Below are positions 1 to 64,000 of a DNA stretch of 64,000 nt, piece by piece. The position numbers were made by a program, and so were the translations under genes. The DNA is taken from assembly GCF_010500965.1 (NCBI RefSeq), contig NZ_QVMI01000006.1, positions 31,976-95,975 on the forward strand. Reading direction: 5' to 3'. The DNA comes from Bacteroides sp. 51 (lineage in GTDB: Bacteria > Bacteroidota > Bacteroidia > Bacteroidales > Bacteroidaceae). Numbering within the stretch: position 1 is the first letter of the stretch; each line of letters opens with the position of its first letter. The notes beneath the pieces were generated by a model. It did not search any database. It saw only the letters and a list, made by a program, of their open reading frames with translations, and was not told where the DNA came from.

Positions 1-1
1 T

Positions 2-1078
2 CTGCTATCGTTAGCGGGTGTTATTCTGATCATCATTTTCTTGTTGAACCTGCGCGAAAAACGTTATCGGAAATCTATCGTAAGTTCGATGGGAAAATAT
101 AAAAAGATTTATGATGAGTATCAGATCGTTTATGAGAATATGCCTATGGGCTTGGTTTTCTTTGATCGGAATGGTGACTTATTGAACCGGAATCAAAGTT
201 CAAATCTCTTTTTTGATAAAGTATCTTCAGATGAACTTGTAGATTTTAATCTTTTCCAGACTACATTGATTGATGACCAATCTAAAAATAGAATAAGAAA
301 GAAATTGCTTGTTAATAAAGTGTTTGAATTTGAAGATCGTAGCTTGCGAATCATTTTCAGGCATATACTGGACGAGGAAAGTGATAGCGAAAATATCCTG
401 ATGATTGTATTGGACTATACCAGCATACAAAAAGAGAAAGTTGCGAAAGAGAGAATATACAGCATCTTTAATTTTGCTATGGATGCTTCTTCTTTGGGAG
501 TTGCGGAATATAATGTAATGGACAATAGCCGGTTTGCTACAGATGCCTGGTATAAGAATCTTTGCATAAATAAAGGAATGGGACATTCGAATGTTTACCG
601 TTCTGTAGTAGAAGAGGATCGTCAGAAGATAGAGTATTTCCTTAAACATATAGGAGAAGACGGTGAAGTTTATTTTGCAGATACAATCCGTGTTAAGGAT
701 GGAAATAAAATACATTGGTTGCAATACGTCATTCAGTTGTTAGAGTACGGTCCTGATGAAGGGCGAATCATTGTGGCTGAACTGGCATTAAATGTTGATA
801 AACAGAAATATAACGAACAAGAGTTGGACAAGGCTTTGCAGGCTGCAAAAGAGTCCGACCGCTTAAAGAATGCATTTATTGCAAATATGAGTAGCGATAT
901 ACGTCCCGCTTTAGATGAGCTTGTTGTTCTCTCAAACCGTTTGATTGAGACGGATAATGAGGAGGAAAAAGAATCATTGATGGTTCGTATAGAACAGAAT
1001 AATGATATGTTGTTGAAGTATGTGGAACGTATCATAGAATTGTCAAGAACAGGTGCAACTAAACAAACAGGGTTATGA
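2..1078 (+). CDS. 5'-truncated sensor-kinase-like protein (TM helix, PAS region, DHp-like helix with Ser in place of the phospho-acceptor His; no ATPase domain)
   Basis: The frame is open from the window edge and reads LLSLAGVILIIIFLL, a TM helix, before the listed Met at 41. The C-terminus NAFIANMSSDIRPALDEL is paralogous to the H-box LANINHEIRTPLNSI of the next gene. The stop overlaps the next start (ATGA). Confidence 0.55.
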   Translation: MLSLAGVILIIIFLLNLREKRYRKSIVSSMGKYKKIYDEYQIVYENMPMGLVFFDRNGDLLNRNQSSNLFFDKVSSDELVDFNLFQTTLIDDQSKNRIRKKLLVNKVFEFEDRSLRIIFRHILDEESDSENILMIVLDYTSIQKEKVAKERIYSIFNFAMDASSLGVAEYNVMDNSRFATDAWYKNLCINKGMGHSNVYRSVVEEDRQKIEYFLKHIGEDGEVYFADTIRVKDGNKIHWLQYVIQLLEYGPDEGRIIVAELALNVDKQKYNEQELDKALQAAKESDRLKNAFIANMSSDIRPALDELVVLSNRLIETDNEEEKESLMVRIEQNNDMLLKYVERIIELSRTGATKQTGL

Positions 1079-3894
1079 AACGACAGATCGTACTCCTATA
1101 TCTTCTATTAATTGCAGTTTTACCTATCTGTGCTCAAACGGTTCAGGTAGATACGACTCATGTTTCTGCACCTAAAGTCTTAATTATCAGTTCTTATCAG
1201 GTAGATACAGATTGGAGCGAGAAGATAATTAATGAGATCGTGGCTAAACTGGAACGCCAGTTTCCGGATATTCATGTTTTTGTTGGACACATGAATTTGA
1301 ACACCTATACATTACCGGCTAATCCGCTATATACTCTGAGAGCGACTTTGTGGTCTTATGCAGACTCTGATCCAACCACTATTACCGCCGAGGATGGACG
1401 TGTCAATTCATTATTTGCTTCAAGTAAACGTCCGGATGTATTGGTCTTTGTGGGTGATGACGGGTTCTTGTTTTACCAGAATTACGGGCCATGGCTGGGA
1501 CCGTGGAAAGATGTTCCTATTGTGCTTTGTAGCGTAACCGATGAAATAATTAATACCGAGTGGTTATCTGGTAATACTTATAATTTTAATTCTTTAATAC
1601 CCATTGAAGAACGCAGAAATGTTGAGACTTTTGTTAGTGATAGGAGTTTTGGGAACATTGATGCTGGACTTGAATCCAAAAGACATGAGGTCCTTCCAGG
1701 ATATTTGGTTAAGACCGACTATAACCTGACCGGTGTTAAGAATTCATTGCCCATTCGTGAAAATCTGGACTTGATCCACCATTTGATGCCAAACCTGGAA
1801 GAGATTGTATGGGTTGACAATGACTTTTATTCAGCAGCCTATGCTCAATGGTTACTGAAGGGAGAACTCTCTACGAAATACCCGAATGTGAAATTTAGTG
1901 AGATCAGGCAGAACCGATTCAACACAGACTCTATATATAACGAGTTGCTAACTCCCAAATCCAATAGAATATACTTGACTTACTCGTGGGATGTGGATGG
2001 GACATTTAGTAGGCAAACTGATGAGCAGATTCATACTTTATTTACGAATTATGCTAGTGTTCCTTTGTTTTCACTAACCCGGCGTGCTTTATCCAACCCT
2101 TATTGGGTAGGTGGTTATTACAGGCCATATGCGGAATTTGCAGATAAGTCTGTGAAGCAAATATCCCGTGTATTGCATGGGGAGAATGCAAATGATATTC
2201 CTTTTGAGATTGTAAATAGCGGACAGACCACGCTCGATCAACCTCTTTTGAAGAAGTATGGATTGTGGAATGAGTTGAAATCATTGCCAGGTGTTGAGTT
2301 GGTAAATATACCTCCAACCTATTACGAGGAAAATGAAGAACTGATATTGGCTTCTGTAATTGTAGGCGCTATTATATTAGGATTGTTGGCCTATTGGATC
2401 AGTAGAAACCGGTATACCCGGAAAGTTCATAAGGAATACATGCGCTATCGGAAGTTATATAACAAACTTCACCTGATTTATGGGCATACTTCCACGGATT
2501 TGGCTTTATATGATAAAGAAGGGAAACTCATCTTTAGTATATCAAAAGGTCGGGAGCAAATCTTTGGTGGAGATAAAGGAGGAGTCTTTTCCGATAATTT
2601 ATTCGAGAATTCGAATCTGAGTCACAAATTGAGAGAGCAATTACGGAATAATCAATCTATCAATAGTGAAGTGACGGTTTATGTAGAAGGAGAACTGTCA
2701 TCTGTAGATTCCGAAAGAAAGGTTTACCAGTTAATGGTTAAACCATTGAGTGACGAGAATACCCAATCTGCCAAATATGTAGCAATTGCTATTAACCTTA
2801 ATCAGATTATTCGTGAACGTGAAGAGCGTGAACGTTTTGAGAACCTGGTACGTTTTGCTTCGGATTCTTCTCAGATGGGGATTGCTTTCTATAGTCTTGA
2901 GACAGGAGAGGGAACGGCTACCAACTCTTGGTATAGCAACTTGAATGAACAAATTGCACCGGGATTATTGCCGACTTATGAACACGTCGTATCCGAAGAT
3001 CGCAATGTACTGATCGGTTACCGGGAAAGAGTCCGGGCGGGTGAGATACTCCCTCCTTTAAATAAAGATATCCGTGTGCTAGATGAAAATGGCGAGGAAC
3101 ACTGGATTACGCAGCATATCTTCACGAATCACAGTGATCGTAAGATGCTGATTGAATTGAATCTGAATATTGATGAGCAAAAGAAAGCCGAAACAGTCTT
3201 GCTATCGGCAAAGGAAAAAGTAGAGCACTCTATTATTGAGACACAGAACTTCCTGGCTAATATCAATCATGAGATTCGTACTCCATTAAATAGTATTGTC
3301 GGTTTCTCGGCAATATTGGCTGCAAGTGAGAGCGAAGAAGAGAGAAAAGAGCATGTTTCTTTGATTCTGAAGAACAATAAACTGCTTACGATGCTTATTG
3401 ACGATGTAATTGAGTTGTCAAGAATAGACTCGGGACAAACGACTTTCGGGTGGGAACCTGTCAAGGTGGATGATTTATTCAGAAAGGTGATGATGACAGG
3501 ATATTCAGACCTGTATGACAAGCAACTGAATGTTGTACTGGATTTGGATAAAACCCACCCGATTGTCTATACGGATTCCGAAGCACTTTTCCGGTTGCTG
3601 AAGAATTTGTTCTCCAATGCGATCAAGTTTACACACGAGGGTAGTGTTACCTTGGGATATCGCATGAAACATGATTGCTATTATTTCTTCGTGAAGGATA
3701 CCGGTTGTGGTATCGATATTAAAGATCAGAAACGTATATTTAAGCGTTTCGATAAACTGGATTCTTATGCTCAGGGAACCGGCCTAGGACTTGCTTTATG
3801 TAAGAGCATAGTAGAGCATCTGGATGGTAAGATTGGTGTGGATTCCGAATTAAGAGAAGGAAGCACATTCTGGTTTGAACTTCCTATTCAATAA
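1075..3894 (+). CDS. Sensor histidine kinase (signal peptide, periplasmic domain, TM, PAS, HisKA, HATPase_c)
   Basis: N-terminal signal peptide, a TM segment LILASVIVGAIILGLLAYWI, H-box HEIRTPLNSIVGFS, and G-boxes DTGCGI and GTGLGLALCKSIVE. Confidence 0.85.
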   Translation: MKRQIVLLYLLLIAVLPICAQTVQVDTTHVSAPKVLIISSYQVDTDWSEKIINEIVAKLERQFPDIHVFVGHMNLNTYTLPANPLYTLRATLWSYADSDPTTITAEDGRVNSLFASSKRPDVLVFVGDDGFLFYQNYGPWLGPWKDVPIVLCSVTDEIINTEWLSGNTYNFNSLIPIEERRNVETFVSDRSFGNIDAGLESKRHEVLPGYLVKTDYNLTGVKNSLPIRENLDLIHHLMPNLEEIVWVDNDFYSAAYAQWLLKGELSTKYPNVKFSEIRQNRFNTDSIYNELLTPKSNRIYLTYSWDVDGTFSRQTDEQIHTLFTNYASVPLFSLTRRALSNPYWVGGYYRPYAEFADKSVKQISRVLHGENANDIPFEIVNSGQTTLDQPLLKKYGLWNELKSLPGVELVNIPPTYYEENEELILASVIVGAIILGLLAYWISRNRYTRKVHKEYMRYRKLYNKLHLIYGHTSTDLALYDKEGKLIFSISKGREQIFGGDKGGVFSDNLFENSNLSHKLREQLRNNQSINSEVTVYVEGELSSVDSERKVYQLMVKPLSDENTQSAKYVAIAINLNQIIREREERERFENLVRFASDSSQMGIAFYSLETGEGTATNSWYSNLNEQIAPGLLPTYEHVVSEDRNVLIGYRERVRAGEILPPLNKDIRVLDENGEEHWITQHIFTNHSDRKMLIELNLNIDEQKKAETVLLSAKEKVEHSIIETQNFLANINHEIRTPLNSIVGFSAILAASESEEERKEHVSLILKNNKLLTMLIDDVIELSRIDSGQTTFGWEPVKVDDLFRKVMMTGYSDLYDKQLNVVLDLDKTHPIVYTDSEALFRLLKNLFSNAIKFTHEGSVTLGYRMKHDCYYFFVKDTGCGIDIKDQKRIFKRFDKLDSYAQGTGLGLALCKSIVEHLDGKIGVDSELREGSTFWFELPIQ

Positions 3895-3908
3895 TCATAT
3901 AGATTTTA

Positions 3909-3989
3909 TTAACCGCATAGTTTCGCAGATTAACGCAGAGAAATACTAATATTAAAACTCTGCGTTAATCTGCGAAACTATGCGGTTAA
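3909..3989. repeat. Perfect 32-bp inverted repeat (17-nt loop) between convergent genes; REP-like palindromic element
   Basis: TTAACCGCATAGTTTCGCAGATTAACGCAGAG ... CTCTGCGTTAATCTGCGAAACTATGCGGTTAA. No U-tract on either side. Confidence 0.8.
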
Positions 3990-4005
3990 AAAGAAGAACC
4001 TTATA

Positions 4006-4779
4006 TTATTTTATATTCTCCCTGATCTTCGTCAGGTACTTCTTCATTCCTTCAGCATCTTTATTGCTGATGATCTCCAGAAGGTTTTTTAATTCCGTCC
4101 GGATATTCTCTACTTGTGAGGGTGTCCGCGGATTGAAGAGGATTTCCTGGAGAAGGTAATCATCCTCGCTTAACAGCCCTTTGGCTATGGCCATATGCTT
4201 TTTGAAGGTTGTTCCCGGTGCCTCCTGATGTTTCATAACAGCAGCGAACACGAATGTAGAGACAAAAGGGATAGATAGCGAATATGCCACAGTTTCGTCA
4301 TGACCTTCAAAGCTGTATTCAAAAATATTTAGCTTTAAACTGTTATACAAATCTTTGAAAAAGACTTTTCCCAGATGGTCGCTTTCGCTGATTATAATGG
4401 CACTTTCCTGGCTAAGGTTGCTGAGGCTGGCAAATGTCGGACCAAACATCGGGTGTGAAGAAACGAACCGGAAACCGGATTCTTCATAGAATTTCTTCAA
4501 TCCGTTCTTTACTGATGCGATATCGCTTAGGATACAATTTTGGGGTAGCGCAGGGAGCACTTGGCGGAAAGCATCAAGCGTATATTTTACAGTAACCGCA
4601 TTGATAACCAGTTCCGGTTCAAATTCTTTGATCTCCTCCAATGTGGTGAAGCGATACGTATTATATACAAAGCGAAGCTGATGAGGGTTTACATCAAATA
4701 CAGCCGTTTCGTGCTGAAAGCTTAGAATGTCGGTAAAGAAGGAGCCCATTTTCCCGGCCCCTAAAATTAATATACGCAT
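4006..4779 (-). CDS. tyrA: Prephenate dehydrogenase
   Basis: N-terminal NAD-binding motif ILGAGKMG. Length and context fit an aromatic amino-acid operon. Confidence 0.75.
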   Translation of the reverse strand: MRILILGAGKMGSFFTDILSFQHETAVFDVNPHQLRFVYNTYRFTTLEEIKEFEPELVINAVTVKYTLDAFRQVLPALPQNCILSDIASVKNGLKKFYEESGFRFVSSHPMFGPTFASLSNLSQESAIIISESDHLGKVFFKDLYNSLKLNIFEYSFEGHDETVAYSLSIPFVSTFVFAAVMKHQEAPGTTFKKHMAIAKGLLSEDDYLLQEILFNPRTPSQVENIRTELKNLLEIISNKDAEGMKKYLTKIRENIK

Positions 4780-4784
4780 CGGTC

Positions 4785-5846
4785 TTATTTATTAATGATT
4801 TCTATTTGCTGACGCACGCTTTCTTCGTGTATCGCTTCGAATACTTTCTTGATGAACTCAGGGTCCATATCACATTGTACGGCCTGTGCTGCATACTTAT
4901 CTAATATTTCGTTGTAGCGTCCGGCCTGGAGTACTGTCATATTGTGCTCCTTTTTGTATGTACCGATTTCACGGGCAACGCGCATACGTTTTGCCAATTC
5001 CTGCATCAGATTATTGTCGCATTCGTCAATCTGTTTACGTAGCTCATTGAGATTCTCCGTGGTTTGTGTTTCCTTGCGGATAACCAATAGACTAAGAATG
5101 TAGTCCAGGACCTCGGGAGTGATTTGTTGCGAAGCATCGCTCCATGCAGCATCCGGATCGCAGTGGCTTTCTATGATGAGTCCGTCGAAGTTCAGGTCCA
5201 TAGCTTGTTGTGATAGTGAGGCTACCAGTTCCCGTTTTCCACCAATGTGACTTGGGTCACAGAATATAGGAAGTTCGGGAATGCGGCGGCGAAGTTCAAT
5301 CGGAATATGCCATTGGGGCAGGTTGCGGTATATCTTTTTATCGTAACTGCTGAACCCGCGGTGAATGGCTGCCAAGCGTTTTAGTCCCGCATTGTTGATA
5401 CGCTCCAATGCTCCGATCCACAAATCAAGATCAGGATTAACGGGATTTTTAATCAGTACAGGTACGTCTACTCCTTTCAGGGCGTCTGCAATTTCCTGTA
5501 CGGCAAATGGATTGGCTGTTGTACGTGCTCCGATCCAGAGTACATCAATTCCGGCTTTGAGTGCTTCGTATACGTGCATGGCAGTGGCAACTTCCGTTCC
5601 AACATACATGCCTGTTTCTTTTTTTACCTCTTTAAGCCATGCCAAACCTTCTACGCCTACTCCTTCGAAGCCTCCTGGTTTGGTACGTGGTTTCCAGATT
5701 CCTGCACGGAATATTTTAGTTCCTTTAGCAGCTAACTCTGTAGCTGTTTTCATTACCTGTTCTTTGGTTTCGGCACTGCATGGGCCTGCTATAACCATAG
5801 GTCTTTGGTCGCTTATGCCTGGTAGTAAGATTGATTCTAGTTCCAT
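4785..5846 (-). CDS. Bifunctional 3-deoxy-7-phosphoheptulonate (DAHP) synthase / chorismate mutase
   Basis: DAHP-synthase-like core (VIAGPCSAE ... KIFRAGIWKPRT) with a C-terminal chorismate-mutase helix bundle (LNELRKQIDECDNNLMQELAKRMRVAREIG). Confidence 0.8.
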   Translation of the reverse strand: MELESILLPGISDQRPMVIAGPCSAETKEQVMKTATELAAKGTKIFRAGIWKPRTKPGGFEGVGVEGLAWLKEVKKETGMYVGTEVATAMHVYEALKAGIDVLWIGARTTANPFAVQEIADALKGVDVPVLIKNPVNPDLDLWIGALERINNAGLKRLAAIHRGFSSYDKKIYRNLPQWHIPIELRRRIPELPIFCDPSHIGGKRELVASLSQQAMDLNFDGLIIESHCDPDAAWSDASQQITPEVLDYILSLLVIRKETQTTENLNELRKQIDECDNNLMQELAKRMRVAREIGTYKKEHNMTVLQAGRYNEILDKYAAQAVQCDMDPEFIKKVFEAIHEESVRQQIEIINK

Positions 5847-5908
5847 AATTGTAAGTTGCCTTGCGGCTTGTTTTATTGTTTTAATATTTAATATCTATAC
5901 TCAATGCA

Positions 5909-7093
5909 TTATTTCAGATTCTCCTGAACTCTTCTGAGCGCTTCTGCCAACTTATCTTCTTTGCAACAAAGGGATATGCGGATATATCGTGCTCCGTTAC
6001 TTCCGAATATAAATCCGGGCGTAAGGAAAACCCGTGCCTGGTGAAGAACCTTCTCGGTTAGTTCTTCTACGTTTGCGCAAGACTCGGGTATTTTTCCCCA
6101 GAGGAACATACCCACTTGTTTTTCATCATATGTGCAATCTAGTGCTTTCATGATCTCTCCGGCTAGCTGGCGGCGTCCGCGATAGTTTTTGTTATTTCCT
6201 TCATACCATTCCGGTCCGGCTTCAAGAGCTTTGGCGGCGGCAAGTTGTGTAGCTTTGAATATTCCGCTTTCGATATTGCTTGCTACTTTCAAAATCCATC
6301 CGATAAACTCTGCATTGGAAGCCAACATCCCGATTCTCCATCCTGGCATATTGTGGCTTTTACTCATCGAGTTCAATTCAATGCAGCACTCTTTGGCACC
6401 GGGTACGGACAGTATACTTAACGGCTTGTTGTTTAGAATGAAACTGTATGGGTTGTCATTAACAACAACGATTCCTTTTTGTTTGGCGAATTCCACCAGT
6501 CGTTCATACAATTCGGGAGTCGCGTTGGCACCTGTGGGCATGTTGGGATAGTTCACCCACATCAGTTTCACCCGGCTCAGGTCCATTTGCTCCAGTTCAT
6601 CGAAATCGGGCATCCATCCGTTTTCTTCTTTTAAGTTGTAGTTCACTACATCTGCTCCAAGAAGTTTGCTGAGCGAAGTATAGGTTGGGTATCCCGGATT
6701 GGGAACCAATACCTGATCGCCCGGATTGACGAATGCCAGCGTAATATGGAGAATTCCTTCTTTTGAACCGATTAACGGTTGTATTTCGTTAGCAGGGTTT
6801 AGGTCTACGTTATACCATGCTTTATACCAATTGGAGAGTCCATTGCGTAGTTCGGGAATACCGATGTGCAGCTGATATCCATGTCCATTAGGGTCCCAGG
6901 CACTGTCGCAAAGCGTTTGGATTACTTCATCGGCTGGTGGCATATCGGGGCTACCGATTCCCAGGCTGATTACATCTTTACCTTCCGCGTTCATCTGCGC
7001 TACTTCTTTTAGTTTCTTCGAGAAGTAGTATTCGCTCACCTCAGTCAACCTGTTGGCCGGGGCTATTTTATATACTTGATTTTCCTTCTGCAT
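5909..7093 (-). CDS. Class I/II PLP-dependent aminotransferase (probable aromatic/prephenate aminotransferase)
   Basis: Aminotran_1_2 signature SMSKSHNMPGWRIGM with the PLP lysine. Sits inside the phe/tyr operon. Confidence 0.8.
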   Translation of the reverse strand: MQKENQVYKIAPANRLTEVSEYYFSKKLKEVAQMNAEGKDVISLGIGSPDMPPADEVIQTLCDSAWDPNGHGYQLHIGIPELRNGLSNWYKAWYNVDLNPANEIQPLIGSKEGILHITLAFVNPGDQVLVPNPGYPTYTSLSKLLGADVVNYNLKEENGWMPDFDELEQMDLSRVKLMWVNYPNMPTGANATPELYERLVEFAKQKGIVVVNDNPYSFILNNKPLSILSVPGAKECCIELNSMSKSHNMPGWRIGMLASNAEFIGWILKVASNIESGIFKATQLAAAKALEAGPEWYEGNNKNYRGRRQLAGEIMKALDCTYDEKQVGMFLWGKIPESCANVEELTEKVLHQARVFLTPGFIFGSNGARYIRISLCCKEDKLAEALRRVQENLK

Positions 7094-7910
7094 ATTCGCC
7101 TAATGTTTTGAGTTCTTTGGTTAATGGGGTGATGGCTGTAATGGCCTGTTTGTATCTCAGGTAATCGTTGAACACCACATCTACGTAAAACAGGTATTCC
7201 CATTCCCGTCCGATGATGGGGAGTGATTGTATTTTGGTTAAATTGATGTTGTAGAATGAAAGAATGGATAATACCTGCGACAGGCTTCCTTCGGTGTGTG
7301 GTAACGAAAATACGATGTTGGCTTTGTCTATACTTTGGTTTTTCCGTACTTCGTTTGCCCGCCAGGAGTCCGATACAACCAGAAAACGGGTGAAGTTGTG
7401 TTTGTTTGTTTCTATGCCTTCCTGTAAGATTTTCATGCCGTAAAGTTCGGCTGCTGCTTTGGAACAGATGGCAGCGTGTCCTTTCAGGTTTTCTTTTTTG
7501 ATGGTTTCTGCGCTGCGTGCCGTATCTTCGCCTTCTACTACTTTTATGTGCGGATGCTGATTCAGGAAGTCGCGGCATTGCATCAGGGCGATGGGGTGGG
7601 AGTTGACTTCTGTAATATCGTCCCAGTCTTCATTGGGCAGACAAACAAAGCAATGTGAGATGCGTAGCTTGTATTCTCCAATGATTTGCGTATTGCTTTG
7701 GCGCAATAGTTCGTTGTTCTGGAGCAGGCTTCCGGCAATTGTATTCTCGATGGCGAGCATACCGATCACATCTGCGTCGTTCTTCATTGTTTTGAAGATG
7801 TCTTCAAAACTCTTGCAGCAGATTAGTTCTATTTTCTCTTCGCCCGCATATCGGTGCGCTGCAATGTCGTGGTACGACCCTAATGTTCCCTGAATAGCGA
7901 TTCTTTTCAT
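7068..7910 (-). CDS. pheA: Prephenate dehydratase with C-terminal ACT domain
   Basis: PDT-domain similarity and a C-terminal ACT-like region. Overlaps the aminotransferase gene by 26 nt, consistent with an operon. Confidence 0.8.
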   Translation of the reverse strand: MKRIAIQGTLGSYHDIAAHRYAGEEKIELICCKSFEDIFKTMKNDADVIGMLAIENTIAGSLLQNNELLRQSNTQIIGEYKLRISHCFVCLPNEDWDDITEVNSHPIALMQCRDFLNQHPHIKVVEGEDTARSAETIKKENLKGHAAICSKAAAELYGMKILQEGIETNKHNFTRFLVVSDSWRANEVRKNQSIDKANIVFSLPHTEGSLSQVLSILSFYNINLTKIQSLPIIGREWEYLFYVDVVFNDYLRYKQAITAITPLTKELKTLGEYAEGKSSI

Positions 7911-7923
7911 CTTACTTGTTTGA

Positions 7924-7958
7924 ATAAAAAAATCCCGCGTCCTTTCGGAGCGGGATTC
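7924..7958 (-). terminator. Intrinsic terminator (attenuator stem-loop) 13 nt upstream of the pheA start
   Basis: Minus strand reads AATCCCGCTCCGAAAGGACGCGGGATTTTTTTATT: a GC stem followed by a T7 run, immediately before the ATG at 7910. Confidence 0.75.
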
Positions 7959-7992
7959 TATGTTTATGATTGATTCTGATTTTAGATCATCT

Positions 7993-8079
7993 TTATTTTA
8001 TACATACGCATTCCCGCTCTACTTTCTGGCTAAAGTAAAAGTAAAAAAAGAAAGAATATGTATAAGCGAATAAGTTCAT
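7993..8079 (-). CDS. Phe/Tyr-rich leader peptide (28 aa) of the phe/tyr operon
   Basis: Hand-translated minus strand gives MNLFAYTYSFFFYFYFSQKVERECVCIK*. Ten of 28 residues are Phe or Tyr. It lies between a TAnnTTTG promoter box and the terminator above. Confidence 0.7.
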   Translation of the reverse strand: MNLFAYTYSFFFYFYFSQKVERECVCIK

Positions 8080-8107
8080 CTGGTGACTTTTTTCTTTAAT
8101 TCTTGGG

Positions 8108-8115
8108 CAAAGGTA
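8108..8115 (-). promoter_or_regulatory. Bacteroides-type -7 promoter box (TACCTTTG) for the leader/phe operon
   Basis: Minus strand TACCTTTG matches the TAnnTTTG consensus, about 30 nt upstream of the leader ATG. Confidence 0.5.
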
Positions 8116-8200
8116 ATACTTTTCTATTAAAAGCAAGAAAAAACTGATATTTTTTTATTCTTTAGTGCATTTAATGGGAAAATTGTTGTTGTTTTAGGCT

Positions 8201-8707
8201 TTACCACATTAATACTATATAGAAGGTTGTCGGATCTTCCGGTTTCAGTTGGGTGTTAAAATCAGAATATGTCAGATAGAAGCCGACCCAACCTTCGGAG
8301 TAATCGAAGTCATATGTTTGAGTCCATATGAATTCTTTTCCATTGTCGCCGGTTCCGCCTTTATGTAAAACGTAGGGCATGCCGTTCTTATAGCCGTCAT
8401 CGGTTTTAATGTAGGCAATGACTGCTCGTTCTTTGAATATGTCTTTGGTGAGTTCGGGCAGTTTCCTGTCTACAAGAAAGAAAGAATTTAGTTCGCCCGG
8501 AGTACCTACCAGTTCCCACTCGTGAGGCTGAATGGTGAATGTTTTTGTAAGCCAGTTTGTGCCAATACCATCCTTGCCGTCTTTTCCATCCATTCCGTCT
8601 CTTCCATTCATTCCATCCATTCCGGAAGGTCCCATAGGACCGACTGGTCCTTCACACGCCATAAATGATATGGCTAACGCTAATAATAAGAATACTCTTT
8701 TCATCAT
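8201..8707 (-). CDS. Lipoprotein with a collagen-like GXY repeat segment
   Basis: Signal peptide plus lipobox (FMAC). GPVGPMGPSGMDGMNGRDGMDGKDGKDG is 9-10 consecutive G-X-Y triplets. Confidence 0.7.
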   Translation of the reverse strand: MMKRVFLLLALAISFMACEGPVGPMGPSGMDGMNGRDGMDGKDGKDGIGTNWLTKTFTIQPHEWELVGTPGELNSFFLVDRKLPELTKDIFKERAVIAYIKTDDGYKNGMPYVLHKGGTGDNGKEFIWTQTYDFDYSEGWVGFYLTYSDFNTQLKPEDPTTFYIVLMW

Positions 8708-8736
8708 TTATAAAGTTTAGTTAATGAATATATGTG

Positions 8737-10035
8737 TTATCGGCCGCTACGTCCACTTTCGGAACTACGGCTGCTGTTGCGCTGTTGTTCTTCGCGTTGA
8801 CGCGTTTCGGTTTCCCGTCTTTCTCTTTCCTGACGTTCTTGTACTTCTCTTTGCCTGCGTGATTCTGCTTCTTGTCGTTCGCGTTGTTGGCGTTGCTGTT
8901 CTTCTTGTTGTCTACGGTTCTCGGCTTCCCGGCGTTCTTGCTCCTGGCGTTCTTGCGCTTCTCTTTGTCTGCGCGCTTCGGCTTCTTGCCGTTCGCGTTG
9001 CTGGCGGTCTTGTTCTTCGCGTTGTCTACGGTTTTCTGCTTCCCGGCGTTCTTGCTCCTGACGTTCTTGCGCTTCTCTTTGTCTGCGCGCTTCGGCTTCC
9101 TGTCGTTCGCGTTGCTGACGGTCTTGTTCTTCGCGTTGTCTGCGGTTTTCGGTATCTCTGCGCTCTTGTTCCTGACGTGCTTGCGCTTCTTTTTGTCTGC
9201 GCGCTTCGGCTTCCTGACGTTCGTTGTCTCTCGAATTGGTTTCTCTTTCAGATTCGCGTTCAATATTAATATTCTCCGGTTTAGTCACCGATTCGGGAAT
9301 GGGCCTGGACGGATTTCTTTCTCCTATTGGGCTGCTTGGCTTAGTTACGGACTCCGGCGTTGGTCTTTGAGGTGATCTGTCGCTATTCGATTGGTTGTCT
9401 TTGCCTCTGCCAGGACGTTCCGCCGGCGGTTGGGGTTTATGCTCATGGCCAGGTCGCTCGGGTTTTGGTTTGCCGGGTTTGTTTGGTTTATTCGGCCTGT
9501 TTGGCTTGTTGGGTTTTATGGGTTTATGGGGTTTGTTTACCCACCCCGGATGATGGGAGTATGAGTAATCCGGATAATAATAATCCATAAAGAGATAATC
9601 AGTAATATAATTTTCAGTAAAAATGGGGTAGTAATCATTATGGTATATGGGTGAACTGTTTTCTATATAATAACTTTCGTTATTGAGATAAGGATAGTTA
9701 TCTTCGGGTATATCATAATTGTCATCCGGATAGTCGCCTATCAGAATGCTTGGAGTTTCTTCATATACGGGGTTCGCAGATTCATGATCGGGTAATGGCG
9801 ATTGATCCTTGTTTGTGTTTTGTATATTATTACTTTTGTTGTGCGATACCGTTTCGCTTTTCTTACTGATACTTTCGCTGTTCACAGTAAGAGAATCTTC
9901 TGTTTCCTGAACGATTTCAGTATTGCTAACAGTGGGACTCGGGGTTTTCACACTTTCTCTTTCTACCGTGTTTCTGCAACTTAGTTGTAAAAACAATATG
10001 CATAGCATGCATGTGTATAAGTTTAGCCGTTTCAT
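8737..10035 (-). CDS. Lipoprotein with a PNK-rich linker and 39-aa E/R/Q-rich tandem repeats (predicted single alpha-helix region)
   Basis: Lipobox LQLSC. KPNKPNRPNKPNKPGKP linker. ERQEAEARRQREAQERQEQERREAENRRQREEQDRQQR is repeated about 3.3 times. Confidence 0.7.
   Translation of the reverse strand: MKRLNLYTCMLCILFLQLSCRNTVERESVKTPSPTVSNTEIVQETEDSLTVNSESISKKSETVSHNKSNNIQNTNKDQSPLPDHESANPVYEETPSILIGDYPDDNYDIPEDNYPYLNNESYYIENSSPIYHNDYYPIFTENYITDYLFMDYYYPDYSYSHHPGWVNKPHKPIKPNKPNRPNKPNKPGKPKPERPGHEHKPQPPAERPGRGKDNQSNSDRSPQRPTPESVTKPSSPIGERNPSRPIPESVTKPENINIERESERETNSRDNERQEAEARRQKEAQARQEQERRDTENRRQREEQDRQQRERQEAEARRQREAQERQEQERREAENRRQREEQDRQQRERQEAEARRQREAQERQEQERREAENRRQQEEQQRQQRERQEAESRRQREVQERQERERRETETRQREEQQRNSSRSSESGRSGR
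8830..9200. repeat. 117-nt tandem repeat array (about 3.2 copies) inside the lipoprotein CDS
   Basis: Near-identical 117-nt units are visible in the sequence. They produce the spurious overlapping ORFs on both strands. Confidence 0.8.
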
Positions 10036-10354
10036 AATGGTAATGGTAATTGATTAATTAAGGTTCGATTATCATGCTGGTATAAAATTATGAAAGGATA
10101 AATCTTCATAAAAGATGTTTTCTCTAATCTTTTTTAGGTTAAACCCTACAGGGAATAGGGAAAAATGAATCGGGATTGATTAACGAATAGAACAGGGGGA
10201 ATGCTGAAGAACTGGTTGCCGGCGAATCGGGCACTGTCTTAATGAGGTTCAGCCAGTAGTTCAATCTCCCCCGGGCATAGGCCGAATCTCCTTCAAGCGG
10301 TAGGGGAATGTCGTGCATGTAGTAGATCAATCTGATTTATCCGGTACATTGGCT

Positions 10355-10461
10355 AGATTGAGCCAGTGCATCAACCAGATTGAGCCAGTGCATGAGTTAG
10401 ATTGAGCCAGTGCGTCAGCCCTGCTCAGACACTGGGTGAGCATCGCTGAGCCAGTGCGTCA
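10355..10461. repeat. Three tandem 22-bp direct repeats plus a fourth partial copy, upstream of the radical-SAM gene
   Basis: AGATTGAGCCAGTGCATCAACC / AGATTGAGCCAGTGCATGAGTT / AGATTGAGCCAGTGCGTCAGCC, then ..TGAGCCAGTGCGTCA. Confidence 0.8.
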
Positions 10462-10538
10462 TTTCTTAGCGAATCTACTTCCCCGGGCCGAAGAAATAGA
10501 CTATATTTGTATTTCGCTTAATTATCGGTAATAAACGT

Positions 10539-11777
10539 ATGACAACATTTGCACCCTTTGCCAAACCATTATATGTAATGCTAAAACCGGTCAGTTCCAT
10601 TTGCAACCTGGCTTGTGAGTATTGCTATTATCTGGAAAAGAACAATTTATATAAGACGGACAATCCTGCGGATAAATTCATTATGAACGATGAATTGCTC
10701 GAACGCTTTGTGGATCAATACATCAATTCGCAAACCCAGCCGCAGGTACTCTTTACCTGGCATGGCGGAGAAACACTGATGCGTCCGCTGTCTTTCTACA
10801 AACGCGCACTAGAACTGCAAAAACGCTACGGCGGAGGAAGGCAGATTGACAACTGCATCCAAACCAATGGCACATTGCTCAACGACGAATGGTGTAAGTT
10901 TTTCAAGGAAAACAACTGGCTGGTTGGGGTGTCTATCGATGGTCCCCAGGAATTTCATGACGAATACCGGCGCAATAAACAGGGACTTCCTTCTTTTAAT
11001 AAAGTCATGCAAGGCATCAGGCTATTAAATAAACATGGTGTGGAGTGGAATGCAATGGCGGTGGTGAATGATTTTAATGCCGATTATCCATTAGATTTTT
11101 ATAATTTCTTTAAAGAAATAGGTTGCCACTACATACAGTTTTCGCCCATCGTAGAACGTATTTTGCCTCATAAAGACGGGCGCTATCTGGCTTCCCCCGT
11201 AGAAGGGGAGGACGGCAAACTGGCCGATTTTTCAATTACTCCCGAGCAATGGGGCAATTTCCTTTGCACCATTTTCGATGAATGGGTGAAGAAGGATGTG
11301 GGCAATTATTATATCCAACTTTTTGATTCTACTCTTGCCAACTGGATGGGCGAACAGCCCGGTGTCTGTACCTTAGCAAAAACATGCGGTCATGCCGGAG
11401 TAATGGAATATAACGGCGATGTATATGCCTGTGATCATTTTGTATTTCCCGAGTATAAACTGGGAAACATCTATTCCAAAACATTGGTCGAGATGATGTA
11501 CAGTCAGGAACAGCAAACATTCGGGGCAAACAAAGCAAACACATTGCCCACGCAATGCAAAGAATGTGAGTTCTTATTTGCCTGTAACGGCGAGTGCCCT
11601 AAGAATCGTTTTGCCAAAACCGTTACGGGCGAACCCGGATTAAACTATTTGTGCAAAGGATATTATCAATTCTTTAAACATGCGGCCCCTTACATGGATT
11701 TTATGAAGAATGAACTCATGCACCAACGCCCTCCTGCCAATGTTATGGCATGCAGCGAGGGGTTGCGATTGGATTAG
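10539..11777 (+). CDS. Anaerobic sulfatase-maturating enzyme (radical SAM with SPASM domain)
   Basis: CxxxCxxC cluster CNLACEYC near the N-terminus. C-terminal Cys-rich SPASM region (CTLAKTCGHAG ... CKECEFLFACNGECPKN). Strong overall anSME-like architecture. Confidence 0.85.
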   Translation: MTTFAPFAKPLYVMLKPVSSICNLACEYCYYLEKNNLYKTDNPADKFIMNDELLERFVDQYINSQTQPQVLFTWHGGETLMRPLSFYKRALELQKRYGGGRQIDNCIQTNGTLLNDEWCKFFKENNWLVGVSIDGPQEFHDEYRRNKQGLPSFNKVMQGIRLLNKHGVEWNAMAVVNDFNADYPLDFYNFFKEIGCHYIQFSPIVERILPHKDGRYLASPVEGEDGKLADFSITPEQWGNFLCTIFDEWVKKDVGNYYIQLFDSTLANWMGEQPGVCTLAKTCGHAGVMEYNGDVYACDHFVFPEYKLGNIYSKTLVEMMYSQEQQTFGANKANTLPTQCKECEFLFACNGECPKNRFAKTVTGEPGLNYLCKGYYQFFKHAAPYMDFMKNELMHQRPPANVMACSEGLRLD

Positions 11778-11787
11778 ATGTTTTAGC

Positions 11788-12645
11788 TTATTCTATTTCT
11801 TCTACCTGTTTATTCTCATTTTCGGGTAGCAGATAATCTTTAGCTTTTGCAGACGAAATAATAGATCGTCCAAGCTGTGATTCAAGTTGTTGTCTTGCTG
11901 CTTTTGCTACACTACCTCCACTTTTGGCTATGATTGCGCTCTGGTTAAAACCTTTGGGATTCTTTGTTTTTGATATTTCAGTAGTAGAAGCTTCGGCAAG
12001 AGTATTCAAAGCAAGTTCAATGTTAGTCATGTTATCACGTAGGTTCTCTTTTTTTAATCCTTTTAAATTCTTGTATTCTTTGGTGGTACGTCCGCTCCAC
12101 TCTTTGGTTATTATATCAGTCAATGAAGCATATCGTATGCCATCTATACTGCTACGTTTCCATTCATCTGTTAATTCTTTACGCACTTCAATACTTTTGA
12201 TGCGCTGGTTTATCCAATTGTCAGAATATCCAAGCCGTTTATAGTCCATTATAGCTTGATCTATGGAGAGTTCCGGATCTTGCATTTGATCTATGCGTTC
12301 ACTGGCTACTTTTGACATCCACTGTTTAAAAGGTTCTGCTTTTGGTGACGGGATAGATTGGATCAATCGGAAAAGTTGCTTTGTATCGGCTACGTCAGTC
12401 ATCCTCATTTTGCCATCAGCAGCTTGCATTTTCAACTGGTTACAATTTGTAACCGTTTCATTTCCTTCTTTTATAAGCCTGTTTTTCAGTACTTTCCAGT
12501 AATTACGTGCTGTTTGATAATCTTTACTATCTGTCAATACAGCAATAACATCTACAACGGAGAAGTACCATTTCTCTTGTTGATCATCCCAAACTGTACG
12601 TATTTTCTTATCTTCAAACAGTTTTAAAGATTCTTTCTTTGTCAT
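11788..12645 (-). CDS. DinD-like DNA-damage-inducible protein with N-terminal Bro-N domain
   Basis: N-terminus KIRTVWDDQQEKWYFSVVDVIAVL is Bro-N-like. C-terminus NLKGLKKENLRDNMTNIELALNTLAEASTTE resembles E. coli DinD. Confidence 0.6.
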   Translation of the reverse strand: MTKKESLKLFEDKKIRTVWDDQQEKWYFSVVDVIAVLTDSKDYQTARNYWKVLKNRLIKEGNETVTNCNQLKMQAADGKMRMTDVADTKQLFRLIQSIPSPKAEPFKQWMSKVASERIDQMQDPELSIDQAIMDYKRLGYSDNWINQRIKSIEVRKELTDEWKRSSIDGIRYASLTDIITKEWSGRTTKEYKNLKGLKKENLRDNMTNIELALNTLAEASTTEISKTKNPKGFNQSAIIAKSGGSVAKAARQQLESQLGRSIISSAKAKDYLLPENENKQVEEIE

Positions 12646-12703
12646 GGTTATTTGTGCTTTAGTCGTTTTTGGATATTGACTTGGTGCGAATGTATCATTA
12701 AAC

Positions 12704-13666
12704 TCAGATGTTCAGTCCAAGACTGTTTCCTGTGTTTCCAAGGTTTTGGAACTGTCCGCTCAGGTTCTCGTTATCTTTCGGGTTAAGTTGAAGAGACTGT
12801 TTCATATCCTCCACCGAACCGTCTTTATCACCGTTCAACAGCTTAGCCCTTCCACGCTCGTGATAAGCCGGTGCCGAATTTGGATTGAGTTCTATGGCTT
12901 CGTCGAATAACTCTATGGCCTCGGCTAATTTCTTTTGAGTAATATAAAGTTGTCCGAGTTGTATATATGCCTGCTCATTGAACGGGTTAAGCTCGGTAAT
13001 CTGTTTGAAATCATTTTCCGCACCTTCTTCATCTCCTGTGGCTTGCTTAAGTTTTCCACGTAAAAGAAGTGCAGCTTCTTCTTCGGAACTCAGTTCAAGA
13101 ACGGCATCTATATCCTTTTGCGCTTCCTGGTGTTGTTGCATTTGCAGCAAGACTTCCGCACGCATAAGAAGGGCATCCATATAATCTGCTTTCAGGTTGA
13201 TTGCTTTCGTTAACTGTGCAATAACCATAATATCTTCCTGCAAGCCCTGGTGGGCTTTGGCTAGTAGATAGTATGCCGATGGATTTTCACTTTCAAGTTC
13301 TATCGCTTTTTGTGCCGCCTTTGCCATATCGCCATAAGACTCCTGTATATAACATACATTGGCCATCGTGAGATATGTATTGGTGAGTTCCGGTTCCAGT
13401 TCAATCATACGGGTTAAGATCTGCTTTGCCTGATCCAGTTCGTTTGTTTGAATATAAATCTGACTCAGGTAACCCATGGTTTCAAAGTCTTCTTCAATTT
13501 CGAGTGCACTGATGAAGCATTTTGTGGCATAATCTATTCGTCCCATGCGTTGGGCACGTAAGCCATCAAACTTAAACATCTCAAAGTTTTTCTGATTATT
13601 CTTGTTTTGCCCGTTTTCGGCATTCTCTTCTTTAGTCTTAAAAAGGGATTTAAAAAAGTTGGCCAT
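12704..13666 (-). CDS. Tetratricopeptide-repeat (TPR) protein
   Basis: Multiple 34-aa TPR-like helices (AYYLLAKAH.., AYIQLGQLY.., AYHERGRAKLL). Confidence 0.7.
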   Translation of the reverse strand: MANFFKSLFKTKEENAENGQNKNNQKNFEMFKFDGLRAQRMGRIDYATKCFISALEIEEDFETMGYLSQIYIQTNELDQAKQILTRMIELEPELTNTYLTMANVCYIQESYGDMAKAAQKAIELESENPSAYYLLAKAHQGLQEDIMVIAQLTKAINLKADYMDALLMRAEVLLQMQQHQEAQKDIDAVLELSSEEEAALLLRGKLKQATGDEEGAENDFKQITELNPFNEQAYIQLGQLYITQKKLAEAIELFDEAIELNPNSAPAYHERGRAKLLNGDKDGSVEDMKQSLQLNPKDNENLSGQFQNLGNTGNSLGLNI

Positions 13667-13706
13667 TTCTATTTGTTTTTTAATTTGATTGCAAACTTAG
13701 TTTATT

Positions 13707-13836
13707 AAATTGAGAATTGAAAATTGAGAATTGAAAATTGAGAATTAAGAATTAACCTTGCAGATATAAGTAGTACAGATAATAAGGCTTCCGACCGGTA
13801 TCATAATTCTCCATCCTCAATTCTCCATTCTCAATT
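13707..13836. repeat. Long imperfect inverted repeat with internal 15-nt subrepeats (AATTGAGAATTGAAA); the right arm overlaps the recQ 3' end
   Basis: AATTGAGAATTGAAAATTGAGAATTGAAAATTGAGAATTAAGAATT ... AATTCTCCATCCTCAATTCTCCATTCTCAATT. Confidence 0.7.
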
Positions 13837-15727
13837 TAATAACTCCATTTTGATTCATAAGTTCGCCCTCATCCAGTAAGAATTGCAGGGCACGAGCCAG
13901 TTGTTCACTATCAGTTCCTAACCTGCTAGCTATCTCGGCAGGGGTCATGGACTCATTTTGCAGTACCTGTATGACCTCTTTCCGTATCATTTCAAACTGT
14001 TTGTCGGATAAACCTCTGCTGACGCTTTGTTTTAAGCAAACATCGCATTGTCCACAGTTATGTTCATTCTTCTCTCCGAAATAATGCAATAACATCCGGC
14101 TGCGGCATCTCGTTTCGGATGTGGCATATTCTACCATAGCCTTGATACGTCGCTCGTAGCGCTCTTTTCTATCTTCGTAAACAGTGGGGGTAATTTTCAG
14201 ATGACGAAGTTCGACACGTTCCCGGGTATAAATAAGGAAGCGCGTTTTCTTATGGGGAATATAATCTATAATCCTCCGTTTAGACAGCATTTTCAGCAAA
14301 TCATATACCTGCTGCCGAGGTAGTCCTGTACGTATAGACAGACTTTCTTCGTTGATATAAGCATAGTCGGTAAATATTCCGGTATATAGACGCAACAGGG
14401 TTTGAACTAGCGCATCTGCTTCTTTACCCATTTCTCCGAGCCGGTACAGTTCCTCCCTGCGCAACGTAAAAAGAATGCGTGAAGTATTGTCTTGCTCATC
14501 CGTATACTCAATATATCCCGCCTGAGTTAATATCTTCAGGGCACTATCGGCAGGGGTGGGGAAGTATTTGAACTTCCAGCAGAAGTCTTCCAGGCTAAAA
14601 TCATAGGTACACCCTAATCCATCGCCCATCGCCATCTGATAATAATAACTCAAATGCTCGTATAAATTCTTGATGTACTCTTTATCGGGGAAGGTATCGA
14701 CGATTCGTTTGTGCAACTGTGCTTTATCCGATGATGAATGTAATAGAACAGCATAAGCTTTCTCCCCATCTCTCCCCGCCCGCCCGGCTTCCTGGAAATA
14801 GGCTTCCGGAGAATCCGGGAGATCCATATGAACCACTACCCGCACGTCGGGTTTGTCGATTCCCATTCCGAAAGCATTGGTGGCTACAATGATGCGCGAT
14901 TCATCGTTCTGCCAGCGTTTCTGCCGGATGTCTTTGACATCGTTGTTTAGTCCGGCATGATAGAAATCGGCTGTGAATCCCTCGCCAAGCAGAAGTTCGG
15001 TTATTTCTTTCGTTTTTCTACGATTACGTACATAAACAATAGCGCTCCCGGATACTTTCCGCAGAATATTCAGCAATTCCCTGTTTTTATCATCCGTTTT
15101 GCGTACAACATAGGCCAGGTTTTTCCGCTCAAAGCTCATCCGGAAGACATTTTCTTCCTTAAAGCCAAGCCTTTCCTGAATATCTTTCACCACTTCCGGT
15201 GTTGCTGTGGCTGTTAGTGCAAGTACAGGTACGCCAGGCAATAGTTTTCTGATCTCCGCAATTTTCAGGTATGCCGGACGGAAGTCGTAGCCCCATTGTG
15301 AAATACAATGGCTCTCGTCGACTGTGATCATGTTGATATTCATGGAACGTAGCTTGGCGCGGAATATTTCGGTATCCAGACGCTCGGGCGAGATGTAGAG
15401 GAATTTGTAGTTGCCAAAGATACAGTTCTCCAGCGCAATAATGATTTCCTGGCGGGTCATCCCTGAGTATACGGCAATGGCTTTTATTCCTCGTTTTTTG
15501 AGGTTCTGCACCTGATCCTTCATCAGGGCGATGAGTGGAGTTACTACCAGGCATAATCCTTCTTTGGCTAATGCCGGAACCTGAAAGGTGATGGACTTTC
15601 CACCACCGGTAGGCATTAGCCCAAGGGTATCTTTACCTTCTCCGATACTCCGGATGATATCTTCCTGCAAATCCCGGAAGGCATCGTAACCCCAGTATTG
15701 TTTGAGTATATCTTTGTAGTCTACCAT
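13817..15727 (-). CDS. recQ: ATP-dependent DNA helicase RecQ
   Basis: Helicase motifs (LMPTGGGKS, DESH box VDESHCISQWGYDFRPAY), a C-terminal Zn-binding CGQCDVC motif and an HRDC-like tail. Confidence 0.9.
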   Translation of the reverse strand: MVDYKDILKQYWGYDAFRDLQEDIIRSIGEGKDTLGLMPTGGGKSITFQVPALAKEGLCLVVTPLIALMKDQVQNLKKRGIKAIAVYSGMTRQEIIIALENCIFGNYKFLYISPERLDTEIFRAKLRSMNINMITVDESHCISQWGYDFRPAYLKIAEIRKLLPGVPVLALTATATPEVVKDIQERLGFKEENVFRMSFERKNLAYVVRKTDDKNRELLNILRKVSGSAIVYVRNRRKTKEITELLLGEGFTADFYHAGLNNDVKDIRQKRWQNDESRIIVATNAFGMGIDKPDVRVVVHMDLPDSPEAYFQEAGRAGRDGEKAYAVLLHSSSDKAQLHKRIVDTFPDKEYIKNLYEHLSYYYQMAMGDGLGCTYDFSLEDFCWKFKYFPTPADSALKILTQAGYIEYTDEQDNTSRILFTLRREELYRLGEMGKEADALVQTLLRLYTGIFTDYAYINEESLSIRTGLPRQQVYDLLKMLSKRRIIDYIPHKKTRFLIYTRERVELRHLKITPTVYEDRKERYERRIKAMVEYATSETRCRSRMLLHYFGEKNEHNCGQCDVCLKQSVSRGLSDKQFEMIRKEVIQVLQNESMTPAEIASRLGTDSEQLARALQFLLDEGELMNQNGVIKLRMEN

Positions 15728-15737
15728 TTTACAGGTT

Positions 15738-15853
15738 ATTTCACCACAGAGTTACACAGAGTTTCGCAGAGCTTATATTTTAAAAGTTTAATTCAAAATA
15801 AACAGCAGTATCTTGCTGCCTCTGTGAAACCCTGTGTAACTCTGTGGTGAAAT
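15738..15853. repeat. Inverted repeat with 34-bp arms (2 mismatches, 48-nt loop) between recJ and recQ
   Basis: ATTTCACCACAGAGTTACACAGAGTTTCGCAGAG ... CTCTGTGAAACCCTGTGTAACTCTGTGGTGAAAT. Shares the AGTTTCGCAGA(G) core with the element at 3909-3989. Confidence 0.8.
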
Positions 15854-15854
15854 C

Positions 15855-17630
15855 TTATTCAACTGAACTTTCCTCTGTCGGTTTAATATCCTCAATTTGT
15901 AGTTGCACCTCTCCACGTTTGTGGCTGTTCTCTTCGATCGTATAACAGATGTCGAAGGAACGTTTGGTTTTAATATAGCGTACATGCGAACTCTGACCGA
16001 AAGCAATACCGTTCATCACGTTGTTTGACTTATTGTCAACCAGTTCCAGTTTGATGTGTTCCTGGTCGCGGCCTACCACTTTACTTGTTCCGTAGTCATA
16101 TACGTGGTGTGTACAGAATATTGGCTTTTTGTTGTCCGGTCCGAAAGGGTTGAACTTTTTAAGGTCGCTATGGAATTTGGACGTGATGTCCTTAAAATCA
16201 ATAACTGCATCTATATCAATAACGGCGCTTGTTTGTTCCGGTAAGATGTGCTCTGTTACATATTCCTCGAAGCGGCGGGTGAATTCCGGTACATTCTCTA
16301 CTTTCATAGATAGTCCGGCAGCGTATGTATGCCCCCCGAAGTTTTCCAACAGGTCGCGGCTGCTTTCTATTGCTTTATATACATCAAATCCGGAAACTGA
16401 ACGCGCTGATCCTGTTGCCATATCATCTGTGCGGGTCAGCACAACGGCCGGCCGGTAGTAAACCTCAGTTAGCCTTGATGCCACGATTCCGATAACGCCT
16501 TTGTGCCAGTTTTCGTTGTACAGTACAATGGAGCGACGTTCGGCTAACCCTTGTAGTTGAGATACAATCTGATTGGCTTCCTCGGTCATCTGTTTATCCA
16601 GATCCTTGCGCGTTTCGTTGTACTGGTTGATTTGATTAGCCTTTTCCAATGCCAATGAAAAATCCTTCTCGGTAAGTAGGTCAACAGCTTCTTTCCCGTT
16701 CTGTATACGTCCCGAAGCATTTATTCTGGGGCCTATTTTGAATACGATATCGCTGACAGTGATATCTTTATCTGTTAATCCGCAAATGTCAATAATAGCT
16801 TTCAGCCCGACACTCGGATTGCTGTTTAATTGTTTCAGACCGTGGTGCGTCAGTATACGGTTCTCTCCCATAATGGGTACGATGTCCGAAGCTACACTCA
16901 CGGCTACAAGATCCAACAGCGGGATCAGGTTATGGAACTCTATACCATTGTTCATGGCAAATGCCTGCATGAACTTAAATCCCACTCCACAACCCGACAA
17001 GTGGACATAGGGATATGTGTTGTCCGGTCGTTTGGGGTTCAGTATAGCCACGGCCGGCGGCATAATGTCGTCGGGCACATGGTGGTCGCAAATAATAAAA
17101 TCAATTCCTTTTTCTTTAGCATAAGTGATCTCTTCGATGGCTTTTATACCACAGTCGAGCACAATGATGAGTCCGACTCCTGTTTCTACAGCATAGTCAA
17201 TACCTTTGATAGACACTCCGTAACCCTCTTCATACCGGTTAGGAATGTAATAGTCGATGTTCGAATAGTACTGTTGCAGAAATTTGTAAACCAATGCCAC
17301 CGATGTGGTTCCGTCTACGTCGTAATCTCCATAAATCAAGATACGCTCTTTCTTCCCCATTGCTCTGTTCAGGCGTTCTACTGCCACGTCCATATCTTCC
17401 ATCAGAAATGGGTCGTGCAGATCGGGTAGTTGCGGGCGAAAAAACTTCTTGGCAGCCGTTGGATTTGTAATTCCTCTCATTACCAAAAGCTTACCAAGGA
17501 TAGGGCTAATGCCTATTGTTTGCGCCAATCCCCGGCTTATATCCTCCTGTTCTTGTGTAATAGGTTGATAATTCCATTTGTTATTCATTATATATTGTTT
17601 TTTTCTTTTCTTCGTCTCAGAGGGTTGCAA
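15855..17630 (-). CDS. recJ: Single-stranded-DNA-specific exonuclease RecJ
   Basis: DHH family motifs (GDYDVDGTTS, ICDHHVPDD) and a DHHA1 region. The true start is probably the internal MNNKWNYQ (about 17588). Confidence 0.85.
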   Translation of the reverse strand: MQPSETKKRKKQYIMNNKWNYQPITQEQEDISRGLAQTIGISPILGKLLVMRGITNPTAAKKFFRPQLPDLHDPFLMEDMDVAVERLNRAMGKKERILIYGDYDVDGTTSVALVYKFLQQYYSNIDYYIPNRYEEGYGVSIKGIDYAVETGVGLIIVLDCGIKAIEEITYAKEKGIDFIICDHHVPDDIMPPAVAILNPKRPDNTYPYVHLSGCGVGFKFMQAFAMNNGIEFHNLIPLLDLVAVSVASDIVPIMGENRILTHHGLKQLNSNPSVGLKAIIDICGLTDKDITVSDIVFKIGPRINASGRIQNGKEAVDLLTEKDFSLALEKANQINQYNETRKDLDKQMTEEANQIVSQLQGLAERRSIVLYNENWHKGVIGIVASRLTEVYYRPAVVLTRTDDMATGSARSVSGFDVYKAIESSRDLLENFGGHTYAAGLSMKVENVPEFTRRFEEYVTEHILPEQTSAVIDIDAVIDFKDITSKFHSDLKKFNPFGPDNKKPIFCTHHVYDYGTSKVVGRDQEHIKLELVDNKSNNVMNGIAFGQSSHVRYIKTKRSFDICYTIEENSHKRGEVQLQIEDIKPTEESSVE

Positions 17631-17777
17631 GAGCGCACTCCTACAACTAAGTTGTAAAAGTACGAAAAAAGCCGGAAGTGTACGGTAAGTATATGCTAAA
17701 ATTTACTTATATTATATAGAAACACGGATTAAAGTAGATTAGTGCTGCATAGAGACCTGGAACCGGCACCTTGCCGG

Positions 17778-18206
17778 TCACCGCCTTAGATCTCTGCGTT
17801 CAAAAGCGCAGATGGCTTCTTTCCAATCTTCGGGTATTTCTTTGGAGTCGTGCGCTTCAAGATCGAAAGCAACCATAATAGATTTGGCGAGACACTTCAC
17901 TTCCTGGGTTTTGGTGTCTATCACCTGTTGCACGATAGTCAGGCTTTTGTTGCCGATTTCCACAACTGCTGTTTGTATGGCTACATTGCTTGCGGCAGTA
18001 ATCTGTGAAATGAAGTTAGCTTCGATGTGTACTACTACCATTCCATCTTTTTCCCAATCTACTCCGGGGTAAACAGATGCAAAGTATTCTGTTTTGCCCA
18101 GATCGTAGTAAGTGAAATAAACTGTGTTATTTACATGTCCAAACTTATCTACATCATTGAATCTAAGTTGTATGGGTAGGGTATGGTGAAATTTTATATC
18201 TTCCAT
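17778..18206 (-). CDS. Acyl-CoA thioesterase, hotdog (4HBT/YbgC-like) fold
   Basis: Size (142 aa) and pattern (FNDVDKFGHVNNTVYFTYYDLG) typical of the 4HBT family. Confidence 0.55.
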   Translation of the reverse strand: MEDIKFHHTLPIQLRFNDVDKFGHVNNTVYFTYYDLGKTEYFASVYPGVDWEKDGMVVVHIEANFISQITAASNVAIQTAVVEIGNKSLTIVQQVIDTKTQEVKCLAKSIMVAFDLEAHDSKEIPEDWKEAICAFERRDLRR

Positions 18207-18393
18207 TATAGTGTATTCGGGTTATATTTAAAATGATTTCCGAACAAAAATAGTTCTTTACGCCCGTCCGACCAAATATCATCTTTGATTCTTTTGGTTG
18301 CGGAAACCTTTTGTGTATTTTTGCAGTTTGTACGTATTAGAACCTGTTTAAATTTCCTGTGGAAAATTCAAACAGGCTCTTAGTTAGTCGATT

Positions 18394-18957
18394 ATGGTAG
18401 AAGATATAAAGAAGGCCTGCGAGGTCATGGCAGGCGGTGGGGTAATTCTTTACCCTACGGATACGATTTGGGGATTGGGCTGTGATGCCACTAATCCTGA
18501 GGCTGTGCGTCGGGTATATGAAATCAAACAACGTGCCGATAGCAAAGCCATGTTGGTGTTGGTGGATTCTTCCGTAAAGGTAGATTTTTATGTAGATGAT
18601 GTTCCCGAGGTGGCTTGGGATTTGATTGAACTAACCGATAAACCACTGACTATCATCTATTCGGGAGCCAGAAATCTTGCACCCAATCTTTTGGCTGAAG
18701 ATGGCAGTGTGGGGATTCGTGTTACTCAGGAGAAATTCTCTCATCAGTTGTGCCAGCGCTTCCGTAAGGCGATTGTTTCGACTTCGGCAAATGTCAGTGG
18801 GAAACCTTCGCCGGCTAATTTCAGTGAAATCAGTGAGGAAATTAAATCATTGGTTGACTATGTAGTAACTTATCGCCAGGATGATATGAGCCGACCAGCT
18901 CCATCCGGTATTATTAAATTAGATAAAGGCGGGGTGATTAATATTATAAGGAAATAA
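18394..18957 (+). CDS. tsaC: L-threonylcarbamoyladenylate synthase (YrdC/TsaC family)
   Basis: ILYPTDTIWGLGCDATNPEAVRRVYEIKQR matches the YrdC signature. Confidence 0.8.
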   Translation: MVEDIKKACEVMAGGGVILYPTDTIWGLGCDATNPEAVRRVYEIKQRADSKAMLVLVDSSVKVDFYVDDVPEVAWDLIELTDKPLTIIYSGARNLAPNLLAEDGSVGIRVTQEKFSHQLCQRFRKAIVSTSANVSGKPSPANFSEISEEIKSLVDYVVTYRQDDMSRPAPSGIIKLDKGGVINIIRK

Positions 18958-18978
18958 GGATAACAGGAAACATCTCTA

Positions 18979-20769
18979 ATGAAAAAAGAAAAGACTGGTT
19001 TGTTACAGCGCTTTATTCTATGGCGTGAGCAAAATATAAAAGGAAAGAAATTTGTATTGATACTTAGCTTTCTGGTGGGTATTCTCACTGCGTTGGCTGC
19101 TATACTTCTGAAACACCTCATTCATTTGATTCAGAACTTTTTGACAGATAATTTTAGTGCAACAGGAGCCAACTACCTCTATCTGGTATATCCGGTGGTA
19201 GGTATCTTCCTTGCCGGTTTATTTGTCCGTTATGTAGTGAAAGATGATATCAGTCATGGGGTAACAAAAATACTTTATGCCATCTCCCGTCGTCAGGGTC
19301 GCATAAAACGGCATAACACCTGGTCGTCTCTGATTGCCAGTTCCATTACCATTGGTTTTGGGGGATCGGTTGGAGCTGAGGCTCCTATCGTTTTGACTGG
19401 TTCGGCTATTGGTTCCAATTTGGGCAGTGTGTTCAAAATGGATCAACGCACGCTGATGTTATTGGTGGGTTGTGGAGCTGCCGGGGCTGTGGCAGGTATC
19501 TTTAAGGCTCCTATCGCCGGATTGGTGTTTACCATTGAAGTATTGATGTTGGATCTGACCATGACTTCACTGCTTCCTTTGCTTATTTCCTCGGTTACGG
19601 CTGCAACGATGTCGTATATCCTAACCGGTACGGAAGCGATGTTCAAATTCAGCATGGACCAGGTCTTTGAGTTTGAGCGTATCCCTTATGTTATTCTATT
19701 GGGGATTTTCTGTGGTTTGGTGTCGCTTTACTTTACCCGTGCGATGATTTTTACAGAAGGAATCTTTGCAAAGTGTAAAGGGCCTTATCATAAATTGGTG
19801 TTAGGCGGGTTGATGTTAAGTATATTGATCTTTATCTTCCCTTCTCTTTATGGTGAAGGTTACGATACGATCCATTTGCTTCTTAACGGGACAAATGATA
19901 TGGAGTGGGACACGGTAATGAATAACTCTTTGTTCTATGGACATGGAGATATTCTGCTTCTTTACTTGATCTTGGTTGTTCTGTTTAAGGTTTTTGCTTC
20001 GAGTGCAACGAATGGTGGCGGTGGTTGTGGTGGTATTTTTGCACCCTCGCTTTTCCTGGGTTGTATTGTAGGGTTTATCTTTTCCCACCTCAGCAATTAT
20101 TTTGAGTTTACTCCCAATCTGCCCGAAAAGAATTTTGCGTTGATGGGTATGGCCGGCGTGATGAGTGGTGTTATGCATGCTCCGCTGACGGGGATATTCC
20201 TGATTGCCGAACTGACAGGGGGGTATGATTTATTTCTTCCGTTAATGATGGTGGCTGTGAGTTCTTATCTTACCATTATTATTTTTGAGCCTCATAGTAT
20301 TTATTCTATGCGATTGGCTAAAAAAGGAGAGTTATTGACCCATCATAAGGATAAAGCGGTATTGACTCTGATGAAGATGGAGCATGTTGTGGAAACTAAT
20401 TTTACAACTGTTCAGCCGGATATGGATTTAGGCGAATTGGTCAAAGTGATATCAAACTCCTGTCGTAATATATTCCCCGTAGTGGATAAAGAGGGCGTTT
20501 TACTCGGTATCGTTTTATTGGATGATATCCGTAATATTATGTTCCGCCAGGAACTTTACCACCGGTTTATGGTGCGCAAGCTGATGATTGCTGTACCTGC
20601 CCGTTTATATGACACGGATAGTATGGAGAGGGTGATGCGTACATTTGATGAAACCCAGGCCTGGAACTTGCCGGTAGTTAATGTCGAGGGCAAATATTTG
20701 GGCATGGTATCGAAGTCAAAGATCTTTAATGCGTACCGGGATGTGTTGGTACAGTTCTCGGAAGACTGA
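18979..20769 (+). CDS. ClC-family voltage-gated chloride channel / H+-Cl- antiporter with C-terminal CBS pair
   Basis: GSVGAEAPIV (a GxEGP-like motif), GIFAPSLFLG (a GxFxP-like motif), many TM helices and two C-terminal CBS-like repeats. Confidence 0.8.
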   Translation: MKKEKTGLLQRFILWREQNIKGKKFVLILSFLVGILTALAAILLKHLIHLIQNFLTDNFSATGANYLYLVYPVVGIFLAGLFVRYVVKDDISHGVTKILYAISRRQGRIKRHNTWSSLIASSITIGFGGSVGAEAPIVLTGSAIGSNLGSVFKMDQRTLMLLVGCGAAGAVAGIFKAPIAGLVFTIEVLMLDLTMTSLLPLLISSVTAATMSYILTGTEAMFKFSMDQVFEFERIPYVILLGIFCGLVSLYFTRAMIFTEGIFAKCKGPYHKLVLGGLMLSILIFIFPSLYGEGYDTIHLLLNGTNDMEWDTVMNNSLFYGHGDILLLYLILVVLFKVFASSATNGGGGCGGIFAPSLFLGCIVGFIFSHLSNYFEFTPNLPEKNFALMGMAGVMSGVMHAPLTGIFLIAELTGGYDLFLPLMMVAVSSYLTIIIFEPHSIYSMRLAKKGELLTHHKDKAVLTLMKMEHVVETNFTTVQPDMDLGELVKVISNSCRNIFPVVDKEGVLLGIVLLDDIRNIMFRQELYHRFMVRKLMIAVPARLYDTDSMERVMRTFDETQAWNLPVVNVEGKYLGMVSKSKIFNAYRDVLVQFSED

Positions 20770-20800
20770 GCGGCAACGTGCCGCCGCGAGGTTTTTATAA
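20770..20800 (+). terminator. Possible weak intrinsic terminator after the ClC gene
   Basis: GC-rich short hairpin GCGGCAACGTGCCGC followed by GAGGTTTTTAT. Confidence 0.3.
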
Positions 20801-20815
20801 GAAAAATGAAGGAAT

Positions 20816-21787
20816 ATGAAGAAAGAAGAATTGAGAATAGTATATATGGGTACACCGGAATTTGCGGTGGAGCCTTTACGCCGACTTGTTGAAGACGGAT
20901 ATAATGTGGTTGGGGTGATTACCATGCCCGACAAACCGGTTGGCCGTCATCATAATGAGTTGCAGGCTTCTCCTGTGAAACAGTATGCCGTCAGTCATAA
21001 TTTGCCGATACTACAGCCGGAGAAATTGAAGAATGAAGAATTTCTCGATGCATTGCGGGCCTGGAAAGCAGATTTGCAGATTGTGGTTGCCTTCCGTATG
21101 TTGCCCGAAGTGGTTTGGGATATGCCCCGTTTGGGAACGTTTAATCTTCATGCTTCTTTGTTGCCCCAGTACCGTGGCGCAGCACCGATCAACTGGGCGG
21201 TAATAAATGGTGATACGGAAACAGGTATTACTACCTTCTTCCTGACTCATGAAATTGATACAGGTGAAGTTATTCAGCAGGTGCGTGTTCCTATTGCCGA
21301 TACGGATGATGTAGGCACTGTTCACGATAAACTCATGATGCTTGGTGGAGAGCTTGTCGTAGAAACTGTCGATGCAATAATTGATGGTACAGTTGAATCT
21401 ATTCCGCAGGAAAAGATGGTTGTAGTCGACGAATTACGTCCCGCTCCAAAGATTTTTAAAGATACCTGCCGGATTGATTGGACGCAACTCACAAAGCGTA
21501 TTTATGATTTTATCCGCGGTCTTTCTCCTTATCCTGCTGCCTGGACAGAGTTGGAAACGCCTGATAGCAAGCGCGTGGCGGTGAAGATATACCAAAGCGA
21601 GAAGATACAGAAGGAACATGACCTTGCTCCCGGAACACTCGTTACTGACGGGAAAACATACTTGAATGTAGCTACAGTTGATGGCTTTTTGTCTGTAAAG
21701 TCATTGCAGGTTTCGGGCAAGAAACGACTGAGTATTGAAGAATTACTTCGTGGATTTAAATTAACCGATGGTTCACGTTTCAGTTGA
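20816..21787 (+). CDS. fmt: Methionyl-tRNA formyltransferase
   Basis: Formyl-transferase N domain (IVYMGTPEFAV, SLLPQYRGAAPINWAVINGD) and a C-terminal domain. Confidence 0.85.
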   Translation: MKKEELRIVYMGTPEFAVEPLRRLVEDGYNVVGVITMPDKPVGRHHNELQASPVKQYAVSHNLPILQPEKLKNEEFLDALRAWKADLQIVVAFRMLPEVVWDMPRLGTFNLHASLLPQYRGAAPINWAVINGDTETGITTFFLTHEIDTGEVIQQVRVPIADTDDVGTVHDKLMMLGGELVVETVDAIIDGTVESIPQEKMVVVDELRPAPKIFKDTCRIDWTQLTKRIYDFIRGLSPYPAAWTELETPDSKRVAVKIYQSEKIQKEHDLAPGTLVTDGKTYLNVATVDGFLSVKSLQVSGKKRLSIEELLRGFKLTDGSRFS

Positions 21788-22253
21788 TTGCAAGATTTTT
21801 GCTACTTTCAGCATACTACCCAACGGATGCTACAATAGTAATTGGGATTCACGATCCTTCAGCTTACTGTACCCCCTCCCTTGTTAAATTAACATAGTTA
21901 TTAAGGATGAATGCTTGAGATAGTTCCGTTTACTTCCTTTTATAGGGTTTTGTTGGAAAGAGCAAAGTATAGACAAAATGACAGAAATGACATTTTGATA
22001 ATAGAATGGAGCGGTAATCGCAAATTCCGGGCTTGGGGCAGAAAGGAAAGGAAAAATGGCAAAAGAATCGTATTTGCGGAAATCGATAAGATTTAAATTT
22101 GCAAAATAAACTATCAAAATATCCAAAATACAACAAAATAAGCCGCAAATAGCCACACAAGTAAAAACAAATACAGCAAATACACACTTCAATCGTTTCG
22201 CTTAAAACAGACCAACCAGAGGATAAAAATCTATAAAATGAAACACGCCGAAC

Positions 22254-22361
22254 ACTTGAGCCGCGTGCTGTCGATACTTGAGCGCTTGGCTGTCGATACT
22301 TGAGCCGCGCGTTATCTATACTTGAGCCGCGTGCTGTCGGCAGTACGCGGCTCAAGTGCAG
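22254..22361. repeat. Four tandem 22-nt direct repeats ending in an inverted copy (hairpin)
   Basis: ACTTGAGCCGCGTGCTGTCGAT occurs four times with variants. It is followed by AGTACGCGGCTCAAGT, which pairs with the last unit as an 11-bp stem. Confidence 0.8.
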
Positions 22362-22589
22362 AAATTATTGCGCTGGGGCACCTCCAAATATCAATAATAC
22401 ACTATATAAGCAAGCCTAAGACCTGATTTTAACATCTCATTGATGGTTTTTTGAAAGTTTGCATGTAATCAAAATGAATCAAATGCTATCTTTTTGATCT
22501 GATTTTGCTTATATTTGTGACTTAGAGGATTGACGACCAGGTTAATCTGGCCGCTCAATCTATTTTTCTGCTTGACCCCCAAAAGCCTG

Positions 22590-23522
22590 CTATTCAACGC
22601 CGAAAATCCATTCAATCGGACTCTCGGACATTAGCTTCTTGAAACTGCCTGTTTTGTAGTCGTAATACCCTAAAGCACCATATTTGTTTCCTTCATTGTC
22701 GGAAAGACAATATAATCTATCTTTAGTTGTACTATATGTACATTGTGTCCATTCTCCATTAAAGGAACCGACTTTACTGATACTTGCGGCATCTACATTG
22801 ACAGAATAGAGAATCATACCAGCTCCGGTATAGGCTAACATGCACACTTCGTCGCCTTTTCTAAAAATGGTATAACATTCATCTTCATCGGATTCAATAT
22901 ACGTTACCGCTTTCTTAGCTAAATTGAGTATAAGTGTAGACCCCTCTTCGGTAGCACAAATAATGTTTGCACCTTTTGCATCAAATACTGGGTCGTATAC
23001 GCAGCCAAATTCATCTTTGTCTATTACACCAAAGTCGGCAATGGTAGTGTAGGCGCCTGTGGCTATATCTACTTTATACAGAGTGACATTGCTGGTAGAA
23101 CTGTTTTGTTCCAGATTGTATAATTCTCCATCTTTAGTTAATAGGTTGCCGTAATTTGGGGTAGTCTTTGGACTGATTCTTTTGTACTCCTGAGTATCCA
23201 TGTTGTATGAACAAATTGCTTCTGACATTTCTCTCTCGCCATACTCAATACCATAAATAGTTTTGGTACCGGGCATATGTATGAAATCATAAAACTCGAG
23301 ATCAAACATCTTTAAATTAAGTTTGTCGTACTTGCCGGTTTCCGGATCGAGGCTGTACATAGCATCTTCTTCTTCATCTTCGCCGGCACCAGGAATATAC
23401 CCATATCCATATAACTGGAAATCGGTAGCGGGGGGATTGTTTGTGTTGTCGTCATCGTCTGAACATGCCACAAATAATAAGCATAGAATGCTTAAACAAA
23501 AAAATACTTTTTTCATATACAC
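22590..23522 (-). CDS. Hypothetical lipoprotein (beta-rich, possibly propeller-like)
   Basis: Signal peptide and lipobox LFVACSDDDD. No family could be recognised by eye. Confidence 0.5.
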   Translation of the reverse strand: MYMKKVFFCLSILCLLFVACSDDDDNTNNPPATDFQLYGYGYIPGAGEDEEEDAMYSLDPETGKYDKLNLKMFDLEFYDFIHMPGTKTIYGIEYGEREMSEAICSYNMDTQEYKRISPKTTPNYGNLLTKDGELYNLEQNSSTSNVTLYKVDIATGAYTTIADFGVIDKDEFGCVYDPVFDAKGANIICATEEGSTLILNLAKKAVTYIESDEDECYTIFRKGDEVCMLAYTGAGMILYSVNVDAASISKVGSFNGEWTQCTYSTTKDRLYCLSDNEGNKYGALGYYDYKTGSFKKLMSESPIEWIFGVE

Positions 23523-24075
23523 TGTTTTTAATAGCTATACTGTTCCTTCATATAGCAGACTTTATATTAAAGAGTATGAGGAACACAAGATATTGCATAC
23601 TCCAATCATAATAGAAACCTCACCCATACGCACAAAAAAAGAGCGTGATACCACTTTCGCATTATCCGCTCACTTAGGTTCTAGCATGACCCCGAATTCA
23701 GAATAAGCAAAAGCAGTCCACGCCCTATTAGGGTGTGAACGCCATTTGGACTTATTACTTTGAATTCGATAATAAACTGCTAGATTTAAGTGAATCAAAT
23801 AATCGTCTTAACGTTCAATCAATATTTTATCTTCTGTTTTTTCTTCTTATAATCTTATTTTGATGTTTGATGATTTTGCAAACATACAAAAAAGAATTTG
23901 TTATAGAAAAGCCTTTCCGATAAATATTGTGGACTGCCAATGCTTAAAGTCTTTAATCTTAATACTGCGAAATAAGTCTCTTTGGGGAAATTTATCAAGA
24001 AACCTTTTCACTATATTTGCGAACTATAACAGAAAACAAAGTAAAACGTATCCGAACACTAAACGCTACTGAATA

Positions 24076-25026
24076 ATGAACATGGAAACTACTTCCCTTA
24101 AACCCGAAGTGGACTTTAGAGAGTTATTAAATCAAACAGTCAGGCTTCGTCTCTTTCGTAATACAAATGATGAGTTGGGTCAATATATTGAGTATAATCT
24201 TAGGTCAAATAACAGTATTAAAAACATACCCCCTTTTACGGCACGTTGTATTTTTCGCGAACTTAGCCGGGAAACATACGAGCAACTTGACGAAGTGCTG
24301 GATTTAGAGAAAATCTTGGATTGGTATAAAACCGCCTCGGAGTTTTACGACAAATATATAAAAGGAAGAAAGAAGGTTCTTCAAAAAGAAAATATACATG
24401 TCTTGTTGAAGTACACCTATATAGACGATTATCAGTTGCCCAATGATAAAACCTTTCTGAAAGATATAGCTATTAATATGTATGGCCAGGGAATTGAAAT
24501 GTCCATTATCTTGCTTTTAATGCTTGATGTTCTGCCACTATATACTTCGACAAAAGGAGATGTCAGAAATATCATGGCTGATTTCCGGAAAATCTACTCT
24601 TTTCTGCGGGAGTTTATTGAATGTGATGAGTTTCTGTATCGTTTACCTGTGTTGGACCGCCTAGAGAAGGTTGCGAGAGAAAGCACTTGTTGCAACCGGG
24701 CTTTTTTGATTTACACAACGCTTACCGTACTCGAAACCTATAGTTGTTTTTCCAATTCTCAGAATTTGTATGCAGCAAACATGGAAGTTGTGAAAAACAA
24801 AGTGCTTCTTGATCTTGGAGATTGCTTTTGGGTAGAACCCGAATTGCTTTCCGCTCCTACAGTGTTCTGGCATTTTGAACAGGTGGTTACAGATGATTTT
24901 CTCTGTATCGGTATGCAGTCAATACAGAGAAAAAACAAGTTCTTTATGCCCGTTACGAGGCTACTTTTTCACGTGATGACAAACAGTGGCTTACAATGCA
25001 TATTGAGCATCCGGAGAGCACCGTAG
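24076..25026 (+). CDS. Hypothetical protein (possible N-terminal part of a frameshifted gene)
   Basis: Long ORF of non-repetitive sequence. A TATATTTG promoter box lies upstream at 24012-24019. Confidence 0.45.
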   Translation: MNMETTSLKPEVDFRELLNQTVRLRLFRNTNDELGQYIEYNLRSNNSIKNIPPFTARCIFRELSRETYEQLDEVLDLEKILDWYKTASEFYDKYIKGRKKVLQKENIHVLLKYTYIDDYQLPNDKTFLKDIAINMYGQGIEMSIILLLMLDVLPLYTSTKGDVRNIMADFRKIYSFLREFIECDEFLYRLPVLDRLEKVARESTCCNRAFLIYTTLTVLETYSCFSNSQNLYAANMEVVKNKVLLDLGDCFWVEPELLSAPTVFWHFEQVVTDDFLCIGMQSIQRKNKFFMPVTRLLFHVMTNSGLQCILSIRRAP

Positions 25027-25538
25027 CATTTTTTCAAAGACAGCAGATTTTCAAAGATAATGTGTATCTTTTTGCCTGTGAATTGGATAATCCGAATCTC
25101 CCCCAAGTAATTGAACTACGTTCTATACTGGATGTTAATGTCAGTTTTCCTGCCCAAAAACTGATCAGGTTGCAGGATGAGAATATGGCTGAGCGGTTAC
25201 AAAAGTATATAGATGGGAACAAGTATAAAGTAATCAATCAGTATCCGCACGCTGAATACAATCTGTGGATTACTCCGGTTGCTATTACAAGTGAATATAT
25301 CTATTTTTCTACTGAGGTTGACCCTGATCCCGATGCCAGAATGTACTATCGGGTATCCAAAACTTTAAATGATGGACTGGCATTTATAACATCCAACGAT
25401 AAAGTGGGCATAATGGAACAGGGTGGTTGCAAATATCTTGCCTTTGTCCTTCTCATTCTATATCTGGATGTGACCGACGAAGAAACTTGTGCGAAGAGTG
25501 GGGTGGATGTTGTTTCGGAGATTGTGATTTCTTCCTGA
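24996..25538 (+). CDS. Hypothetical protein (its frame is open from 24897; possible C-terminal part of a frameshifted gene)
   Basis: Overlaps the previous ORF by 31 nt in a different frame. An A6 run at 24929-24934 sits inside the overlap. Confidence 0.4.
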   Translation: MHIEHPESTVAFFQRQQIFKDNVYLFACELDNPNLPQVIELRSILDVNVSFPAQKLIRLQDENMAERLQKYIDGNKYKVINQYPHAEYNLWITPVAITSEYIYFSTEVDPDPDARMYYRVSKTLNDGLAFITSNDKVGIMEQGGCKYLAFVLLILYLDVTDEETCAKSGVDVVSEIVISS

Positions 25539-25542
25539 AATA

Positions 25543-26586
25543 CTATAAAGAGATATCGGGATTAGCAACCTTCTTTATCAGCGTATTCTTGCGGACAATC
25601 AACTTCGCATCCAGTACAATCGTCTCAATGTTCTCCAACATCGGATTTTGGATTCGGTTCAGTAACATCGTTGCCGCCGTACGCCCCATTTCAAAGGTGG
25701 GTTGAGCCACACTCGACAATCCTAATACCTTGCCTGTGGGCGATTCTGTAAATCCGACAATAGCCATATCTTCCGGAACACGAATTCCTTTATCTCTCAA
25801 TTCGAGCATGGTGCCTATTGCAATGGGATCGTTTACACAAAAAACTGCATCAGGTCGTTCTTTAAGACTCAATAGATACCTGACACCTATTTTCGCCTGC
25901 TCCTGTTGAATGCCTACATACATGATAAGTCGTTCGTCTATCGGTATATCATAATCCTTCAGCGCCTGGCGGTATCCTTCGAGACGGAGTTTGGTTATGG
26001 TCAGATTGAGATTGCCTGCCAGATGCGCTATTCGGCGATAACCATGTTTGATAATCATTTCGGTGGCATTGTATGCCCACTGCTTGTCGTCAATGACCAC
26101 TTTGGGCGCGTCAATTTCTTCAATGACCCGGTTGGTAAATACGATGGGCATGCCATCATCCAGTAATCGTTTGTAGAGATCAATGTTCTTAGACTCTTTC
26201 GATACGGAAACAATAAGACCCTCTACCTGTTGATTCTCCAGCATCTCCACATTCTTGCGTTCCTGAGCAGAAGATTCGCCCGATTGACAAATTAATACCT
26301 GATAGCCCAGCGGATTAAAAATCTCCTGAATGCCGATAATAAGCTCCGGAAAGTAGAATGTAATAATCTCCGGAACAATTACACCAATTAACCTGTTACT
26401 GTTCTTTTTCAGGTTACGGGCAAGCAGATTCGGTTTATATTTCATTCGTTTTGCCGTCTCCAAAACCTTTTCTCGCGTTTGCGGATTAACCTCGTGACTG
26501 TTCGTCAGCGCTCTTGATACAGTAGCAACCGAGATGCCTAATATCTCTGCTATGTCCTTTATAGTCGGTGGTTTCATGTTATTCAT
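25543..26586 (-). CDS. LacI-family transcriptional regulator
   Basis: N-terminal HTH IKDIAEILGISVATVSRALTN and a periplasmic-binding-protein-like sugar-binding core. The start is taken at MNNMKPP rather than the upstream Met. Confidence 0.85.
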   Translation of the reverse strand: MNNMKPPTIKDIAEILGISVATVSRALTNSHEVNPQTREKVLETAKRMKYKPNLLARNLKKNSNRLIGVIVPEIITFYFPELIIGIQEIFNPLGYQVLICQSGESSAQERKNVEMLENQQVEGLIVSVSKESKNIDLYKRLLDDGMPIVFTNRVIEEIDAPKVVIDDKQWAYNATEMIIKHGYRRIAHLAGNLNLTITKLRLEGYRQALKDYDIPIDERLIMYVGIQQEQAKIGVRYLLSLKERPDAVFCVNDPIAIGTMLELRDKGIRVPEDMAIVGFTESPTGKVLGLSSVAQPTFEMGRTAATMLLNRIQNPMLENIETIVLDAKLIVRKNTLIKKVANPDISL

Positions 26587-26684
26587 AGAATGATTTATTA
26601 TTAGCACAATACAAATATAGTGCATCCTACATTATGCAAATATACTAGAATAATAAGCGCATAACTTTAAAACCTTCCGTGATA

Positions 26685-26700
26685 CCGTAAACGTTTACGG
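26685..26700. promoter_or_regulatory. Perfect 16-bp palindrome CCGTAAACGTTTACGG, a candidate LacI-family operator
   Basis: A central-CG palindrome of the LacI/GalR operator class, in the divergent intergenic region next to the LacI gene. Confidence 0.6.
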
Positions 26701-26741
26701 ACATTTTCGGGTTTACCCTATTATCGAAATGTAATAACCCC

Positions 26742-26749
26742 TACATTTG
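26742..26749 (+). promoter_or_regulatory. -7 promoter box TACATTTG for the transporter/GH operon
   Basis: Matches TAnnTTTG, 36 nt upstream of the ATG at 26785. Confidence 0.45.
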
Positions 26750-26784
26750 CAACAGTCGAAATACTATTAACACATTACCGCACC

Positions 26785-28446
26785 ATGAGTACACTGGATT
26801 TTATTACCATTATTGTTTTTGCCATTGGCATCGTATCCGTAGGTTTATCCTTTTCCGGAAAGAAAAACATGAAATCGTTCTTTGCTGCCGGTGGGGCAGT
26901 GCCCTGGCAAATGAACGGATTATCTCTCTTTATGGGATTCTTCTCGGCCGGTACCTTCGTGGTATGGGGTTCCATTGCCTATTCCTTGGGATGGGTTTCG
27001 GTATCTATACAGTGGACTATGGCTATTGCCGGGCTGCTTGTCGGAAGTTTTATAGCTCCCCGATGGAATAAGACCGGCGTGCTGACTGCTGCCGAATACA
27101 TTACCCACCGTTTAGGTGTACGTACTCAAAAGACTTTCACTTACCTCTTTTTATTTATTTCTCTCTTTACCACAGGCTCTTTTCTTTACCCTATAGCAAA
27201 GATTATCGAAGTATCTACCGGCATTCCGTTGAATGCATGCATACTATTGATTGGTGGGTTTTGTATATTATATGTAGCTGTGGGCGGCTTATGGGCAGTT
27301 GTCTCAACCGATGTACTTCAATTCGTCATCCTTACTGCTGCTGTTATTATCGTTATACCGATGTCTTTCGATAGAGTGGGCAATGTAACAGAGTTTATCC
27401 AATCCGCTCCCGATGCGTTCTTTAACCTGACGAATGGCGAATACACCTGGCCGTTCCTGATCGCATTCGGTGTGTACAATGCCATATTCCTGGGTGGAAA
27501 CTGGGCGTATGTACAGCGATACACCAGCGTAAAGAATAGTACGGATTCTAAGAAAGTCGGCTGGCTGTTCGGAGCACTTTATGTAATCAGTCCCGTCCTT
27601 TGGATGCTTCCACCCATGGTTTACCGCATTTGTAATCCAACACTCGACGGCCTTGAAAGCGAAGGCGCCTATCTGATGATGTGTAAAGAAGTACTGCCAG
27701 CCGGATTGTTGGGGCTTGTATTAGGCGGAATGATATTTGCTACGGCCAGTTCCATGAATTCAGCCTTGAACATCTCCGCAGGGGTGGTTACGAATGATAT
27801 CTTTAAACGCCTTTACCCGCGGAGTAGTGATAAAAGACTGATGCTTGTGGCCCGGCTTTCTACCGTACTGTTCGGAATATTGGCAATTGTTGTTGCGCTT
27901 ATGGTTTCTTCGATGGGAGGAATTGTAAATGTAGTGATCAGTGTTGCCGCTCTTACCGGAGTACCGTTGTATCTACCTGTAATCTGGACACTCTTCTCTC
28001 GCCGGCAAACCTCGTGTTCCGTACTGACTACCACATTGCTTAGCTTGGGCATCAATGCTATTTTCAAGTTCGTAACCCCTATGTTATTTAACTTTTCATT
28101 GTCCCGCACCGAAGAGATGGTGCTTGGAGTTAGTTTCCCTATTCTGTGTCTGATTCTGTTTGAACTTTACTATAAATCCAAAGGCAAAATCTCATCCGAC
28201 TATAGTAGTTATAAAGAATGGGAAAATGCCAACTGGGCCGAGAAACAGCAAGTCTTTGCAGAAACAGTTGAGGCAACGAACAAGCAAAACGACTTCAGTC
28301 GTAAGATCATAGGGTATGGCATATGCTGTACCGGTATTGGCATCATCATTCTGGGCGCTATATCCGCAACAGGCAAACTGTTGGTGATATCCGTAGGTGC
28401 TTTACTCGTTATTGTCGGCTTATTTATCTGTAGAAAAAGAAAATAA
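26785..28446 (+). CDS. Sodium:solute symporter (SSS/SGLT family)
   Basis: 13-14 predicted TM helices and SSF-family sequence character. Confidence 0.75.
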   Translation: MSTLDFITIIVFAIGIVSVGLSFSGKKNMKSFFAAGGAVPWQMNGLSLFMGFFSAGTFVVWGSIAYSLGWVSVSIQWTMAIAGLLVGSFIAPRWNKTGVLTAAEYITHRLGVRTQKTFTYLFLFISLFTTGSFLYPIAKIIEVSTGIPLNACILLIGGFCILYVAVGGLWAVVSTDVLQFVILTAAVIIVIPMSFDRVGNVTEFIQSAPDAFFNLTNGEYTWPFLIAFGVYNAIFLGGNWAYVQRYTSVKNSTDSKKVGWLFGALYVISPVLWMLPPMVYRICNPTLDGLESEGAYLMMCKEVLPAGLLGLVLGGMIFATASSMNSALNISAGVVTNDIFKRLYPRSSDKRLMLVARLSTVLFGILAIVVALMVSSMGGIVNVVISVAALTGVPLYLPVIWTLFSRRQTSCSVLTTTLLSLGINAIFKFVTPMLFNFSLSRTEEMVLGVSFPILCLILFELYYKSKGKISSDYSSYKEWENANWAEKQQVFAETVEATNKQNDFSRKIIGYGICCTGIGIIILGAISATGKLLVISVGALLVIVGLFICRKRK

Positions 28447-28466
28447 AAATATAAAAAGTAACTTCA

Positions 28467-30755
28467 ATGGTTATTCAAGATTCTTTTGCCCCTGATATGC
28501 GGGCGTTGAAAACGATAGAACTAAACACAGATTTGGTTGTCGTAGGAGGAGGCATGGCCGGTGTATGTACAGCGATAACGGCTGCACGTGCGGGGATAGA
28601 TGTCGTGTTGATACAGGATAGACCTGTGTTGGGTGGCAATGCTTCGAGCGAAGTACGATTGTGGATACTTGGTGCCACATCGCATATGGGCAACAATAAC
28701 CGTTGGTCGCGCGAAGGTGGCGTAATCGATGAAATCCTGGTCGAAAACATGTACCGTAATAAAGAAGGGAATCCGGTTATCTTCGATACCATCCTGCTCG
28801 ATATGATCCATGCCGAACCACGCATTACCATGTTGTTGAACACGGCTGTATATGATGTGAGCAAATCAGAGCATGATGTTATTCAGAAAGTGATGAGCTT
28901 CTGTAGCCAGGACCAGACCTTCTATGAAGTATCAGGGAAATTATTCTGTGATGCTTCCGGAGACGGTGTGATTGCCTATCTGGCTGGTGCAGCTTATAGA
29001 GTAGGAGCGGAGAACTCGGAAGAATACAGTGAAAAGTTTGCCCCCGATCCTGCGATCTATGGCGAATTGCTCGGTCACTCCATCTACTTTTATAGTAAAG
29101 ATACAGGTGCCCCGGTGAAATACACTCCTCCGGCATTTGCCCTTAAGAATATAAAAGACGTTATTCCACGTTATCACAATATCAATGCTGCCGAACACGG
29201 ATGTAAATTCTGGTGGCTCGAATATGGCGGACGCATGGATACCATCCATGATACGGAGCAGATTAAATGGCAGCTTTGGAGCGTCGTTTACGGTATCTGG
29301 GATCATATAAAAAATTCCGGCGAATACAACGATGTAGAAAACCTGACCCTGGAATGGGTAGGCATCATTCCCGGCAAACGCGAAAGCCGCCGATTCACCG
29401 GACTTTATACCCTTGTACAACAGGATGTGATCGAACAACGCCATTTTGATGATGCCGTAGCATTCGGCGGATGGGCCATCGACCTTCATCCGGCAGATGG
29501 TGTATTCAGTACCATGTCAGGTTGTACGCAATATCACTCCAAAGGAGTATACCAGATTCCTTACCGCTGTTTCGTTAGCCGGGATGTGCGTAACGTGTAT
29601 TATGCCGGACGGAATATCAGTGCTTCGCACGTAGCTTACGGTTCATCCCGTGTGATGGCTACCGCAGCACTTGGCGGACAGGCGGTAGGTATGGCGGCTG
29701 CACAATGTATTAAGGAAGGCATATCTCCTGCCGATATTCTTGAGACTGCAAACATGCAACGCCTGCAACAATCCCTTGATCTTATCGGGCAGAGCATTCC
29801 TTGCACTACCATGCCTGTAAAGGAAAACCTAGCATCCACTGCAAAAGTTACGGCCTCCAGCGTATTGGATATGAAGCTAATCCCTTTTGATGGCGGATGG
29901 TATAATCTGAATATAGCCGTGGCGCAGATGTTGCCGTTAAAAGCCGGACAATCCTATAACTTACTAATCGAAGCGCATACCTTGTGTGATACAGTACTCG
30001 ATGTTGAACTCCGTTACTCCTCAAAAGCATACAACTATACGCCGGATTGTACGGCGGAGAAACAGGCAATCACCCTTAAAAAAGGAATGCAACAGGTACT
30101 TATTCAATTCTCTAACGGATTGCCTGCCGATCAATATGGTTTTGTCACTTTCCATAGCAATGAAAACATAAAGCTGCGCGTAAGCGAAAAGCGGTTTACC
30201 GGAATACTATCTGTCTATAATAAAATCAATAAAGATGTAAATAACTACGGTAAACAGACCCCACCGGCCGATAGCGGCATTGAGGAATTTGAATTCTGGT
30301 GTCCTGAACGCCGTCCGAACGGGCATAATATCGCGATGGAAATAACGCCATCACTTGATTGTTACCATGTGGAAAACATTATGAATGGGCTTGTTCGTCC
30401 TACCACAGGGACAAATGCCTGGGTAGCCTCTCCCGATGATTCTTGCCCTGCCATTACATTAAACTGGGAGAAAGAACAAAATATAAACGAAATAATACTA
30501 TATTTCGATACGGATTATGACCATGCTATGGAGTCTGTACAAATGGGTCATCCTGAAAGTGTTATCCCATTCTGTGTGCGCGATTACCGGATACTGAATG
30601 AAAAAGGAGAAGTTCTTTTTGAGAAAACAGACAACTATCAAACAATAAACCGGATTAGTTTTGATCAACCCGTACAGGCTTCATTGCTTCGGATAGAGCT
30701 TAAACATCCTTCGGATATCGTGTCGGCTAATCTATTCCAGTTGTTCATACAATAA
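28467..30755 (+). CDS. FAD-dependent oxidoreductase (FAD_oxidored family, PUL-associated)
   Basis: N-terminal dinucleotide-binding motif VVVGGGMAGVCTAITAA ... DRPVLGGNASSE. Confidence 0.7.
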   Translation: MVIQDSFAPDMRALKTIELNTDLVVVGGGMAGVCTAITAARAGIDVVLIQDRPVLGGNASSEVRLWILGATSHMGNNNRWSREGGVIDEILVENMYRNKEGNPVIFDTILLDMIHAEPRITMLLNTAVYDVSKSEHDVIQKVMSFCSQDQTFYEVSGKLFCDASGDGVIAYLAGAAYRVGAENSEEYSEKFAPDPAIYGELLGHSIYFYSKDTGAPVKYTPPAFALKNIKDVIPRYHNINAAEHGCKFWWLEYGGRMDTIHDTEQIKWQLWSVVYGIWDHIKNSGEYNDVENLTLEWVGIIPGKRESRRFTGLYTLVQQDVIEQRHFDDAVAFGGWAIDLHPADGVFSTMSGCTQYHSKGVYQIPYRCFVSRDVRNVYYAGRNISASHVAYGSSRVMATAALGGQAVGMAAAQCIKEGISPADILETANMQRLQQSLDLIGQSIPCTTMPVKENLASTAKVTASSVLDMKLIPFDGGWYNLNIAVAQMLPLKAGQSYNLLIEAHTLCDTVLDVELRYSSKAYNYTPDCTAEKQAITLKKGMQQVLIQFSNGLPADQYGFVTFHSNENIKLRVSEKRFTGILSVYNKINKDVNNYGKQTPPADSGIEEFEFWCPERRPNGHNIAMEITPSLDCYHVENIMNGLVRPTTGTNAWVASPDDSCPAITLNWEKEQNINEIILYFDTDYDHAMESVQMGHPESVIPFCVRDYRILNEKGEVLFEKTDNYQTINRISFDQPVQASLLRIELKHPSDIVSANLFQLFIQ

Positions 30756-30767
30756 ATATCTATCACT

Positions 30768-32678
30768 ATGAAAAACAAAATAAATACGTGGATGCTGTGT
30801 GTTGTTGCGGTACTCTGCCTTGTTTTGGTGTTTATGCAAACGTCATGTGCCGGTGCGGAAAAGAGCATATTATCTCCCAACCGGAATATCCGTGCACAGT
30901 TGACTGCTTCTGATGGACAGCTTTTCTATACCGTCTCTTTTATGGGCGAACAGGTAATAGCCCGTTCGCCACTGGGCATCATTATAGATCAGGATACGCT
31001 TGGAATGAACTCAATGTTGGGTGCAATGGCCGAAGAGAGTATTAATGAGCGGTATATTACCCGTGGTTTTCATACCGAAGCCATTGATCATTGTAACCAG
31101 TATACATATAATATAACTTCCAACGACTCTCAATTTAAAATCCAGTTCAGACTTTATGACGATGGAGTGGCATTCAGATATATCGTACCTAAAGCATATG
31201 AAGGGCAATTGCGTACTGTAAACACTGAACTGACCTCTTTTCAGGTGCCTTCCAACAAACCTGTATGGTTCTTTGAGCGTCCAAGCGATTGGAAGCTGAA
31301 AACCTATGCCGGCGAATGGACGAAAACTCTATCCGATAGCCTCTATTGTATCTCTCCTAATGGACCCGTGCAAGGTTCAATCCTATTATATGAACTAGGC
31401 AATGAACACTATATGGGTATCACCGAAGCTGCCCTATACAATTATAGCGGTATGCGATTGGAAGCCAAAAGCGACTTGTCGTTACAGGCAAACTTTACGG
31501 AAAAAGAAGGGTTTAAGGTAGAGAATGATATCACCACGCCGTGGAGAGTTATTATCCTTGCCGATGGACTTAACTCTCTGGTGAATACGGATATCATAAC
31601 CAACCTCAACCCGGCTCCCGATCCAAAGTTATTTGCTGATACCGAATGGATTAAACCCGGCCGAAGCGTTTGGAGCTGGTGGACCGAACATGATGGATAT
31701 ATGACCCCCGGCTACGAGAAGCAATTCATTGATATGGCTGCCGAATTGGGTTATGAATACACCACTATCGACGAAGGGTGGGAGCGTGTATGGACCAACA
31801 AATGGGCGCAACTTAAAGAAATGTGCGATTATGCCCGGACAAAGAACGTAGGTATTTTCGTATGGAAACGTTCCGGAACCTTTTCCGATCCGGTGGATGA
31901 TTACGCCACAATGGCTCACTTCCTGGATAGCGTTGCCGCATGTGGCGCAGTTGGCCTGAAGATAGATTTTATGGATAGCGAAAGCAAAAAGACCATCGAC
32001 TTTGATATACGTGCCCTTCAATTATGTGCAGAGCGTCACTTGATGGTTAACTTCCACGGATGCCAGAAACCATCCGGTGAGATCCGTACTTATCCCAATG
32101 AAATAACACGCGAAGGAATCCGGGGGCTGGAATTGAATAAGATGAAGCAACCTATTCCGCCGGCTCATAACGTGGCGCTTGTTTTTACTCGCGGAATCCT
32201 GAATAACAGCGATTATACCCCTGTTGGTTTTTCCAATCCGGGCAATACCACATGGGCGCATCAGTTGGCTACGGCTTATGCTTTCACTTCACCGCTTCTG
32301 ACTGTGGCCGAGCATCCGTCTATGTTGCTGAATGATGCGCGTTTGGCTAATGTATTATCATTTATAAAAGAAATACCTGCTACATGGGATGAAACAAAAG
32401 TATTGCCGGGTAGCTCTATAGGTGGTACGGCAATTCTGGCACGTCGTAAAGGAAATGATTGGTATGTGGTTGCCTTGAATGGCGATACACCTAAGAGTAT
32501 GTCTATACCAACCGATTTCCTGCCGTCGGGCAACTGGATTGTTTCATCGGTTGGAGATTCGGCAGAACCATCCGAAGGCTTTGTTCATGGCTCATACGAT
32601 ATGCCTGCTGATGGTATGCCTTTGATTTGCTATTTAGCAGCCGGTGGAGGCTTTGTTGCCAAGTGCACTTTGAAGTAA
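30768..32678 (+). CDS. Glycoside hydrolase family 97 (alpha-glucosidase / alpha-galactosidase type)
   Basis: N-terminal SPNRNIRAQLTASDGQLFYTVSFMGEQVIARSPLGI resembles the GH97 N-domain. Also EWIKPGRSVWSWW and the TIDEGWE catalytic-region motif. Confidence 0.75.
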   Translation: MKNKINTWMLCVVAVLCLVLVFMQTSCAGAEKSILSPNRNIRAQLTASDGQLFYTVSFMGEQVIARSPLGIIIDQDTLGMNSMLGAMAEESINERYITRGFHTEAIDHCNQYTYNITSNDSQFKIQFRLYDDGVAFRYIVPKAYEGQLRTVNTELTSFQVPSNKPVWFFERPSDWKLKTYAGEWTKTLSDSLYCISPNGPVQGSILLYELGNEHYMGITEAALYNYSGMRLEAKSDLSLQANFTEKEGFKVENDITTPWRVIILADGLNSLVNTDIITNLNPAPDPKLFADTEWIKPGRSVWSWWTEHDGYMTPGYEKQFIDMAAELGYEYTTIDEGWERVWTNKWAQLKEMCDYARTKNVGIFVWKRSGTFSDPVDDYATMAHFLDSVAACGAVGLKIDFMDSESKKTIDFDIRALQLCAERHLMVNFHGCQKPSGEIRTYPNEITREGIRGLELNKMKQPIPPAHNVALVFTRGILNNSDYTPVGFSNPGNTTWAHQLATAYAFTSPLLTVAEHPSMLLNDARLANVLSFIKEIPATWDETKVLPGSSIGGTAILARRKGNDWYVVALNGDTPKSMSIPTDFLPSGNWIVSSVGDSAEPSEGFVHGSYDMPADGMPLICYLAAGGGFVAKCTLK

Positions 32679-32788
32679 ATAGAGGCAATGTAAACGTTTA
32701 CGTAAATAAGCGAAAATTTGATTGATTATGGGTATTAACTCCCCTATCTTTGTTTATATCAATTAGCTAAACTCTATACATTTAATAC

Positions 32789-35332
32789 ATGAAACAACAC
32801 TTCAAATCAACCGCGCTTCTGGCATATTCTTTATTCATAGCGATATGCTCTTTTGCACAAGATATTTCCCTGAATGGCAAGTGGAAGTTCAGAACTGATT
32901 ATAATAATATGGGATATTCCGAACAATGGTTTTCCCCGTCGGCCTCTACTGCCGGATGGGATACGATGGATGTACCCGGATGTTGGAACACCCGCCGCGA
33001 ATATTCCCAGTATACTGGTGTCGCTTGGTATCAAACTCAATTCAATTATAATGAAAACTTGAATGGCGATGATCTTATCCTCTTCTTTGAAGCGGTTTAC
33101 AGCGATGCCGAAGTTTGGTTCAACGGAACAAAGCTAGGTTCGCACGATTTCGGATTCACTTCCTTTGAGTTTGATGTAACTCAACTCATTAAGCAGGGAG
33201 TAAGCAATACGATTACTCTAAGAGTTGATAATACGTTCAAACTGGGAGCTACCTGGAACTGGGGTGGTATAAGACGTCCCGTAACCCTGCGCAGACTTCC
33301 CGCCCAACGAATTGAGGACTTGGTGGTTACAACCAACATCGACTTAAAGAAACGTAGTGCGCAAATAAATGTACTTACCGAATTGCACCAGGTTGCCGAT
33401 GGCGCTACCCTTATTCTCGAAATAAAAGATGCATCCAAACGTACCGTAGCTACTGCTAAAAAGAAAGTAGCGAATGGTGTGAAAGAACAACCTTTTTCCT
33501 GTAACCTGAATAAGGTAAACCTTTGGGGATTCGATACGCCATACCTATATACTGCCGAAGTTTCTCTGGAAGAAAAAGGTAAAACCATCCATAGCGCCTC
33601 TACTCGTTTCGGTGTGCGCAAAGTTGAAATAGATGGTTACAAGCTACTCCTCAACGGTGAAAGCGTTCGGTTGAACGGCGCCAACTATGTACCCGAAGAC
33701 CGTTTTACCGGTAGCACTCTTCCCGAAGAAGTCTTCCGTAAGGATATAGACCTGATGAAAGAATGCGGAGTCAATATGGCCCGCCTTAGCCACCTCGGTT
33801 TGCCGAAAGAAGTACTCGATTACATCGACGAAAAAGGGATGCTTATCTTTGAAGAAATTCCTTTGTGGAACAGAAATAAACTACTCGAAGCCGATCATCC
33901 CGTACCGATGCGCTGGCTTACCGAGCTTATCACCCAACGCCGCAACCACCCATGTATCATTGGTTGGAGTGCAGGTAACGAGATTGGCCGTTTCAGCGAC
34001 AATCCGCATATTACCGAATACCTGGTGTCGGCGTTCAAACATATACGTAGCCTTGATCCTACCCGATTGGCTGTATATGTAACCCATACTGCTGCAAGAC
34101 AGGATAACGAACCTGCGGAACTTTCGGACATCATCATGCTTAACCAGTATGGGGGTCCGGGATTCCACGGGGAAAGAGCTGCGATTGCTCACCGTTTCTA
34201 TCCTTCCAAACCGATATTCTACTGTGAATACGGGCATAAAATCAATAGTGACGATTTGAATAACAACATTGCAGATTTTGCCGGAATGGTTGAAGGCATG
34301 CGCGGGTATGAATACCTGATCGGTGCATCCGTATGGACATTCAATGATTATCGTAGCAATTACAGAGACAATGCCACGGCTGCTACGCAGAACCGTCCGT
34401 GGGGTGTGGTCGATGTCTTCCGTCACAAAAAAAGAGGGTACACACTGTTGCAGCGCGAGAACTCTCCTGTAAAGAACCTGGAGTTAAATGTAAGTACCGG
34501 AAACGATTCCGGTGCCATCGAAGGAACGATCATCCTGACTCCAAGAGAAACACTGGATCTTCCCGCCTTTAATCTGAGAGGATATAACTTAGCGTTTACC
34601 GCGCAAGATATCAACGGTAATACATTGTCGGAACAGTCTGTTTCTTTACCCGAGATCAAAGTCGGAAGCGATGCGCGTAACTTCAACTTTAAACTTGAAG
34701 GAAAAGATATAGCCTGGATTACCGCAGAACTTGTAACTCCTACAGGCTATACGGTAGACTTGCGCCGGGAGGAACTCGTAAAACCTGCCGCACCTGTTAT
34801 CTCGCATGTTGAGGCCGCACAATATAGTATAAGAATTCATTTTGATAAAGCGCCGTCGGCCACACAGTGGTATGCAAGATATGGCATTGGACAGTTAGAC
34901 CAGCAAACACCGCTTACCATCAATGATTATATCCAGTTCGGTGGTATATATGAAGGCCACCCCGGGAGCCTTGCATATAATACAACCTATTCCGTACAAC
35001 TGGTAGCCGTTAATGATTGTGGAGAAACCGTCTCGGAACAAACCGCCCAGATCAAAACACTGGCTGCCGAATTGCCGCCTGTGATAAACTACTTACGACA
35101 ATACAAAGATGAGATACATGTCGGATATCTTTCGGAGAACGCGGATTTCATTTATGAATTCGAATACGGAACCGATCCGCAGAACCTGTCCGAATACATA
35201 CTCACCACCGAAACCGGAGCCTGTACGCTACCGGCGGTAAAAGGGGAGGCGCCTTATTATCTCCGGGTAAAGAAACGTATCAATTACGGATACGAAAGCC
35301 AATGGAGCAAACTCTATAAAGTAAAACTATAA
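32789..35332 (+). CDS. Glycoside hydrolase family 2 with C-terminal Ig/FN3-like domains
   Basis: GH2 sugar-binding N-domain (NGKWKFRTD...WYQTQF), an Ig-like domain and a TIM-barrel region (GWSAGNE acid/base segment). Confidence 0.75.
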   Translation: MKQHFKSTALLAYSLFIAICSFAQDISLNGKWKFRTDYNNMGYSEQWFSPSASTAGWDTMDVPGCWNTRREYSQYTGVAWYQTQFNYNENLNGDDLILFFEAVYSDAEVWFNGTKLGSHDFGFTSFEFDVTQLIKQGVSNTITLRVDNTFKLGATWNWGGIRRPVTLRRLPAQRIEDLVVTTNIDLKKRSAQINVLTELHQVADGATLILEIKDASKRTVATAKKKVANGVKEQPFSCNLNKVNLWGFDTPYLYTAEVSLEEKGKTIHSASTRFGVRKVEIDGYKLLLNGESVRLNGANYVPEDRFTGSTLPEEVFRKDIDLMKECGVNMARLSHLGLPKEVLDYIDEKGMLIFEEIPLWNRNKLLEADHPVPMRWLTELITQRRNHPCIIGWSAGNEIGRFSDNPHITEYLVSAFKHIRSLDPTRLAVYVTHTAARQDNEPAELSDIIMLNQYGGPGFHGERAAIAHRFYPSKPIFYCEYGHKINSDDLNNNIADFAGMVEGMRGYEYLIGASVWTFNDYRSNYRDNATAATQNRPWGVVDVFRHKKRGYTLLQRENSPVKNLELNVSTGNDSGAIEGTIILTPRETLDLPAFNLRGYNLAFTAQDINGNTLSEQSVSLPEIKVGSDARNFNFKLEGKDIAWITAELVTPTGYTVDLRREELVKPAAPVISHVEAAQYSIRIHFDKAPSATQWYARYGIGQLDQQTPLTINDYIQFGGIYEGHPGSLAYNTTYSVQLVAVNDCGETVSEQTAQIKTLAAELPPVINYLRQYKDEIHVGYLSENADFIYEFEYGTDPQNLSEYILTTETGACTLPAVKGEAPYYLRVKKRINYGYESQWSKLYKVKL

Positions 35333-35344
35333 AATAATAAATGA

Positions 35345-35472
35345 TTATCTGCAATCCTCCCCCTGCCCCCTCCAAAGGGGGATACCTTGCGGAACCAACA
35401 GTCAGTGAAGCTAAACGCTTTGTAGCGCAGCCTATCCCCCTTTGGAGGGGGTAGGGGGAGGACTGTAGATAA
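35345..35472. repeat. Long imperfect inverted repeat with 40-nt arms, C-rich/TTTGGAG/G-rich core, between GH2 and SusC
   Basis: TTATCTGCAATCCTCCCCCTGCCCCCTCCAAAGGGGGATA ... TATCCCCCTTTGGAGGGGGTAGGGGGAGGACTGTAGATAA, three mismatches. Confidence 0.75.
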
Positions 35473-35605
35473 TTTAAAAGTAATATTCAAAATTCATAAT
35501 TTAAAACCTATGTCCGCTTTTGGATAGGATGGAGAGCTAGCCCTGTCTCATCCCTGAACGGACTATATAGTATAGAACTGATGTCTAATCTGAATTTAAT
35601 AACAA

Positions 35606-38600
35606 ATGAGAAATAAGATTATTATACTAATGCTATGTTTCATAGCCTTACCAGTGATATCTCATGCACAAGGAGTGGGTAGAGATATAAGCGGTACAGT
35701 GAAAGATGAGGAAGGTTTGCCGTTGTCGGGTACAACCGTCCACATTAAGAACGCAAGTATCGGCGCTATAACCGATATGGATGGTAATTTCTCCATCAAG
35801 GCATCTAATAAAGATATCCTGATCTTTACCTTTATGGGGTATCAGACACAGGAGATACCGGTAGGAAATAAGAACAATTTTGTTGTGGATATGGTGCCCG
35901 ATAACCAGATGTTGAGCGAAGTAGTTGTAGTGGGTTACGGCCAGCAAAAGAAAGTCAACCTCACCGGAGCCGTTGCATCTGTCGACCTTAACGATGTGGA
36001 CGGAAGAGCACTGGTTAGCGCCGAACAAGCCTTGCAAGGTAAAGTTCCGGGGATAAACATTGTACAGAACTCCGGTCGCCCGGGCGATGATGGTGCCTCT
36101 ATTCGAATCAGAGGGGTATCGTCTATCGATAATAACAACGACCCATTGGTTATTATTGACGGTGTGGAAGGAAATATCGGCGATGTAAGTCCCGGTGATA
36201 TCGCTTCCGTTTCCGTACTGAAAGATGCGGCTTCGGCTTCTATCTATGGTTCGCGTGCTTCGGCCGGTGTAATCATCATCGAAACAAAGAAAGGAACAAC
36301 GGGTAAAGGATTGCAGATTGAATACAATGCAACCGGATCGATCACCCAGGCCACCCGCTTGCCAAAAACGGTAGACTCTTATACCTATGCTACACTGTTG
36401 AATGAAGCGCGTGCAAACGTAGCTTTGCCACCAACTTATAATGAAGAACAACTGGAATACTTCAAGAATCAGACTAGCCTGGCTTACCCAAGTACCAATT
36501 GGTATGATCAGTATTTCAAGGATGGATACATGCAAAACCACAACTTGAGCCTTAGGGGTGGAGAGCAAAGATACAGATATTCGGCATCCGTTACCTACCG
36601 CGATCAGGAAGGTATCCTTATCGGAACCTCTGCCGACCGCTTGTCTTTCAATACCAATCTGAGCGGAAATGCATACAAAAACCGTTTGCGCTTCAGTCTG
36701 GGTGTGTCCGGATATAATGAAAAGAACAAAGAACTGACATCGCCTACCAACTCGGTTATGGCAGAGATAGCAGGTTATTTACCCACTATATTTATACGGG
36801 GTACCGACCCTCTGACAGGCGAAGAAGACCTTTACAGTTACAATGCCCGTTTCATTGCCGCCAAGGAACTGGGTGGAGGAACAAACCGTAAAATGACCAA
36901 CCTCAACCTGAAAGGAAGCATAGAGGTTGAACCGATTAAGAATCTGGTAGGAAAAGTAATGTTGAGCAACAATGTATATAAGACGGATTATGTGAATTTC
37001 TCGCCGGAGTTTTATACCGCCGGTAGTTACGAGCAGGCTACCATCAGTAAGCGTGAGTCATTGCTTGAAAAGAAGTTTGTAAACAGCGAATACAACACCT
37101 TGTTTACTTCGCTAAGCTACAGTATTGATTGGAATAAGCATAAAGCAAGCGTTTTACTTGCCCACGAGCGGTTGGAAACCATCTACAAGTACGACCAGGG
37201 CAATGTAAAAGACCTTTCGACTAATGCTCCGATCTTTAATTTCGGCGACCCGAATACGGCATCTCTGCTTTCCAATGCCTGGGAAACGGCTACACTGTCT
37301 TATTTCGGACGTTTGAACTACTCTTATGCCGATAAATATTTGTTGGAAGTGAATATGAGACGGGATGGTTCGTCGCGTTTCTCGGAGGATAACCGCTGGG
37401 GTAACTTCCCTTCCGTGTCTGCCGGTTGGCGCATCACACAAGAGCCGTTTATGAAGAACATCAAGAAGTTTATGGAACTTAAAGTGCGTGGTTCATGGGG
37501 TAAGCTGGGCAACCAGAATATTGAATCGAAATATGCTTTTGCCGATGTAATGAGTGGTTCGGAGTATTATGCTTTCGGAAACAAAGTGGTACCGGGCCGT
37601 GGAACGACTACACTGGCCAATAGAAACACCCGTTGGGAAACCTCTCAGCAGCTCGACTTTGGTTTTGACGCTGTATTGTGGAACAGATTGAACATTACCG
37701 TTGATTATTTCCGCAAAGAAACGAATGATATCCTGGCACGCGTAACCATTCCACCTTCACTCGGTGCTACCACACAGCCATATCAGAATGTAGGTGACAT
37801 GGTAAATAAAGGTGTCGAATTGAGCGTTTCCTATAAATCGAAGTACAAACCCGATGGGTTCAACTACGAAGTGGGTTTCAACTGTAGCTATATCACCAAT
37901 GAACTGACCAACCTTGGACCGCTTGATTTTATTGACCACTCCTCGTCTATGCGTAGTGCCGTGGGACAACCGTTCTCGTCTTATTACGGGTATAAGGTAG
38001 AGGGTATTTATCAGGTTTCCGATTTTACATGGCAGAATAACAGTGATGCTTCCATTGCACATGCCGACCGCCAGTATAAACTGAAAGAGGGTCTGCCCGA
38101 TCCATCGGGTATCATGACCAATCCGGCACCCGGAGATATTAAGATAAAGAATGTAAATGATACGGACGATGTGATTAACTCGGATGATAAAACCTTTATC
38201 GGAAATCCGATGCCTAAATTCCAGTATGCCATCAATGTGAACTTAAGCTATAAGAATTTCGGTTTGGGCATTATCGGTCAGGGTGTGGGGCATACGGATG
38301 CGTACATGAACGGTAACCTGATTGCGCCATTCTATAACACAAACGGTCCTATCCGTAAGAATATGGTAGAAGATCGCTGGACGTTTGACAATCCGTCTAC
38401 CAAGTACCACCGGATATATTCAGACAAAGGCCGCGACGCTTTGGTGACCAGTTACAATATTTACAATGCGGCTTACTTCCGCTTGAAGAGCGTTCAGCTT
38501 TCTTATACGGTGGATAAGAAATTAACCGAGAAAGTAGGTATCAACCGCTGCCGTGTATTCCTGACGGGCGAGAACTTATTGCTGCTCACCAACTTCGTCG

Positions 38601-38695
38601 AAGGTTTTGACCCAGAGAGAAAGTATAATGCGGTTTCTGCGGCATTCCATCCACAAGTGGCAACCTATTCGGTAGGTGTCAATATTAACTTCTAA
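35606..38695 (+). CDS. SusC/RagA-family TonB-dependent outer-membrane transporter
   Basis: Signal peptide, carboxypeptidase-regulatory-like domain, TonB plug, and a beta-barrel ending in the aromatic residue F. Confidence 0.9.
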   Translation: MRNKIIILMLCFIALPVISHAQGVGRDISGTVKDEEGLPLSGTTVHIKNASIGAITDMDGNFSIKASNKDILIFTFMGYQTQEIPVGNKNNFVVDMVPDNQMLSEVVVVGYGQQKKVNLTGAVASVDLNDVDGRALVSAEQALQGKVPGINIVQNSGRPGDDGASIRIRGVSSIDNNNDPLVIIDGVEGNIGDVSPGDIASVSVLKDAASASIYGSRASAGVIIIETKKGTTGKGLQIEYNATGSITQATRLPKTVDSYTYATLLNEARANVALPPTYNEEQLEYFKNQTSLAYPSTNWYDQYFKDGYMQNHNLSLRGGEQRYRYSASVTYRDQEGILIGTSADRLSFNTNLSGNAYKNRLRFSLGVSGYNEKNKELTSPTNSVMAEIAGYLPTIFIRGTDPLTGEEDLYSYNARFIAAKELGGGTNRKMTNLNLKGSIEVEPIKNLVGKVMLSNNVYKTDYVNFSPEFYTAGSYEQATISKRESLLEKKFVNSEYNTLFTSLSYSIDWNKHKASVLLAHERLETIYKYDQGNVKDLSTNAPIFNFGDPNTASLLSNAWETATLSYFGRLNYSYADKYLLEVNMRRDGSSRFSEDNRWGNFPSVSAGWRITQEPFMKNIKKFMELKVRGSWGKLGNQNIESKYAFADVMSGSEYYAFGNKVVPGRGTTTLANRNTRWETSQQLDFGFDAVLWNRLNITVDYFRKETNDILARVTIPPSLGATTQPYQNVGDMVNKGVELSVSYKSKYKPDGFNYEVGFNCSYITNELTNLGPLDFIDHSSSMRSAVGQPFSSYYGYKVEGIYQVSDFTWQNNSDASIAHADRQYKLKEGLPDPSGIMTNPAPGDIKIKNVNDTDDVINSDDKTFIGNPMPKFQYAINVNLSYKNFGLGIIGQGVGHTDAYMNGNLIAPFYNTNGPIRKNMVEDRWTFDNPSTKYHRIYSDKGRDALVTSYNIYNAAYFRLKSVQLSYTVDKKLTEKVGINRCRVFLTGENLLLLTNFVEGFDPERKYNAVSAAFHPQVATYSVGVNINF

Positions 38696-38706
38696 AAGTA
38701 AAGGTT

Positions 38707-40341
38707 ATGAAAACAATAAAATATATAGTTCTGGCTTTGGCTCTGGCGTTCGTGAGCTGTGAAGGAGATTTCCTCGATCGTAAGCCAATAGACTTCCTGG
38801 CTCCGGATAGCTTTAATTCGGAAAAAGATATCAAAGAGGCGGTTAACGGTATATATCGTGCTTTCTTGTCCAACAAACTGGAACCGATATATCTGGACTT
38901 TATGGTAGACAACGGATTCATGGCCGATTACCGGAATATGTTTGAACGGGTGTACGACAATGAAACGAACTTCGTAGTCAACAAATGGTCGTGGAATTAT
39001 AAGATTATTCTTCGTGCCAATACCGTACTGCACTTTATTGACAATGTGTCTATGCAGGAAGCTACTTATAATCAGTATAAAGGTGAGGCTATGTTCCTGC
39101 GCGCACTGGCTTATTCCGACTTGTTGATCTATTACGGTAGCGCGCCATTGCGCACGGAACCCGAGGGACTGGAAGGAGCAAACAAGGAACTGTCTTCCCG
39201 CGAGCAACTTACCGAGTTTGTGCTTAAAGAACTGAAAGATGCTGCCGAACTTCTTCCGCCAACCTATGCTGTGACCGATAGGGGGCGTGCAACAAAAGGT
39301 GCTGCTCTGGCCATCAAAGCGCGTGTGTTGTTGTTCAATAAGCGGTATTCGGAAGTTATTGCAGCTTGCGAAGAGGTGCGGGCGTTGGGTGTATATCAGA
39401 TTATGCCCGATTATAAAACGCTGTTCCTGCCCGAAGGTGAGGCAAACAATAAGGAAGTGATATTCGATAAACAACATGAAACGAACTCACCATCTTCTAT
39501 CGGTTTGTCGAACGACTGGTACACGTATTTCTATAGCTGGTTTGGATATCAGTCATGCCTTGGATTGTATGAGCAGTTCTACTCTACCAACGGAAAGTCG
39601 ATTAAAGATCCGACCAATACGTTGTATGATGATAAGGTGCTGACAAGTCAGATCGTGGCTCCGTCTACATTCATAAAGAACGGTGGTTTCGATACCCGGT
39701 TCCAGAATCGCGACCCGCGCATGAATGCTACACTGGTAGTGCCTTATACTGTCGATGCTTATGATAGAACATCGGGTGCGCCGTGGGTATATTATCCGAA
39801 ATCTAAAGGAAGTGCAAACTTCACCAGCTTCCGTATCCGGAAGTATGTGGATTACTCTAATAATGGGGTAGCGGCCATTTCGGGTACCAATCCTGTGATT
39901 ATTCGCTACGCAGATGTATTGTTGATGGAAGCGGAAGCGTATATTGAGCGTGCCCTGGCCGGCGGCGAAGCGTATGACGATGCGCATGTACGTTCGCTGA
40001 TTGACCAGGTTCGCCAACGCGAAAGCGTGAAGATGCCGAAGGTTGAGAATGCGGAAGGCAAGAACCTTGCTCCTGAAAAGATGAGAGAGATTCTCCGTCA
40101 TGAAAGACGTGTTGAATTTGCATTCGAAGGGTTAAGATTGTTCGATGTGATTCGTTGGGATGATGGTGCTAATGCATTTACCGATTTCAGAGGGTATAAT
40201 CCCGGTAAGCTGGGACAAACCGCTGCCGATGGCGTAGTGTATGAAGAGGTGACGGTGTTTAAACGTACCTTCGATCCTTCGAAAGGCTATTTGTGGCCGA
40301 TTCCTAAAACGGAAACGGATTCGAATAAGGCAATAAATTAA
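38707..40341 (+). CDS. SusD/RagB-family nutrient-binding outer-membrane lipoprotein
   Basis: Lipobox FVSC and TPR-like SusD architecture, immediately downstream of SusC. Confidence 0.9.
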   Translation: MKTIKYIVLALALAFVSCEGDFLDRKPIDFLAPDSFNSEKDIKEAVNGIYRAFLSNKLEPIYLDFMVDNGFMADYRNMFERVYDNETNFVVNKWSWNYKIILRANTVLHFIDNVSMQEATYNQYKGEAMFLRALAYSDLLIYYGSAPLRTEPEGLEGANKELSSREQLTEFVLKELKDAAELLPPTYAVTDRGRATKGAALAIKARVLLFNKRYSEVIAACEEVRALGVYQIMPDYKTLFLPEGEANNKEVIFDKQHETNSPSSIGLSNDWYTYFYSWFGYQSCLGLYEQFYSTNGKSIKDPTNTLYDDKVLTSQIVAPSTFIKNGGFDTRFQNRDPRMNATLVVPYTVDAYDRTSGAPWVYYPKSKGSANFTSFRIRKYVDYSNNGVAAISGTNPVIIRYADVLLMEAEAYIERALAGGEAYDDAHVRSLIDQVRQRESVKMPKVENAEGKNLAPEKMREILRHERRVEFAFEGLRLFDVIRWDDGANAFTDFRGYNPGKLGQTAADGVVYEEVTVFKRTFDPSKGYLWPIPKTETDSNKAIN

Positions 40342-40398
40342 ATAATCTGTTACCGATTTCTGGTTCCAGATATCGATGACGAATCTTGTACTGGATAT

Positions 40399-40477
40399 CG
40401 TAGGGGCGGTTCGCGAACCGCCCAATACACAGAATATACAGAAAAACATTTTCGGGCGGTTCGCGAACCGCCCCTAC
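40399..40477. repeat. MITE/REP-like element, copy 1: two inverted copies of the 20-bp palindrome GGGCGGTTCGCGAACCGCCC with terminal GTAGG/CCTAC
   Basis: GTAGGGGCGGTTCGCGAACCGCCC-31 nt-GGGCGGTTCGCGAACCGCCCCTAC. Ends 10 nt before the GH16 ATG. Confidence 0.8.
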
Positions 40478-40486
40478 ATTTACCCT

Positions 40487-41782
40487 ATGAAAACCAACAT
40501 ACTTACTTTACTCACAGCTTTATTCTTGCTTTGGGCTTGCCCCGCAATAGCCATAGCGCAAATCTCCGAGCAGAACCCCGAAGCCCCGGCAGGCTATAAA
40601 CTCGTTTGGGCCGATGAATTTGACTCCCCCAAACTAGACGCTTCAAAATGGAAACACCGCATCGGCAAAAGCGGCACTAGCTACCAACGTGCAGAAAACG
40701 TCTCTATTTCTGATGGCAAACTCGTTATCGACCTGAAGAAAGAAAAACACCAGGACATGGAATATACCGGCGGTGGCATCATCTCCAAATTCCCCGTTAA
40801 GTACGGCTACTTCGAAGTCGGCGCCCGACTGGATACCGGCTACGGATGGCACGAATCCTTTTGGACCACCTGGATGAGCGGCTTTGACGACAAGCGTCCC
40901 GAATTTAAGAACATGCCCCGACTGGAAATCGATTGCTTCGAGCACTATACCCGCCACGATGAACATATATTCTCCTACGGCGCCATCCAATGGTATCCCG
41001 AACATGGCGATGTAAACCGGGACTTCGTTACCACCACCGAAGACCTGTCGCAAACCTACAACCGCTTCGGTTTCGAGTTTACCCCCGATTATATGAATTA
41101 CTATTATAACGGACGTCTGCTCAAAACCATCAATACCCGCCAGCTACCTCAGCACGAGCAATACCTTTGGTTGACTTGCATCGCCAACCAACCCGATGCC
41201 ACCCCATCCGGTACCGTATATTTCGATTATATCCGTTGGTATGAGATTTCCAAAGAAGATTACGACACCCGGAAAGCGGCTTTTGTTGAATATCTCGATG
41301 CCTTCAAAGGTCCCCAAGCCTCTTCGGGTACCGACCTGTGGATAGAAGCCGAAGACTTCCCGGCCGTGAACACCTGGACGAAAAAACAAGACCAGAATAA
41401 CATTATACTAGCCGGTGTGACCAAAGAAAAAGATAAATTCTTCCACGTGAACGATCTTAAGGCCACCACAAATCTTAAACTAAAAGAGCCCGGTGTATAC
41501 CATCTTTGGGTACGTTCGCGCGATTATTCCGAGTCTCCGGCAAAGCGCAAGTTCAAAATGATCATCAACGGAGAGCTTACCGAAACCGATTTCGGCAAGC
41601 ACGGTAAGGAAGGATACGAATGGGAGTATGGTGGCAGTTTCGACCTACCCAAAGGTGCCTTGGTACTGGATCTGTTGAATACCTCCCAATATTATGTCCG
41701 CGTAGATAAACTACTCCTAACCACCGATGCCGATTTTAAACCATCCGGTATCGGAGCAAAAACCAATGTGAAGCATAAGTAA
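40487..41782 (+). CDS. Glycoside hydrolase family 16 (beta-glucanase/laminarinase type) with a C-terminal extra domain
   Basis: Signal peptide MKTNILTLLTALFLLWACPAIAIAQ and catalytic motif LEIDCFE (ExDxxE). The listed ORF start at 40376 runs through the repeat element and is rejected. Confidence 0.7.
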   Translation: MKTNILTLLTALFLLWACPAIAIAQISEQNPEAPAGYKLVWADEFDSPKLDASKWKHRIGKSGTSYQRAENVSISDGKLVIDLKKEKHQDMEYTGGGIISKFPVKYGYFEVGARLDTGYGWHESFWTTWMSGFDDKRPEFKNMPRLEIDCFEHYTRHDEHIFSYGAIQWYPEHGDVNRDFVTTTEDLSQTYNRFGFEFTPDYMNYYYNGRLLKTINTRQLPQHEQYLWLTCIANQPDATPSGTVYFDYIRWYEISKEDYDTRKAAFVEYLDAFKGPQASSGTDLWIEAEDFPAVNTWTKKQDQNNIILAGVTKEKDKFFHVNDLKATTNLKLKEPGVYHLWVRSRDYSESPAKRKFKMIINGELTETDFGKHGKEGYEWEYGGSFDLPKGALVLDLLNTSQYYVRVDKLLLTTDADFKPSGIGAKTNVKHK

Positions 41783-41798
41783 AGTAAGCTTTGTTGGG

Positions 41799-41863
41799 AG
41801 ATAGAACAGCAATCGGAGCCAAATAGAACAGCAATCAGGGGCAAATAGAACTGCAATCGAAAC
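41799..41863. repeat. Three tandem 22-nt repeats (AAATAGAACAGCAATCNGRG..)
   Basis: AGATAGAACAGCAATCGGAGCC / AAATAGAACAGCAATCAGGGGC / AAATAGAACTGCAATCGAAAC. Confidence 0.75.
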
Positions 41864-41886
41864 TTCGTGCAAGTTCCCTGAGATAT

Positions 41887-41975
41887 AAAAGACCCGGGTG
41901 TTTCCAGGCAAAAGACCCGGGTCTATCGGACTAAAAGACCCGGGTGTTTTGACCCGAAACACCCGGGTCTTTTTT
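41887..41975 (+). repeat. Three tandem 23-nt AAAAGACCCGGGT.. repeats, the last forming an intrinsic terminator
   Basis: AAAAGACCCGGGTGTTTCCAGGC / AAAAGACCCGGGTCTATCGGACT / AAAAGACCCGGGTGTTTTGACCCGAAACACCCGGGTCTTTTTT. Confidence 0.8.
41936..41975 (+). terminator. Rho-independent terminator downstream of GH16
   Basis: Stem AGACCCGGGTGTT / AACACCCGGGTCT followed by a T6 run. Confidence 0.8.
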
Positions 41976-42276
41976 GCTCCATGCAAGTGGATCTGCGCTA
42001 GCCTTATTACAGTTTGCGACCTTTATTCCTATTATACTAAGAACGAAATCTTATGCTTCTTTTTCATTCCGCTATAGCTTTTCATTCTGTTTATTCGCTC
42101 AAATGTGATACTTGTGATATTAGTGTGCAACTTCTGTATAATATACAATTTTCTAAAAGCCCTTATTCATCAGCCTCTCGGAAGCCTATGTCAGATATGA
42201 TACTTTTTTTCAAAAAAAACAATATGTACAGGTGAATCCGGTAGTAAAATTAGTCCCATTCTTTACAAGAAAGTCG

Positions 42277-42284
42277 TACCTTTG
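42277..42284 (+). promoter_or_regulatory. -7 promoter box TACCTTTG upstream of truA
   Basis: Matches TAnnTTTG, 27 nt before the GTG start at 42311. Confidence 0.45.
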
Positions 42285-42310
42285 CACCCGAAAACCAAAA
42301 AACATAGAAC

Positions 42311-43072
42311 GTGCAACGATATTTTATCTATCTAGCCTACGACGGAACGAACTATCACGGTTGGCAAATACAACCCAATGGAATCAGTGTGCAGGAATCC
42401 CTGATGAAGGCATTAACCACCTTCTTACAAAAAGATATTGAAGTGATTGGTGCCGGACGCACCGATGCCGGCGTACACGCTTCACTGATGGTAGCTCACT
42501 TCGATTACGACGGCGAACCCCTTGATACAGTACAAGTTACAGAGAAACTAAATCGCATCCTGCCCCAAGACATCTCCGTATTCGATGTTTGCCCGGTGAA
42601 GCCAGACGCCCATGCCCGTTTCGATGCCGTGACTCGTATATATAAATATTACGTAACTACCCATAAGTTCCCATTCAACCGGCAATACCGCTATCGCATT
42701 CATGGTTCACTGAACTTTGACTTGATGAACGAAGCCGCCCAAACCCTGCTCGAATACTCGGATTTTACCAGTTTCAGCAAACTGCACACCGACGTAAAAA
42801 CCAACAACTGCAACGTACTCCACGCCAAATGGACCCAAGAAGGCGAAAACAACTGGGTATTTACCATTCGTGCCGACCGCTTCCTGCGCAACATGGTTCG
42901 CGCCATTGTAGGTACGCTACTCGAAGTTGGTCGCGGCAAAATGACTGTTGAAGAATTCCGCAAAGTCATTGAACAGAAAGACCGTGGCAAAGCCGGAACT
43001 TCTGCTCCCGGACATGCGCTTTTCCTGGTTGATGTGGAGTATCCGGAGGAAATATTTAAGATTTACGATTAG
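42311..43072 (+). CDS. truA: tRNA pseudouridine(38-40) synthase TruA
   Basis: [15 protein letters not shown] and the catalytic [11 protein letters not shown] motif. A GTG start is implied by the ORF track. Confidence 0.85.
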
Positions 43073-43073
43073 A

Positions 43074-43132
43074 CGATTTACGATTGAAGTAACCAGGTAA
43101 ATCATTAACAAAGTTACTTCAATCGTAAATCG
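43074..43132. repeat. Perfect 20-bp-arm hairpin right after the truA stop
   Basis: CGATTTACGATTGAAGTAAC-19 nt-GTTACTTCAATCGTAAATCG. Confidence 0.75.
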
Positions 43133-43179
43133 TAAATCGTCCAATCGTAAATAAAACAATCGTTAAATCGTAAATAAAA
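43121..43179 (+). repeat. AATCGTA-type heptad tandem repeats running into the ATG of the EamA gene
   Basis: AATCGTAAATCGTAAATCGTCCAATCGTAAATAAAACAATCGTTAAATCGTAAATAAAAATG. Confidence 0.7.
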
Positions 43180-44079
43180 ATGTGGTTATTCCTGGCCTTT
43201 TGCTCGGCCGTATTGCTGGGCTTTTATGATGTATTCAAAAAGCAATCGTTGAAAGACAATGCGGTTCTTCCTGTACTGTTCCTGAATACCATCTTTTCCA
43301 GTTTAATATTTCTGCCTTTCATCCTGGTTTCCGCTTTTGCTCCCCATATATTGGGAGATACCATTTTTAACGTTCCGGTAGCAGGGTGGGAGACACATAA
43401 ATACATCATTATCAAGTCCTTCATCGTCCTCTCGTCCTGGATATTCGGTTACTTCGGCATGAAACATCTACCACTAACCATAGTTGGTCCAATCAACGCT
43501 ACCCGCCCGGTGATGGTGCTTGTAGGTGCCTTGCTCATATTTGGCGAACGCCTGAATCTATATCAATGGATTGGGGTAACCCTGGCTATTATCTCTTTCT
43601 TTATGCTTAGCCGTTCCGGCAAGAAAGAAGGGATCGACTTTAAACACAACAAATGGATATTCTTTATCGTCATGGCGGCCATCATGGGCGCCATCAGCGG
43701 CTTGTACGACAAATACCTGATGAAGCAACTCAACCCCATGCTGGTGCAATCCTGGTACAATGTCTATCAGGTATTCATTATGTGTCCTATCATCCTACTG
43801 TTGTGGCTTCCCAAACGTAAAACCACTACACCTTTTCGTTGGGACTGGACCATCATCCTGATCTCCATATTCCTTTCCGCGGCCGACTTTGCTTACTTCT
43901 ACGCTTTGAGTTATGACGATTCCATGATTTCCATTGTGTCTATGGTACGCCGTAGCAGTGTAATTGTTTCCTTCCTGTTTGGTGCCTTGGTGTTCCGTGA
44001 AAAGAATTTAAAAAGTAAAGCAATTGATCTGCTGTTGGTGTTAATCGGTATGATATTCTTATATTTGGGCACGAAATGA
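43180..44079 (+). CDS. EamA/DMT-superfamily transporter
   Basis: Ten predicted TM helices in two EamA-like halves. Confidence 0.6.
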   Translation: MWLFLAFCSAVLLGFYDVFKKQSLKDNAVLPVLFLNTIFSSLIFLPFILVSAFAPHILGDTIFNVPVAGWETHKYIIIKSFIVLSSWIFGYFGMKHLPLTIVGPINATRPVMVLVGALLIFGERLNLYQWIGVTLAIISFFMLSRSGKKEGIDFKHNKWIFFIVMAAIMGAISGLYDKYLMKQLNPMLVQSWYNVYQVFIMCPIILLLWLPKRKTTTPFRWDWTIILISIFLSAADFAYFYALSYDDSMISIVSMVRRSSVIVSFLFGALVFREKNLKSKAIDLLLVLIGMIFLYLGTK

Positions 44080-44819
44080 AAAATATGAAAAAGATACTCC
44101 TTGTTATATTCCTATTCTTAGCCCCTTTCGCCTTACAGGCTCAGGAAGCTAAGACCCTTTTCAGTAATATCCCCGAAGCCGTATTACCATTACTTTCTTC
44201 CGTGAACCGGGCAGACTTTGTGGACTTCCTCGAAAGCAATATGAAAGCCGAAGTAAAGAATAAGTTTGGAGGTACTTCGGAAATGACAGATCTGACTTCT
44301 GATTATATCCGTATTCAGATGACATCCCGAAGTACATGGGAGATGAAAACATTGGCAGTGAATGACTCAACAAAGATAATCTGTACGGTATCCACCACTT
44401 GCGCTCCGGTTTGCGATAGTGAGGTACGCTTCTATGCTGCGGATTGGAACGAAATTCCTTCTTCCTCCTACCTGACACCTCCCGTTATGGATGATTACTT
44501 CCAATTGCTTGATTCGGCAAGACTTGATGATTATACAATTTACCGGAGCAGAATGGATATGTTACTTGCTAAAGCCAGTCTGTCAAAAGAAGATAATACG
44601 CTGACTTTCACTTTAACTACTCCTGAATATGCGGGTAAAAGAAGTGCTGATGATGAAAATGAAATCGCTAACATAGACGAGTTTCTTCGTAAACCATTAG
44701 TGTTTGTTTGGGAAAGTGAACCGGATTCAGGTAGTTATCAGTTTACAGCCTCACCCCAGCCCTCTCCTTTGGAGAGGGCTGGGGTGAGGCTTTCACTCCT
44801 GTCTGTACGACGCCTTTAG
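44076..44819 (+). CDS. Hypothetical secreted protein
   Basis: Signal peptide LAPFALQAQE and an ATGA overlap with the EamA gene. The 3' end runs through a perfect hairpin. Confidence 0.5.
   Translation: MKNMKKILLVIFLFLAPFALQAQEAKTLFSNIPEAVLPLLSSVNRADFVDFLESNMKAEVKNKFGGTSEMTDLTSDYIRIQMTSRSTWEMKTLAVNDSTKIICTVSTTCAPVCDSEVRFYAADWNEIPSSSYLTPPVMDDYFQLLDSARLDDYTIYRSRMDMLLAKASLSKEDNTLTFTLTTPEYAGKRSADDENEIANIDEFLRKPLVFVWESEPDSGSYQFTASPQPSPLERAGVRLSLLSVRRL
44749..44791. repeat. Perfect 20-bp-stem hairpin (GCCTCACCCCAGCCCTCTCC TTT GGAGAGGGCTGGGGTGAGGC) at convergent gene ends
   Basis: Visible directly in the sequence. Shares the C-rich/TTTGGAG/G-rich core with the element at 35345-35472. Likely a bidirectional terminator. 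Confidence 0.8.
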
Positions 44820-45467
44820 TATCCAGTATTGTGTGTCTTCTGTGTTGATATCAAAGGGATATTCAATCCAGGTGTTGAGTGATAATGATATATTGTTATC
44901 TTTTTCTTTATATACTCCCCATTTTATGCCTTCGGCGTTAACCATGATGCCTAACTTCCCGATAATCCGGTGAATGTTCTCCTTTACCACTTCCTCATAG
45001 ATCAGAATATCTCCATTCTTATAATCGAATCCGCTGGGTAGGTTTTCCTGGTTCTCTACTTCTATGGCGATTAACTTAAACTTCGAATTACTGGGTACGG
45101 TGATTTGGGGTAACGAGCTTAAGAACTCTTCGCTCATAAATTGAGCAATATAATCATTTATATATAATATAGGTATATAAGGAACCTGCGTTAACTGCTG
45201 TGTTACTTTTAGCTTTTCAGTTTCCACTACCAATGCAGTGTTGTAGTGCAACAATTCATTTACCGACAATTCTTTTTCTATAAGGCTGGTTAGCGGAATG
45301 CTAAAATAATTAGCAATCTTCACCAATGTCTCTATTTTAGGCTCTGCACGAAACTCTTCATATGACGAAATGTTGCCTCTGGTAAGGTGAAACAGGTCTG
45401 CAAAGGCTTGCTGGCTCAACCCCTTTATATTCCTTATCTTTTTTATGTTTTTACCTATCTTTGTCAT
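44793..45467 (-). CDS. XRE-family HTH regulator with C-terminal LexA/CI (S24)-like beta domain, apparently without the catalytic Ser
   Basis: N-terminal HTH (KIRNIKGLSQQAFADLFHLTRGNISSYE). C-terminus NGDILIYEEV ... GKLGIMVNAEG ... GVYKEKD has an S24-like pattern. Confidence 0.6.
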   Translation of the reverse strand: MTKIGKNIKKIRNIKGLSQQAFADLFHLTRGNISSYEEFRAEPKIETLVKIANYFSIPLTSLIEKELSVNELLHYNTALVVETEKLKVTQQLTQVPYIPILYINDYIAQFMSEEFLSSLPQITVPSNSKFKLIAIEVENQENLPSGFDYKNGDILIYEEVVKENIHRIIGKLGIMVNAEGIKWGVYKEKDNNISLSLNTWIEYPFDINTEDTQYWILKASYRQE

Positions 45468-45584
45468 TATTTTGCTAAAAAAGTTTGCAGATTAAATTTC
45501 TTTGCCTATATTTGCTAAAAGCATTTGCAAATCTAAGATTTAATTTGCTCAAAAACAAGAGAAATGAGGGAAATTAATGATTTA

Positions 45585-45656
45585 CTGTAGGGGCGGTTCG
45601 TGAACCGCCCAATGCCCGGAAACAATTTTCGGGCGCTTCGCGAACCGCCCCTACAG
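45585..45656. repeat. MITE/REP-like element, copy 2 (same family as 40399-40477)
   Basis: CTGTAGGGGCGGTTCGTGAACCGCCC-24 nt-GGGCGCTTCGCGAACCGCCCCTACAG. Confidence 0.8.
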
Positions 45657-45701
45657 TATTCCTATACTGAACTGAATAGAAACAAGTAAAACCATAAACA
45701 A

Positions 45702-46088
45702 ATGTTCAGAAAGATAGAAGAATATATCACAAGGTTGGGATACTCCATCTCATACCAAAGTAAAGCGGATGGTATCTTTTGTATTGAGAATGAACCCGAT
45801 GGTATCAAGAATCTCATTGTCGGTGTTGCTCCTCCCATCCTTATTATGGAGCAGTACATCTTCACCCTTAAAAGTGATGATCCTGAAATCCTGAAAGCCT
45901 TGTTGAAGAAGAACAGGGATATTATTCACGGTGCTTTTGTGCTGGATGAAGAAGGACGCAAAGTAATCTTCCGGTATACGATGCAAATCGAGAATCTGGA
46001 TATAAATGAATTCGAAGGAGCATTGAACTCATTAGGTCTGCTCCTTGGCGAATACTACGAACAAATTATTGAATTCTCTAAAAAATAA
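45702..46088 (+). CDS. YbjN-like protein (putative sensory-transduction regulator / chaperone-like fold)
   Basis: 128 aa. A small acidic alpha/beta protein with a YbjN-family-like pattern. Sits immediately upstream of the PspA homolog, a known co-occurrence. Confidence 0.5.
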   Translation: MFRKIEEYITRLGYSISYQSKADGIFCIENEPDGIKNLIVGVAPPILIMEQYIFTLKSDDPEILKALLKKNRDIIHGAFVLDEEGRKVIFRYTMQIENLDINEFEGALNSLGLLLGEYYEQIIEFSKK

Positions 46089-46092
46089 GACT

Positions 46093-46791
46093 ATGAATAT
46101 CTTCAAAAGACTATTAAGAATCGGCAAGGCGGAAATGCATTCCGCAGTAGATAAGATGGAAGATCCGATCCGTATGACCGAACAAGGCATCCGGGAAATG
46201 AGAGAAGATCTGGATAAAGCAATAGAATCTTTGGCGCAAATCAAAGCTATGGCTATACGTGCTAAAAACGATAAAGCTAAAAAGCAATCCGAAGCACAAG
46301 ACTATGAAAATAAAGTTGTTTTGCTGTTGACCAAAGCACAGAAAGGTGAACTTGAGATGGCGCAGGCCGAACGGTTGTCAACCGAGGCATTAACATTGAA
46401 AGACAATCTACTGGTTGAGGCAAATGCGTTGGATGAGCAACAGAAAACACATGAAGCTGCCGCCGCAGGTATACAACAAAATATTGATGTGTTGAAGTTC
46501 AATATAACCAAATGGGAGAACGAACTGAAAACACTTAAATCGCGTATCCGTGTGAGCCGTGCAACTAAGGAAGTGAACAAGCAAATGGCTATGATCGACA
46601 GTAATAGTACCATTAGCATGTTGCAACGAATGAAAGAAAAAGTAGAAGAAGAGGAGGCTCTTGCACAGGCTTATGGTGAGATTGGTGGCGCAAAATCTAC
46701 CGTAGACGATGAGATTAATCAGGCCATCGGTGCGGACAATAAAGTCAGTACCGAGCTGGATGAGATCAAGAAAAAGCTGGGAATCCAATAG
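46093..46791 (+). CDS. pspA: PspA/IM30-family protein (ESCRT-III superfamily)
   Basis: N-terminus MNIFKRLLRIGKAEMHSAVDKMEDPIRMTEQGIREMREDL with long coiled-coil heptads, typical of PspA/Vipp1. The start is taken at the internal Met after the YbjN stop. Confidence 0.8.
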   Translation: MNIFKRLLRIGKAEMHSAVDKMEDPIRMTEQGIREMREDLDKAIESLAQIKAMAIRAKNDKAKKQSEAQDYENKVVLLLTKAQKGELEMAQAERLSTEALTLKDNLLVEANALDEQQKTHEAAAAGIQQNIDVLKFNITKWENELKTLKSRIRVSRATKEVNKQMAMIDSNSTISMLQRMKEKVEEEEALAQAYGEIGGAKSTVDDEINQAIGADNKVSTELDEIKKKLGIQ

Positions 46792-46795
46792 CCCT

Positions 46796-46894
46796 ATGAT
46801 AGTGGATTTTCAAGTAATAATATTATCTTTGGCTCTCATAATATTGTCATTGATTATTTTGATTCTATCAATCATTTCTATATTACTACTATGA
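46796..46894 (+). CDS. Possible 32-aa single-TM peptide coupled to the NfeD gene
   Basis: MIVDFQVIILSLALIILSLIILILSIISILLL*. The stop TGA overlaps the ATG of the next gene. An AT-rich open frame is the alternative explanation. Confidence 0.3.
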   Translation: MIVDFQVIILSLALIILSLIILILSIISILLL

Positions 46895-47595
46895 CCGAAC
46901 TACTGCACAACCTGACACATCCGTTGCCCAATGCGGTTATGACCGTTGTCATGGCTATACTCGTGATTTATTGGTTGTTCGTATTCTTTAGTGGTGCCGG
47001 ATTGGACGATCTTGACCTGGGGTTCGACTTTGATGTCGATATTGACGCAGCCGAACCCGAACCGGTTGATGTTGACGCTGATGGTGGTGCTGACGATGTA
47101 GAACCTTCAACAGAAAAGTCGCCGGGATTCTTTATGAAGTTCCTGAGTTTTATGAACGTGGGTAAGGTACCTTTTATGCTGATTCTTTCCACACTTAAAT
47201 TCTTTATGTGGGTAGGTACGCTCATAACCACTTCGTTCATTAACATTACAGGGTGGGGCACGCTGTCCGTACTAATCCTTGTTCCTTTGTTTTTCGTTGG
47301 ATTGTTTTTTACTAAATTATCTACTAATCCTTTAGTGAAACTCTTTAAAGAAATAGGCTATAAAGGCGAAGAAGCGATCGACTTTCTAGGACGTTCCGGA
47401 AAGATGGTTTCTTCGATTAAGGATGATAAGATAGGCTGTGCAGAAGTGATTGTCGATAAAAACCCAATCAAACTCAACGTGAAGAGTATAGACGGTGAAG
47501 AATTGAAATATGGTGATTATATCATCATTGCTGACGAATCGGATGACAAAAAGCTCTATCTGGTGAGCAAAGAAATTAGTATTCGGAACATATAA
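46891..47595 (+). CDS. NfeD-like membrane protein (TM region plus C-terminal OB-fold); flotillin partner
   Basis: TM helices and an acidic linker (DLDLGFDFDVDIDAAEPEPVDVDADGG). C-terminal GRSGKMVSSIKDDKIGCAEVIV ... YGDYIII resembles the NfeD C-domain. Confidence 0.65.
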   Translation: MTELLHNLTHPLPNAVMTVVMAILVIYWLFVFFSGAGLDDLDLGFDFDVDIDAAEPEPVDVDADGGADDVEPSTEKSPGFFMKFLSFMNVGKVPFMLILSTLKFFMWVGTLITTSFINITGWGTLSVLILVPLFFVGLFFTKLSTNPLVKLFKEIGYKGEEAIDFLGRSGKMVSSIKDDKIGCAEVIVDKNPIKLNVKSIDGEELKYGDYIIIADESDDKKLYLVSKEISIRNI

Positions 47596-47629
47596 ACAAA
47601 ATTATAATAATTAAAACTATCCAAATCTT

Positions 47630-49819
47630 ATGGGAGAACTCATTATCATTATAGCGGGCGCTGCTATATTTATTCTGCTGGTCATTATGGGTATGCTGGC
47701 CACATTCTACAAGAAAATACCTCAGGGAAAAGCAATTGTACGTACGGGTGTCGGTGGCACCAAAGTAGCCTTTAATAAAGGTATGTATGTCATTCCAATT
47801 TTCCACAAGATGGAAATTATGGATATTTCTTTGAAGAAAGTACAGATTGAGAGAATGCAGCATGACGGGTTGATCTGTAAAGACAATATCCGTGCCGATA
47901 TCAAGGTGGCTTTCTTTGTACGTGTAAACAAATCCATCAACGATGTTATTAACGTAGCACAGTCTATCGGCTGTTCACGTGCCAGTGATATTTCAACGCT
48001 GAAAGATATCTTCGAAGCTAAGTTCTCTGAAGCGTTGAAAACAGTGGGTAAGAAGTTTGACTTTATTGAACTCTACGAAGCACGCCGCGAGTTCCGCGAT
48101 GAAATTATCAATATCATCGGTACAGATCTGAATGGGTATGTACTGGACGACTGTGCGATTGACTACCTGGAACAAACCGAACTGCAATTTCTGAGTCCGG
48201 ATAATATTCTCGACTCCGAAGGTATCCGTAAGATCACAGACCTGACTGCTGCTCAGAATATCAAAGCTAATCTGATTCGTCGTGAAGAAGAAAAAGTAAT
48301 CAAAAAACAAGATGTTGAAGCACGCGAAGCGATTCTGGAACTTGAAAGACAACTTGCCGAGAAAGAAGAAAAGCAAAGACGCGAAATAGACAATGTAAAG
48401 GCTCGTGAAGAAGCTGAGATCCAAAAGGTACGCGAGGAAGAACGACTGAAATCTGAAACGGTACGCATCTCTACGGAAGAGTCATTGGCTGTGCAGGAAG
48501 AAAACAAACTGCGCCAAATCATTATTGCCGAGAAGAATAAGCAAAGAACCGAAGCGGTCGAAGCAGAGCGTGTAGAAAAAGACCGTGCATTGGAACAGAC
48601 CGAGCGCGAACGTATCGTGACCTTGTCGCAAATTGACAAAGAACGTGCAATTGAAGTTGAGAAAAAGAATATTCAGGATGTGATCCGCGAGCGTGTACAA
48701 CTCGAAAAAGGCGTGGTGGAAGAACAACAGAATATCAAAGATATTGAAGCGTTCAGAAGTGTAGACCGTAAGAAGCAAGTCGGCATAACCGAAGCATCAC
48801 AAGAAGCGGAACAACATTTAATTGAAACGGTGAAAGGTGCCGAAGCTGCAAAACTCGCCGCCGAAGAAAAAGCTAAACAATTACTGATTGATGCCGAGGC
48901 TCAGAAAGAAGCATCTGCTAAACAAGCCGAAGCACGCAAGATATTGGCCGATGCAAAGGCACGTGAGGATGCAACTTATGGTTTGGCAGAAGCCGAAGTA
49001 ATCAAAGCGAAAGCCGAAGCCCTTGAACAACAAGGTATGGCAGAAGCTGTGGTGATTGAGAAGAAGGCCAAAGCCGAAGCAATAGGTATTGAAGCCAAAG
49101 CCGAAGCGAAGAAAAAAGAAGGGTTGGTAGAAGCCGAAGTAACCAAGGAAAAAGCTATGGCATCTGCTGTAGGTGAAGCCAGCATCATTGAGAAAACATC
49201 GTTGGCGGAAGCTACCGGTATCGAAGCGAAAGCCGAAGCTAAGCGTAAGGAAGGTTTGATGGAAGCGGAAGTGCTGAAAGAAAAGGCATTGGCAGAAGCT
49301 ACGGGAATCGAAGAAAAGGCGGCTGCAATGAAGAAACTGGATGGTGCCGGAAAAGAACATGAAGAGTTCAAACTTGCCCTGCAAAAAGACAAGGATGTGG
49401 AACTGGCTCAGATCGCTATACAGAAAGATATTGCCGATGCTCAGGCTCATGTGTTGTCGGAAGCACTCAAGAATGCAGATATTGATATTGTTGGTGGCGA
49501 AACCATGTTCTTTGAGAATATTGTTAAGCAAATCTCTAACGCCAAAGGCTTTGATCGTCTGGTTAATGAAAGCGAAAACGCTACTCAAATCAAGGGTGCA
49601 TTGCTTGGCAATGGTGGCTCGGAAGGTGATTTGTTTGAACGTATCCGCTATTTTGCAAATCGCTTGAATATCTCTACGGATGATGTGAAGAATTTAAGTA
49701 TTGCTGCCCTTATTCTTAAAATGCAGAGTCAGTGTACCAGTGAAGAGGACAAAGGCTTCTTAGGTAGCTTGATGAACATGGCGAAGTCTATGGGAATCAG
49801 CAATAAAAAACTCAATTAA
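47630..49819 (+). CDS. Flotillin-like SPFH/Band-7 protein with a long coiled coil and EA-rich repeats
   Basis: N-terminal TM plus SPFH core (KGMYVIPIFHKMEIMDISLKKVQIE...). C-terminal IEAKAEAKKKEGLVEAEV... repeats are typical of the flotillin C-terminus. Confidence 0.85.
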   Translation: MGELIIIIAGAAIFILLVIMGMLATFYKKIPQGKAIVRTGVGGTKVAFNKGMYVIPIFHKMEIMDISLKKVQIERMQHDGLICKDNIRADIKVAFFVRVNKSINDVINVAQSIGCSRASDISTLKDIFEAKFSEALKTVGKKFDFIELYEARREFRDEIINIIGTDLNGYVLDDCAIDYLEQTELQFLSPDNILDSEGIRKITDLTAAQNIKANLIRREEEKVIKKQDVEAREAILELERQLAEKEEKQRREIDNVKAREEAEIQKVREEERLKSETVRISTEESLAVQEENKLRQIIIAEKNKQRTEAVEAERVEKDRALEQTERERIVTLSQIDKERAIEVEKKNIQDVIRERVQLEKGVVEEQQNIKDIEAFRSVDRKKQVGITEASQEAEQHLIETVKGAEAAKLAAEEKAKQLLIDAEAQKEASAKQAEARKILADAKAREDATYGLAEAEVIKAKAEALEQQGMAEAVVIEKKAKAEAIGIEAKAEAKKKEGLVEAEVTKEKAMASAVGEASIIEKTSLAEATGIEAKAEAKRKEGLMEAEVLKEKALAEATGIEEKAAAMKKLDGAGKEHEEFKLALQKDKDVELAQIAIQKDIADAQAHVLSEALKNADIDIVGGETMFFENIVKQISNAKGFDRLVNESENATQIKGALLGNGGSEGDLFERIRYFANRLNISTDDVKNLSIAALILKMQSQCTSEEDKGFLGSLMNMAKSMGISNKKLN

Positions 49820-49830
49820 TTTACTATTTA

Positions 49831-49880
49831 CCATTTACAATTTACCATTTGCTATGTAGGCTTGGTGAATTGTAAATGGT
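49831..49880. repeat. Hairpin (15-bp arms, 1 mismatch) after the flotillin gene
   Basis: CCATTTACAATTTAC ... GTGAATTGTAAATGG. Confidence 0.65.
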
Positions 49881-49900
49881 GGTTGTAATCCGTTCGTTAA

Positions 49901-49930
49901 ATTGTAAATTGTAAATCGTAAATGGTAAAT
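49901..49930 (+). repeat. ATTGTAA/ATCGTAA heptad repeats running into the ATG of the 1606-aa gene
   Basis: ATTGTAAATTGTAAATCGTAAATGGTAAAT with the ATG at 49922. The same motif class as 43121-43179. Confidence 0.7.
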
Positions 49931-52900
49931 ATAGAAGCCGGTACCTACGAAATCATAAAGAAGCGCCTTCAGGTGCAGAAAGATGATTTGGTGAAACGCC
50001 TTAACTCCCTCAACGAGGAGCGTAAGGAAGTATTTTCGTCAACGGACTTTTCATTAATAGCCAATCAACGTATAACTACCGAGAACAACTGTGAATCCAG
50101 AGGAATTATCGCTTTCGGTAACCTCTGTATCTTCGGTTATAATGTTCATTTCGGTTTGCGTTCGGATATACAGTTAAGTGATGTATTCAGTATCTATCTT
50201 TTCGAGAACAACCAGTTTATTCCTCAACCGCTCGATCTGATCAATGACGAAACGTTCATCACCGACTTTAAAAACCTCTACAAGTACTATCGCGACTCCA
50301 TCTTCTCTAAATTCAGAAGAACCGAGAACTACCTGTACATGATCTTCCAGACCAGCAAAAACCTGGGTGACGAGAAAGCATTCAAATGGCTTATTAAAGG
50401 AAATAAGCTCATTTATCAGGACGACAGAAGCATACACGAAGTTGTTAAAGCCCCTCAGCATGAGTTCAAGTGGATTAAAACCACGCTTGAAGATCGTCGC
50501 CTGGGAGCATATCCCCACGTTTCCATCCTCGATAAAGTATTTATCGAAGCCACAGGTGGAGATATTACTTTTAAGATTGAAGATAATACCCAGACCGGAA
50601 AAGGTATCTATGCAGAGAAAGTTGAAAATAAAGACCAACAACTCGATGATGCCGATTATTATTATGCCGATTTGGGCAACCTGATCCTGATTCGTATCAA
50701 ACCCTATCAGGAAGATTTCCGTGCGTTTGTATTCAATACCCGCACCAAAGAAGTGGTCAACATAAAGATGCTGAATGATGCCGGGATTCTTTTGCCCGAT
50801 AATCATGGCGTTATATTTCCCAATGGATATTATCTCCAGAACGGAGAGTCTAAAATATTCGAAAGCAATCTCGAAAATCTGGAATTCTTTCGCAAGGTTG
50901 TTTCCCCTAATGGAGAAGATTTCCTGTATATCTTCTATCAGAATGAACGGAATATCTACGTATTGATGTCGTACAATATCATCAAGCAGCAGGTAGAAAC
51001 GCCGATTATTTGTAATGGACATACGCTTTATAAAGATGGGACCTTGATCTTTTTCCGTTCCGAGCAGGAAGCTACCCGCCACCATCAGGTGCAGATATGG
51101 CAAACTCCATATCCGTTACAGCTTCCCGAAAACTATGAAAAAAGAGATAACATCCTTTATAAGATTGGAAATAAGTCCATCGTAAAAGCGATGGCAGAAT
51201 GCCAGGAAGTAATTCATCTGATAAACAAAGAAGATACTTACGAAGGGCTATATGATGATATTGTAAAGAAATCTAATGATATTGTTGATGCTTATTTCTG
51301 GGTAACCGATAGTGGAACCTTTGCACTATCAGAGCCTCTCTTGCAAATAAAAGACGTAGCTAATACGGCTATTGATGAGTTTGAGAAGGTAAAACAACAG
51401 AAGAAACACTCTGCCGAGGTGCTTGAAACTACAACGGATAAAGTGGATAAGTTGCTCTTTGCTATTAAGAACTCCAAATACGATTCTCTTGAGCAGTTGG
51501 TAAAGCTACTGGCAGATACCCGCAAGCTACAAGGTGAGGTTATTGAGCTTGTCAACCTGCGTTATATTGATCTGGAGAAAATAGACGCACTCAAAGCAAC
51601 GTTAGTCAAAACTGCTGTCGACCTTTCCGACAAAACGGTTGAGTTTTTGTTGAAAGATGAGGCTTTATTACCTTATGAAGCCAAAGTGGTAGAACAAAAG
51701 AAGCTGGTTGAGCAGGTCGAAAAGGTTATTGATGCCAATAGAATAGAAGAAAACTGCAAAGAAATATCGGCAGAGCTTGAACTGCTTATTGATATACTGA
51801 ATAGCCTTAAAATAGAAGATACCACCCAAACTACACGTATCATAGAGAAAATATCTCTGATATTTTCCTCCCTGAACGAGGTGCGGGCACAACTCAAAAA
51901 GAAAGTTGACTCTTTAAAGAGTAAAGAAGCTGTTGCCGAATTTCGTGCACAGCTTACGCTTTTGGAGCAGAGCATCGTTAACTTTCTTGAACTGGCTACT
52001 ACGCCCGATAAATGCGATGAGTATTTCACCAAGGTAAGCGTACAAATCGAAGAATTGGAAAGTAAATTTGCCGATTTCGACGAGTTTATCCTTATCATAG
52101 CCGATAAACGAAATGAAGTAGTCAAAGCCTTCGATGGACGGAAAGCTCAGTTGATCGAACAAATCAACCGTCGCACGGCTTCGCTGGAACAGATCGGGCT
52201 TCGTGTACTGAAAAATGTAGAAAACAAAGCTCAGTCTTTCAAGTCTAAGGAGGAGATACAAGCGTTTTACTCTACCGACCTGATGGTGGACAAAGTGCGC
52301 AAACTTGTCGAAGACCTTAAAGAATTAGGAGATGTTTCCAAGGCTGAGAATCTGGAAAACAGTCTTAAAACTTCTCTTGAAGATGCATTGCGTATCCTTA
52401 AAGATAAAACAGAACTCTTTGTTGATGGGGAGAATATCATCTCATTGGGTAATTATAAGTTTGCCGTAAACAAGCAGTCATTGGATCTTACCGTTGTACG
52501 GCGGGATACTAACTTGCTGTTTCATCTTACCGGAACAAACTTCTATCATTCACTAAAGAATGATGCGGTAAATAACTACCAGGATATTTGGGAGCAGGAA
52601 GTGGTTTCGGAAAACAAATTAGTGTACCGTGCCGAATACCTGGCTTATCTCGCTTTCCAGGAATCCCAGATCACCAAAGACTTTGATGCCCGGGCTTTTA
52701 TCACTAAAAAAATCGAAAACAGTTATTCCGAATCCTACCTGAAAGGAGTTCACGACTTTGATGCCATAAGCATTTACGAAGCTTTGACTTCCATTCACGA
52801 GCAACTCGGTGTTCTATCTTTCCGTCCGCAGGTGAGGGTAGCTGCGCAACTCTTTTGGTACAGCATTAAGGACGAACAAAGAAACCTGCTTCGCGGATTG

Positions 52901-54742
52901 ATTATTTCTGCAAACAATGTACTGAAAGCCTTTCCGGCTTCCAACAACTATCAATATGTACTGAAAAGCATTCAGGAAGTCTATAACGCCTGGAATACTT
53001 ACTTTAACTCTGCTACGATACGTCCGGAAAAGATCGCCATGTATCTGTTCTGCGAGTTTGGAGATAATTCGGCGTTTACTGTTAGCGAGCAATCCAAGGA
53101 GTTCAAGCAACTCTTCCTACATTATTTAAAAGAACAGAAACTTGCCGAGAACTTCCGCTTGGACCTTGAAGATAAATCATTCAGTTCAGTAGAACGTTTC
53201 TCTTTGACTCGCAACTGGCTGGCATCCTTTATCAATCTGTCTGATGACTATTTGAAGTATAAAAAGTATATCGGCGAAGCCGCTTGTCAACTCCTGCTGC
53301 AAGAATACGAGTTCGAATTGCGCCGAAGCCCGGATGTGATTGAAATAAATGACCTGCGCGGTACGCACCCTGTAATCATAAACAATGAGTATAAGATTGA
53401 CTATCATCGCTTTATACAGAAACTCAATCATTTCATTTCGGCGAGTGTACCAAGATTCAATGAGTTTACTGCGCTTAAGGAGAAAGCTATTCAGGATTAC
53501 CGGAAATCGTTGAAGATAAACGAATTAAAACCCCGTGTCCTGACTTCATTTGTACGTAATAAATTGATCAATCAGGTTTATCTTCCATTAATTGGTGCTA
53601 ATCTGGCTAAGCAACTGGGAGTTGCCGGTGATGCCAAACGTACGGCACGTATGGGTATGTTGCTTTTATTGTCTCCTCCGGGATATGGTAAAACCACGCT
53701 AATGGAGTATCTGGCAAGCATCATGGGGCTTAACTTTGTGAAGATCAATGGTCCGACTATCGGCCACTCTATTACCTCCATCGACCCCGAAGAGGCCAAG
53801 ACTTCCGGTGCGCGTGAGGAATTAAAGAAGATCAATCTTTCTTTTGAAATGTCAGATAACGTAATGCTTTATCTGGATGATATTCAGCACTGTAGCTCCG
53901 AATTCTTGCAGAAGTTTATTTCCCTTGCCGATGGCCAGCGCAAGATGGACGGTACTTTCGACGGCGAAAGCAAAACGTATGACCTACGCGGAAAACGTTT
54001 CTGCGTGGTGATGGCCGGAAACCCATATACCGAAAGCGGTGATAAGTTCCAGATTCCCGATATGCTTGCGAACCGTGCCGATGTCTACAACCTGGGAGAT
54101 GTAATCGGAGATTTGGCTAACCTCTTCAATCTGAGTTTGCTCGAGAATGCTATCGTCGAGAATCCCTATACGCAGAAAATCGCCGGAAAGAGCTTTGCCG
54201 ATTTCTACAATCTGGTAGATTATGTAGAGACAGGGGCAGAACTAATGCCCGACCTGGAAGCAAACCATACACAGCAGGATATAGACGACTTTATCGCTGT
54301 GATTAAAAATGCTCTGCTGGTACGCAACATTGTGCAGAAAGTCAATCAGAATTATATTGCAAGTGCCGCCATGCAGGATGCTTACCGGGTGGAACCACCA
54401 TTCAAACTGCAAGGTTCTTACCGTGATATGAACAAGATGATCGGGCAGATTGTGCCTCTGATGAACAAACAGGAAGTTATCAGTCTGGTGTTAACGCACT
54501 ATGAAAGCGAATCACAGACCCTGACTGCCGATAGCGAAGCTAATCTCTTGAAACTGAAAGAGCTTGCCGGTTTGTTGTCTAAAGAAGATGCCGAAAGATG
54601 GGCGCATATAAAAGACGTGTTTAATAAGAACAATAAGTTGGCGGGCATTGATCAGAATAACCAAGCCGGACAGGTTATTGCGCAATTGGCCGAGTTCAAC
54701 GATAACCTGGCAGGAATAAAGAACGCGATTGTAAAGAAGTAA
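49922..54742 (+). CDS. Giant (1606 aa) multi-domain protein: beta-rich N-terminal region, about 500-aa coiled coil, alpha-helical region, C-terminal MoxR/AAA_5-type P-loop ATPase
   Basis: Walker A LLLSPPGYGKTTLMEY (about 53680). Walker B VMLYLDDIQH (about 53875). MoxR-like sensor VVMAGNPYTESGDKFQIPDMLANRADVYNL (about 54005). Confidence 0.7.
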   Translation: MVNIEAGTYEIIKKRLQVQKDDLVKRLNSLNEERKEVFSSTDFSLIANQRITTENNCESRGIIAFGNLCIFGYNVHFGLRSDIQLSDVFSIYLFENNQFIPQPLDLINDETFITDFKNLYKYYRDSIFSKFRRTENYLYMIFQTSKNLGDEKAFKWLIKGNKLIYQDDRSIHEVVKAPQHEFKWIKTTLEDRRLGAYPHVSILDKVFIEATGGDITFKIEDNTQTGKGIYAEKVENKDQQLDDADYYYADLGNLILIRIKPYQEDFRAFVFNTRTKEVVNIKMLNDAGILLPDNHGVIFPNGYYLQNGESKIFESNLENLEFFRKVVSPNGEDFLYIFYQNERNIYVLMSYNIIKQQVETPIICNGHTLYKDGTLIFFRSEQEATRHHQVQIWQTPYPLQLPENYEKRDNILYKIGNKSIVKAMAECQEVIHLINKEDTYEGLYDDIVKKSNDIVDAYFWVTDSGTFALSEPLLQIKDVANTAIDEFEKVKQQKKHSAEVLETTTDKVDKLLFAIKNSKYDSLEQLVKLLADTRKLQGEVIELVNLRYIDLEKIDALKATLVKTAVDLSDKTVEFLLKDEALLPYEAKVVEQKKLVEQVEKVIDANRIEENCKEISAELELLIDILNSLKIEDTTQTTRIIEKISLIFSSLNEVRAQLKKKVDSLKSKEAVAEFRAQLTLLEQSIVNFLELATTPDKCDEYFTKVSVQIEELESKFADFDEFILIIADKRNEVVKAFDGRKAQLIEQINRRTASLEQIGLRVLKNVENKAQSFKSKEEIQAFYSTDLMVDKVRKLVEDLKELGDVSKAENLENSLKTSLEDALRILKDKTELFVDGENIISLGNYKFAVNKQSLDLTVVRRDTNLLFHLTGTNFYHSLKNDAVNNYQDIWEQEVVSENKLVYRAEYLAYLAFQESQITKDFDARAFITKKIENSYSESYLKGVHDFDAISIYEALTSIHEQLGVLSFRPQVRVAAQLFWYSIKDEQRNLLRGLIISANNVLKAFPASNNYQYVLKSIQEVYNAWNTYFNSATIRPEKIAMYLFCEFGDNSAFTVSEQSKEFKQLFLHYLKEQKLAENFRLDLEDKSFSSVERFSLTRNWLASFINLSDDYLKYKKYIGEAACQLLLQEYEFELRRSPDVIEINDLRGTHPVIINNEYKIDYHRFIQKLNHFISASVPRFNEFTALKEKAIQDYRKSLKINELKPRVLTSFVRNKLINQVYLPLIGANLAKQLGVAGDAKRTARMGMLLLLSPPGYGKTTLMEYLASIMGLNFVKINGPTIGHSITSIDPEEAKTSGAREELKKINLSFEMSDNVMLYLDDIQHCSSEFLQKFISLADGQRKMDGTFDGESKTYDLRGKRFCVVMAGNPYTESGDKFQIPDMLANRADVYNLGDVIGDLANLFNLSLLENAIVENPYTQKIAGKSFADFYNLVDYVETGAELMPDLEANHTQQDIDDFIAVIKNALLVRNIVQKVNQNYIASAAMQDAYRVEPPFKLQGSYRDMNKMIGQIVPLMNKQEVISLVLTHYESESQTLTADSEANLLKLKELAGLLSKEDAERWAHIKDVFNKNNKLAGIDQNNQAGQVIAQLAEFNDNLAGIKNAIVKK

Positions 54743-54780
54743 TCCTAAGTCACCGGGATAGCTCTGTCTACATACTGAGA

Positions 54781-54900
54781 TAACTCTATTTACATACTGA
54801 CGAAAATGCATTTACATGCTTACGTAAATGTGTTTACATCCTTTCGTAAATGTATTTACGTAATGATGTAAGCGTATTTACATTTAGTGTAATTGGTTGG
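54781..54900. promoter_or_regulatory. AT-rich cluster of TTTACAT / CGTAAATG / TTACGTAA motifs (multiple short inverted repeats)
   Basis: TTTACAT occurs four times and CGTAAATG twice. TTACGTAA is a palindrome. CATTTAC-8 nt-GTAAATG forms an inverted repeat. Confidence 0.4.
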
Positions 54901-54970
54901 TAAATGCAACTCGTTGATAGATAGTAATATAATGGCATTCTATTCCTTTGCGGGCAGCAGATAAGAAAGG

Positions 54971-55001
54971 GTAGAGCCGGGTCTTTATGATCCGGCTCTA
55001 C
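54971..55001. repeat. Perfect 10-bp-stem hairpin GTAGAGCCGG-11 nt-CCGGCTCTAC
   Basis: Visible directly. Possible terminator for the small minus-strand ORF. Confidence 0.5.
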
Positions 55002-55039
55002 CTGCTTAATTAAGAAAAAATACCTATTGAATACTCATT

Positions 55040-55303
55040 CTATTTGCTTAATGTGTAAGGTGCATAAGCCACATCCTGACGATAGCCCCCTTTGGTTTCA
55101 AAGTATCCGCTAGCATTTGGATCGGCCACAGCCGAAATGGTCACAAATGAATTGAATTCCGCTTTTAGTGCTTTTGACGAGATAGACTTATAATACCCCA
55201 CTCCCTTATTATCCCAAAATGCCCGGTCCGCATGCCGCGCAAATTCCCACAAATTCCCCCGAAATATCCATAAATTCGTCCCCAAACCCTCAATTAAGCG
55301 CAT
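55040..55303 (-). CDS. Hypothetical small protein (87 aa)
   Basis: Non-repetitive sequence with an in-frame stop just upstream of the ATG. No family recognised. Confidence 0.3.
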   Translation of the reverse strand: MRLIEGLGTNLWIFRGNLWEFARHADRAFWDNKGVGYYKSISSKALKAEFNSFVTISAVADPNASGYFETKGGYRQDVAYAPYTLSK

Positions 55304-55434
55304 TTTAATCCGATATTAATTCCCTTTGCTTTTTCTTTTTAATACAACTCTGCTTTCTTTGCCTACCAAAAGAATACCAGGAGAATCCCCAAACAACCCC
55401 AAAAGAATACCAGAAAAACTATTAAAATATAAAA

Positions 55435-58400
55435 ATGAAGAAAAAGCTGATTCTATTATGCAGGCTGCTGGCAAGTTTATCCCTGCCAACCGTAGGAGTA
55501 AATGCGCAGACAGTGACAAACGACCACAAGCTGGTCTACCCTTATTCCTTCGCCCCCAGCGAAGGTATAGTAAACAAAACCGAGAAAGAATACCGCAAGG
55601 AAATCTGCCTGAACGGTTACTGGGACTTCCAACCCGTGGCCCTTCCCCCGGATTACAAGCAAGAAAAAGGCATCGCCCCCACCTTGCTATTGCCCACAGG
55701 CAACGGCTGGAGCAGTACACGCATCAAAATACCCTCTCCGTGGAACATCAATGCATTTGCCAATCGCGATCTTGAAGGTCCCGACCATCGCAACTACCCC
55801 TCATACCCCAAAGAATGGGAACAAGTGAAGATGGCATGGATGAAGAAAACCTTCACCATCCCCGCCGACTGGCAAGGCCAGCAAATCAAACTCTACTTCG
55901 AAGCTGTAGCCGGCTACGCCGAGGTATACGTAAACAAAGAAAAAGTGGGCGAGAACTTCGACCTCTTCCTGCCCTTCAGCCTCGATATTACCGACAAGGT
56001 AACCCCCGGCCAAGCCCTGGAACTGCTCGTTGGCGTACGCAGCCAGTCGCTATTTGAAGACAATTCCACGATTGGCCGCCGCATCCTGCCCGCCGGCTCC
56101 ATGTGGGGAGGCCACATCAATGGTATCTGGCAAGACGTCTACCTGTTGGCACTGCCCAAACTCCATGTAGAAGACGTATATGTGAAACCCCTGGTGTCCG
56201 AAAACAGACTGGAACTGGAAGTAACCCTACAAAACAACACCGATAAAAAGGCCGACGTGCAACTGCAAGGCAACATCCGCGAATGGATAAACCGTGCCGG
56301 AACCGATGTGAACTCAGCACCTGTCCCCACCTGGACACTCGGAATGGAAGCCTTGCAGGTAGCCCCTGCCAAAGTATCCGTACCAGCCAACGCATCGCAG
56401 AAAGTAACCCTGCAAGTGCCTGTAAGCGAAGGCGCACTGGCCTATTGGACACCCGAACACCCGAACCTCTATGCCCTGTTGCTCTCCCTAAAAGATAAAA
56501 AGCAAACCGTTGACACGAAATACGAACGCTTTGGCTGGCGCGAATGGACATTGCAGGGAACTACGCAGTATTTAAACGGCCAACCCTACGCCCTGCGTGG
56601 CGACTCGTGGCACTTCATGGGCGTTCCGCAGATGACCCGCCGCTATGCCTGGGCATGGTTTACCGCCATTAAAGGCATGAATGCCAATGCCGTCCGCCCC
56701 CATGCACAAATCTATCCCCGTTTCTACCTCGATATGGCCGACGAGATGGGCATCTGTGTGATGAACGAAACCGCCAACTGGGCCAGCGACGGCGGACCGA
56801 AGCTCGACTCCGACCTCTTCTGGGAAGCATCCAAAGAACACCTGCGTCGCTTTGTTCTGCGCGATCGCAACCATGCTTCCGTCTTCGGCTGGAGCATCAG
56901 CAACGAAAACAAACCCGTTATCCTCCACGTCTATAACCGTCCCGAACTGATGGTTCCGCAAAAGAAAGCATGGGAAGAGTGGCGCGACATTGTCCGTCAA
57001 TACGACCCCACCCGTCCGTGGATATCAGCCGACGGCGAAGACGATGGCGATGGCATCCTGCCCGTAACTGTAGGTCATTATGGCGACCTGAATTCTATGA
57101 AACGTTGGGTAGAAATCGGCAAGCCCTGGGGCATCGGCGAGCACAGTATGGCCTACTATGGCACCCCCGAGCAAGTCTCTAAATACAACGGAGAGCGTGC
57201 CTATGAATCGCAGGAAGGCCGCATGGAAGGTCTGGCCAACGAGTGCTATGACCTCATAGCCAATCAGCGCCGCATGGGAGCATCGTACAGCACCGTGTTC
57301 AACATGGCCTGGTATGCCTTGAAGCCCCTTCCGCTGGGCAAGAAAGATACAGGCAAAGCCCCTTCTGCGGTCGAAGACGGTATATTCTTCGGCGAATATA
57401 AAGAAGGCATTCCGGGCGTACAACCCGAACGCGTAGGTCCGTACTGCACTACGTTCAATCCGGGTTACGACCCCAGTCTGCCGCTGTATGAAGAGTGGCC
57501 CATGTATGGCGCCATGCGTGCTGCCAATGCACCGGGCGGGCCGGCGTGGAGTGCGTATGCCACCATCGACAAGAAGCAATACGAAGCTCCCAAAGCCCTG
57601 GCGCCTGCCGGAAACTATAAAGAAGTCGTTTTCATCGGTAATACAGACAGCCGCTTAAAGGAACTGATGGATGCGCAAGGCGTGAAGTTTACCACTAAGG
57701 TAACCACTCCCGCACAGCTGCTTTACATTGTAGACGGTAGCCAACCAACAGATGCCGCCACAAAGAAAGAAATGCAAAAACAAATAACCAAAGGAGCCGA
57801 TGTCTGGATCTGGGGATTGATGCCCGAAACCGTAGCCGGATACAATGAACTCCTACCGTATCCCGTGGCTTTGGATGAATTGAAACGCTCCTCCTTCCTC
57901 CCTGTGCAAAAGTCATGGATGCGCGGACTGAATAATTCCGATTTCTACTTCTGCGAGCTTCAAAAAGCAGATGCCTCCCGCTATTCGCTGAAAGGCACGT
58001 TTGTAGAAGAAGGAGAAGTCCTGCTGAATGCCTGCAAAACAGACTGGCGCAAATGGAACAAACGTCCGGAAGAGATCAAAACAGCCGGAACCATCCGCAG
58101 CGAATACGAATGTACAGCCGCCACTCCGGTATTTGTGAGCTGCCGCCAGGGAGCGTCTGCTTTCTACCTCAGCACCCTGACCGAGTTTGCCAATTCGGAA
58201 AAAGGCTATAACACCCTTGCCGCTATCCTGGAGCACGCCGGTGTGGCTTGCGAGAAACCGGAGGTGAACATCGACGAGGTATTCTTCCTGCGCGATGAGC
58301 AGATGAACTTCCCCGTAATCACTAAGAACAAGATGGTCGAAGAGGGCGATGGATACGCATTGGAACTTTACGTGTTCACTCCCCGCCCTCTGGACGACTT

Positions 58401-58674
58401 ATTGATAGAACCCAATATGCCCAAACTCTCCCTGTTTGTCAAAGCAAAGAGTCGCCAGTTGTTTATCAACAACAAGCCTTATACCGCAATGTCTCAGGAA
58501 GGACGCAACGAAGCAACCTACAAAGAATTGCCCCTGTTGCAAGGCTGGAACAAACTCGTTCTCAAGGTGGGAAGCGGAGACAGGAATGATTTCACCGGAT
58601 ACTTTAAATGTGATAATCAGAAGCCATTCCTCTCGTTGCTGAAAGCAGCGTTTGTGAATCCGGAGGTGAAGTAA
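55435..58674 (+). CDS. Glycoside hydrolase family 2
   Basis: Signal peptide, GH2 sugar-binding domain (GYWDFQPV...), and TIM barrel with the WSISNEN acid/base motif. Confidence 0.8.
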   Translation: MKKKLILLCRLLASLSLPTVGVNAQTVTNDHKLVYPYSFAPSEGIVNKTEKEYRKEICLNGYWDFQPVALPPDYKQEKGIAPTLLLPTGNGWSSTRIKIPSPWNINAFANRDLEGPDHRNYPSYPKEWEQVKMAWMKKTFTIPADWQGQQIKLYFEAVAGYAEVYVNKEKVGENFDLFLPFSLDITDKVTPGQALELLVGVRSQSLFEDNSTIGRRILPAGSMWGGHINGIWQDVYLLALPKLHVEDVYVKPLVSENRLELEVTLQNNTDKKADVQLQGNIREWINRAGTDVNSAPVPTWTLGMEALQVAPAKVSVPANASQKVTLQVPVSEGALAYWTPEHPNLYALLLSLKDKKQTVDTKYERFGWREWTLQGTTQYLNGQPYALRGDSWHFMGVPQMTRRYAWAWFTAIKGMNANAVRPHAQIYPRFYLDMADEMGICVMNETANWASDGGPKLDSDLFWEASKEHLRRFVLRDRNHASVFGWSISNENKPVILHVYNRPELMVPQKKAWEEWRDIVRQYDPTRPWISADGEDDGDGILPVTVGHYGDLNSMKRWVEIGKPWGIGEHSMAYYGTPEQVSKYNGERAYESQEGRMEGLANECYDLIANQRRMGASYSTVFNMAWYALKPLPLGKKDTGKAPSAVEDGIFFGEYKEGIPGVQPERVGPYCTTFNPGYDPSLPLYEEWPMYGAMRAANAPGGPAWSAYATIDKKQYEAPKALAPAGNYKEVVFIGNTDSRLKELMDAQGVKFTTKVTTPAQLLYIVDGSQPTDAATKKEMQKQITKGADVWIWGLMPETVAGYNELLPYPVALDELKRSSFLPVQKSWMRGLNNSDFYFCELQKADASRYSLKGTFVEEGEVLLNACKTDWRKWNKRPEEIKTAGTIRSEYECTAATPVFVSCRQGASAFYLSTLTEFANSEKGYNTLAAILEHAGVACEKPEVNIDEVFFLRDEQMNFPVITKNKMVEEGDGYALELYVFTPRPLDDLLIEPNMPKLSLFVKAKSRQLFINNKPYTAMSQEGRNEATYKELPLLQGWNKLVLKVGSGDRNDFTGYFKCDNQKPFLSLLKAAFVNPEVK

Positions 58675-58704
58675 ATTGAATCTAACTAAAAACAAAGATA
58701 TATC

Positions 58705-60975
58705 ATGAAACTTACACATCTGTTAGCCTCCGGGGCCATCGTCTTGATGTTGGGCGCATGTAGTGGAATGCAGCAACAAGCAACGACCAAAACCCCTGTC
58801 GATTATGTAAATCCGTATGTTGGAAACATCAGCCACCTGTTGGTGCCCACGTTTCCCACGATCCAGTTGCCCAACAGTATGCTCCGCGTTTATCCCGAAC
58901 GTGCCGACTATACCACGGAGTTACTGAACGGCCTTCCTCTCATTGTGACCAATCATCGTGAGCGCTCGGCCTTTAACCTCAGCCCCTATCAGGGCGACAA
59001 CCTGCGCCCGGTCGTTACTTATACATATGACAACGAGCGGTTGACGCCCTATTCTTATAGTGCGAACATAGAGCCAACCGACACCGGTAATCATATGAAA
59101 GTGAATTATGCCCTTTCCCATCAGTCGGCACTCTACCACATTGCGTACGGAACAGACGAACCGGCGTACGTCATTGTAAATAGCCGCAACGGAGCCATTC
59201 ATGTGGGGGTAAACTTTATCAGCGGCCATCAGCGATTGAACGACAATACAAAGGTTTACTTATACATCGAGCCGCAAGAGAAACCCGTAGCTGCCGGCGT
59301 TCTGGAGAATGGAAAGATCGAAATAAGCAAAGATAATGCCGAGGGAAAGAACGTTTGTGCCGCCTGGCGCTTTGCCGACGGAACCCAGAGTGTGAGTCTG
59401 CGCTACGGCATCTCCTTTATCAGCGAAGAGCAAGCCGAGAAGAATCTGCGCCGCGAACTGAAAGATTACAATGTGCAGGCTCTGGCCGATACCGGTCGCC
59501 GGATCTGGAACGAAACCCTGGGACAAATTCAGGTACAAGGCGGCACGGAAGAAGATAAAACGGTGTTCTATTCCTCTTTCTACCGTACCTTCGAACGCCC
59601 CATCTGTATGAGCGAAGACGGACATTACTTCAGCGCTTTCGATGGCAAGGTGCATGACGATGAAGGTACTCCTTTCTATAACGACGACTGGATCTGGGAT
59701 ACCTACCGCGCTGCCCATCCGCTTCGCGTACTGCTTGACCAGAAGAAAGAGGAAGAAATCATCACCTCCTTCCTGCGCATGGCCGAGCAAATGGGCACCA
59801 TGTGGATGCCTACCTTCCCCGAAGTAACCGGCGACTCACGCCGCATGAACTCCAATCATGGTGTAGCCACCGTGGCCGATGCCCTGATTAAAGGTTTGAA
59901 GATAGATACGCTGAAAGCCTATGAAGCCTGTCGCAGAGGTATTGAAGAGAAAACCCTCGCCCCCTGGTCGGGAGCACCCGCCGGCTGGATTGATGAATTC
60001 TATCTGGATCATGGGTATATCCCTGCGCTCCAACCCGGCGAGAAAGAAACCGATCCCAATGTGCATCATTTCGAAAAGCGCCAGCCCGTGGCTGTTACGT
60101 TGGGTACAAGCTACGACCAGTGGTGCCTTTCGCGCATTGCCGAGGCGCTGGGTAAGCCCAAAGAAGCGGCTTACTACCTGGAATGCTCCCGCAATTACCG
60201 GAACCTCTTTAACCCGGAGACAGCTTTCTTTCATCCTAAAGACAAAGACGGGCGCTGGATAGAACCTTTCGATTACCGCTACTCAGGCGGTATGGGTGCC
60301 CGCGAGTATTATGGCGAAAACAACGGTTGGGTGTATCGTTGGGATGTGCCTCACAACGTAGCCGATCTGATCAACCTGATGGGTGGCCGGGAGGCTTTCA
60401 TCTCCAACCTGGAGCGTACTTTCCGCGAACCGTTGGGGCGTGGCAAGTATGAATTCTATTCCACATTGCCCGACCATACCGGCAACGTGGGGCAGTTTTC
60501 TATGGCCAACGAACCGTCACTGCACATACCTTATTTATATAACTATGCCGGACAGCCCTGGAATACGCAGAAGCACATCCGCAAGATGCTAAAGACCTGG
60601 TTCCGCAACGACCTGATGGGCATGCCCGGCGATGAAGATGGGGGAGGAATGACTTCGTTTGTGGTCTTCTCTTCGCTGGGATTCTATCCTGTAACTCCCG
60701 GTTTCCCGGCATACAATATCGGAAGCCCGCTTTTTACGAATGCAAAGATTACGTTGAGCAACGGGAAGGTGTTTGAAATTGAAGCACAGAATGCTTCCGA
60801 TGAAAACAAGTATATCCAGTCGGCCACGCTGAATGGTCAGGAGTGGAACAAGCCTTGGTTCAGTCATGATAGTTTGATGGAAGGTGGTAAATTGGTATTA
60901 GTCATGGGCGACCTTCCGAATAAGAAATGGGGTAGCGAAGCAGAGAATGCTCCTCCCTCGGTTGATAAGGAATGA
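58705..60975 (+). CDS. Glycoside hydrolase family 92 (alpha-mannosidase-like) lipoprotein
   Basis: Lipobox LGACS and YVNP..G N-motif. Segments FISEEQAEKNL..GGTEEDKTVFYSSFYR and PGDEDGGGMTSFVVFSSLGFYPVTPG are collinear with GH92 family members. Confidence 0.85.
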   Translation: MKLTHLLASGAIVLMLGACSGMQQQATTKTPVDYVNPYVGNISHLLVPTFPTIQLPNSMLRVYPERADYTTELLNGLPLIVTNHRERSAFNLSPYQGDNLRPVVTYTYDNERLTPYSYSANIEPTDTGNHMKVNYALSHQSALYHIAYGTDEPAYVIVNSRNGAIHVGVNFISGHQRLNDNTKVYLYIEPQEKPVAAGVLENGKIEISKDNAEGKNVCAAWRFADGTQSVSLRYGISFISEEQAEKNLRRELKDYNVQALADTGRRIWNETLGQIQVQGGTEEDKTVFYSSFYRTFERPICMSEDGHYFSAFDGKVHDDEGTPFYNDDWIWDTYRAAHPLRVLLDQKKEEEIITSFLRMAEQMGTMWMPTFPEVTGDSRRMNSNHGVATVADALIKGLKIDTLKAYEACRRGIEEKTLAPWSGAPAGWIDEFYLDHGYIPALQPGEKETDPNVHHFEKRQPVAVTLGTSYDQWCLSRIAEALGKPKEAAYYLECSRNYRNLFNPETAFFHPKDKDGRWIEPFDYRYSGGMGAREYYGENNGWVYRWDVPHNVADLINLMGGREAFISNLERTFREPLGRGKYEFYSTLPDHTGNVGQFSMANEPSLHIPYLYNYAGQPWNTQKHIRKMLKTWFRNDLMGMPGDEDGGGMTSFVVFSSLGFYPVTPGFPAYNIGSPLFTNAKITLSNGKVFEIEAQNASDENKYIQSATLNGQEWNKPWFSHDSLMEGGKLVLVMGDLPNKKWGSEAENAPPSVDKE

Positions 60976-61030
60976 AAGGTAAAGAGCAGATAACCTAAAG
61001 GTTTTAAAGATTGTTTTGGCGGGATGCTTT

Positions 61031-61077
61031 AACAGCTTGTGTCGATCTCCGGTACAAGCTGTTGCTATTTTTGTTTT
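61031..61077 (+). terminator. Rho-independent terminator after GH92
   Basis: AACAGCTTGT-13 nt-ACAAGCTGTT followed by GCTATTTTTGTTTT. Confidence 0.7.
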
Positions 61078-61204
61078 ATTTCCAAATTATATGTATAATT
61101 GTTGTATGGAATGTTTTTTATACCTGTTCTCCTGCAAATAAGTCTCTGTTTATAAAGGAAGGACGGCTCTTTTTTTTGTATTTTTGCATTATCCGCTAAA
61201 TTGA

Positions 61205-63766
61205 TTGATACTAAATACTATGAAACATCGATTACTGATACTGATTCTCCTTCTGTATTGTTCTGCCGACGGAATAGATGCTTCTTCTTTGCATGATTAC
61301 GGGCTTTATTTCAAGTCGCATTCGGTGCCGGCCGAACAACGGACCTCTCTCTTCCTGGACAATAATCTACCCTTCCCCATAAAAAATGAATTTGCTGTTT
61401 CTTTTCAGATGTACGTGCGCAACAACGAACCGGATTTCGGTTCCATTCTCCATTTGCATACGAATACACAACAACTGATACGTTTTTCGCTTGTGGCAGG
61501 AGAGGGAAGTCACTTCCCTGCTTTGGTATTTAACGAAGGGATCGTTCCCTTTAATATTCCCATTGTGCGCGAAAAATGGTTGGATGTTTCTGTGCGGCTT
61601 CGTTTGAAGGACAATGTGGTTGAGGTGGATTATGATGGAAAAAAGATATCGGCCATGGTGCCCCTGCAAGGGGCGGAAAGTGTTACCGCCCTGTTCGGAC
61701 AAATGAATAATTACCTGGCAGATGTGGCCCCCGTCAATATGAAAAACGTAATTGTCATTCAAGATGGTGAGCAAACGCGCGAATGGAAGTTGTGGAAACA
61801 TAACGCTGATATCTGCCACGATGAAAAACAGGGAGCCGTGGCACGTGCACTCAACCCTTTCTGGTTGATAGACAATCATGTGGAATGGAAACAGGTGTAT
61901 CGGGAAAAGATTCCGGGCAGGTTGGATGTGGCTTTCAATGCCCGCGAGGCTTTGTTCTATCTCGTCAGACCCCAGTCTATAGAAGTGCTGGACGAGGATG
62001 GTGTGCGGCAGCGCGAGATTATCGTGCGCGGTGGGTATCCGGCGATGGAGTATACGAACCACTTATTATATGACACATTGAGCAACAAACTGGTGTCCTA
62101 CAACTTAAAGAAAGGTACCGTTTCTTATTTCTCGTTCGATACGGAAACATGGAGTGGTAAAGTACAAGATAGGGAAGAGTCTTATTATTACAACCACGCC
62201 CGTACGTTTAACCCGGCCGATTCTTGTTTTTACTTTTTCGGCGGATATGGCTTTTATCAATACCGCAATGAACTTTTCCGCCTGAAATCCGGATCAGACA
62301 GGGTAGAGAAGGTAGAATATGAACATCCGTTCTCTCCCCGTTACTCTGCCGCTGCCGGGGTGGCTGGCGATGAGTTTTTTATTTTCGGGGGACGGGGAAA
62401 TAAGTATGGGAAACAAGAACTGAGTTCGCACTTCTATTTTGATTTGTGTGCTATCAATATAAAAACACGGCAGTCTCGTCTGGTTTGGAAGAAAAACACC
62501 TTTAAGGAAGGTACTCTGATGGCTTCTTCCATGTATTTCGAACCGTCGGATAGTTCTTTCTACGCCATATCCATGCAAAACGGTGGAACGTTGTGGAAGG
62601 TTTCTATGACGGATTCGGTTTACGTCAAAGCCTCGAAGCCTATTCATAATGCTGTAAATTATCAGGATTGCGATTTTAGTCTTTATGCTTCTCCTTCCCG
62701 CGGAAAACTCTTTCTGGTGTTGGATAAGATTATGAGCGATCACTCGCACGATGCCGCCATTTATTCTATCAATATGCCTTTGCTGAGCGAGGTAGATATC
62801 ATGCAGCCGGTGGTTGAAGAGACATCTGCAAGTCGGTGGTATATCTACGTAGTAGGTGCGTTGCTGCTGATTGGTTTGGGAGGTGTTCTGTTGCTTTATT
62901 ACTCGAAACGTGGCGGTAGTCCGGAGGAAGTTCAGGACACTGTTGTTCAGGATGTTTTGGAAGCACAAGAAACATTCAACAAGAAACCGGCTCCGGAGGT
63001 GGTGCCGGCTTCTGCCGCGGTGACCAATTATTATGACCGCAGTCGTGCGTCCATTTCCTTATTGGGTGGTTTCAATGTGCGCGATAAGAAAGGGCACGAT
63101 ATTACCTCCAATTTCACACCGCGCCTGAAGCATTTACTTATCTTATTGATAATCTATACCGAGAAAAACGAGCAGGGTATCTTGGCATCCAAGACCACCG
63201 GAATATTGTGGCCTGAGAAAGACGAAACCTCTGCCCGCAACAACCGGAATGTGAACTTGCGGAAGTTGCGCGTATTGCTGGAGAGCATCGGAGATGTAGA
63301 AGTGGTGGTGGAGAATAACTTCCTGCATATCAAATGGGGGGAGGATGTCTTTTGTGATTATCATACGCTGTTTGCCTGCATCCGCCAGTTTAAGCAGGAA
63401 GAAAGTACGGAGCTGCTCAACCGCATTCTCGAACTGCTGCTTTATGGTCCTTTGTTGCCAAATACGCTTCTTGATTGGTTGGACGATTTTAAGGAGGCTT
63501 ACTCCAGCTATTCCATAGATTTACTGAAAAATTTGTTGGAAACCGAAGGTAGCCGCAACCATCAGGATATGATTATCCGCATTGCCGACATCATGTTCCT
63601 GCACGACCCATTGAATGAAGAAGCGCTAGCCGCCAAGTGTGCCGTGTTCTCTGCACAAGGAAAGAAAGGCATTGCCCGGAATGTGTATGATCGTTTCTGC
63701 AAGGAGTACAAAGATTCGATGGGCGAGGATTATAAGGTTCCGTTTGCCGAGATTTACAGGAATTAG
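61205..63766 (+). CDS. Membrane-anchored transcriptional regulator: periplasmic Kelch/beta-propeller-like sensor, one TM, cytoplasmic SARP/OmpR-type wHTH plus BTAD-like helical domain
   Basis: Signal/TM at the N-terminus. Kelch-like FFGGYGFY and FIFGGRGN motifs. TM YIYVVGALLLIGLGGVLLLYY. wHTH ISLLGGFNVRD..PRLKHLLILLIIY..ARNNRNVNLRKLRVLL. Confidence 0.65.
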   Translation: MILNTMKHRLLILILLLYCSADGIDASSLHDYGLYFKSHSVPAEQRTSLFLDNNLPFPIKNEFAVSFQMYVRNNEPDFGSILHLHTNTQQLIRFSLVAGEGSHFPALVFNEGIVPFNIPIVREKWLDVSVRLRLKDNVVEVDYDGKKISAMVPLQGAESVTALFGQMNNYLADVAPVNMKNVIVIQDGEQTREWKLWKHNADICHDEKQGAVARALNPFWLIDNHVEWKQVYREKIPGRLDVAFNAREALFYLVRPQSIEVLDEDGVRQREIIVRGGYPAMEYTNHLLYDTLSNKLVSYNLKKGTVSYFSFDTETWSGKVQDREESYYYNHARTFNPADSCFYFFGGYGFYQYRNELFRLKSGSDRVEKVEYEHPFSPRYSAAAGVAGDEFFIFGGRGNKYGKQELSSHFYFDLCAINIKTRQSRLVWKKNTFKEGTLMASSMYFEPSDSSFYAISMQNGGTLWKVSMTDSVYVKASKPIHNAVNYQDCDFSLYASPSRGKLFLVLDKIMSDHSHDAAIYSINMPLLSEVDIMQPVVEETSASRWYIYVVGALLLIGLGGVLLLYYSKRGGSPEEVQDTVVQDVLEAQETFNKKPAPEVVPASAAVTNYYDRSRASISLLGGFNVRDKKGHDITSNFTPRLKHLLILLIIYTEKNEQGILASKTTGILWPEKDETSARNNRNVNLRKLRVLLESIGDVEVVVENNFLHIKWGEDVFCDYHTLFACIRQFKQEESTELLNRILELLLYGPLLPNTLLDWLDDFKEAYSSYSIDLLKNLLETEGSRNHQDMIIRIADIMFLHDPLNEEALAAKCAVFSAQGKKGIARNVYDRFCKEYKDSMGEDYKVPFAEIYRN

Positions 63767-63851
63767 GCTACAGGTTTTAAAGACTTCTTTACATGTGTAT
63801 ACGGTTGTAATATACCCATACCCGTTAGTGTTGTCGAATAATTCCGCGTTT

Positions 63852-63898
63852 ACCCCCCCCCCCCCCCCCCCCCCCCCCCCCACCCCGCCCGCCCCCCC
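63852..63898. repeat. Homopolymeric poly-C tract (30 C, then CCCC G CCC G CCCCCCC)
   Basis: Direct count, positions 63852-63881. It produces a spurious poly-Gly ORF on the minus strand. Confidence 0.9.
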
Positions 63899-64000
63899 AT
63901 CCGTCTTGTCCTGTTTTCTCCTTCCGGTATACCTGCCAGTGCGGGTGAGGAAGTGGAGTTGCATTTCACGATTCCATCTGATATACGAAGTAGCTTGTTT

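Follow-up and report, generated by a model that had tools for sequence, protein, structure and literature searches.

The leader DNA of pheA in Bacteroides sp. 51 carries, with a probability that we put at about 0.85, a ribosome-mediated leader-peptide transcription attenuator that governs the pheA-aminotransferase-DAHPS/CM-tyrA operon by the supply of charged tRNA-Phe and tRNA-Tyr. The element lies on the minus strand of the 64,000-nucleotide stretch of DNA that was analyzed, which is called the window here. An earlier note on this DNA had read the region as a Phe/Tyr attenuator, and every sequence-level prediction of that reading that was tested was borne out. If the reading is true, a functioning attenuator of this ribosome-dependent kind would provide direct evidence of tight transcription-translation coupling used for regulation in Bacteroidota, since the ribosomes of this phylum ignore Shine-Dalgarno sequences. 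It would also be a highly conserved regulator of the common aromatic step (DAHP synthase) plus the Phe and Tyr branches in Bacteroides and relatives, dominant gut bacteria in which the regulation of amino-acid biosynthesis is largely uncharted. Once confirmed, it could serve as a natural Phe/Tyr-responsive part for engineering Bacteroides.

Operon and promoter

The operon codes for enzymes of both the Phe branch and the Tyr branch. Its genes, and the signals that precede the leader ORF, are the following.

Positions 7068..7910, minus strand: pheA, prephenate dehydratase with an ACT domain, the first structural gene (PF00800, E = 4e-56; NF008865)
Positions 7093-5909, minus strand: aminotransferase, the operon gene after pheA (profile matches)
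Positions 5846-4785, minus strand: DAHP synthase fused to chorismate mutase, DAHPS/CM (profile matches)
Positions 4779-4006, minus strand: prephenate dehydrogenase, PDH, tyrA (profile matches)
Positions 4006..7093, minus strand: the remainder of the operon after pheA (aminotransferase, DAHPS/CM, PDH)
Positions 8108..8115, minus strand: Bacteroidota-type -7 box TACCTTTG, consensus TAnnTTTG (sequence)
Positions 8080..8107, minus strand: A-rich short 5' UTR in which leader translation would initiate, lacking a Shine-Dalgarno sequence (base counts over 77 leaders)

The identification of these enzymes agrees with the suggestion, made in the earlier note, that a mixed Phe/Tyr codon run fits an operon that makes both amino acids. 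For comparison, 80 related pheA loci were listed out of at least 586 pheA matches in GTDB, and 77 orthologous leaders of the Bacteroidaceae type, from Bacteroides, Phocaeicola, Paraprevotella and others, were examined. With the window aminotransferase as the query, tblastn gave a match in 80 of the 80 loci listed; DAHPS/CM was found in 74/80 and PDH in 55/80, both counts being limited by flank length. Gene order after pheA was the same as in the window in all seven loci whose coordinates were inspected. The window's upstream genes occur in none of the 80 related loci (0/80); the leader stays linked to pheA instead. A tRNA search of the whole 64-kb window gave no tRNA gene.

The upstream gene stops at position 8201, and there is no terminator between that stop and the promoter box. 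The end of TACCTTTG and the leader ATG (8079-8077) are separated by 28 nt, and transcription is predicted to start a few nucleotides after the box, at about 8099-8103. A TAnnTTTG box is present 5' of the leader ORF in 73 of the 77 orthologous leaders, ending 21 to 46 nt (mode, 28) before the start codon. Of the 77 leaders, 45 to 57 have A at positions -11 to -15, and 74 have it at +4. This start context matches the A-rich initiation regions that Baez et al. (2019, PMC6847099) reported from Bacteroidetes.

A leader ORF dense in Phe and Tyr codons

Downstream of the box lies the minus-strand ORF that had been pointed out previously, with the number of codons and the six Phe and four Tyr residues that were claimed for it.

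Positions 7993..8079, minus strand: pheL-like leader ORF, 28 codons plus stop, MNLFAYTYSFFFYFYFSQKVERECVCIK (sequence, ORF list, 77 leaders)
Positions 8032..8070, minus strand: regulatory codon cluster, codons 4-16, F.Y.Y.FFFYFYF (sequence, window ORF survey)
Positions 8052-8032, minus strand: core codon run FFFYFYF (sequence)

The ORF list places this reading frame within a TTG-started ORF (7993..8136). Phe and Tyr make up 10 of the 28 codons of MNLFAYTYSFFFYFYFSQKVERECVCIK. In this AT-rich region, and with short ORFs as frequent as they are in the window (586 ATG-started ORFs of 12 to 60 codons), a chance ORF in T-rich intergenic DNA beside an ordinary terminator had to be weighed. Among those 586, however, the leader ORF alone has 8 F/Y in 9 codons, the next best having 6, and across about 460 kb of flanking DNA from the 80 related loci, read on both strands, ORFs with at least 7 F/Y in 9 codons occur solely 5' of pheA. 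No second F/Y ORF was found in 78 of the 80 related loci. The conserved 15-mer of the leader has no further exact match in the window, where two other matches have two mismatches each. The earlier note had named absence of the mini-ORF from orthologous leaders as evidence against its proposal, and the ORF was found in 77 of 77. The chance explanation, to which we give next to no probability, is for practical purposes refuted by these comparative data.

Alternative RNA structures in the leader

Four regions of the leader, numbered 1 to 4 as in classical attenuators, account for the predicted structures.

Positions 8037..8065, minus strand: region 1, which forms the 5' side of the 1:2 hairpin and overlaps the Phe/Tyr codons (MFE structure)
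Positions 7998..8026, minus strand: region 2, which forms the 3' side of the 1:2 hairpin (MFE fold, pairing conservation)
Positions 8019-8012, minus strand: region 2 core GAGCGGGA, the antiterminator strand (pairing with region 3)
Positions 7948..7955, minus strand: region 3 core TCCCGCTC, common to the antiterminator (2:3) and the terminator (3:4) (pairing, covariation)
Positions 7926..7958, minus strand: intrinsic terminator, made up of a G+C-rich hairpin (11-12 bp, GAAA loop, 1-nt bulge) and the T7 run after it (sequence, folding)
Positions 7958-7930, minus strand: terminator hairpin (G)AATCCCGCTCC-GAAA-GGA-C-GCGGGATT (sequence)
Positions 7932-7926, minus strand: T7 run (sequence)

The GC-rich stem with seven T residues is thus where it had been placed; its distance from the pheA ATG (7910) had been given as 13 nt and is 15 nt. 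A simple terminator scan did not report this terminator, most likely because of its one-base bulge, and a scan that combined T-runs with RNAfold recovered it at -17.4 kcal/mol. Some annotated pheA start codons run through the terminator, a mis-annotation that the leader element explains. The complementarity that had been noticed between leader codons and the 5' arm of the terminator is real: GAGCGGGA is the exact complement of TCCCGCTC, giving 8 Watson-Crick pairs.

The helix energies are -20.4 kcal/mol for 1:2, -12.2 for the 2:3 core and -19.0 for 3:4, and the 200-nt leader folds with a z score of -4.0 relative to dinucleotide shuffles. Folding had been suggested as a check for alternative structures, and it yielded both: the MFE structure of the full-length leader consists of the 1:2 hairpin and the terminator, and, with the transcript truncated ahead of region 4 and a ribosome footprint on the F/Y run, whichever codon it occupies, the MFE structure includes the 2:3 helix. 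In equilibrium folding, the terminator wins in the full-length RNA even when a ribosome is stalled, and the antiterminator is favored only in the truncated, co-transcriptional model. Closing a loop of about 56 nt, the antiterminator core (-12 kcal/mol) is less stable than the terminator (-19), so the switch must be kinetic, as in classical attenuators; we accept the equilibrium preference for the terminator as normal for such elements and not as counter-evidence.

Proposed mechanism

In the model that we favor, transcription would begin just 3' of the -7 box, and a ribosome would load on the A-rich, SD-less leader and translate the 28-codon ORF with RNA polymerase still at work on the leader. 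When Phe-tRNA or Tyr-tRNA is scarce, the ribosome would stall in region 1, on the FFFYFYF run. The start of the last Phe codon precedes the region 2 core by 15 nt, so a ribosome stalled there would leave region 2 free to pair with region 3 as the latter emerges; the terminator would be blocked and the polymerase would enter pheA. When both amino acids are ample, the ribosome would read on across region 2, reach the stop codon and leave; either it would mask region 2 or region 1 would take region 2 back into the 1:2 hairpin, and the 3:4 hairpin would form and end transcription at the T7 run. In the long-ORF architecture, to which the window belongs, a ribosome on the stop codon leaves the region 2 core uncovered, and termination in this type therefore depends on refolding of 1:2. 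Changing GAGCGGGA to GAGCCCGA would, in the model, cause super-attenuation. We infer that ribosomes translate the ORF, that they do so in step with transcription, and that the level of read-through depends on Phe and Tyr; the operon is most likely on only when Phe/Tyr is short.

Conservation across orthologous leaders

All 77 leaders keep the in-frame start (76 ATG, 1 GTG), the terminator and the antiterminator pairing. Over this set the antiterminator helix, 2:3, is 97.4% paired, compared with 29 to 51% in slid controls, and none of 500 shuffles reached as high a pairing or covariation score. RNAalifold, unaided, predicts 2:3 as the sole consensus helix. The outer pair of 2:3 is swapped between GC and AU (40:32), and double compensatory changes are found in two related lineages (L062 and L071); few evolutionary events may lie behind the main GC-to-AU swap. 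The antiterminator pairing that the earlier note had proposed is, then, a conserved one with compensatory changes. The main stem of the terminator is 91% paired, with seven pairs showing changes on both sides. The 1:2 helix is 80% paired over the 77 leaders as against 45 to 62% in slid controls; its covariation is weak, little beyond what U-rich and purine-rich strands give, and the case for 1:2 thus rests mainly on conserved pairing potential.

These pairings bear on a reading in which the leader ORF is translated with another output (Rho access, mRNA stability or initiation of pheA translation) and the hairpin with its T-run is a constitutive partial terminator or a read-through insulator. 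Such a role has some appeal, because the stretch from 8201 to the promoter box holds no terminator and the hairpin would accordingly also stop upstream read-through, and because the terminator ends just 15 nt before the pheA ATG and could also affect initiation. A constitutive terminator, however, would not need a 5' arm that is the exact and covarying partner of region 2, and the leader remains constant while the upstream genes vary between loci. We regard this reading as quite unlikely and prefer the attenuator.

The peptide sequence looks strongly conserved within Bacteroides, the C-terminal ...KVEREFVCIK included, which would suit a functional small hydrophobic peptide whose neighboring terminator is unrelated to it. 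In 12 leaders, however, the ORF stops 3 to 7 nt before region 2, ahead of the C-terminal part, and GAGCGGG is nonetheless conserved in the nucleotide sequence; the apparent conservation of KVEREFVCIK is therefore at the RNA level. The N-terminal residues are free to vary except for F/Y, and distant lineages (below) have the aromatic run alone in common at the peptide level. Moreover, the leader peptides are absent from a collection of 15 billion protein sequences, and four representative leader peptides had no match in Pfam or NCBIfam at E <= 10. A functional peptide is, on this evidence, less probable even than the other outputs just considered, and the attenuator remains the preferred reading.

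Distant lineages and the Bacteroides thetaiotaomicron orthologue

The same combination of an ORF with 1:2, 2:3 and 3:4 pairings, built from different sequences, was found in 6 of 10 distant pheA lineages sampled, the six having 46 to 59% PheA identity. Their region 2/region 3 pairs include GGCAGGA/TCCTGCC, ATGGGAT/ATCCCAT and ACGGGAGG/CCTCCCGT. The remaining four distant pheA loci sampled (41 to 46% identity) have no such leader. Trp joins the aromatic run in some of the distant lineages, as in FWFYFYF (L081) and YFWFY (L086). We think it somewhat more likely than not that the window element is one member of a large uncatalogued attenuator family, spread across much of Bacteroidota, in which one leader peptide integrates the charging of both Phe and Tyr tRNAs (in certain lineages of Trp tRNA too) and of which some lineages have tandem units.

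A transcription start 5' of the mini-ORF, the lack of which would have spoken against the attenuator proposed in the earlier note, is available from an orthologue. In B. thetaiotaomicron, sORF_00347 (MKSFSYAYYFFFYFYFSQKVEREFVCIK) lies 5' of the prephenate dehydratase gene, with a dRNA-seq TSS 34 nt upstream, at 5111397 on the minus strand (Ryan et al. 2020, PMC7366714, supplementary file 5), and is overlapped by a sub-threshold Phe_leader match of 19.4 bits. That paper has it as an item in its tables of predicted sORFs and of Rfam matches, and gives neither a comparative analysis nor an attenuator model or test of regulation. It is the direct orthologue of the window leader ORF: the nucleotide core TTTTACTTTTACTTTAGCCAGAAAGTAGAGCGGGA is identical, and the window peptide differs from it at 6 of 28 residues.

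Rfam families and an RNA-only switch

At gathering thresholds, Rfam gave no match in the whole window. The Phe_leader model, RF01859, scored 20.7 bits (E = 0.75) against the window leader, missing its gathering score of 55. A permissive search of positions 7700-8400 returned sub-threshold matches only (Phe_leader, Arrc14, PyrR and others, with Arrc14, PyrR and others mostly on the terminator), and T-box and amino-acid riboswitch models were not among the matches listed at E <= 10 in that interval. Judged by its sequence, the element would work like a Phe leader, yet it is not a detectable homologue of RF01859. The attenuator family is without a model in Rfam, Pfam or NCBIfam, and the leader alignment is a basis for the RNA-family model that Rfam is missing.

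The weak matches to PyrR and other leaders at the same place are one of two observations in favor of an RNA-only or factor-dependent switch, in which the trigger would be a metabolite, an RNA-binding protein or uncharged tRNA (a riboswitch, a T-box or a TRAP/PyrR-like device) and the U-rich strand would contain an ORF only by accident. The other is the run TTTTACTTTTACTTT, which is nearly invariant even at synonymous positions and points to a strong RNA-level constraint on the "coding" strand. Against such a switch stand the lack of any Rfam family at threshold, of a T-box and of a riboswitch, and several indirect signs of translation. Indeed, the in-frame start is kept in all 77 leaders, as against an in-frame ATG in 17/77 and 5/77 for the two other frames; gaps inside the leader ORF are multiples of three in the 77-leader alignment; and the start-codon context fits the Bacteroidetes initiation region. 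Codons 5' of the invariant 15-mer differ between leaders yet stay Phe or Tyr, with 4 to 9 Phe and 3 to 6 Tyr codons per leader (n = 77) and both always present. Distant lineages hold the aromatic codons while their paired sequences are wholly changed. Finally, the spacer between regions 2 and 3 is variable, with no large conserved aptamer-like structure. We consider an RNA-only switch improbable, about as much so as a leader ORF with another output, and retain ribosome-mediated attenuation.

Relation to known attenuators

In the E. coli thr leader (Thr and Ile) and in the ilvGMEDA and ilvBN leaders (Ile, Val and Leu), one peptide integrates the charging of several tRNAs. The Bacteroidota leaders use Phe and Tyr instead, some with Trp as well, in another phylum and with no sequence relationship to those of E. 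coli. The window shares with E. coli pheL-pheA a prephenate dehydratase gene, a leader ORF with Phe codons and the logic of 1:2, 2:3 and 3:4 pairing, and the short-ORF variants, which have 18 codons and end immediately ahead of region 2, are similar to E. coli pheL with its 15 codons. Unlike E. coli pheL, which uses Phe alone, the window leader mixes Phe and Tyr (6 + 4), and the ORF of most members is longer, extending across region 2. The window operon also makes Tyr and includes DAHPS and CM, and its promoter and start signals are of the Bacteroidota type (-7 TAnnTTTG, no SD), in both respects unlike pheL-pheA. Details of E. coli pheL were taken in part from Gurvich et al. 2011 (PMC3082878).

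A literature search gave no experiments on amino-acid attenuation in Bacteroides and no report of regulated termination, leader translation or a short terminated transcript in any Bacteroidota. Attenuators of Bacteroidetes/Chlorobi are reportedly mentioned by Vitreschak et al. (2004). Naville and Gautheret (2010) mention neither Bacteroidetes nor pheA, and in the BtModulome paper the one mention is of BT3935, as part of an unrelated iModulon. The passages of Guerin et al. 2021 (PMC9723704) that deal with 5' UTR structures in Flavobacterium psychrophilum speak of "strong clues" for leader-peptide attenuation of amino-acid operons; as described there, those leaders belong to the same phylum and the same proposed mechanism class. 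The earlier remark that such attenuation is poorly documented in Bacteroidota is therefore fair, but the idea is not wholly new, since one sentence of Gurvich et al. 2011 (PMC3082878) states that Bacteroides "potentially use a pheL gene." The proposed mechanism is the textbook one, previously mentioned in passing for Bacteroides, and holds no new principle.

The window has a single unit. In the related lineages L062 and L071, two complete units, each an F/Y leader with its terminator, stand in series before pheA, an arrangement that resembles other tandem cis-regulators such as the Salmonella mgtCBR attenuators (PMC3641672), tandem riboswitches and tandem T-boxes.

Organization of the pheA leader and operon

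The element upstream of pheA is best explained as a classical ribosome-mediated attenuator that senses both Phe-tRNA and Tyr-tRNA. Dual sensing fits the operon downstream, which serves both branches and comprises four genes:

7910-7068, minus strand: prephenate dehydratase (pheA)
7093-5909, minus strand: class I/II aminotransferase
5846-4785, minus strand: DAHP synthase fused to chorismate mutase
4779-4006, minus strand: prephenate dehydrogenase

From these identities it follows that the transcription unit is responsible for Phe as well as Tyr synthesis and also covers the first committed step of the aromatic pathway. With genes of the Phe branch and the Tyr branch both present, the suggestion in the earlier note that mixed codons suit such an operon holds. 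The leader, on the same strand, has the following parts, read directly from the sequence:

8115-8108, minus strand: -7 box of the Bacteroides type, TACCTTTG
between the box and the ATG at 8079, minus strand: A-rich spacer, 28 nt
8079-7993, minus strand: leader ORF, 28 codons, MNLFAYTYSFFFYFYFSQKVERECVCIK, with 6 Phe and 4 Tyr
8019-8012, minus strand: core of region 2 (antiterminator strand), GAGCGGGA, codons E-R-E
7958-7930, minus strand: hairpin (G)AATCCCGCTCC-GAAA-GGA-C-GCGGGATT
7955-7948, minus strand: core of region 3 (terminator 5' arm), TCCCGCTC
7932-7926, minus strand: run of seven T's, continuous with the 3' end of the hairpin
7910, minus strand: ATG of pheA

The order of box, Phe/Tyr ORF, hairpin with T-run, and pheA is as the earlier note described it, and the E-R-E codons are, as it claimed, complementary to the terminator 5' arm, GAGCGGGA being the exact complement of TCCCGCTC. 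The sole correction concerns the terminator, which does precede the pheA ATG, at a distance from T-run to ATG of 15 nt rather than 13. This hairpin (7926-7958, minus) was not listed by the built-in promoter/terminator scan, most likely because of its 1-nt bulge, as the scan apparently needs an ungapped stem; a T-run plus RNAfold scan recovered the same terminator at -17.4 kcal/mol. Negatives from the built-in scan need caution, a strong bulged hairpin having been overlooked.

Such an ORF is exceptional. The window, both strands counted, has 586 ATG-started ORFs of 12 to 60 codons, of which this one alone reaches 8 Phe/Tyr codons in a 9-codon span; the second-best small ORF reaches 6. When both strands of about 460 kb from 80 related loci are searched, ORFs that reach 7 or more of 9 occur directly 5' of pheA and nowhere else.

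Conservation of the reading frame and expression signals

The comparison set, obtained by a PheA-alignment scan, held 80 loci among the matches listed, one genome per species (GTDB), from Bacteroides, Phocaeicola, Mediterranea, Paraprevotella, Prevotellamassilia, and rumen or gut metagenome-assembled genomes (MAGs), with 67 to 82% PheA identity. The top PheA matches were from Bacteroidaceae ("Mediterranea sp.," 88 to 90% identity; Bacteroides, about 82%). Sufficient upstream sequence was available at 76 of the 80 loci, giving 77 leaders with the window's own; of the four contigs that are truncated, L034 and L037 retain the 3' part of the leader. The Phe/Tyr-rich mini-ORF, which the earlier note expected to be conserved in relatives, occurs about 145 to 195 nt 5' of pheA in all 77, with 4 to 9 Phe and 3 to 6 Tyr codons each; one leader (L035) has a GTG start.

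In 77/77 leaders the Phe/Tyr frame has an in-frame start with no stop in between, as against 17/77 and 5/77 for the other two frames, and gaps within the ORF span 3, 6, or 9 columns of the MAFFT alignment. Upstream of a near-invariant TTTTACTTTTACTTT, codons vary by lineage yet stay Phe/Tyr (YAYYFFF, TYFFFFYY, SYFFFYFYF, AYYY). An RNA-only or a protein- or tRNA-dependent switch is disfavored, since frame and start codon are conserved, aromatic codons persist despite diverged sequences, and there is no Rfam match. We retain ribosome-mediated attenuation and infer that the leader ORF is translated, that transcription is coupled to its translation, and that the operon responds to amino acid supply.

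The TTTTACTTTTACTTT stretch (8032-8046, minus) is almost invariant even at synonymous positions, using TAC, never TAT, and also TTT, though the operon genes favor TTC 32:19. Its first TACTTT lies in the helix between regions 1 and 2, and the second can pair with AAAGTA in a small hairpin of the ribosome-blocked fold; the invariance probably reflects a dual coding and structural constraint. Twelve leaders, most of them from rumen and gut MAGs, have a short ORF (17 to 18 codons) that stops 3 to 7 nt before GAGCGGG, and the nucleotides beyond the stop are still conserved. The apparent conservation of the C-terminal "KVEREFVCIK" thus reflects constraint on RNA rather than on peptide. These short-ORF lineages, together with the absence of the peptide from protein families and databases, disfavor the alternative that the ORF encodes a functional small peptide.

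The start codon context is A-rich and G-poor (A at -11 to -15 in 45 to 57 of 77 leaders and at +4 in 74), like the A-rich initiation regions without Shine-Dalgarno sequences of Bacteroidetes (Baez et al. 2019, PMC6847099). A TAnnTTTG box ends 21 to 46 nt (mode, 28) 5' of the start codon in 73/77 leaders. In Bacteroides thetaiotaomicron, where the orthologue is sORF_00347 (5111277-5111363, minus; MKSFSYAYYFFFYFYFSQKVEREFVCIK), dRNA-seq places the anticipated transcription start 34 nt upstream of the mini-ORF, at position 5111397 (Ryan et al. 2020, PMC7366714, supplementary file 5). The same study lists a subthreshold Rfam Phe_leader match (19.4 bits; 5111192-5111338; supplementary file 4); its main text is no more specific than that some long 5' untranslated regions hold sORFs "reminiscent of leader peptides." We found no published test of regulation for such a leader in any member of the phylum.

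Alternative RNA structures

Folding of the leader gave the alternative structures that the earlier note had envisaged, and over 200 nt it folds 4 standard deviations better than dinucleotide shuffles. With region 1 overlapping the Phe/Tyr codons and region 4 as the terminator 3' arm, the helices are an upstream hairpin (1:2; -20.4 kcal/mol), an antiterminator (2:3 core; -12.2 kcal/mol), and the terminator (3:4; -19.0 kcal/mol). The minimum-free-energy (MFE) structure contains the long 1:2 hairpin, in which the Phe/Tyr codons pair with AAAGUAGAGCGGGAAUGCGUAUGUAUA, plus the terminator. When the transcript ends before region 4 and 30 nt are blocked at any codon of the Phe/Tyr run, mimicking a stalled ribosome, the MFE structure contains 2:3. 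In the full-length leader at equilibrium the terminator prevails, so the decision must be kinetic, as in classical attenuators.

RNAalifold, given the alignment alone, independently returned the proposed antiterminator as the sole consensus structure. This helix is 97.4% paired across the 77 leaders, against 29 to 51% with the partner slid by 1 to 3 columns, and neither its pairing nor its covariation score was reached by any of 500 shuffles. Compensatory changes occur at its outer pair (G-C, 40 leaders; A-U, 32) and, in L062 and L071, on both sides of two further pairs. A constitutive terminator does not explain this covarying 2:3 pairing. The terminator main stem is 91% paired, with 7 pairs altered on both sides, and the 1:2 helix is 80% paired against 45 to 62% in slid controls, with little covariation.

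The region 2 core begins 15 nt downstream of the first nucleotide of the last Phe codon, a spacing resembling that of the E. coli trp leader. If a ribosome whose footprint extends some 14 nt downstream stalled at this codon, it would leave GAGCGGGA just free. The 12 short-ORF leaders would behave as in E. coli: once at the stop codon, the ribosome would mask region 2. In the other 65, including the window's, the ORF crosses region 2, and its stop follows the first base of the region 2 core by 21 to 56 nt (mode, 24); termination would there need ribosome passage over region 2 or re-forming of 1:2 behind the ribosome.

Distant lineages and tandem units

Distant PheA representatives were collected by an exhaustive HMMER search and their (metagenomic) contigs examined. 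Six lineages carry an aromatic-rich leader ORF plus terminator:

L081, PheA 57% identity: leader peptide MNNASFAFSFWFYFYFIR
L083, PheA 59% identity: leader peptide MQTNSFYYALSFYGFYQYFTDNAPVSLCR
L084, PheA 53% identity: leader peptide MTRFSGSYFYYFYFNHIDD
L082, PheA 46% identity: leader peptide MQKITYIRLYFRIYFQVLE
L085, PheA 46% identity: leader peptide MLASNYNFYFFAFYYFFGVPKGGD
L086/L087, PheA 46% identity: leader peptide MKMKLTQTYFWFYPTLSTGG

In all six, a stretch just 3' of the codon run pairs with the terminator 5' arm, through sequences unrelated to the window's (GGCAGGA/TCCTGCC, ATGGGAT/ATCCCAT, ACGGGAGG/CCTCCCGT). This rebuilding of 2:3 from unrelated sequences is the strongest covariation argument. 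TAnnTTTG boxes precede several of the six. Four lineages with 41 to 46% PheA identity (L088, L089/L090, L091/L092, and L093, from a 568-kb genome) have no such leader. A Trp codon within the aromatic run of L081 (FWFYFYF, about 148-205) and L086 (YFWFY, about 1336-1398) suggests that leaders of these lineages may sense Trp as well as Phe and Tyr.

Two of the 80 listed loci, L062 and L071, have two complete units of Phe/Tyr leader ORF and terminator in series 5' of pheA (2160-2500). The first has its own TATCTTTG box, the ORF MKRCFGYTYFFYFYFNER (L062 2198-2254), and pairings AACGGGATTT / AAATCCCGTT / GACGGGATTTTTT; the second begins about 15 nt past the first T-run, with the ORF MIQRFFRFYGYYFFYF... 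(2336-2446) and GGTGGGA / TCCCACC / GTGGGAA+T7. The arrangement looks like a tandem attenuator, which, if true, would sharpen the response.

Relation to known systems

The element would work in the same way as the E. coli pheL-pheA attenuator. It differs in mixing Phe and Tyr (sometimes Trp) codons, in an ORF that is mostly longer, in the wider scope of the operon, and in its Bacteroidota expression signals. The window's leader scored 20.7 bits against Rfam RF01859, where 55 are required, so it is either an analogue of pheL-pheA or related to it too distantly to be detected. Attenuators of this kind are textbook material, and a Bacteroides instance has been mentioned in passing: Gurvich et al. 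2011 (PMC3082878) wrote that Bacteroides "potentially use a pheL gene." From the same phylum, Guerin et al. 2021 (PMC9723704) report, as "strong clues" from 5' untranslated region structures, leader-peptide attenuation upstream of amino acid biosynthesis operons in Flavobacterium psychrophilum. The value here is a clean, phylum-relevant, immediately testable example that fills a gap in RNA-family databases.

Neighboring genes and annotation

By tblastn, the window's aminotransferase was found in all 80 listed loci, and the DAHP synthase/chorismate mutase and prephenate dehydrogenase wherever the flank reaches; gene order after pheA was the same in seven inspected loci. The two window genes 5' of the leader were found in 0/80. 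With the downstream genes shared and these two absent, the leader belongs to pheA. The two may be a lineage-specific insertion beside the operon. One (8201-8707, minus; 168 amino acids [aa]) has only a weak glycine-rich, collagen-like match, and the other (8737-10035, minus; 432 aa) matched no Pfam or NCBIfam family. No terminator lies between the 168-aa gene and the pheA promoter. The pheA stop and aminotransferase start overlap by 26 nt (7068-7093, minus), and by about 23 nt in five of the seven inspected loci (e.g., L001 3324-3346, tblastn coordinates), which suggests translational coupling inside the operon.

Many database PheA entries of 291 to 297 aa begin within the terminator (e.g., MDAGFF... 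= ATGGACGCGGGATTTTTT). Homologues P0026, which represents 469 member sequences, P0040, and P0002 carry 11 to 17 extra N-terminal residues (MDAGFFYTIYSIG-, MNPAPNGRGIFLFKVIK-), equivalent to window 7911-7960. The extension is translated terminator hairpin and T-run, and these starts are miscalled, gene callers having chosen an ATG that lies within this hairpin and T-run.

Convergent to the end of the operon, at 1075-3894 (plus), is a 939-aa histidine kinase with an N-terminal ABC-type periplasmic substrate-binding domain (PF04392) and no apparent link to the leader. Four further hairpin and T-run sites, at 61068 (plus), 20792 (plus), 34433 (minus), and 23640 (minus), fall outside the ATG-started ORFs that have at least 100 aa, and each is at most 200 nt 5' of the start of one with the same orientation; these could be other leader elements or could simply terminate the genes upstream of them.

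Follow-up and report, generated by a model that had tools for sequence, protein, structure and literature searches.

The six genes at 45702-54742 of the 64,000-nucleotide stretch of Bacteroides sp. 51 DNA that we analyzed (the window) make up a known system with a predicted function, whose architecture, divergent putative repressor included, has already been described by comparative genomics (2020/2024). To that description the present analysis adds quantitative evidence that the large AAA+ ATPase of the system follows flotillin and a YqiJ-type protein, not PspA, judging by gene neighborhoods. It further indicates that the putative repressor, a CesT/Tir-like protein and PspA are one separable unit with a conserved candidate double operator, it establishes that an ATPase site with a DD Walker B motif is invariant across the family of the giant protein, and it points to a candidate docking tail on flotillin. 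The features of the locus are as follows.

44793-45467, minus strand: divergent XRE/Cro-CI-type HTH regulator, 224 aa (Pfam HTH_19/HTH_3)
45474-45528, unstranded: operator-like imperfect palindromes GCTAAAAAAGTTTGC (45474-45488) and GCTAAAAGCATTTGC (45514-45528), 40 bp apart
45583-45658, unstranded: REP/MITE-like GC-rich palindrome, 76 nt, with 28-nt arms that are 93% complementary
45702-46088, plus strand: CesT/Tir-like chaperone-fold protein, 128 aa, PspA partner (PF22550 CesT_Tir_1, E=1.3e-49, 167.9 bits)
46093-46791, plus strand: PspA/IM30 (ESCRT-III superfamily), 232 aa (PF04012, E=2e-42, 145.6 bits against a cut-off of 33.9)
46796-46894, plus strand: single-TM ORF of 32 aa (MIVDFQVIILSLALIILSLIILILSIISILLL), hydropathy 3.4
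46891-47595, plus strand: YqiJ/YuaF-type membrane protein, 234 aa (PF21001 YqiJ_N, E=4.5e-7)
47630-49819, plus strand: flotillin/YqiK-type SPFH protein, 729 aa (Band_7/SPFH, E=9e-13 on residues 1-257)
49922-54742, plus strand: giant soluble AAA+ protein, 1606 aa (Pfam, AlphaFold models, Foldseek)
54769-54883: 22-nt tandem array, 5.2 copies, downstream of the giant gene

An earlier note on this DNA had described six co-oriented, tightly spaced genes, and all six ORFs are indeed found where it placed them, on the plus strand, with intergenic distances of 4, 4, -4 (an ATGA overlap), 34 and 102 nt. This spacing suggests that the genes are co-transcribed. Promoters and terminators inside the block were not above shuffled sequence in a sigma-70 and intrinsic-terminator scan, a type of scan unsuited to Bacteroidota, and an Rfam scan of 44-56 kb returned no RNA families. 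Conservation in 80 genomes of Bacteroidota and in 9 distant genomes puts this arrangement far above what chance would produce. Together, co-orientation, tight spacing and co-conservation down to 26% ATPase identity support a functionally linked, membrane-associated module.

The product of the first gene had been read as YbjN-like; the YbjN model (PF10722) scores 19.5 bits, under its gathering threshold of 22, and the CesT/Tir assignment takes its place. PspA is always the neighbor of this gene in the Bacteroidota loci compared, and here pspA starts 4 nt further on. The identification of PspA stands, with positions 1-216 of the 220 in PF04012 matched and an ATG start that fits the profile from position 1. 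The protein reaches neither the proteobacterial PspA equivalog (TIGR02977, 46.3 bits against a cut-off of 242.95) nor the LiaH equivalog of Firmicutes (40.9 bits against 380). The 32-aa ORF that follows overlaps the next gene at its stop (ATGA) and is possibly a small membrane protein: among the loci compared, hydrophobic ORFs of 26-28 aa occupy the equivalent place only in L001 and L002, and other Bacteroidota have DUF4177 and/or PLDc_N genes in the slot between PspA and YqiJ instead.

Of the pairing of NfeD with flotillin claimed in the earlier note, the flotillin is confirmed and the NfeD identity is less certain. The NfeD Pfam model gave no match to the fourth gene even at E<=10, and the YqiJ_N family is what the sequence matches instead. 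The encoded protein combines 3-4 TM segments and an acidic loop with a C-terminal beta-rich domain; a profile of its family matches the YuaF soluble domain (2K14) in the right region, though weakly (E=0.96). By family assignment the protein is predicted to be NfeD-like, an NfeD-type OB fold not being detected by HMMs. The flotillin, 100% identical to the NCBI entry 'flotillin family protein [Bacteroides sp. 51]', comprises an N-terminal TM segment (4-22), Band_7 (28-233) and a long E/A/K-rich helical region, and ends in a conserved tail, LG(I/V)SNKK(L/I). Because of the E/A/K-rich region, the full-length protein found no match in Pfam or among PDB sequences; Band_7 came up in a scan restricted to the N-terminal 257 aa. 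HMMs detected no flotillin C-terminal Pfam domain in the 729-aa protein, and it falls far from the FloT equivalog for B. subtilis-type flotillin (NF058507, 16.9 bits against a cut-off of 700). From the topology of YqiK/FloT, we take it to face the cytoplasm.

The earlier note was right about the size of the last protein and the presence of an AAA+ module in it. Pfam assigns DUF3686 to residues 1-459 (E=1e-166), DUF7902 to 580-662 and AAA/AAA_5 to 1247-1370. In the AlphaFold models (pLDDT 76 and 72; 45-78 in the AAA region), the N-terminal half runs from a helix through a beta-propeller (about 44-394) to long helices (about 410-830) that contain DUF7902, and the C-terminal half from a small beta domain through a helical middle (about 900-1190) to one AAA+ module and a C-terminal helical extension. 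No TM segment is predicted, and Pfam found no protease, nuclease, helicase, DNA-binding or MIT domain. Foldseek matches the N-terminal half to beta-propellers (E 1e-7 to 1e-4), with prolyl oligopeptidase, tricorn and TolB among them. We rejected kinship with coat proteins: IFT-A and Elp1 are the top fold matches of this half with TM-scores of just 0.07-0.10, which we therefore take as propeller similarity only.

The 'dynein/MoxR-type' label given to the ATPase does not survive as a specific one, since AAA (PF00004, 32.8 bits against a cut-off of 21.2) and AAA_5 (30 bits) score equally. A MoxR/AAA_5 identity is further disfavored by the weak fold match to NorQ (E=1e-3) and by the lack of a VWA gene, none having been found at any Bacteroidota or distant locus compared. 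By PDB sequence search, the AAA module is nearest to the classical-clade proteins VAT/p97, Rix7, AFG2 and Rpt3; Foldseek gives the C-terminal half weak AAA+ matches (FtsH/FtsHi, Cdc48, NorQ, Vps4 and spastin; E 5e-4 to 1e-2), so that across both searches the matches are weak and mixed among classical AAA, FtsH, Lon and MoxR/NorQ. The ATPase site comprises Walker A (SPPGYGKTT, 1251-1259), Walker B (LYLDD, 1316-1320), sensor-1 N1367 and R1385 (arginine finger), and all four are invariant in the full-length representatives (70/70) of clusters at 50% identity, which came from a search run with residues 1-1199. The Walker B motif is an unusual DD, not DE, and the pore-loop position reads GHSITS, with Ile and no canonical aromatic by our by-eye alignment to p97/Vps4. 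Because of these two features, the giant may be a slow switch and not a remodeling motor.

Conservation of the neighborhood shows which partner the giant keeps. The earlier note had asked whether it is always linked to PspA or flotillin, and had named a failure of co-conservation as evidence against the module; the neighborhood is kept across Bacteroidota and distant loci, and the constant partner is flotillin. Every Bacteroidota locus with enough flank (71/71) has a flotillin gene upstream of the giant gene, as do all distant homologues (9/9; 26-42% identity; profile search E 1e-31 to 1e-304), and YqiJ is present in 70/71 of the Bacteroidota loci. The giant (62-83% identity across three Bacteroidota classes) and flotillin (66-92%) are also the most conserved parts. 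Several genomes have unrelated genes between the two, which means that a separate promoter may serve the giant. PspA, in contrast, is missing from the vicinity of the giant gene in 15/67 Bacteroidota and 8/9 distant loci. The HTH regulator, CesT and PspA are all present in 51/67 Bacteroidota loci and all absent from 15/67, the one exception being rearranged at a contig edge, and this joint gain and loss marks them as a separable add-on. Flotillin, YqiJ and AAA+ genes without the add-on are found in Myroides, two Dysgonomonas species and distant phyla.

The regulator is probably the repressor of the operon. The sequence comparisons place it within the module, facing the conserved candidate double operator, and not at the edge of an island as had been proposed: a homologue stands divergently upstream of CesT in every Bacteroidota CesT-PspA locus, and also in locus L082. 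The motif GCWAA-N5-9-TWWGC, to which the two palindromes conform, occurs in 53/55 intergenic regions between the HTH and CesT genes, against 0.12 expected from shuffles. By eye, against the Bacteroides consensus, we take TTTG (45484-45487) and, after 19 nt, TATATTTG (45507-45514) to be a Bacteroidetes-type promoter. The second palindrome overlaps the -7 box of this putative promoter, and the sigma-70 scan, unsuited as it is to Bacteroidota, flags 45484-45512 too. The C-terminal domain of the regulator is conserved, with invariant P96, P125, A134, H166, G173, G184, L197 and N198; Pfam (22 members) and PDB profile searches recovered the HTH only. A self-cleaving repressor of the LexA/CI type is disfavored because none of the 22 members matched S24 (E<=10) and there is no conserved Ser/Lys pair.

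The other boundaries proposed in the earlier note, a MITE-like palindrome and a downstream motif array, do exist; the accessory island that they were thought to delimit does not follow, its supposed boundary gene being part of the module. The neighboring genes are housekeeping genes by a domain scan of the flanks (TruA, EamA, DUF3256, GH2), and no integrase, mobility or defense genes flank the block. The MITE-like element has a second copy at 40398-40479, is absent from all 89 related loci and is a genome-specific insertion into the operon leader. We do not count the 22-nt array in the system, since the closest relative with flank does not share it.

The claim that this is not a described system fails because Ravi et al. 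(mSystems 2024, 9:e00847-23; bioRxiv 2020) had described the same operon, composed of CesT/Tir-PspA, Band-7/flotillin, YqiJ/YuaF and a beta-propeller-coiled-coil-AAA+ protein. Their table lists the same layout, with a divergent '<-cHTH+Protease', in Dokdonia donghaensis (Bacteroidetes; ANH61663.1). Gene set, order, divergent HTH regulator and phylum agree with ours, and nothing essential differs. The marks of their class are found here: CesT/Tir directly upstream of pspA, a Band_7 protein with a TM segment together with YqiJ, and a propeller/coiled-coil AAA+ protein. The local extras are the 32-aa TM ORF and the MITE-like leader insertion, and there is no phospholipase D gene. Ravi et al. (2024) read the operon in terms of chaperone function and assembly and mention an 'abbreviated' flotillin-YqiJ-AAA+ form; Popp et al. 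(2022) likewise report PspA with band-7/FloT, NfeD and HTH regulators. A Pseudomonas SPFH paper makes no mention of the giant ATPase.

Characterized systems resemble the operon in part. In B. subtilis, the SPFH protein YdjI is needed for linking PspA to the membrane (PMC8581546), so ydjFGHI shares with the present operon a PspA that acts with a membrane-tethering SPFH protein; in yuaFGI and E. coli yqiJK, as here, a YuaF/YqiJ-type gene adjoins a flotillin gene. All three lack an AAA+ ATPase and a CesT-like gene, and YdjI belongs to a different SPFH subfamily, whereas the present operon unites the PspA-SPFH and NfeD-type-flotillin pairs with a giant ATPase. HflK/C, an SPFH pair, is complexed with the AAA+ protease FtsH (PMC13220708), and this system, like prohibitin/m-AAA, couples an SPFH scaffold genetically and functionally to an AAA+ protein at the cytoplasmic membrane. 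FtsH/FtsHi are among the best fold matches of our AAA module; the giant, however, lacks both a protease domain and a TM segment, and its architecture is unrelated outside the AAA core. The flotillin here presumably faces the cytoplasm, as opposed to the periplasm for HflK/C. The proteobacterial PspF-PspA pair also links an AAA+ protein to PspA in a stress-inducible system, but PspF is a sigma-54 enhancer-binding protein, whereas the giant lacks a DNA-binding domain and the operon has an XRE-type repressor with predicted operators over a sigma-A-type promoter.

What we observe are the genes and their order, their co-conservation, the conserved operator sites, the intact motifs of the ATPase and the predicted fold classes, and we built on them a reading that we consider evenly balanced between right and wrong: an inducible membrane-stress module at the cytoplasmic face, organized in two layers. 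What we infer in it are the physical interactions, which way the ATPase acts, the signal for induction and co-transcription of the genes. The core layer, ancient and spread over many phyla, would consist of the YqiJ/NfeD-type membrane protein, flotillin and the giant propeller/coiled-coil AAA+ protein. Flotillin, anchored by its N-terminal TM segment, would build an SPFH scaffold or microdomain with its YqiJ-type partner, and the soluble giant would dock onto this scaffold through its propeller and helical arms. ATP binding and hydrolysis would then serve either to build up, take apart or turn over the scaffold, or to free clients bound there. The add-on layer would have been acquired as one unit in many Bacteroidota, the present genome included: the CesT/Tir-like chaperone would restrain PspA, and PspA, with its ESCRT-III fold, would be recruited to the flotillin platform and seal or remodel damaged membrane. 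The XRE-type repressor, bound to two operators over the promoter, would silence the operon until its C-terminal domain receives a signal.

A bolder proposal, which we advance tentatively and with more doubt than belief, is that the giant is a dedicated non-proteolytic, ATP-driven remodeler of flotillin (SPFH) assemblies that couples them to PspA/ESCRT-III in Bacteroidota, a bacterial counterpart of the Vps4 principle that is centered on flotillin. It may dock on the conserved C-terminal tail of flotillin. To our knowledge, no SPFH scaffold has such a dedicated ATP-driven enzyme established by experiment.

Alternatively, flotillin and the NfeD-type protein might hold unfolded membrane proteins that the giant extracts or refolds, in the manner of sHsp-ClpB, with the scaffold itself not remodeled. 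FloA-NfeD of MRSA is an ATP-independent holdase, or clamp, for unfolded proteins (PMC11222466), the adjacency of giant and flotillin is strict, and beta-propellers such as those matched here commonly bind substrates or peptides. The giant, however, lacks a canonical threading pore loop and has the DD Walker B, and the operon contains no conserved protease or co-chaperone gene; the idea also overlaps with the two-layer reading, from which sequence data cannot separate it. We consider it unlikely.

Because the AAA module is nearest to classical-clade AAA proteins in sequence and Vps4 and spastin are among its weak fold matches, the giant might instead be a dedicated disassemblase of PspA polymers, with flotillin and NfeD as accessories. 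PspA and the AAA+ protein are encoded in one operon here and in 51 loci of Bacteroidota, a combination of an ESCRT-III-fold protein and an AAA+ protein that recalls ESCRT-III/Vps4 of archaea and eukaryotes (CdvB/CdvC), and Ravi et al. draw the Vps4 analogy for other PspA-AAA+ pairs; according to a 2025 review, bacteria appear to lack a Vps4-like ATPase, which leaves the niche open. Yet the giant, though it occurs without nearby PspA, CesT and HTH genes at the 15 Bacteroidota and 8 distant loci given above, is never without flotillin; its conserved partner is flotillin and not PspA, although the genomes in question may carry a pspA gene at another place. Unlike Vps4/CdvC, it has no MIT match, no aromatic residue in its pore loop, DD in Walker B and an N-terminal propeller/helical extension of about 1200 aa. 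The analogy with Vps4 or PspF that made PspA the partner of the ATPase is accordingly undercut, and we hold a PspA disassemblase to be improbable. Because the ATPase tracks flotillin/YqiJ, ATP-driven remodeling or client release centered on flotillin is better supported than a Vps4 for PspA.

The ATP-driven PspA/flotillin membrane machine of the earlier note is a reasonable reading. As for defense, an anti-phage or envelope-defense system triggered by loss of the CI-like repressor we regard as very unlikely: the divergent XRE/CI-type regulator has weak PADLOC matches of the HTH/controller type, the operon has variable cargo slots and its spread in Bacteroidota is patchy, yet with unusually high identity; against this, a comparison with PADLOC 2.0 gave no meaningful match of any structural gene, those of the giant being marginal and confined to short stretches (mad8, 5e-4, at the P-loop; PDC-M15B, 5e-3) and those of PspA marginal and local (JetC/LmuB coiled coil), and the neighbors are the housekeeping genes noted above. 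Least credible of all is the 'DNA repair ATPase' or 'ATPase involved in DNA repair' of the source names (the NCBI/Pfam DUF3686 label), with incidental membrane-gene neighbors, for which weak partial RuvB_N matches around the P-loop and a CI/LexA-like layout of the repressor could speak, but the RuvB matches fall below cut-off and extend over nothing beyond the P-loop, Pfam finds neither a nuclease nor a helicase or DNA-binding domain in the giant, neither an S24 autocleavage domain nor a conserved Ser/Lys pair could be detected in the repressor, flotillin/YqiJ adjacency is kept down to 26% identity, and searching the full text of the literature for 'DUF3686' brought up no paper.

The turnover of bacterial ESCRT-III (PspA/Vipp1) and SPFH/flotillin assemblies is still an unsettled matter in the field. 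With the discovery of the architecture already published, the value of this operon lies in experiments on it, and because the operon class brings the two scaffolds together with one large AAA+ protein under strong constraint, it offers a good experimental entry point.

All six co-oriented plus-strand open reading frames that the earlier note had assigned to 45702-54742 were located there, with spacings of 4, 4, -4 (an ATGA overlap), 34 and 102 nt between consecutive genes:

45702-46088, plus strand: CesT/Tir-like protein, 128 aa (Pfam CesT_Tir_1, E=1e-49)
46093-46791, plus strand: PspA/IM30, 232 aa (Pfam PspA_IM30, E=2e-42)
46796-46894, plus strand: hydrophobic mini-ORF, 32 aa, with one predicted transmembrane (TM) segment
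46891-47595, plus strand: YqiJ/YuaF-type membrane protein, 234 aa (Pfam YqiJ_N, E=4.5e-7), with 3-4 predicted TM segments
47630-49819, plus strand: SPFH/flotillin protein, 729 aa (Band_7/SPFH, E=9e-13, on the first 257 residues)
49922-54742, plus strand: giant AAA+ protein, 1606 aa (Pfam DUF3686, DUF7902 and AAA/AAA_5)

The first product had been described as YbjN-like; YbjN reaches 19.5 bits, short of its cut-off at 22, and Pfam places the protein in CesT_Tir_1 instead. The Pfam PspA profile aligns from its position 1 with the ATG start of PspA. At full length the flotillin gave no match in Pfam or in a PDB sequence search; it is 100% identical to the NCBI entry 'flotillin family protein [Bacteroides sp. 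51]'. A simple hydropathy scan, which also marked the mini-ORF segment, predicts one N-terminal TM segment in the flotillin and none in the giant.

The giant belongs to a family with more than 4285 matches, the best 120 of which (64-93% identity) come from Bacteroidales, Flavobacteriales and Sphingobacteriales; clustering at 50% (E<=1e-3) leaves 1231 representatives, and full-length members, 1500-2036 aa long, remain collinear in alignments at identities as low as 26%. Homologues of each gene in the window were mapped across 80 genome loci. Where the flank reached 3.2 kb or more, every locus (71/71) has a flotillin upstream of the giant, and YqiJ was found in 70 of these 71. The HTH regulator, CesT and PspA behave as a unit: of the 67 loci whose flank spans 6.5 kb or more, 51 carry all three and 15 carry none (Myroides, some Flavobacterium MAGs, Dysgonomonas macrotermitis and D. 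capnocytophagoides), the sole mixed case being a rearranged contig edge. When the contigs of nine distant giant representatives (26-42% identity) were searched with family profiles, a flotillin homologue stood directly upstream of the giant in all nine (E from 1e-31 to 1e-304) and a YqiJ-type gene was detectable in seven, whereas HTH-CesT-PspA occurred in only one, the closest (42% identity). The earlier note had named a lack of co-conservation as refuting its proposal; the genes are co-conserved instead, and the linkage is real. A functional linkage is thereby supported, though it is asymmetric: the obligate neighbour of the giant is flotillin/YqiJ, and PspA is an add-on. The only rearrangement in the 80 loci is in a Tannerellaceae MAG, where PspA-YqiJ-flotillin is encoded on the other strand from the giant, some 6.4 kb downstream of it.

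The region upstream of the first gene contains the following features:

44793-45467, minus strand: 224-aa XRE-type HTH regulator
45474-45488 and 45514-45528: operator-like palindromes (predicted sites, motif search)
45583-45658, with a second copy at 40398-40479: REP/MITE-like GC-rich palindrome, 76 nt at the first site (76-82 nt)

The regulator gene had been taken for an island boundary, wrongly; wherever it was examined, its conservation goes together with that of CesT-PspA. Its C-terminal domain is conserved, but neither an S24 peptidase signature nor a Ser/Lys dyad could be detected in it; Ravi et al. call the same domain 'Protease'. The two palindromes in the HTH-CesT intergenic region follow the pattern GCWAA-N5-9-TWWGC, which is present in 53/55 such regions (0.12 expected from shuffles). 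Reading by eye places a promoter of the Bacteroidetes type here, with TTTG at 45484-45487 and TATATTTG at 45507-45514 separated by 19 nt; the second palindrome overlaps it. The MITE-like copy at 45583-45658 sits in the operon leader, between promoter/operators and the first start codon. None of the 89 related loci has the element, which makes this copy a genome-specific insertion. At the same leader position, between HTH and CesT, other genomes have unrelated inserts that form hairpins or palindromes: L002, one of the two closest genomes (about 1350-1480), L004, L007 and L009. Among them are a TTTTGAGTTTTGAG...CAAAACTCAAAAC palindrome (L002) and a CTTCCGGGA..CCGGTCGGATG hairpin (the Tannerella MAGs). 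Either the leader is a hot spot for insertions, or a structured 5' UTR is tolerated or needed there.

Gene content between pspA and yqiJ is variable. Hydrophobic ORFs of 26-28 aa resembling the mini-ORF, either coupled to the start of YqiJ or directly next to it, occur only in the two closest genomes, and the 32-aa mini-protein is a plausible but weakly supported product. Elsewhere the slot holds a DUF4177 gene and/or a two-TM PLDc_N gene. In Flavobacteriia and Sphingobacteriia the slot gene encodes a 64-aa DUF4177 protein (PF13783, E=1.5e-12), joined in some genomes by the PLDc_N protein (PF13396). Both recur as small operon members that had gone unreported. Unrelated cargo genes sit between flotillin and giant in some genomes: they include a beta-lactamase-family lipoprotein (in six Sphingobacterium loci and in L082), a thioredoxin-like lipoprotein, an archaemetzincin-like lipoprotein and a DUF559 protein. 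Because such genes intervene, the arrangement suggests that the giant can have its own promoter. The homologous loci concerned are:

L031:6698-6898, L039:5809-6057, L082:3447-3884: small genes between pspA and yqiJ (Flavobacteriia and Sphingobacteriia)
L032, L042, L046, L051, L054, L080 (about 8500-9950); L082:6662-7981; L003, L008, L016, L017, L019, L023: cargo genes before the giant

Downstream of the operon the window contains:

54769-54883: 22-nt tandem array, 5.2 copies, directly after the giant's stop codon
54970-55002: GC-rich hairpin
55040-55303, minus strand: 87-aa ORF between the operon and the GH2 gene
55435-58674: GH2-family glycoside hydrolase, 1079 aa

The array, previously noted as an AT-rich motif cluster, has partly self-complementary units like TATTTACATnCTnACGnAAATG and could be iteron-like or regulator-binding; L001, which is the closest relative with flank, does not have it behind its giant gene. 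The 87-aa ORF has no Pfam match and may not be a gene. GC content is 0.50-0.55 at 56000-61000; the module has about 0.38-0.44, and values for most of the window are 0.36-0.48. The GC-richer segment, at whose start the GH2 gene lies, may be horizontally acquired.

Pfam places DUF3686 at residues 1-459 of the giant (E=1e-166), DUF7902 at 580-662 and AAA/AAA_5 at 1247-1370. AlphaFold models of residues 1-900 (pLDDT 76) and 841-1606 (pLDDT 72) predict an N-terminal helix, a beta-propeller (about 44-394) and some 400 residues of long helices. Beyond these come a small beta domain, a helical middle domain predicted with confidence, a single AAA+ module and a C-terminal extension that is also helical. 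Foldseek confirmed the propeller (matches include DCAF1, TolB, tricorn and prolyl-oligopeptidase propellers). For the AAA part it returned weak, mixed matches (FtsHi/FtsH, Cdc48, AFG2, Lon, NorQ, Vps4, spastin), and a PDB sequence search matched classical-clade AAA proteins around the P-loop; the former label 'dynein/MoxR-type' is not justified by such hits, which do not settle the AAA clade. All full-length representatives (70/70) share, without variation, Walker A SPPGYGKTT, Walker B DD (then IQH), sensor-1 N1367 and R1385; the ATPase site is under strong selection. The DD Walker B, together with the lack of an aromatic pore-loop residue in a by-eye alignment, argues for a switch-like or slow ATPase over a classical threading unfoldase.

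The best-supported model, to which we give about an even chance, has two layers. At its core, flotillin and YqiJ would build a scaffold at the membrane's cytoplasmic side, which the giant ATPase would remodel or whose clients it would free; in Bacteroidota a regulated CesT-PspA unit would be added, recruiting ESCRT-III-type membrane sealing to the flotillin/YqiJ platform. Precedents include tethering of PspA to the membrane by YdjI in B. subtilis (PMC8581546), the ATP-independent holdase FloA-NfeD (PMC11222466) and the pairing of HflK/C with the AAA+ protease FtsH (PMC13220708). The extreme C-terminal motif LG(I/V)(S/G)NKK(L/I)x (49780-49819) is shared by essentially all flotillins that this operon encodes in Bacteroidota and is lost in distant phyla; as an idea only, this tail is a candidate short linear docking motif. 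A Vps4-like role of the giant for PspA, the analogy drawn earlier, is weaker than the flotillin-centred reading, since the giant follows flotillin/YqiJ in its distribution and not PspA. Another reading makes the giant a client-extraction machine. That it is a 'DNA repair ATPase' has essentially no support. Nor does phage defence: the operon's neighbours (TruA, an EamA transporter, DUF3256 and the GH2 hydrolase) include no mobility or defence genes.

The earlier note had not recognised the six-gene architecture as a described system, and here the literature contradicts it. Ravi et al. describe this operon and an abbreviated flotillin-YqiJ-AAA+ form, and their table gives the same seven-gene layout, '<-cHTH+Protease' included, for Dokdonia donghaensis; PspA with band-7/FloT, NfeD and HTH regulators was reported by Popp et al. 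(2022). Pfam models for CesT_Tir_1 and DUF7902 are now available. Our literature search found no experimental characterisation of the giant ATPase, and a 2025 review, by which bacteria appear to have no Vps4-like ATPase, still lists the roles of PspA's Band-7 partners as undetermined. Already known as an architecture and experimentally untouched, the system is a reasonable target.

Follow-up and report, generated by a model that had tools for sequence, protein, structure and literature searches.

The 1606-codon gene described here stands at the end of a conserved module (cHTH regulator, CesT, PspA, YqiJ, flotillin and ATPase) and encodes a soluble, cytoplasmic member of a family defined by DUF3686, DUF7902 and AAA+ domains. 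From gene order and fold we propose, with moderate confidence, that its role is most likely the ATP-dependent remodelling of a flotillin/NfeD scaffold. The gene lies within a 64,000-nucleotide stretch of Bacteroides sp. 51 DNA, referred to below as the window; features are listed in Table 1.

Table 1. Features of the giant ATPase gene and its operon, in window coordinates
Feature	Position (nt)	Strand	Residues, extent or basis
Divergent regulator, 224 aa	44793..45467	-	Xre/Cro-type HTH plus C-terminal LexA/S24-like β domain
Divergent promoter/leader region	45468..45701	.	direct reading of sequence
CesT/Tir-like chaperone, 128 aa	45702..46088	+	Pfam CesT_Tir_1, E 1.3e-49
PspA/IM30 (ESCRT-III superfamily), ~232 aa	46093..46791	+	Pfam PspA_IM30, E 2.7e-42
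YqiJ/YuaF (NfeD-like) membrane protein	46891..47595	+	Pfam YqiJ_N, E 4.5e-7
YqiK-type flotillin, 729 aa	47630..49819	+	hhalign vs E. coli YqiK
AT-rich inverted repeat	49819..49930	+	fills flotillin-ATPase spacer, overlaps ATPase start codon
Giant ATPase gene	49922..54742	+	1606 aa plus stop codon; single uninterrupted frame, ATG start
Divergent β-propeller, DUF3686 core	50042..51121	+	aa 41-400; propeller fold in model
Helical bundle and segmented coiled coil	51122..52417	+	aa 401-832
DUF7902, motif block in mid coiled coil	51659..51907	+	aa 580-662; Pfam
Middle region	52418..53521	+	aa 833-1200; secondary structure of model
AAA+ α/β core	53522..54106	+	aa 1201-1395
Walker A GYGKTT	53681-53698	+	aa 1254-1259
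Walker B (DD) LYLDDIQ	53867-53887	+	aa 1316-1322
Pre-sensor-1 β-hairpin			aa 1341-1354; strands 1341-1346 and 1349-1354, between α3 and β4 (model)
Sensor-1 N1367	54020-54022	+	within VVMAGNP, aa 1362-1368
Candidate Arg finger R1385	54074-54076	+	within ANRADV, aa 1383-1388
Lid and helical C-terminal region	54107..54739	+	aa 1396-1606, ~210 aa

Family membership and previous description

The open reading frame was confirmed as one unbroken plus-strand frame, but the original description of the product as a protein of unknown type did not survive comparison with the databases. Pfam DUF3686 (PF12458) matches residues 22-459 over the entire profile (positions 1-448 of 448, E 1.3e-166) and DUF7902 (PF25472) is matched at E 3.6e-26, with one AAA+ module located C-terminally to both. 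More than 4,000 colinear homologs with the same Pfam families, most of them automatically labelled "DNA repair ATPase", are present in NCBI and UniRef. The family comprises 1,231 clusters at 50% identity and is found in at least eight phyla, including members from Streptomyces, Pseudomonas plasmids, Proteus and Vibrio. The window protein is 81-83% identical to named homologs and 93% to one further homolog, and a TM scan returned no transmembrane segments.

The same locus was described by Ravi et al. 2024 (mSystems, PMC11237479), with a cHTH regulator, CesT/Tir, PspA, YqiJ/YuaF, Band-7/flotillin and the ATPase. Theirs is a computational description made without experiment, with an example locus in Dokdonia donghaensis (around ANH61663.1), in which the ATPase is termed "β-propeller + coiled-coil + AAA-ATPase" and its clade is given only as 'novel AAA+'. 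Domain order, the five-gene operon and the divergent cHTH+protease regulator are all alike in their protein and ours, and there is no essential difference between the two. Because operon and architecture were published in 2024, the window gene adds one more ortholog and is not a discovery. What extends beyond that description are the features of the ATPase module, the length of the coiled coil, the breadth of the YqiJ/flotillin linkage and the optional nature of PspA and CesT. Our literature search found no experimental work on the DUF3686/PF12458 family or its link to flotillin.

Gene neighbourhood and candidate partners of the ATPase

We compared 80 Bacteroidota loci, in five of which fewer than 850 bp are available upstream, leaving 75 informative for flotillin. 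Since the peptide patterns derived for it recognise the Bacteroidota subfamily alone, the contig scan of genomes did not extend beyond Bacteroidota; other phyla were reached through a representative search and a profile search. A YqiK-type flotillin precedes the giant gene in every informative Bacteroidota locus (75/75, or 75/80 overall), and a YqiJ-like protein is encoded in 72 of the 80 and in other phyla as well. Both lie ahead of the giant gene in Planctomycetota, Acidobacteriota, Sumerlaeota, Actinomycetota and the Pseudomonas plasmid pQBR103, and the individual loci at which flotillin precedes the gene include those of Gimesia, Sulfidibacter, Sumerlaeota, a gammaproteobacterial MAG, Streptacidiphilus, Streptomyces, pQBR103 and Hymenobacter. 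The flotillins at these individual loci are 36-53% identical to that of the window. In at least six phyla, then, no informative locus lacks the flotillin and YqiJ-like context, and the membrane-scaffold link first suggested by the window's own gene order is strengthened.

The flotillin was identified by profile alignment with E. coli YqiK (hhalign probability 99.9%, E 4.9e-33, 381 columns); direct sequence and profile searches of Pfam and PDB with the 729-residue protein gave no match, and its Streptacidiphilus ortholog has a Pfam Band_7 match. Its N-terminal TM helix and SPFH core are followed by a long coiled coil rich in Glu and Ala, and its C-terminal tail is conserved. The YqiJ-like protein (BLASTP E 5e-6 against E. 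coli YqiJ) has three TM-like segments in a TM scan, an acidic linker and a C-terminal β domain. Between flotillin and ATPase genes, the inverted repeat has 32-nt arms that are 91% complementary (MFE -33.5 kcal/mol, z -4.3), and the corresponding spacers of other loci carry unrelated hairpins.

PspA, also confirmed as a neighbour by its Pfam match, had been placed on a par with flotillin, which overstates its constancy. CesT is conserved in 57 of the 80 loci, and PspA together with CesT in 57-58 of the 80, but PspA and CesT are missing from the loci of Myroides, some Dysgonomonas, Planctomycetota, Acidobacteriota, Sumerlaeota and Actinomycetota. They are an optional add-on to the flotillin-ATPase module. 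The PspA linkage has at least two separate origins, each with its own chaperone family: CesT_Tir_1 in the Bacteroidota and YjfI on pQBR103. In the window, the mechanical PspA reading frame opens at 46045, and translation probably begins from the ATG at 46093; orthologs are 230-238 residues long. Coupling between SPFH proteins and PspA is described as experimentally known in B. subtilis (PMC8581546).

The linkage to PspA raises the alternative that the ATPase is a counterpart of Vps4, in which case its substrate would be the ESCRT-III-like PspA polymer, disassembled or recycled at the expense of ATP, and flotillin would be merely a membrane platform. Recent reviews state that bacteria have no Vps4-like ATPase for PspA, PspA and a CesT-like chaperone share the operon in the window and in most Bacteroidota loci, PspA is linked through another chaperone family in pQBR103, and the surroundings of the P-loop resemble those of classical AAA proteins. 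Nevertheless, flotillin stays constant where PspA is absent (Myroides, some Dysgonomonas and the loci of four phyla), Pfam finds no MIT domain and the aromatic pore loop is absent, and we consider a Vps4-like role distinctly improbable.

The divergent regulator (Pfam HTH_19/HTH_3, E 1e-10) is retained upstream of CesT in 57 of the 80 loci, always with CesT and PspA. It is 'cHTH+Protease' in Table S3 of Ravi et al. 2024 (PMC11237479). Its Hymenobacter ortholog is annotated as 'LexA family'. At the position that we take to correspond to LexA's GDSM the window protein reads ENQEN, and the catalytic Ser thus seems to be absent. The promoter/leader region contains direct repeats of the form TTTGCTAAAA-N-TTTGCA, which may constitute an operator to judge from their sequence, as well as a TATATTTG element and a GC-rich REP-like palindrome (45590-45651) that occurs again at 40403-40474 (8 matches vs 0 expected).

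The LexA-like architecture of the regulator might be taken to agree with the database name of the family, according to which the protein would be a DNA-repair ATPase. Pfam DUF3686 and thousands of entries bear that name, but evidence supporting it was not found, nor did the literature search yield a paper tying the family to DNA repair; it is an unvalidated label. Weak RuvB_N/RuvB matches do cover the P-loop, although they extend over only ~50 residues around Walker A and score 22 bits against a cut-off of 282. Searches of Pfam, NCBIfam and PDB detected no DNA-binding, nuclease or helicase domain and no SMC/Rad50/RecN-type ABC head, the sole NTPase being the contiguous C-terminal AAA+ module. 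Moreover, RecA-stimulated self-cleavage requires a catalytic serine that, by our own reading, appears to be missing from the regulator, and the conserved neighbours are all membrane-associated. No full-length homology to a characterised DNA-repair-like family without a membrane link emerged, the membrane link is strong, and a function in DNA repair appears extremely improbable.

A further alternative is a role in defence, in which the module would act against phage or by abortive infection through membrane scaffolds. Defence systems often include large NTPases of several domains, propellers and coiled coils among them, the module is distributed like a cassette with variable flanks, and on the pQBR103 megaplasmid it lies beside a DNA methyltransferase. 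However, only 13 of 72,556 plasmid records carry it, and identity between sequences tracks taxonomy, suggesting that descent was mostly vertical. PADLOC reported nothing significant for the five proteins (best mad8, E 5e-4, P-loop only) and Pfam revealed no nuclease, toxin or other effector domain. A defence function is thus very unlikely.

Architecture of the protein and its ATPase module

The domain order that had been read from the sequence, with a single C-terminal AAA module, was borne out by Pfam and by the structure model, and the motifs quoted in its support are all present (KLQGEV...TLVK at aa 535-563, GYGKTT, LYLDDIQ, VVMAGNP and ANRADV). The β-rich N-terminus, suspected of being a propeller, adopts a propeller fold in the model, for which fold comparison found no close solved relative. 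One length required revision: the coiled coil is real but spans ~380 rather than ~500 residues. The C-terminal tail is helical in the model, as described, over ~210 residues.

Structure models place helices at aa 411-499 and 816-832, and the helical stretch poor in Pro and Gly runs from ~450 to 830. Heptad periodicity attains z 3.3-4.6 at aa 505-560, 617-672 and 673-784, and prolines 472, 584 and 695 divide the stretch into approximately three segments. Within DUF7902, a ELELLIDILNSLKI-D block is nearly invariant within Bacteroidota. The middle region (~370 residues), the least conserved part of the protein, has no Pfam match even at E<=10. As predicted for the sequence leading into the P-loop, aa 839-1197 are mostly helical in the model with two small β elements: a small β domain (839-877), a helical domain (903-1125), a small β sheet (1131-1160) and a long helix (1161-1197). 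A degenerate second AAA domain occurs in a different PspA-linked ATPase (Ravi et al. 2024, PMC11237479); a second, degenerate AAA upstream of the active module was rejected here, because in aa 903-1197 the model shows nothing but helices and small β elements, with no α/β P-loop fold.

Sequence alone is insufficient to place the AAA+ module in a clade. It scores above the Pfam cut-offs of both AAA (PF00004, 32.8 bits against 21.2) and AAA_5 (PF07728, 30 bits), its PDB matches (VAT, Rix7 and p97) are classical AAA proteins and confined to the Walker A/P-loop region, and hhalign aligned the family profile with E. coli RavA and FtsH at P-loop segments only. The fold is nearest to known MoxR members and the module is of the MoxR class. 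The predicted MoxR/dynein-like (AAA_5) character is supported by the pre-sensor-1 hairpin in the model, and the traits of classical AAA proteins (no such hairpin, short spacing from sensor 1 to the Arg finger and an aromatic pore loop 1) are not those of this protein. Between β2 (1271-1276) and α2 (1295-1310), the model has an 18-residue loop with short helical turns and no predicted β-hairpin. This β2-α2 pore-loop segment is devoid of aromatic residues, which argues against threading. No VWA domain was found in the protein, its sub-regions, its window neighbours or the called genes at six distant loci.

Walker A (GYGKT), sensor 1 and R1385 are invariant among 19 diverse family members, and an invariant EPPFKLQGSYR motif in the C-terminal region includes R1501, a candidate sensor 2. 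Walker B, in contrast, ends in Asp-Asp (D1319, D1320) in all members examined instead of the canonical Asp-Glu, so that hydrolysis may be slow or absent. In some AAA modules, NSF-D2 among them, an Asp in this second position goes with ATP binding but very little hydrolysis. The protein might accordingly be a nucleotide-gated tether or scaffold and not a motor, with ATP binding and little hydrolysis switching its oligomerisation or conformation and the long coiled-coil protein connecting flotillin platforms to another cytoplasmic structure. The length of the coiled coil and the propeller, a typical platform for protein-protein interaction, are consistent with such a role. It is nevertheless unlikely, in that aspartate is able to serve as a catalytic base, N1367, R1385 and R1501 are all invariant, and the ATPase core is by far the best conserved part of the protein family-wide (0.74 vs 0.36-0.50 elsewhere), as that of an active enzyme would be.

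Proposed scaffold remodelling and comparison with known AAA+ systems

Remodelling of the flotillin/NfeD scaffold, the role that we favour, could proceed as follows. The AAA+ modules would oligomerise as a ring, probably hexameric like the rings of CbbQ, NorQ and RavA, from which the propellers and coiled-coil arms would protrude as built-in substrate adaptors, replacing the separate VWA/MIDAS partner normally used by MoxR ATPases and binding the cytoplasmic face of the flotillin/YqiJ assembly. ATP binding and hydrolysis might then shift the arms, as in midasin or dynein, such that the enzyme would pull on the scaffold from outside with no polypeptide threaded through its pore. As a result the flotillin scaffold, or clients held in it, would be assembled, disassembled or turned over, and in Bacteroidota and some Proteobacteria the module may be further coupled to the PspA membrane-repair polymer and the CesT-like chaperone. 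We advance only tentatively, as possible but doubtful, a stronger form of this proposal: a self-contained MoxR-type hexamer whose six propeller-tipped arms grip SPFH cages that are opened, disassembled or repositioned by ATP, with damaged membrane being passed to PspA in some lineages.

Flotillins and PspA form large membrane-bound assemblies. The flotillin-ATPase family is the most consistently flotillin-linked ATPase found in this analysis, and this linkage, together with its occurrence in at least eight phyla, makes the giant ATPase a concrete and testable candidate regulator of such assemblies. If the stronger form of the proposal is correct, the family would represent a new class of membrane-scaffold remodelling machine and the long-missing ATP-driven regulator of flotillin/PspA assemblies, a functional analogue, from a different AAA+ clade, of Vps4 for ESCRT-III.

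Compared with MoxR ATPases such as CbbQ, NorQ and RavA (~270-500 aa), the giant ATPase is far longer (~1,600 aa), as a propeller, a coiled coil and a helical domain (~1,200 residues in all) are fused to the N-terminal side of the module. No gene for the VWA/MIDAS partner that normally accompanies MoxR proteins was found beside it in the window or at the six distant loci, its Walker B reads LYLDD rather than hhhhDE, and the typical MoxR helix-2 β-insert is not seen in the secondary structure of the model. Midasin (Rea1/Mdn1) and dynein have six AAA modules per chain, whereas the giant ATPase has one and must therefore oligomerise; its distal domain is a propeller instead of a MIDAS (midasin) or microtubule-binding domain (dynein), and it is bacterial and flotillin-linked.

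With Vps4/CdvC it shares the proximity of its gene to an ESCRT-III-superfamily gene (PspA) and the idea of ATP-driven polymer turnover, but it belongs to another AAA+ clade, has neither MIT domain nor aromatic pore loop, and its PspA linkage is optional. FtsH in HflK/C cages is likewise an AAA+ machine that works together with a scaffold of the SPFH family at the inner membrane. FtsH, however, is a membrane-anchored classical AAA protease, whereas the giant ATPase is soluble, of a different clade and without a protease domain, and a YqiK-type flotillin, accompanied by the NfeD-like YqiJ, takes the place of HflK/C as its SPFH partner.

Family membership and domain architecture

The giant ATPase is encoded by a single unbroken ORF (49922-54742, + strand, 1606 codons, ATG start) and belongs to the DUF3686-DUF7902-AAA family. 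In Pfam, the whole DUF3686 profile (PF12458, described there as an 'ATPase involved in DNA repair') matches aa 22-459 (E 1.3e-166), DUF7902 matches aa 580-662 in the middle of the helical region (E 3.6e-26) and the C-terminal module matches two families, AAA at 32.8 bits and AAA_5 at 30 bits. These matches contradict the original prediction that the protein is of unknown type; its assignment of the ATPase to MoxR/AAA_5 holds and is sharpened by gene context and structure, and the motifs it quoted all lie where it placed them (Table). Apart from the type and the coiled-coil length, the original observation is confirmed.

More than 4,000 colinear homologs were found among 5.8 billion proteins, mostly named 'DNA repair ATPase' and sometimes 'MoxR-like ATPase'. 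When the 50%-identity representatives were searched exhaustively with aa 1-1200, 1,231 clusters reached E ≤ 1e-3 and 363 reached E ≤ 1e-30; full-length members measure 1,600-2,000 aa, with identities down to about 26%. Named members occur in Bacteroidota, Planctomycetota, Acidobacteriota, Sumerlaeota, Fibrobacterota, Gammaproteobacteria, Actinomycetota and Deinococcus; those nearest to the window's protein, at 81-83% identity, are from Bacteroides sp. and Dysgonomonas sp. Nonomuraea sp. NBC_00507 carries two paralogs (P0469 and P0470) on one 12.7-Mb contig. In a Streptomycetaceae subgroup the ATPase module is too divergent for precomputed Pfam AAA matches; the one member aligned (P0253) keeps Walker A and B.

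The model of aa 1-500 (38-sequence alignment; pLDDT 90.4, pTM 0.88) opens with a long helix (2-38), continues with about 28 β-strands (44-394), which make up roughly seven blades of four strands each, and ends in helices (411-499). Its top Foldseek matches are nearly all β-propellers (DCAF1 WD40 at E 4e-7, Vps11, IFT-A, Fbw7, paraoxonase, TolB), with probabilities up to 1.0 and TM-scores of only 0.2-0.43, and the N-terminal domain is a divergent propeller without a close solved relative. Residues ~450-830 are poor in Pro and Gly and show significant heptad periodicity in 505-560, 617-672 and 673-784 (z 3.3-4.6), so the coiled coil spans about 380 aa, not the 500 first proposed. Prolines 472, 584 and 695 split it into about three segments; it may fold back upon itself, and one long rod is not required. 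The model of aa 815-1606 (pLDDT 84.7) places a single AAA+ core between helical regions (Table); PDB sequence matches and hhalign comparisons with RavA and FtsH cover the P-loop region only. Together the models show the fold classes of the protein. It has no membrane-spanning hydrophobic segment (maximum 19-residue Kyte-Doolittle mean 1.31) and so is cytoplasmic.

Table. Features of the window locus (nt) and of the giant ATPase (aa)
Feature	Position	Strand	Basis or location
Divergent Xre-type HTH gene	44793-45467	-	Pfam
CesT_Tir_1 protein	45702-46088	+	Pfam, E 1.3e-49
PspA/IM30	likely start ATG 46093	+	Pfam, E 2.7e-42
YqiJ_N membrane protein	46891-47595	+	Pfam
729-aa protein, YqiK-type flotillin	between YqiJ-like and ATPase genes	+	profile alignment with E. 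coli YqiK
Glycoside hydrolases GH2, GH92	55435-60975		downstream of ATPase gene
Heptad-rich stretch	aa 535-563		giant ATPase
Small β domain	aa 839-877		model
All-helical domain	aa 903-1125		model
Small β sheet	aa 1131-1160		model
Long helix	aa 1161-1197		model
AAA+ α/β core, one only	aa 1214-1389		model
Walker A GYGKTT	aa 1254-1259		giant ATPase
Walker B LYLDDIQ	aa 1316-1322		giant ATPase
β-hairpin between α3 and β4 (pre-sensor-1 position)	aa 1341-1354		model
VVMAGNP	aa 1362-1368		giant ATPase
ANRADV	aa 1383-1388		giant ATPase
Helical lid and tail	from AAA+ core to C-terminus		model

Obligate and optional gene neighbors

The 729-aa neighbor has no sequence matches in Pfam or PDB, but its profile aligns with E. 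coli YqiK (probability 99.9%, E 4.9e-33, 381 columns) and it is therefore a YqiK-type flotillin. Starting PspA at its likely ATG gives a length matching the 230-238 aa of its orthologs. In 75 of 80 Bacteroidota loci the flotillin gene comes before the giant gene (the other five have <850 bp of upstream sequence), and YqiJ is present in 72. PspA (58/80), CesT (57/80) and the HTH gene (57/80) are gained or lost as a set and are absent, for example, from Myroides and some Dysgonomonas loci. Outside Bacteroidota, a small YqiJ/NfeD-like TM protein, a flotillin of ~680-780 aa and the giant ATPase recur as a trio that lacks PspA. It occurs in Gimesia (Planctomycetota), in Sulfidibacter (Acidobacteriota), in a Sumerlaeota MAG, in Streptacidiphilus and Streptomyces, and on a gammaproteobacterial contig whose end falls within the upstream flotillin gene. 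All six genes of the window's module are also present on a Hymenobacter plasmid. Across lineages outside Bacteroidota and in Hymenobacter, the flotillin is 36-53% identical to that of the window. Linkage of the giant gene to YqiK-type flotillin and YqiJ/NfeD-like protein is thus obligate and that to PspA and CesT-like chaperones optional: the former are the universal partner, the latter a recurrent add-on.

One rival reading, a PspA-specific Vps4 analogue, is made less likely by the many loci that lack PspA, and by the fold. A role in DNA repair has just the database label in its favor, for which we found no support: RuvB matches are ~50-residue P-loop stretches far under threshold, the protein has no DNA-binding or nuclease domain and its conserved neighbors are membrane proteins. 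The label may have been carried over from generic annotation categories for coiled coils or ATPases. Against a defense system stand the lack of PADLOC matches, its presence in only 13 of 72,556 plasmid records, and sequence identity that tracks taxonomy.

In some genomes an extra gene separates flotillin and ATPase, as in Sphingobacterium pedocola (L032, 8511-9944), where its product is a secreted protein of 477 aa that carries an SxxK (β-lactamase/PBP-like) motif; L008, L016, L017 and L020 have similar gaps of 1.2-1.5 kb. In a Tannerellaceae MAG (L006, 21240-24808), about 6.4 kb separate the ATPase gene from PspA, YqiJ and flotillin, which lie downstream of it on the opposite strand, rearranged yet clustered. 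On the Pseudomonas fluorescens SBW25 megaplasmid pQBR103 (L090, 986-14190), the trio follows and is fused to a polyamine operon (YjfI-PspA-rhomboid-DUF2491-DUF350-DUF1190-glutathionylspermidine-synthase-like), PspA being linked via a different CesT-like family.

The divergent regulator has a LexA/CI-like layout, with an HTH and a C-terminal β domain, and its orthologs carry the annotation 'LexA family'. The motif with the catalytic serine seems to be missing from it, and its signal may therefore be something other than RecA-stimulated cleavage. Between the regulator gene and CesT (45470-45550), TTTGCTAAAA-N3-4-TTTGCA occurs as two to three direct repeats, a candidate operator, and near 45509 an element (TATATTTG) fits the Bacteroidota -7 promoter motif. 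The CesT-PspA operon has in its 5' leader (45590-45651) a GC-rich palindrome (GGGGCGGTTCGYGAACCGCCC, in paired inverted copies), which recurs ~5 kb upstream (40403-40474). Eight matches compare with none expected, and the element resembles a REP-type repeat. The 102-bp flotillin-ATPase spacer (49819-49930) is made up of ATTTACC/ATTTACA-type repeats that fold into a long AT-rich hairpin with 32-nt arms of 91% complementarity (MFE -33.5 kcal/mol, z -4.3); its 3' arm overlies the ATPase start codon. Strong but unrelated hairpins occupy this position in several related loci (e.g. L004, L020, L048). The hairpin might act to terminate transcription in part or to slow translation, and so set the flotillin:ATPase ratio. 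The GH2/GH92 genes have a clearly higher G+C content than the module (0.51-0.55 vs 0.40-0.44), and related genomes do not keep them beside it, pointing to a block acquired separately.

Conserved ATPase features and comparison with known systems

Across 19 members (identity down to 27%), Walker A (PPGYGKT), D1319-D1320, Q1322-H1323, the sensor-1 N1367 in GNP, R1385 and a C-terminal EPPF.LQGSYR motif, with R1501 as candidate sensor 2, are invariant. Mean majority-residue frequency is highest in the ATPase core (0.74), compared with 0.50 in the propeller and 0.36 in the middle domain. No VWA/MIDAS domain, the usual MoxR partner, turned up in the protein, in its sub-regions or among its neighbors, in the window or at distant loci.

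The original idea of an enzyme acting on membrane scaffolds stands, sharpened by context and structure. The AAA+ modules would assemble as a ring, with coiled-coil arms and propellers as built-in adaptors replacing the VWA partner, and the machine would work from the cytoplasmic side on the flotillin/YqiJ scaffold or its clients. Where present, PspA would supply a coupled membrane-repair polymer, which fits the SPFH-dependent recruitment of PspA known experimentally in B. subtilis (PMC8581546). A nucleotide-gated tether with little hydrolysis is a live alternative in view of the Asp-Asp Walker B.

The finding is not new, because both architecture and operon are already published; literature searches found no experimental study of the family. 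Widespread and uncharacterised, it offers a testable candidate regulator that would use ATP to control bacterial flotillin (and PspA) assemblies. The gene order in the window is that given by Ravi et al. (2024, mSystems, PMC11237479), where the operon includes a 3TM protein of YqiJ/YuaF type and shortened operons without PspA are more widespread; pQBR103 unites two PspA context classes that those authors keep separate. Unlike standard threading AAA+ proteins, the giant ATPase has Asp-Asp instead of Asp-Glu in Walker B and no aromatic residue in the β2-α2 loop, and no helix-2 β insert appears in its model. We propose that it would act by pulling rather than threading, like midasin or dynein.
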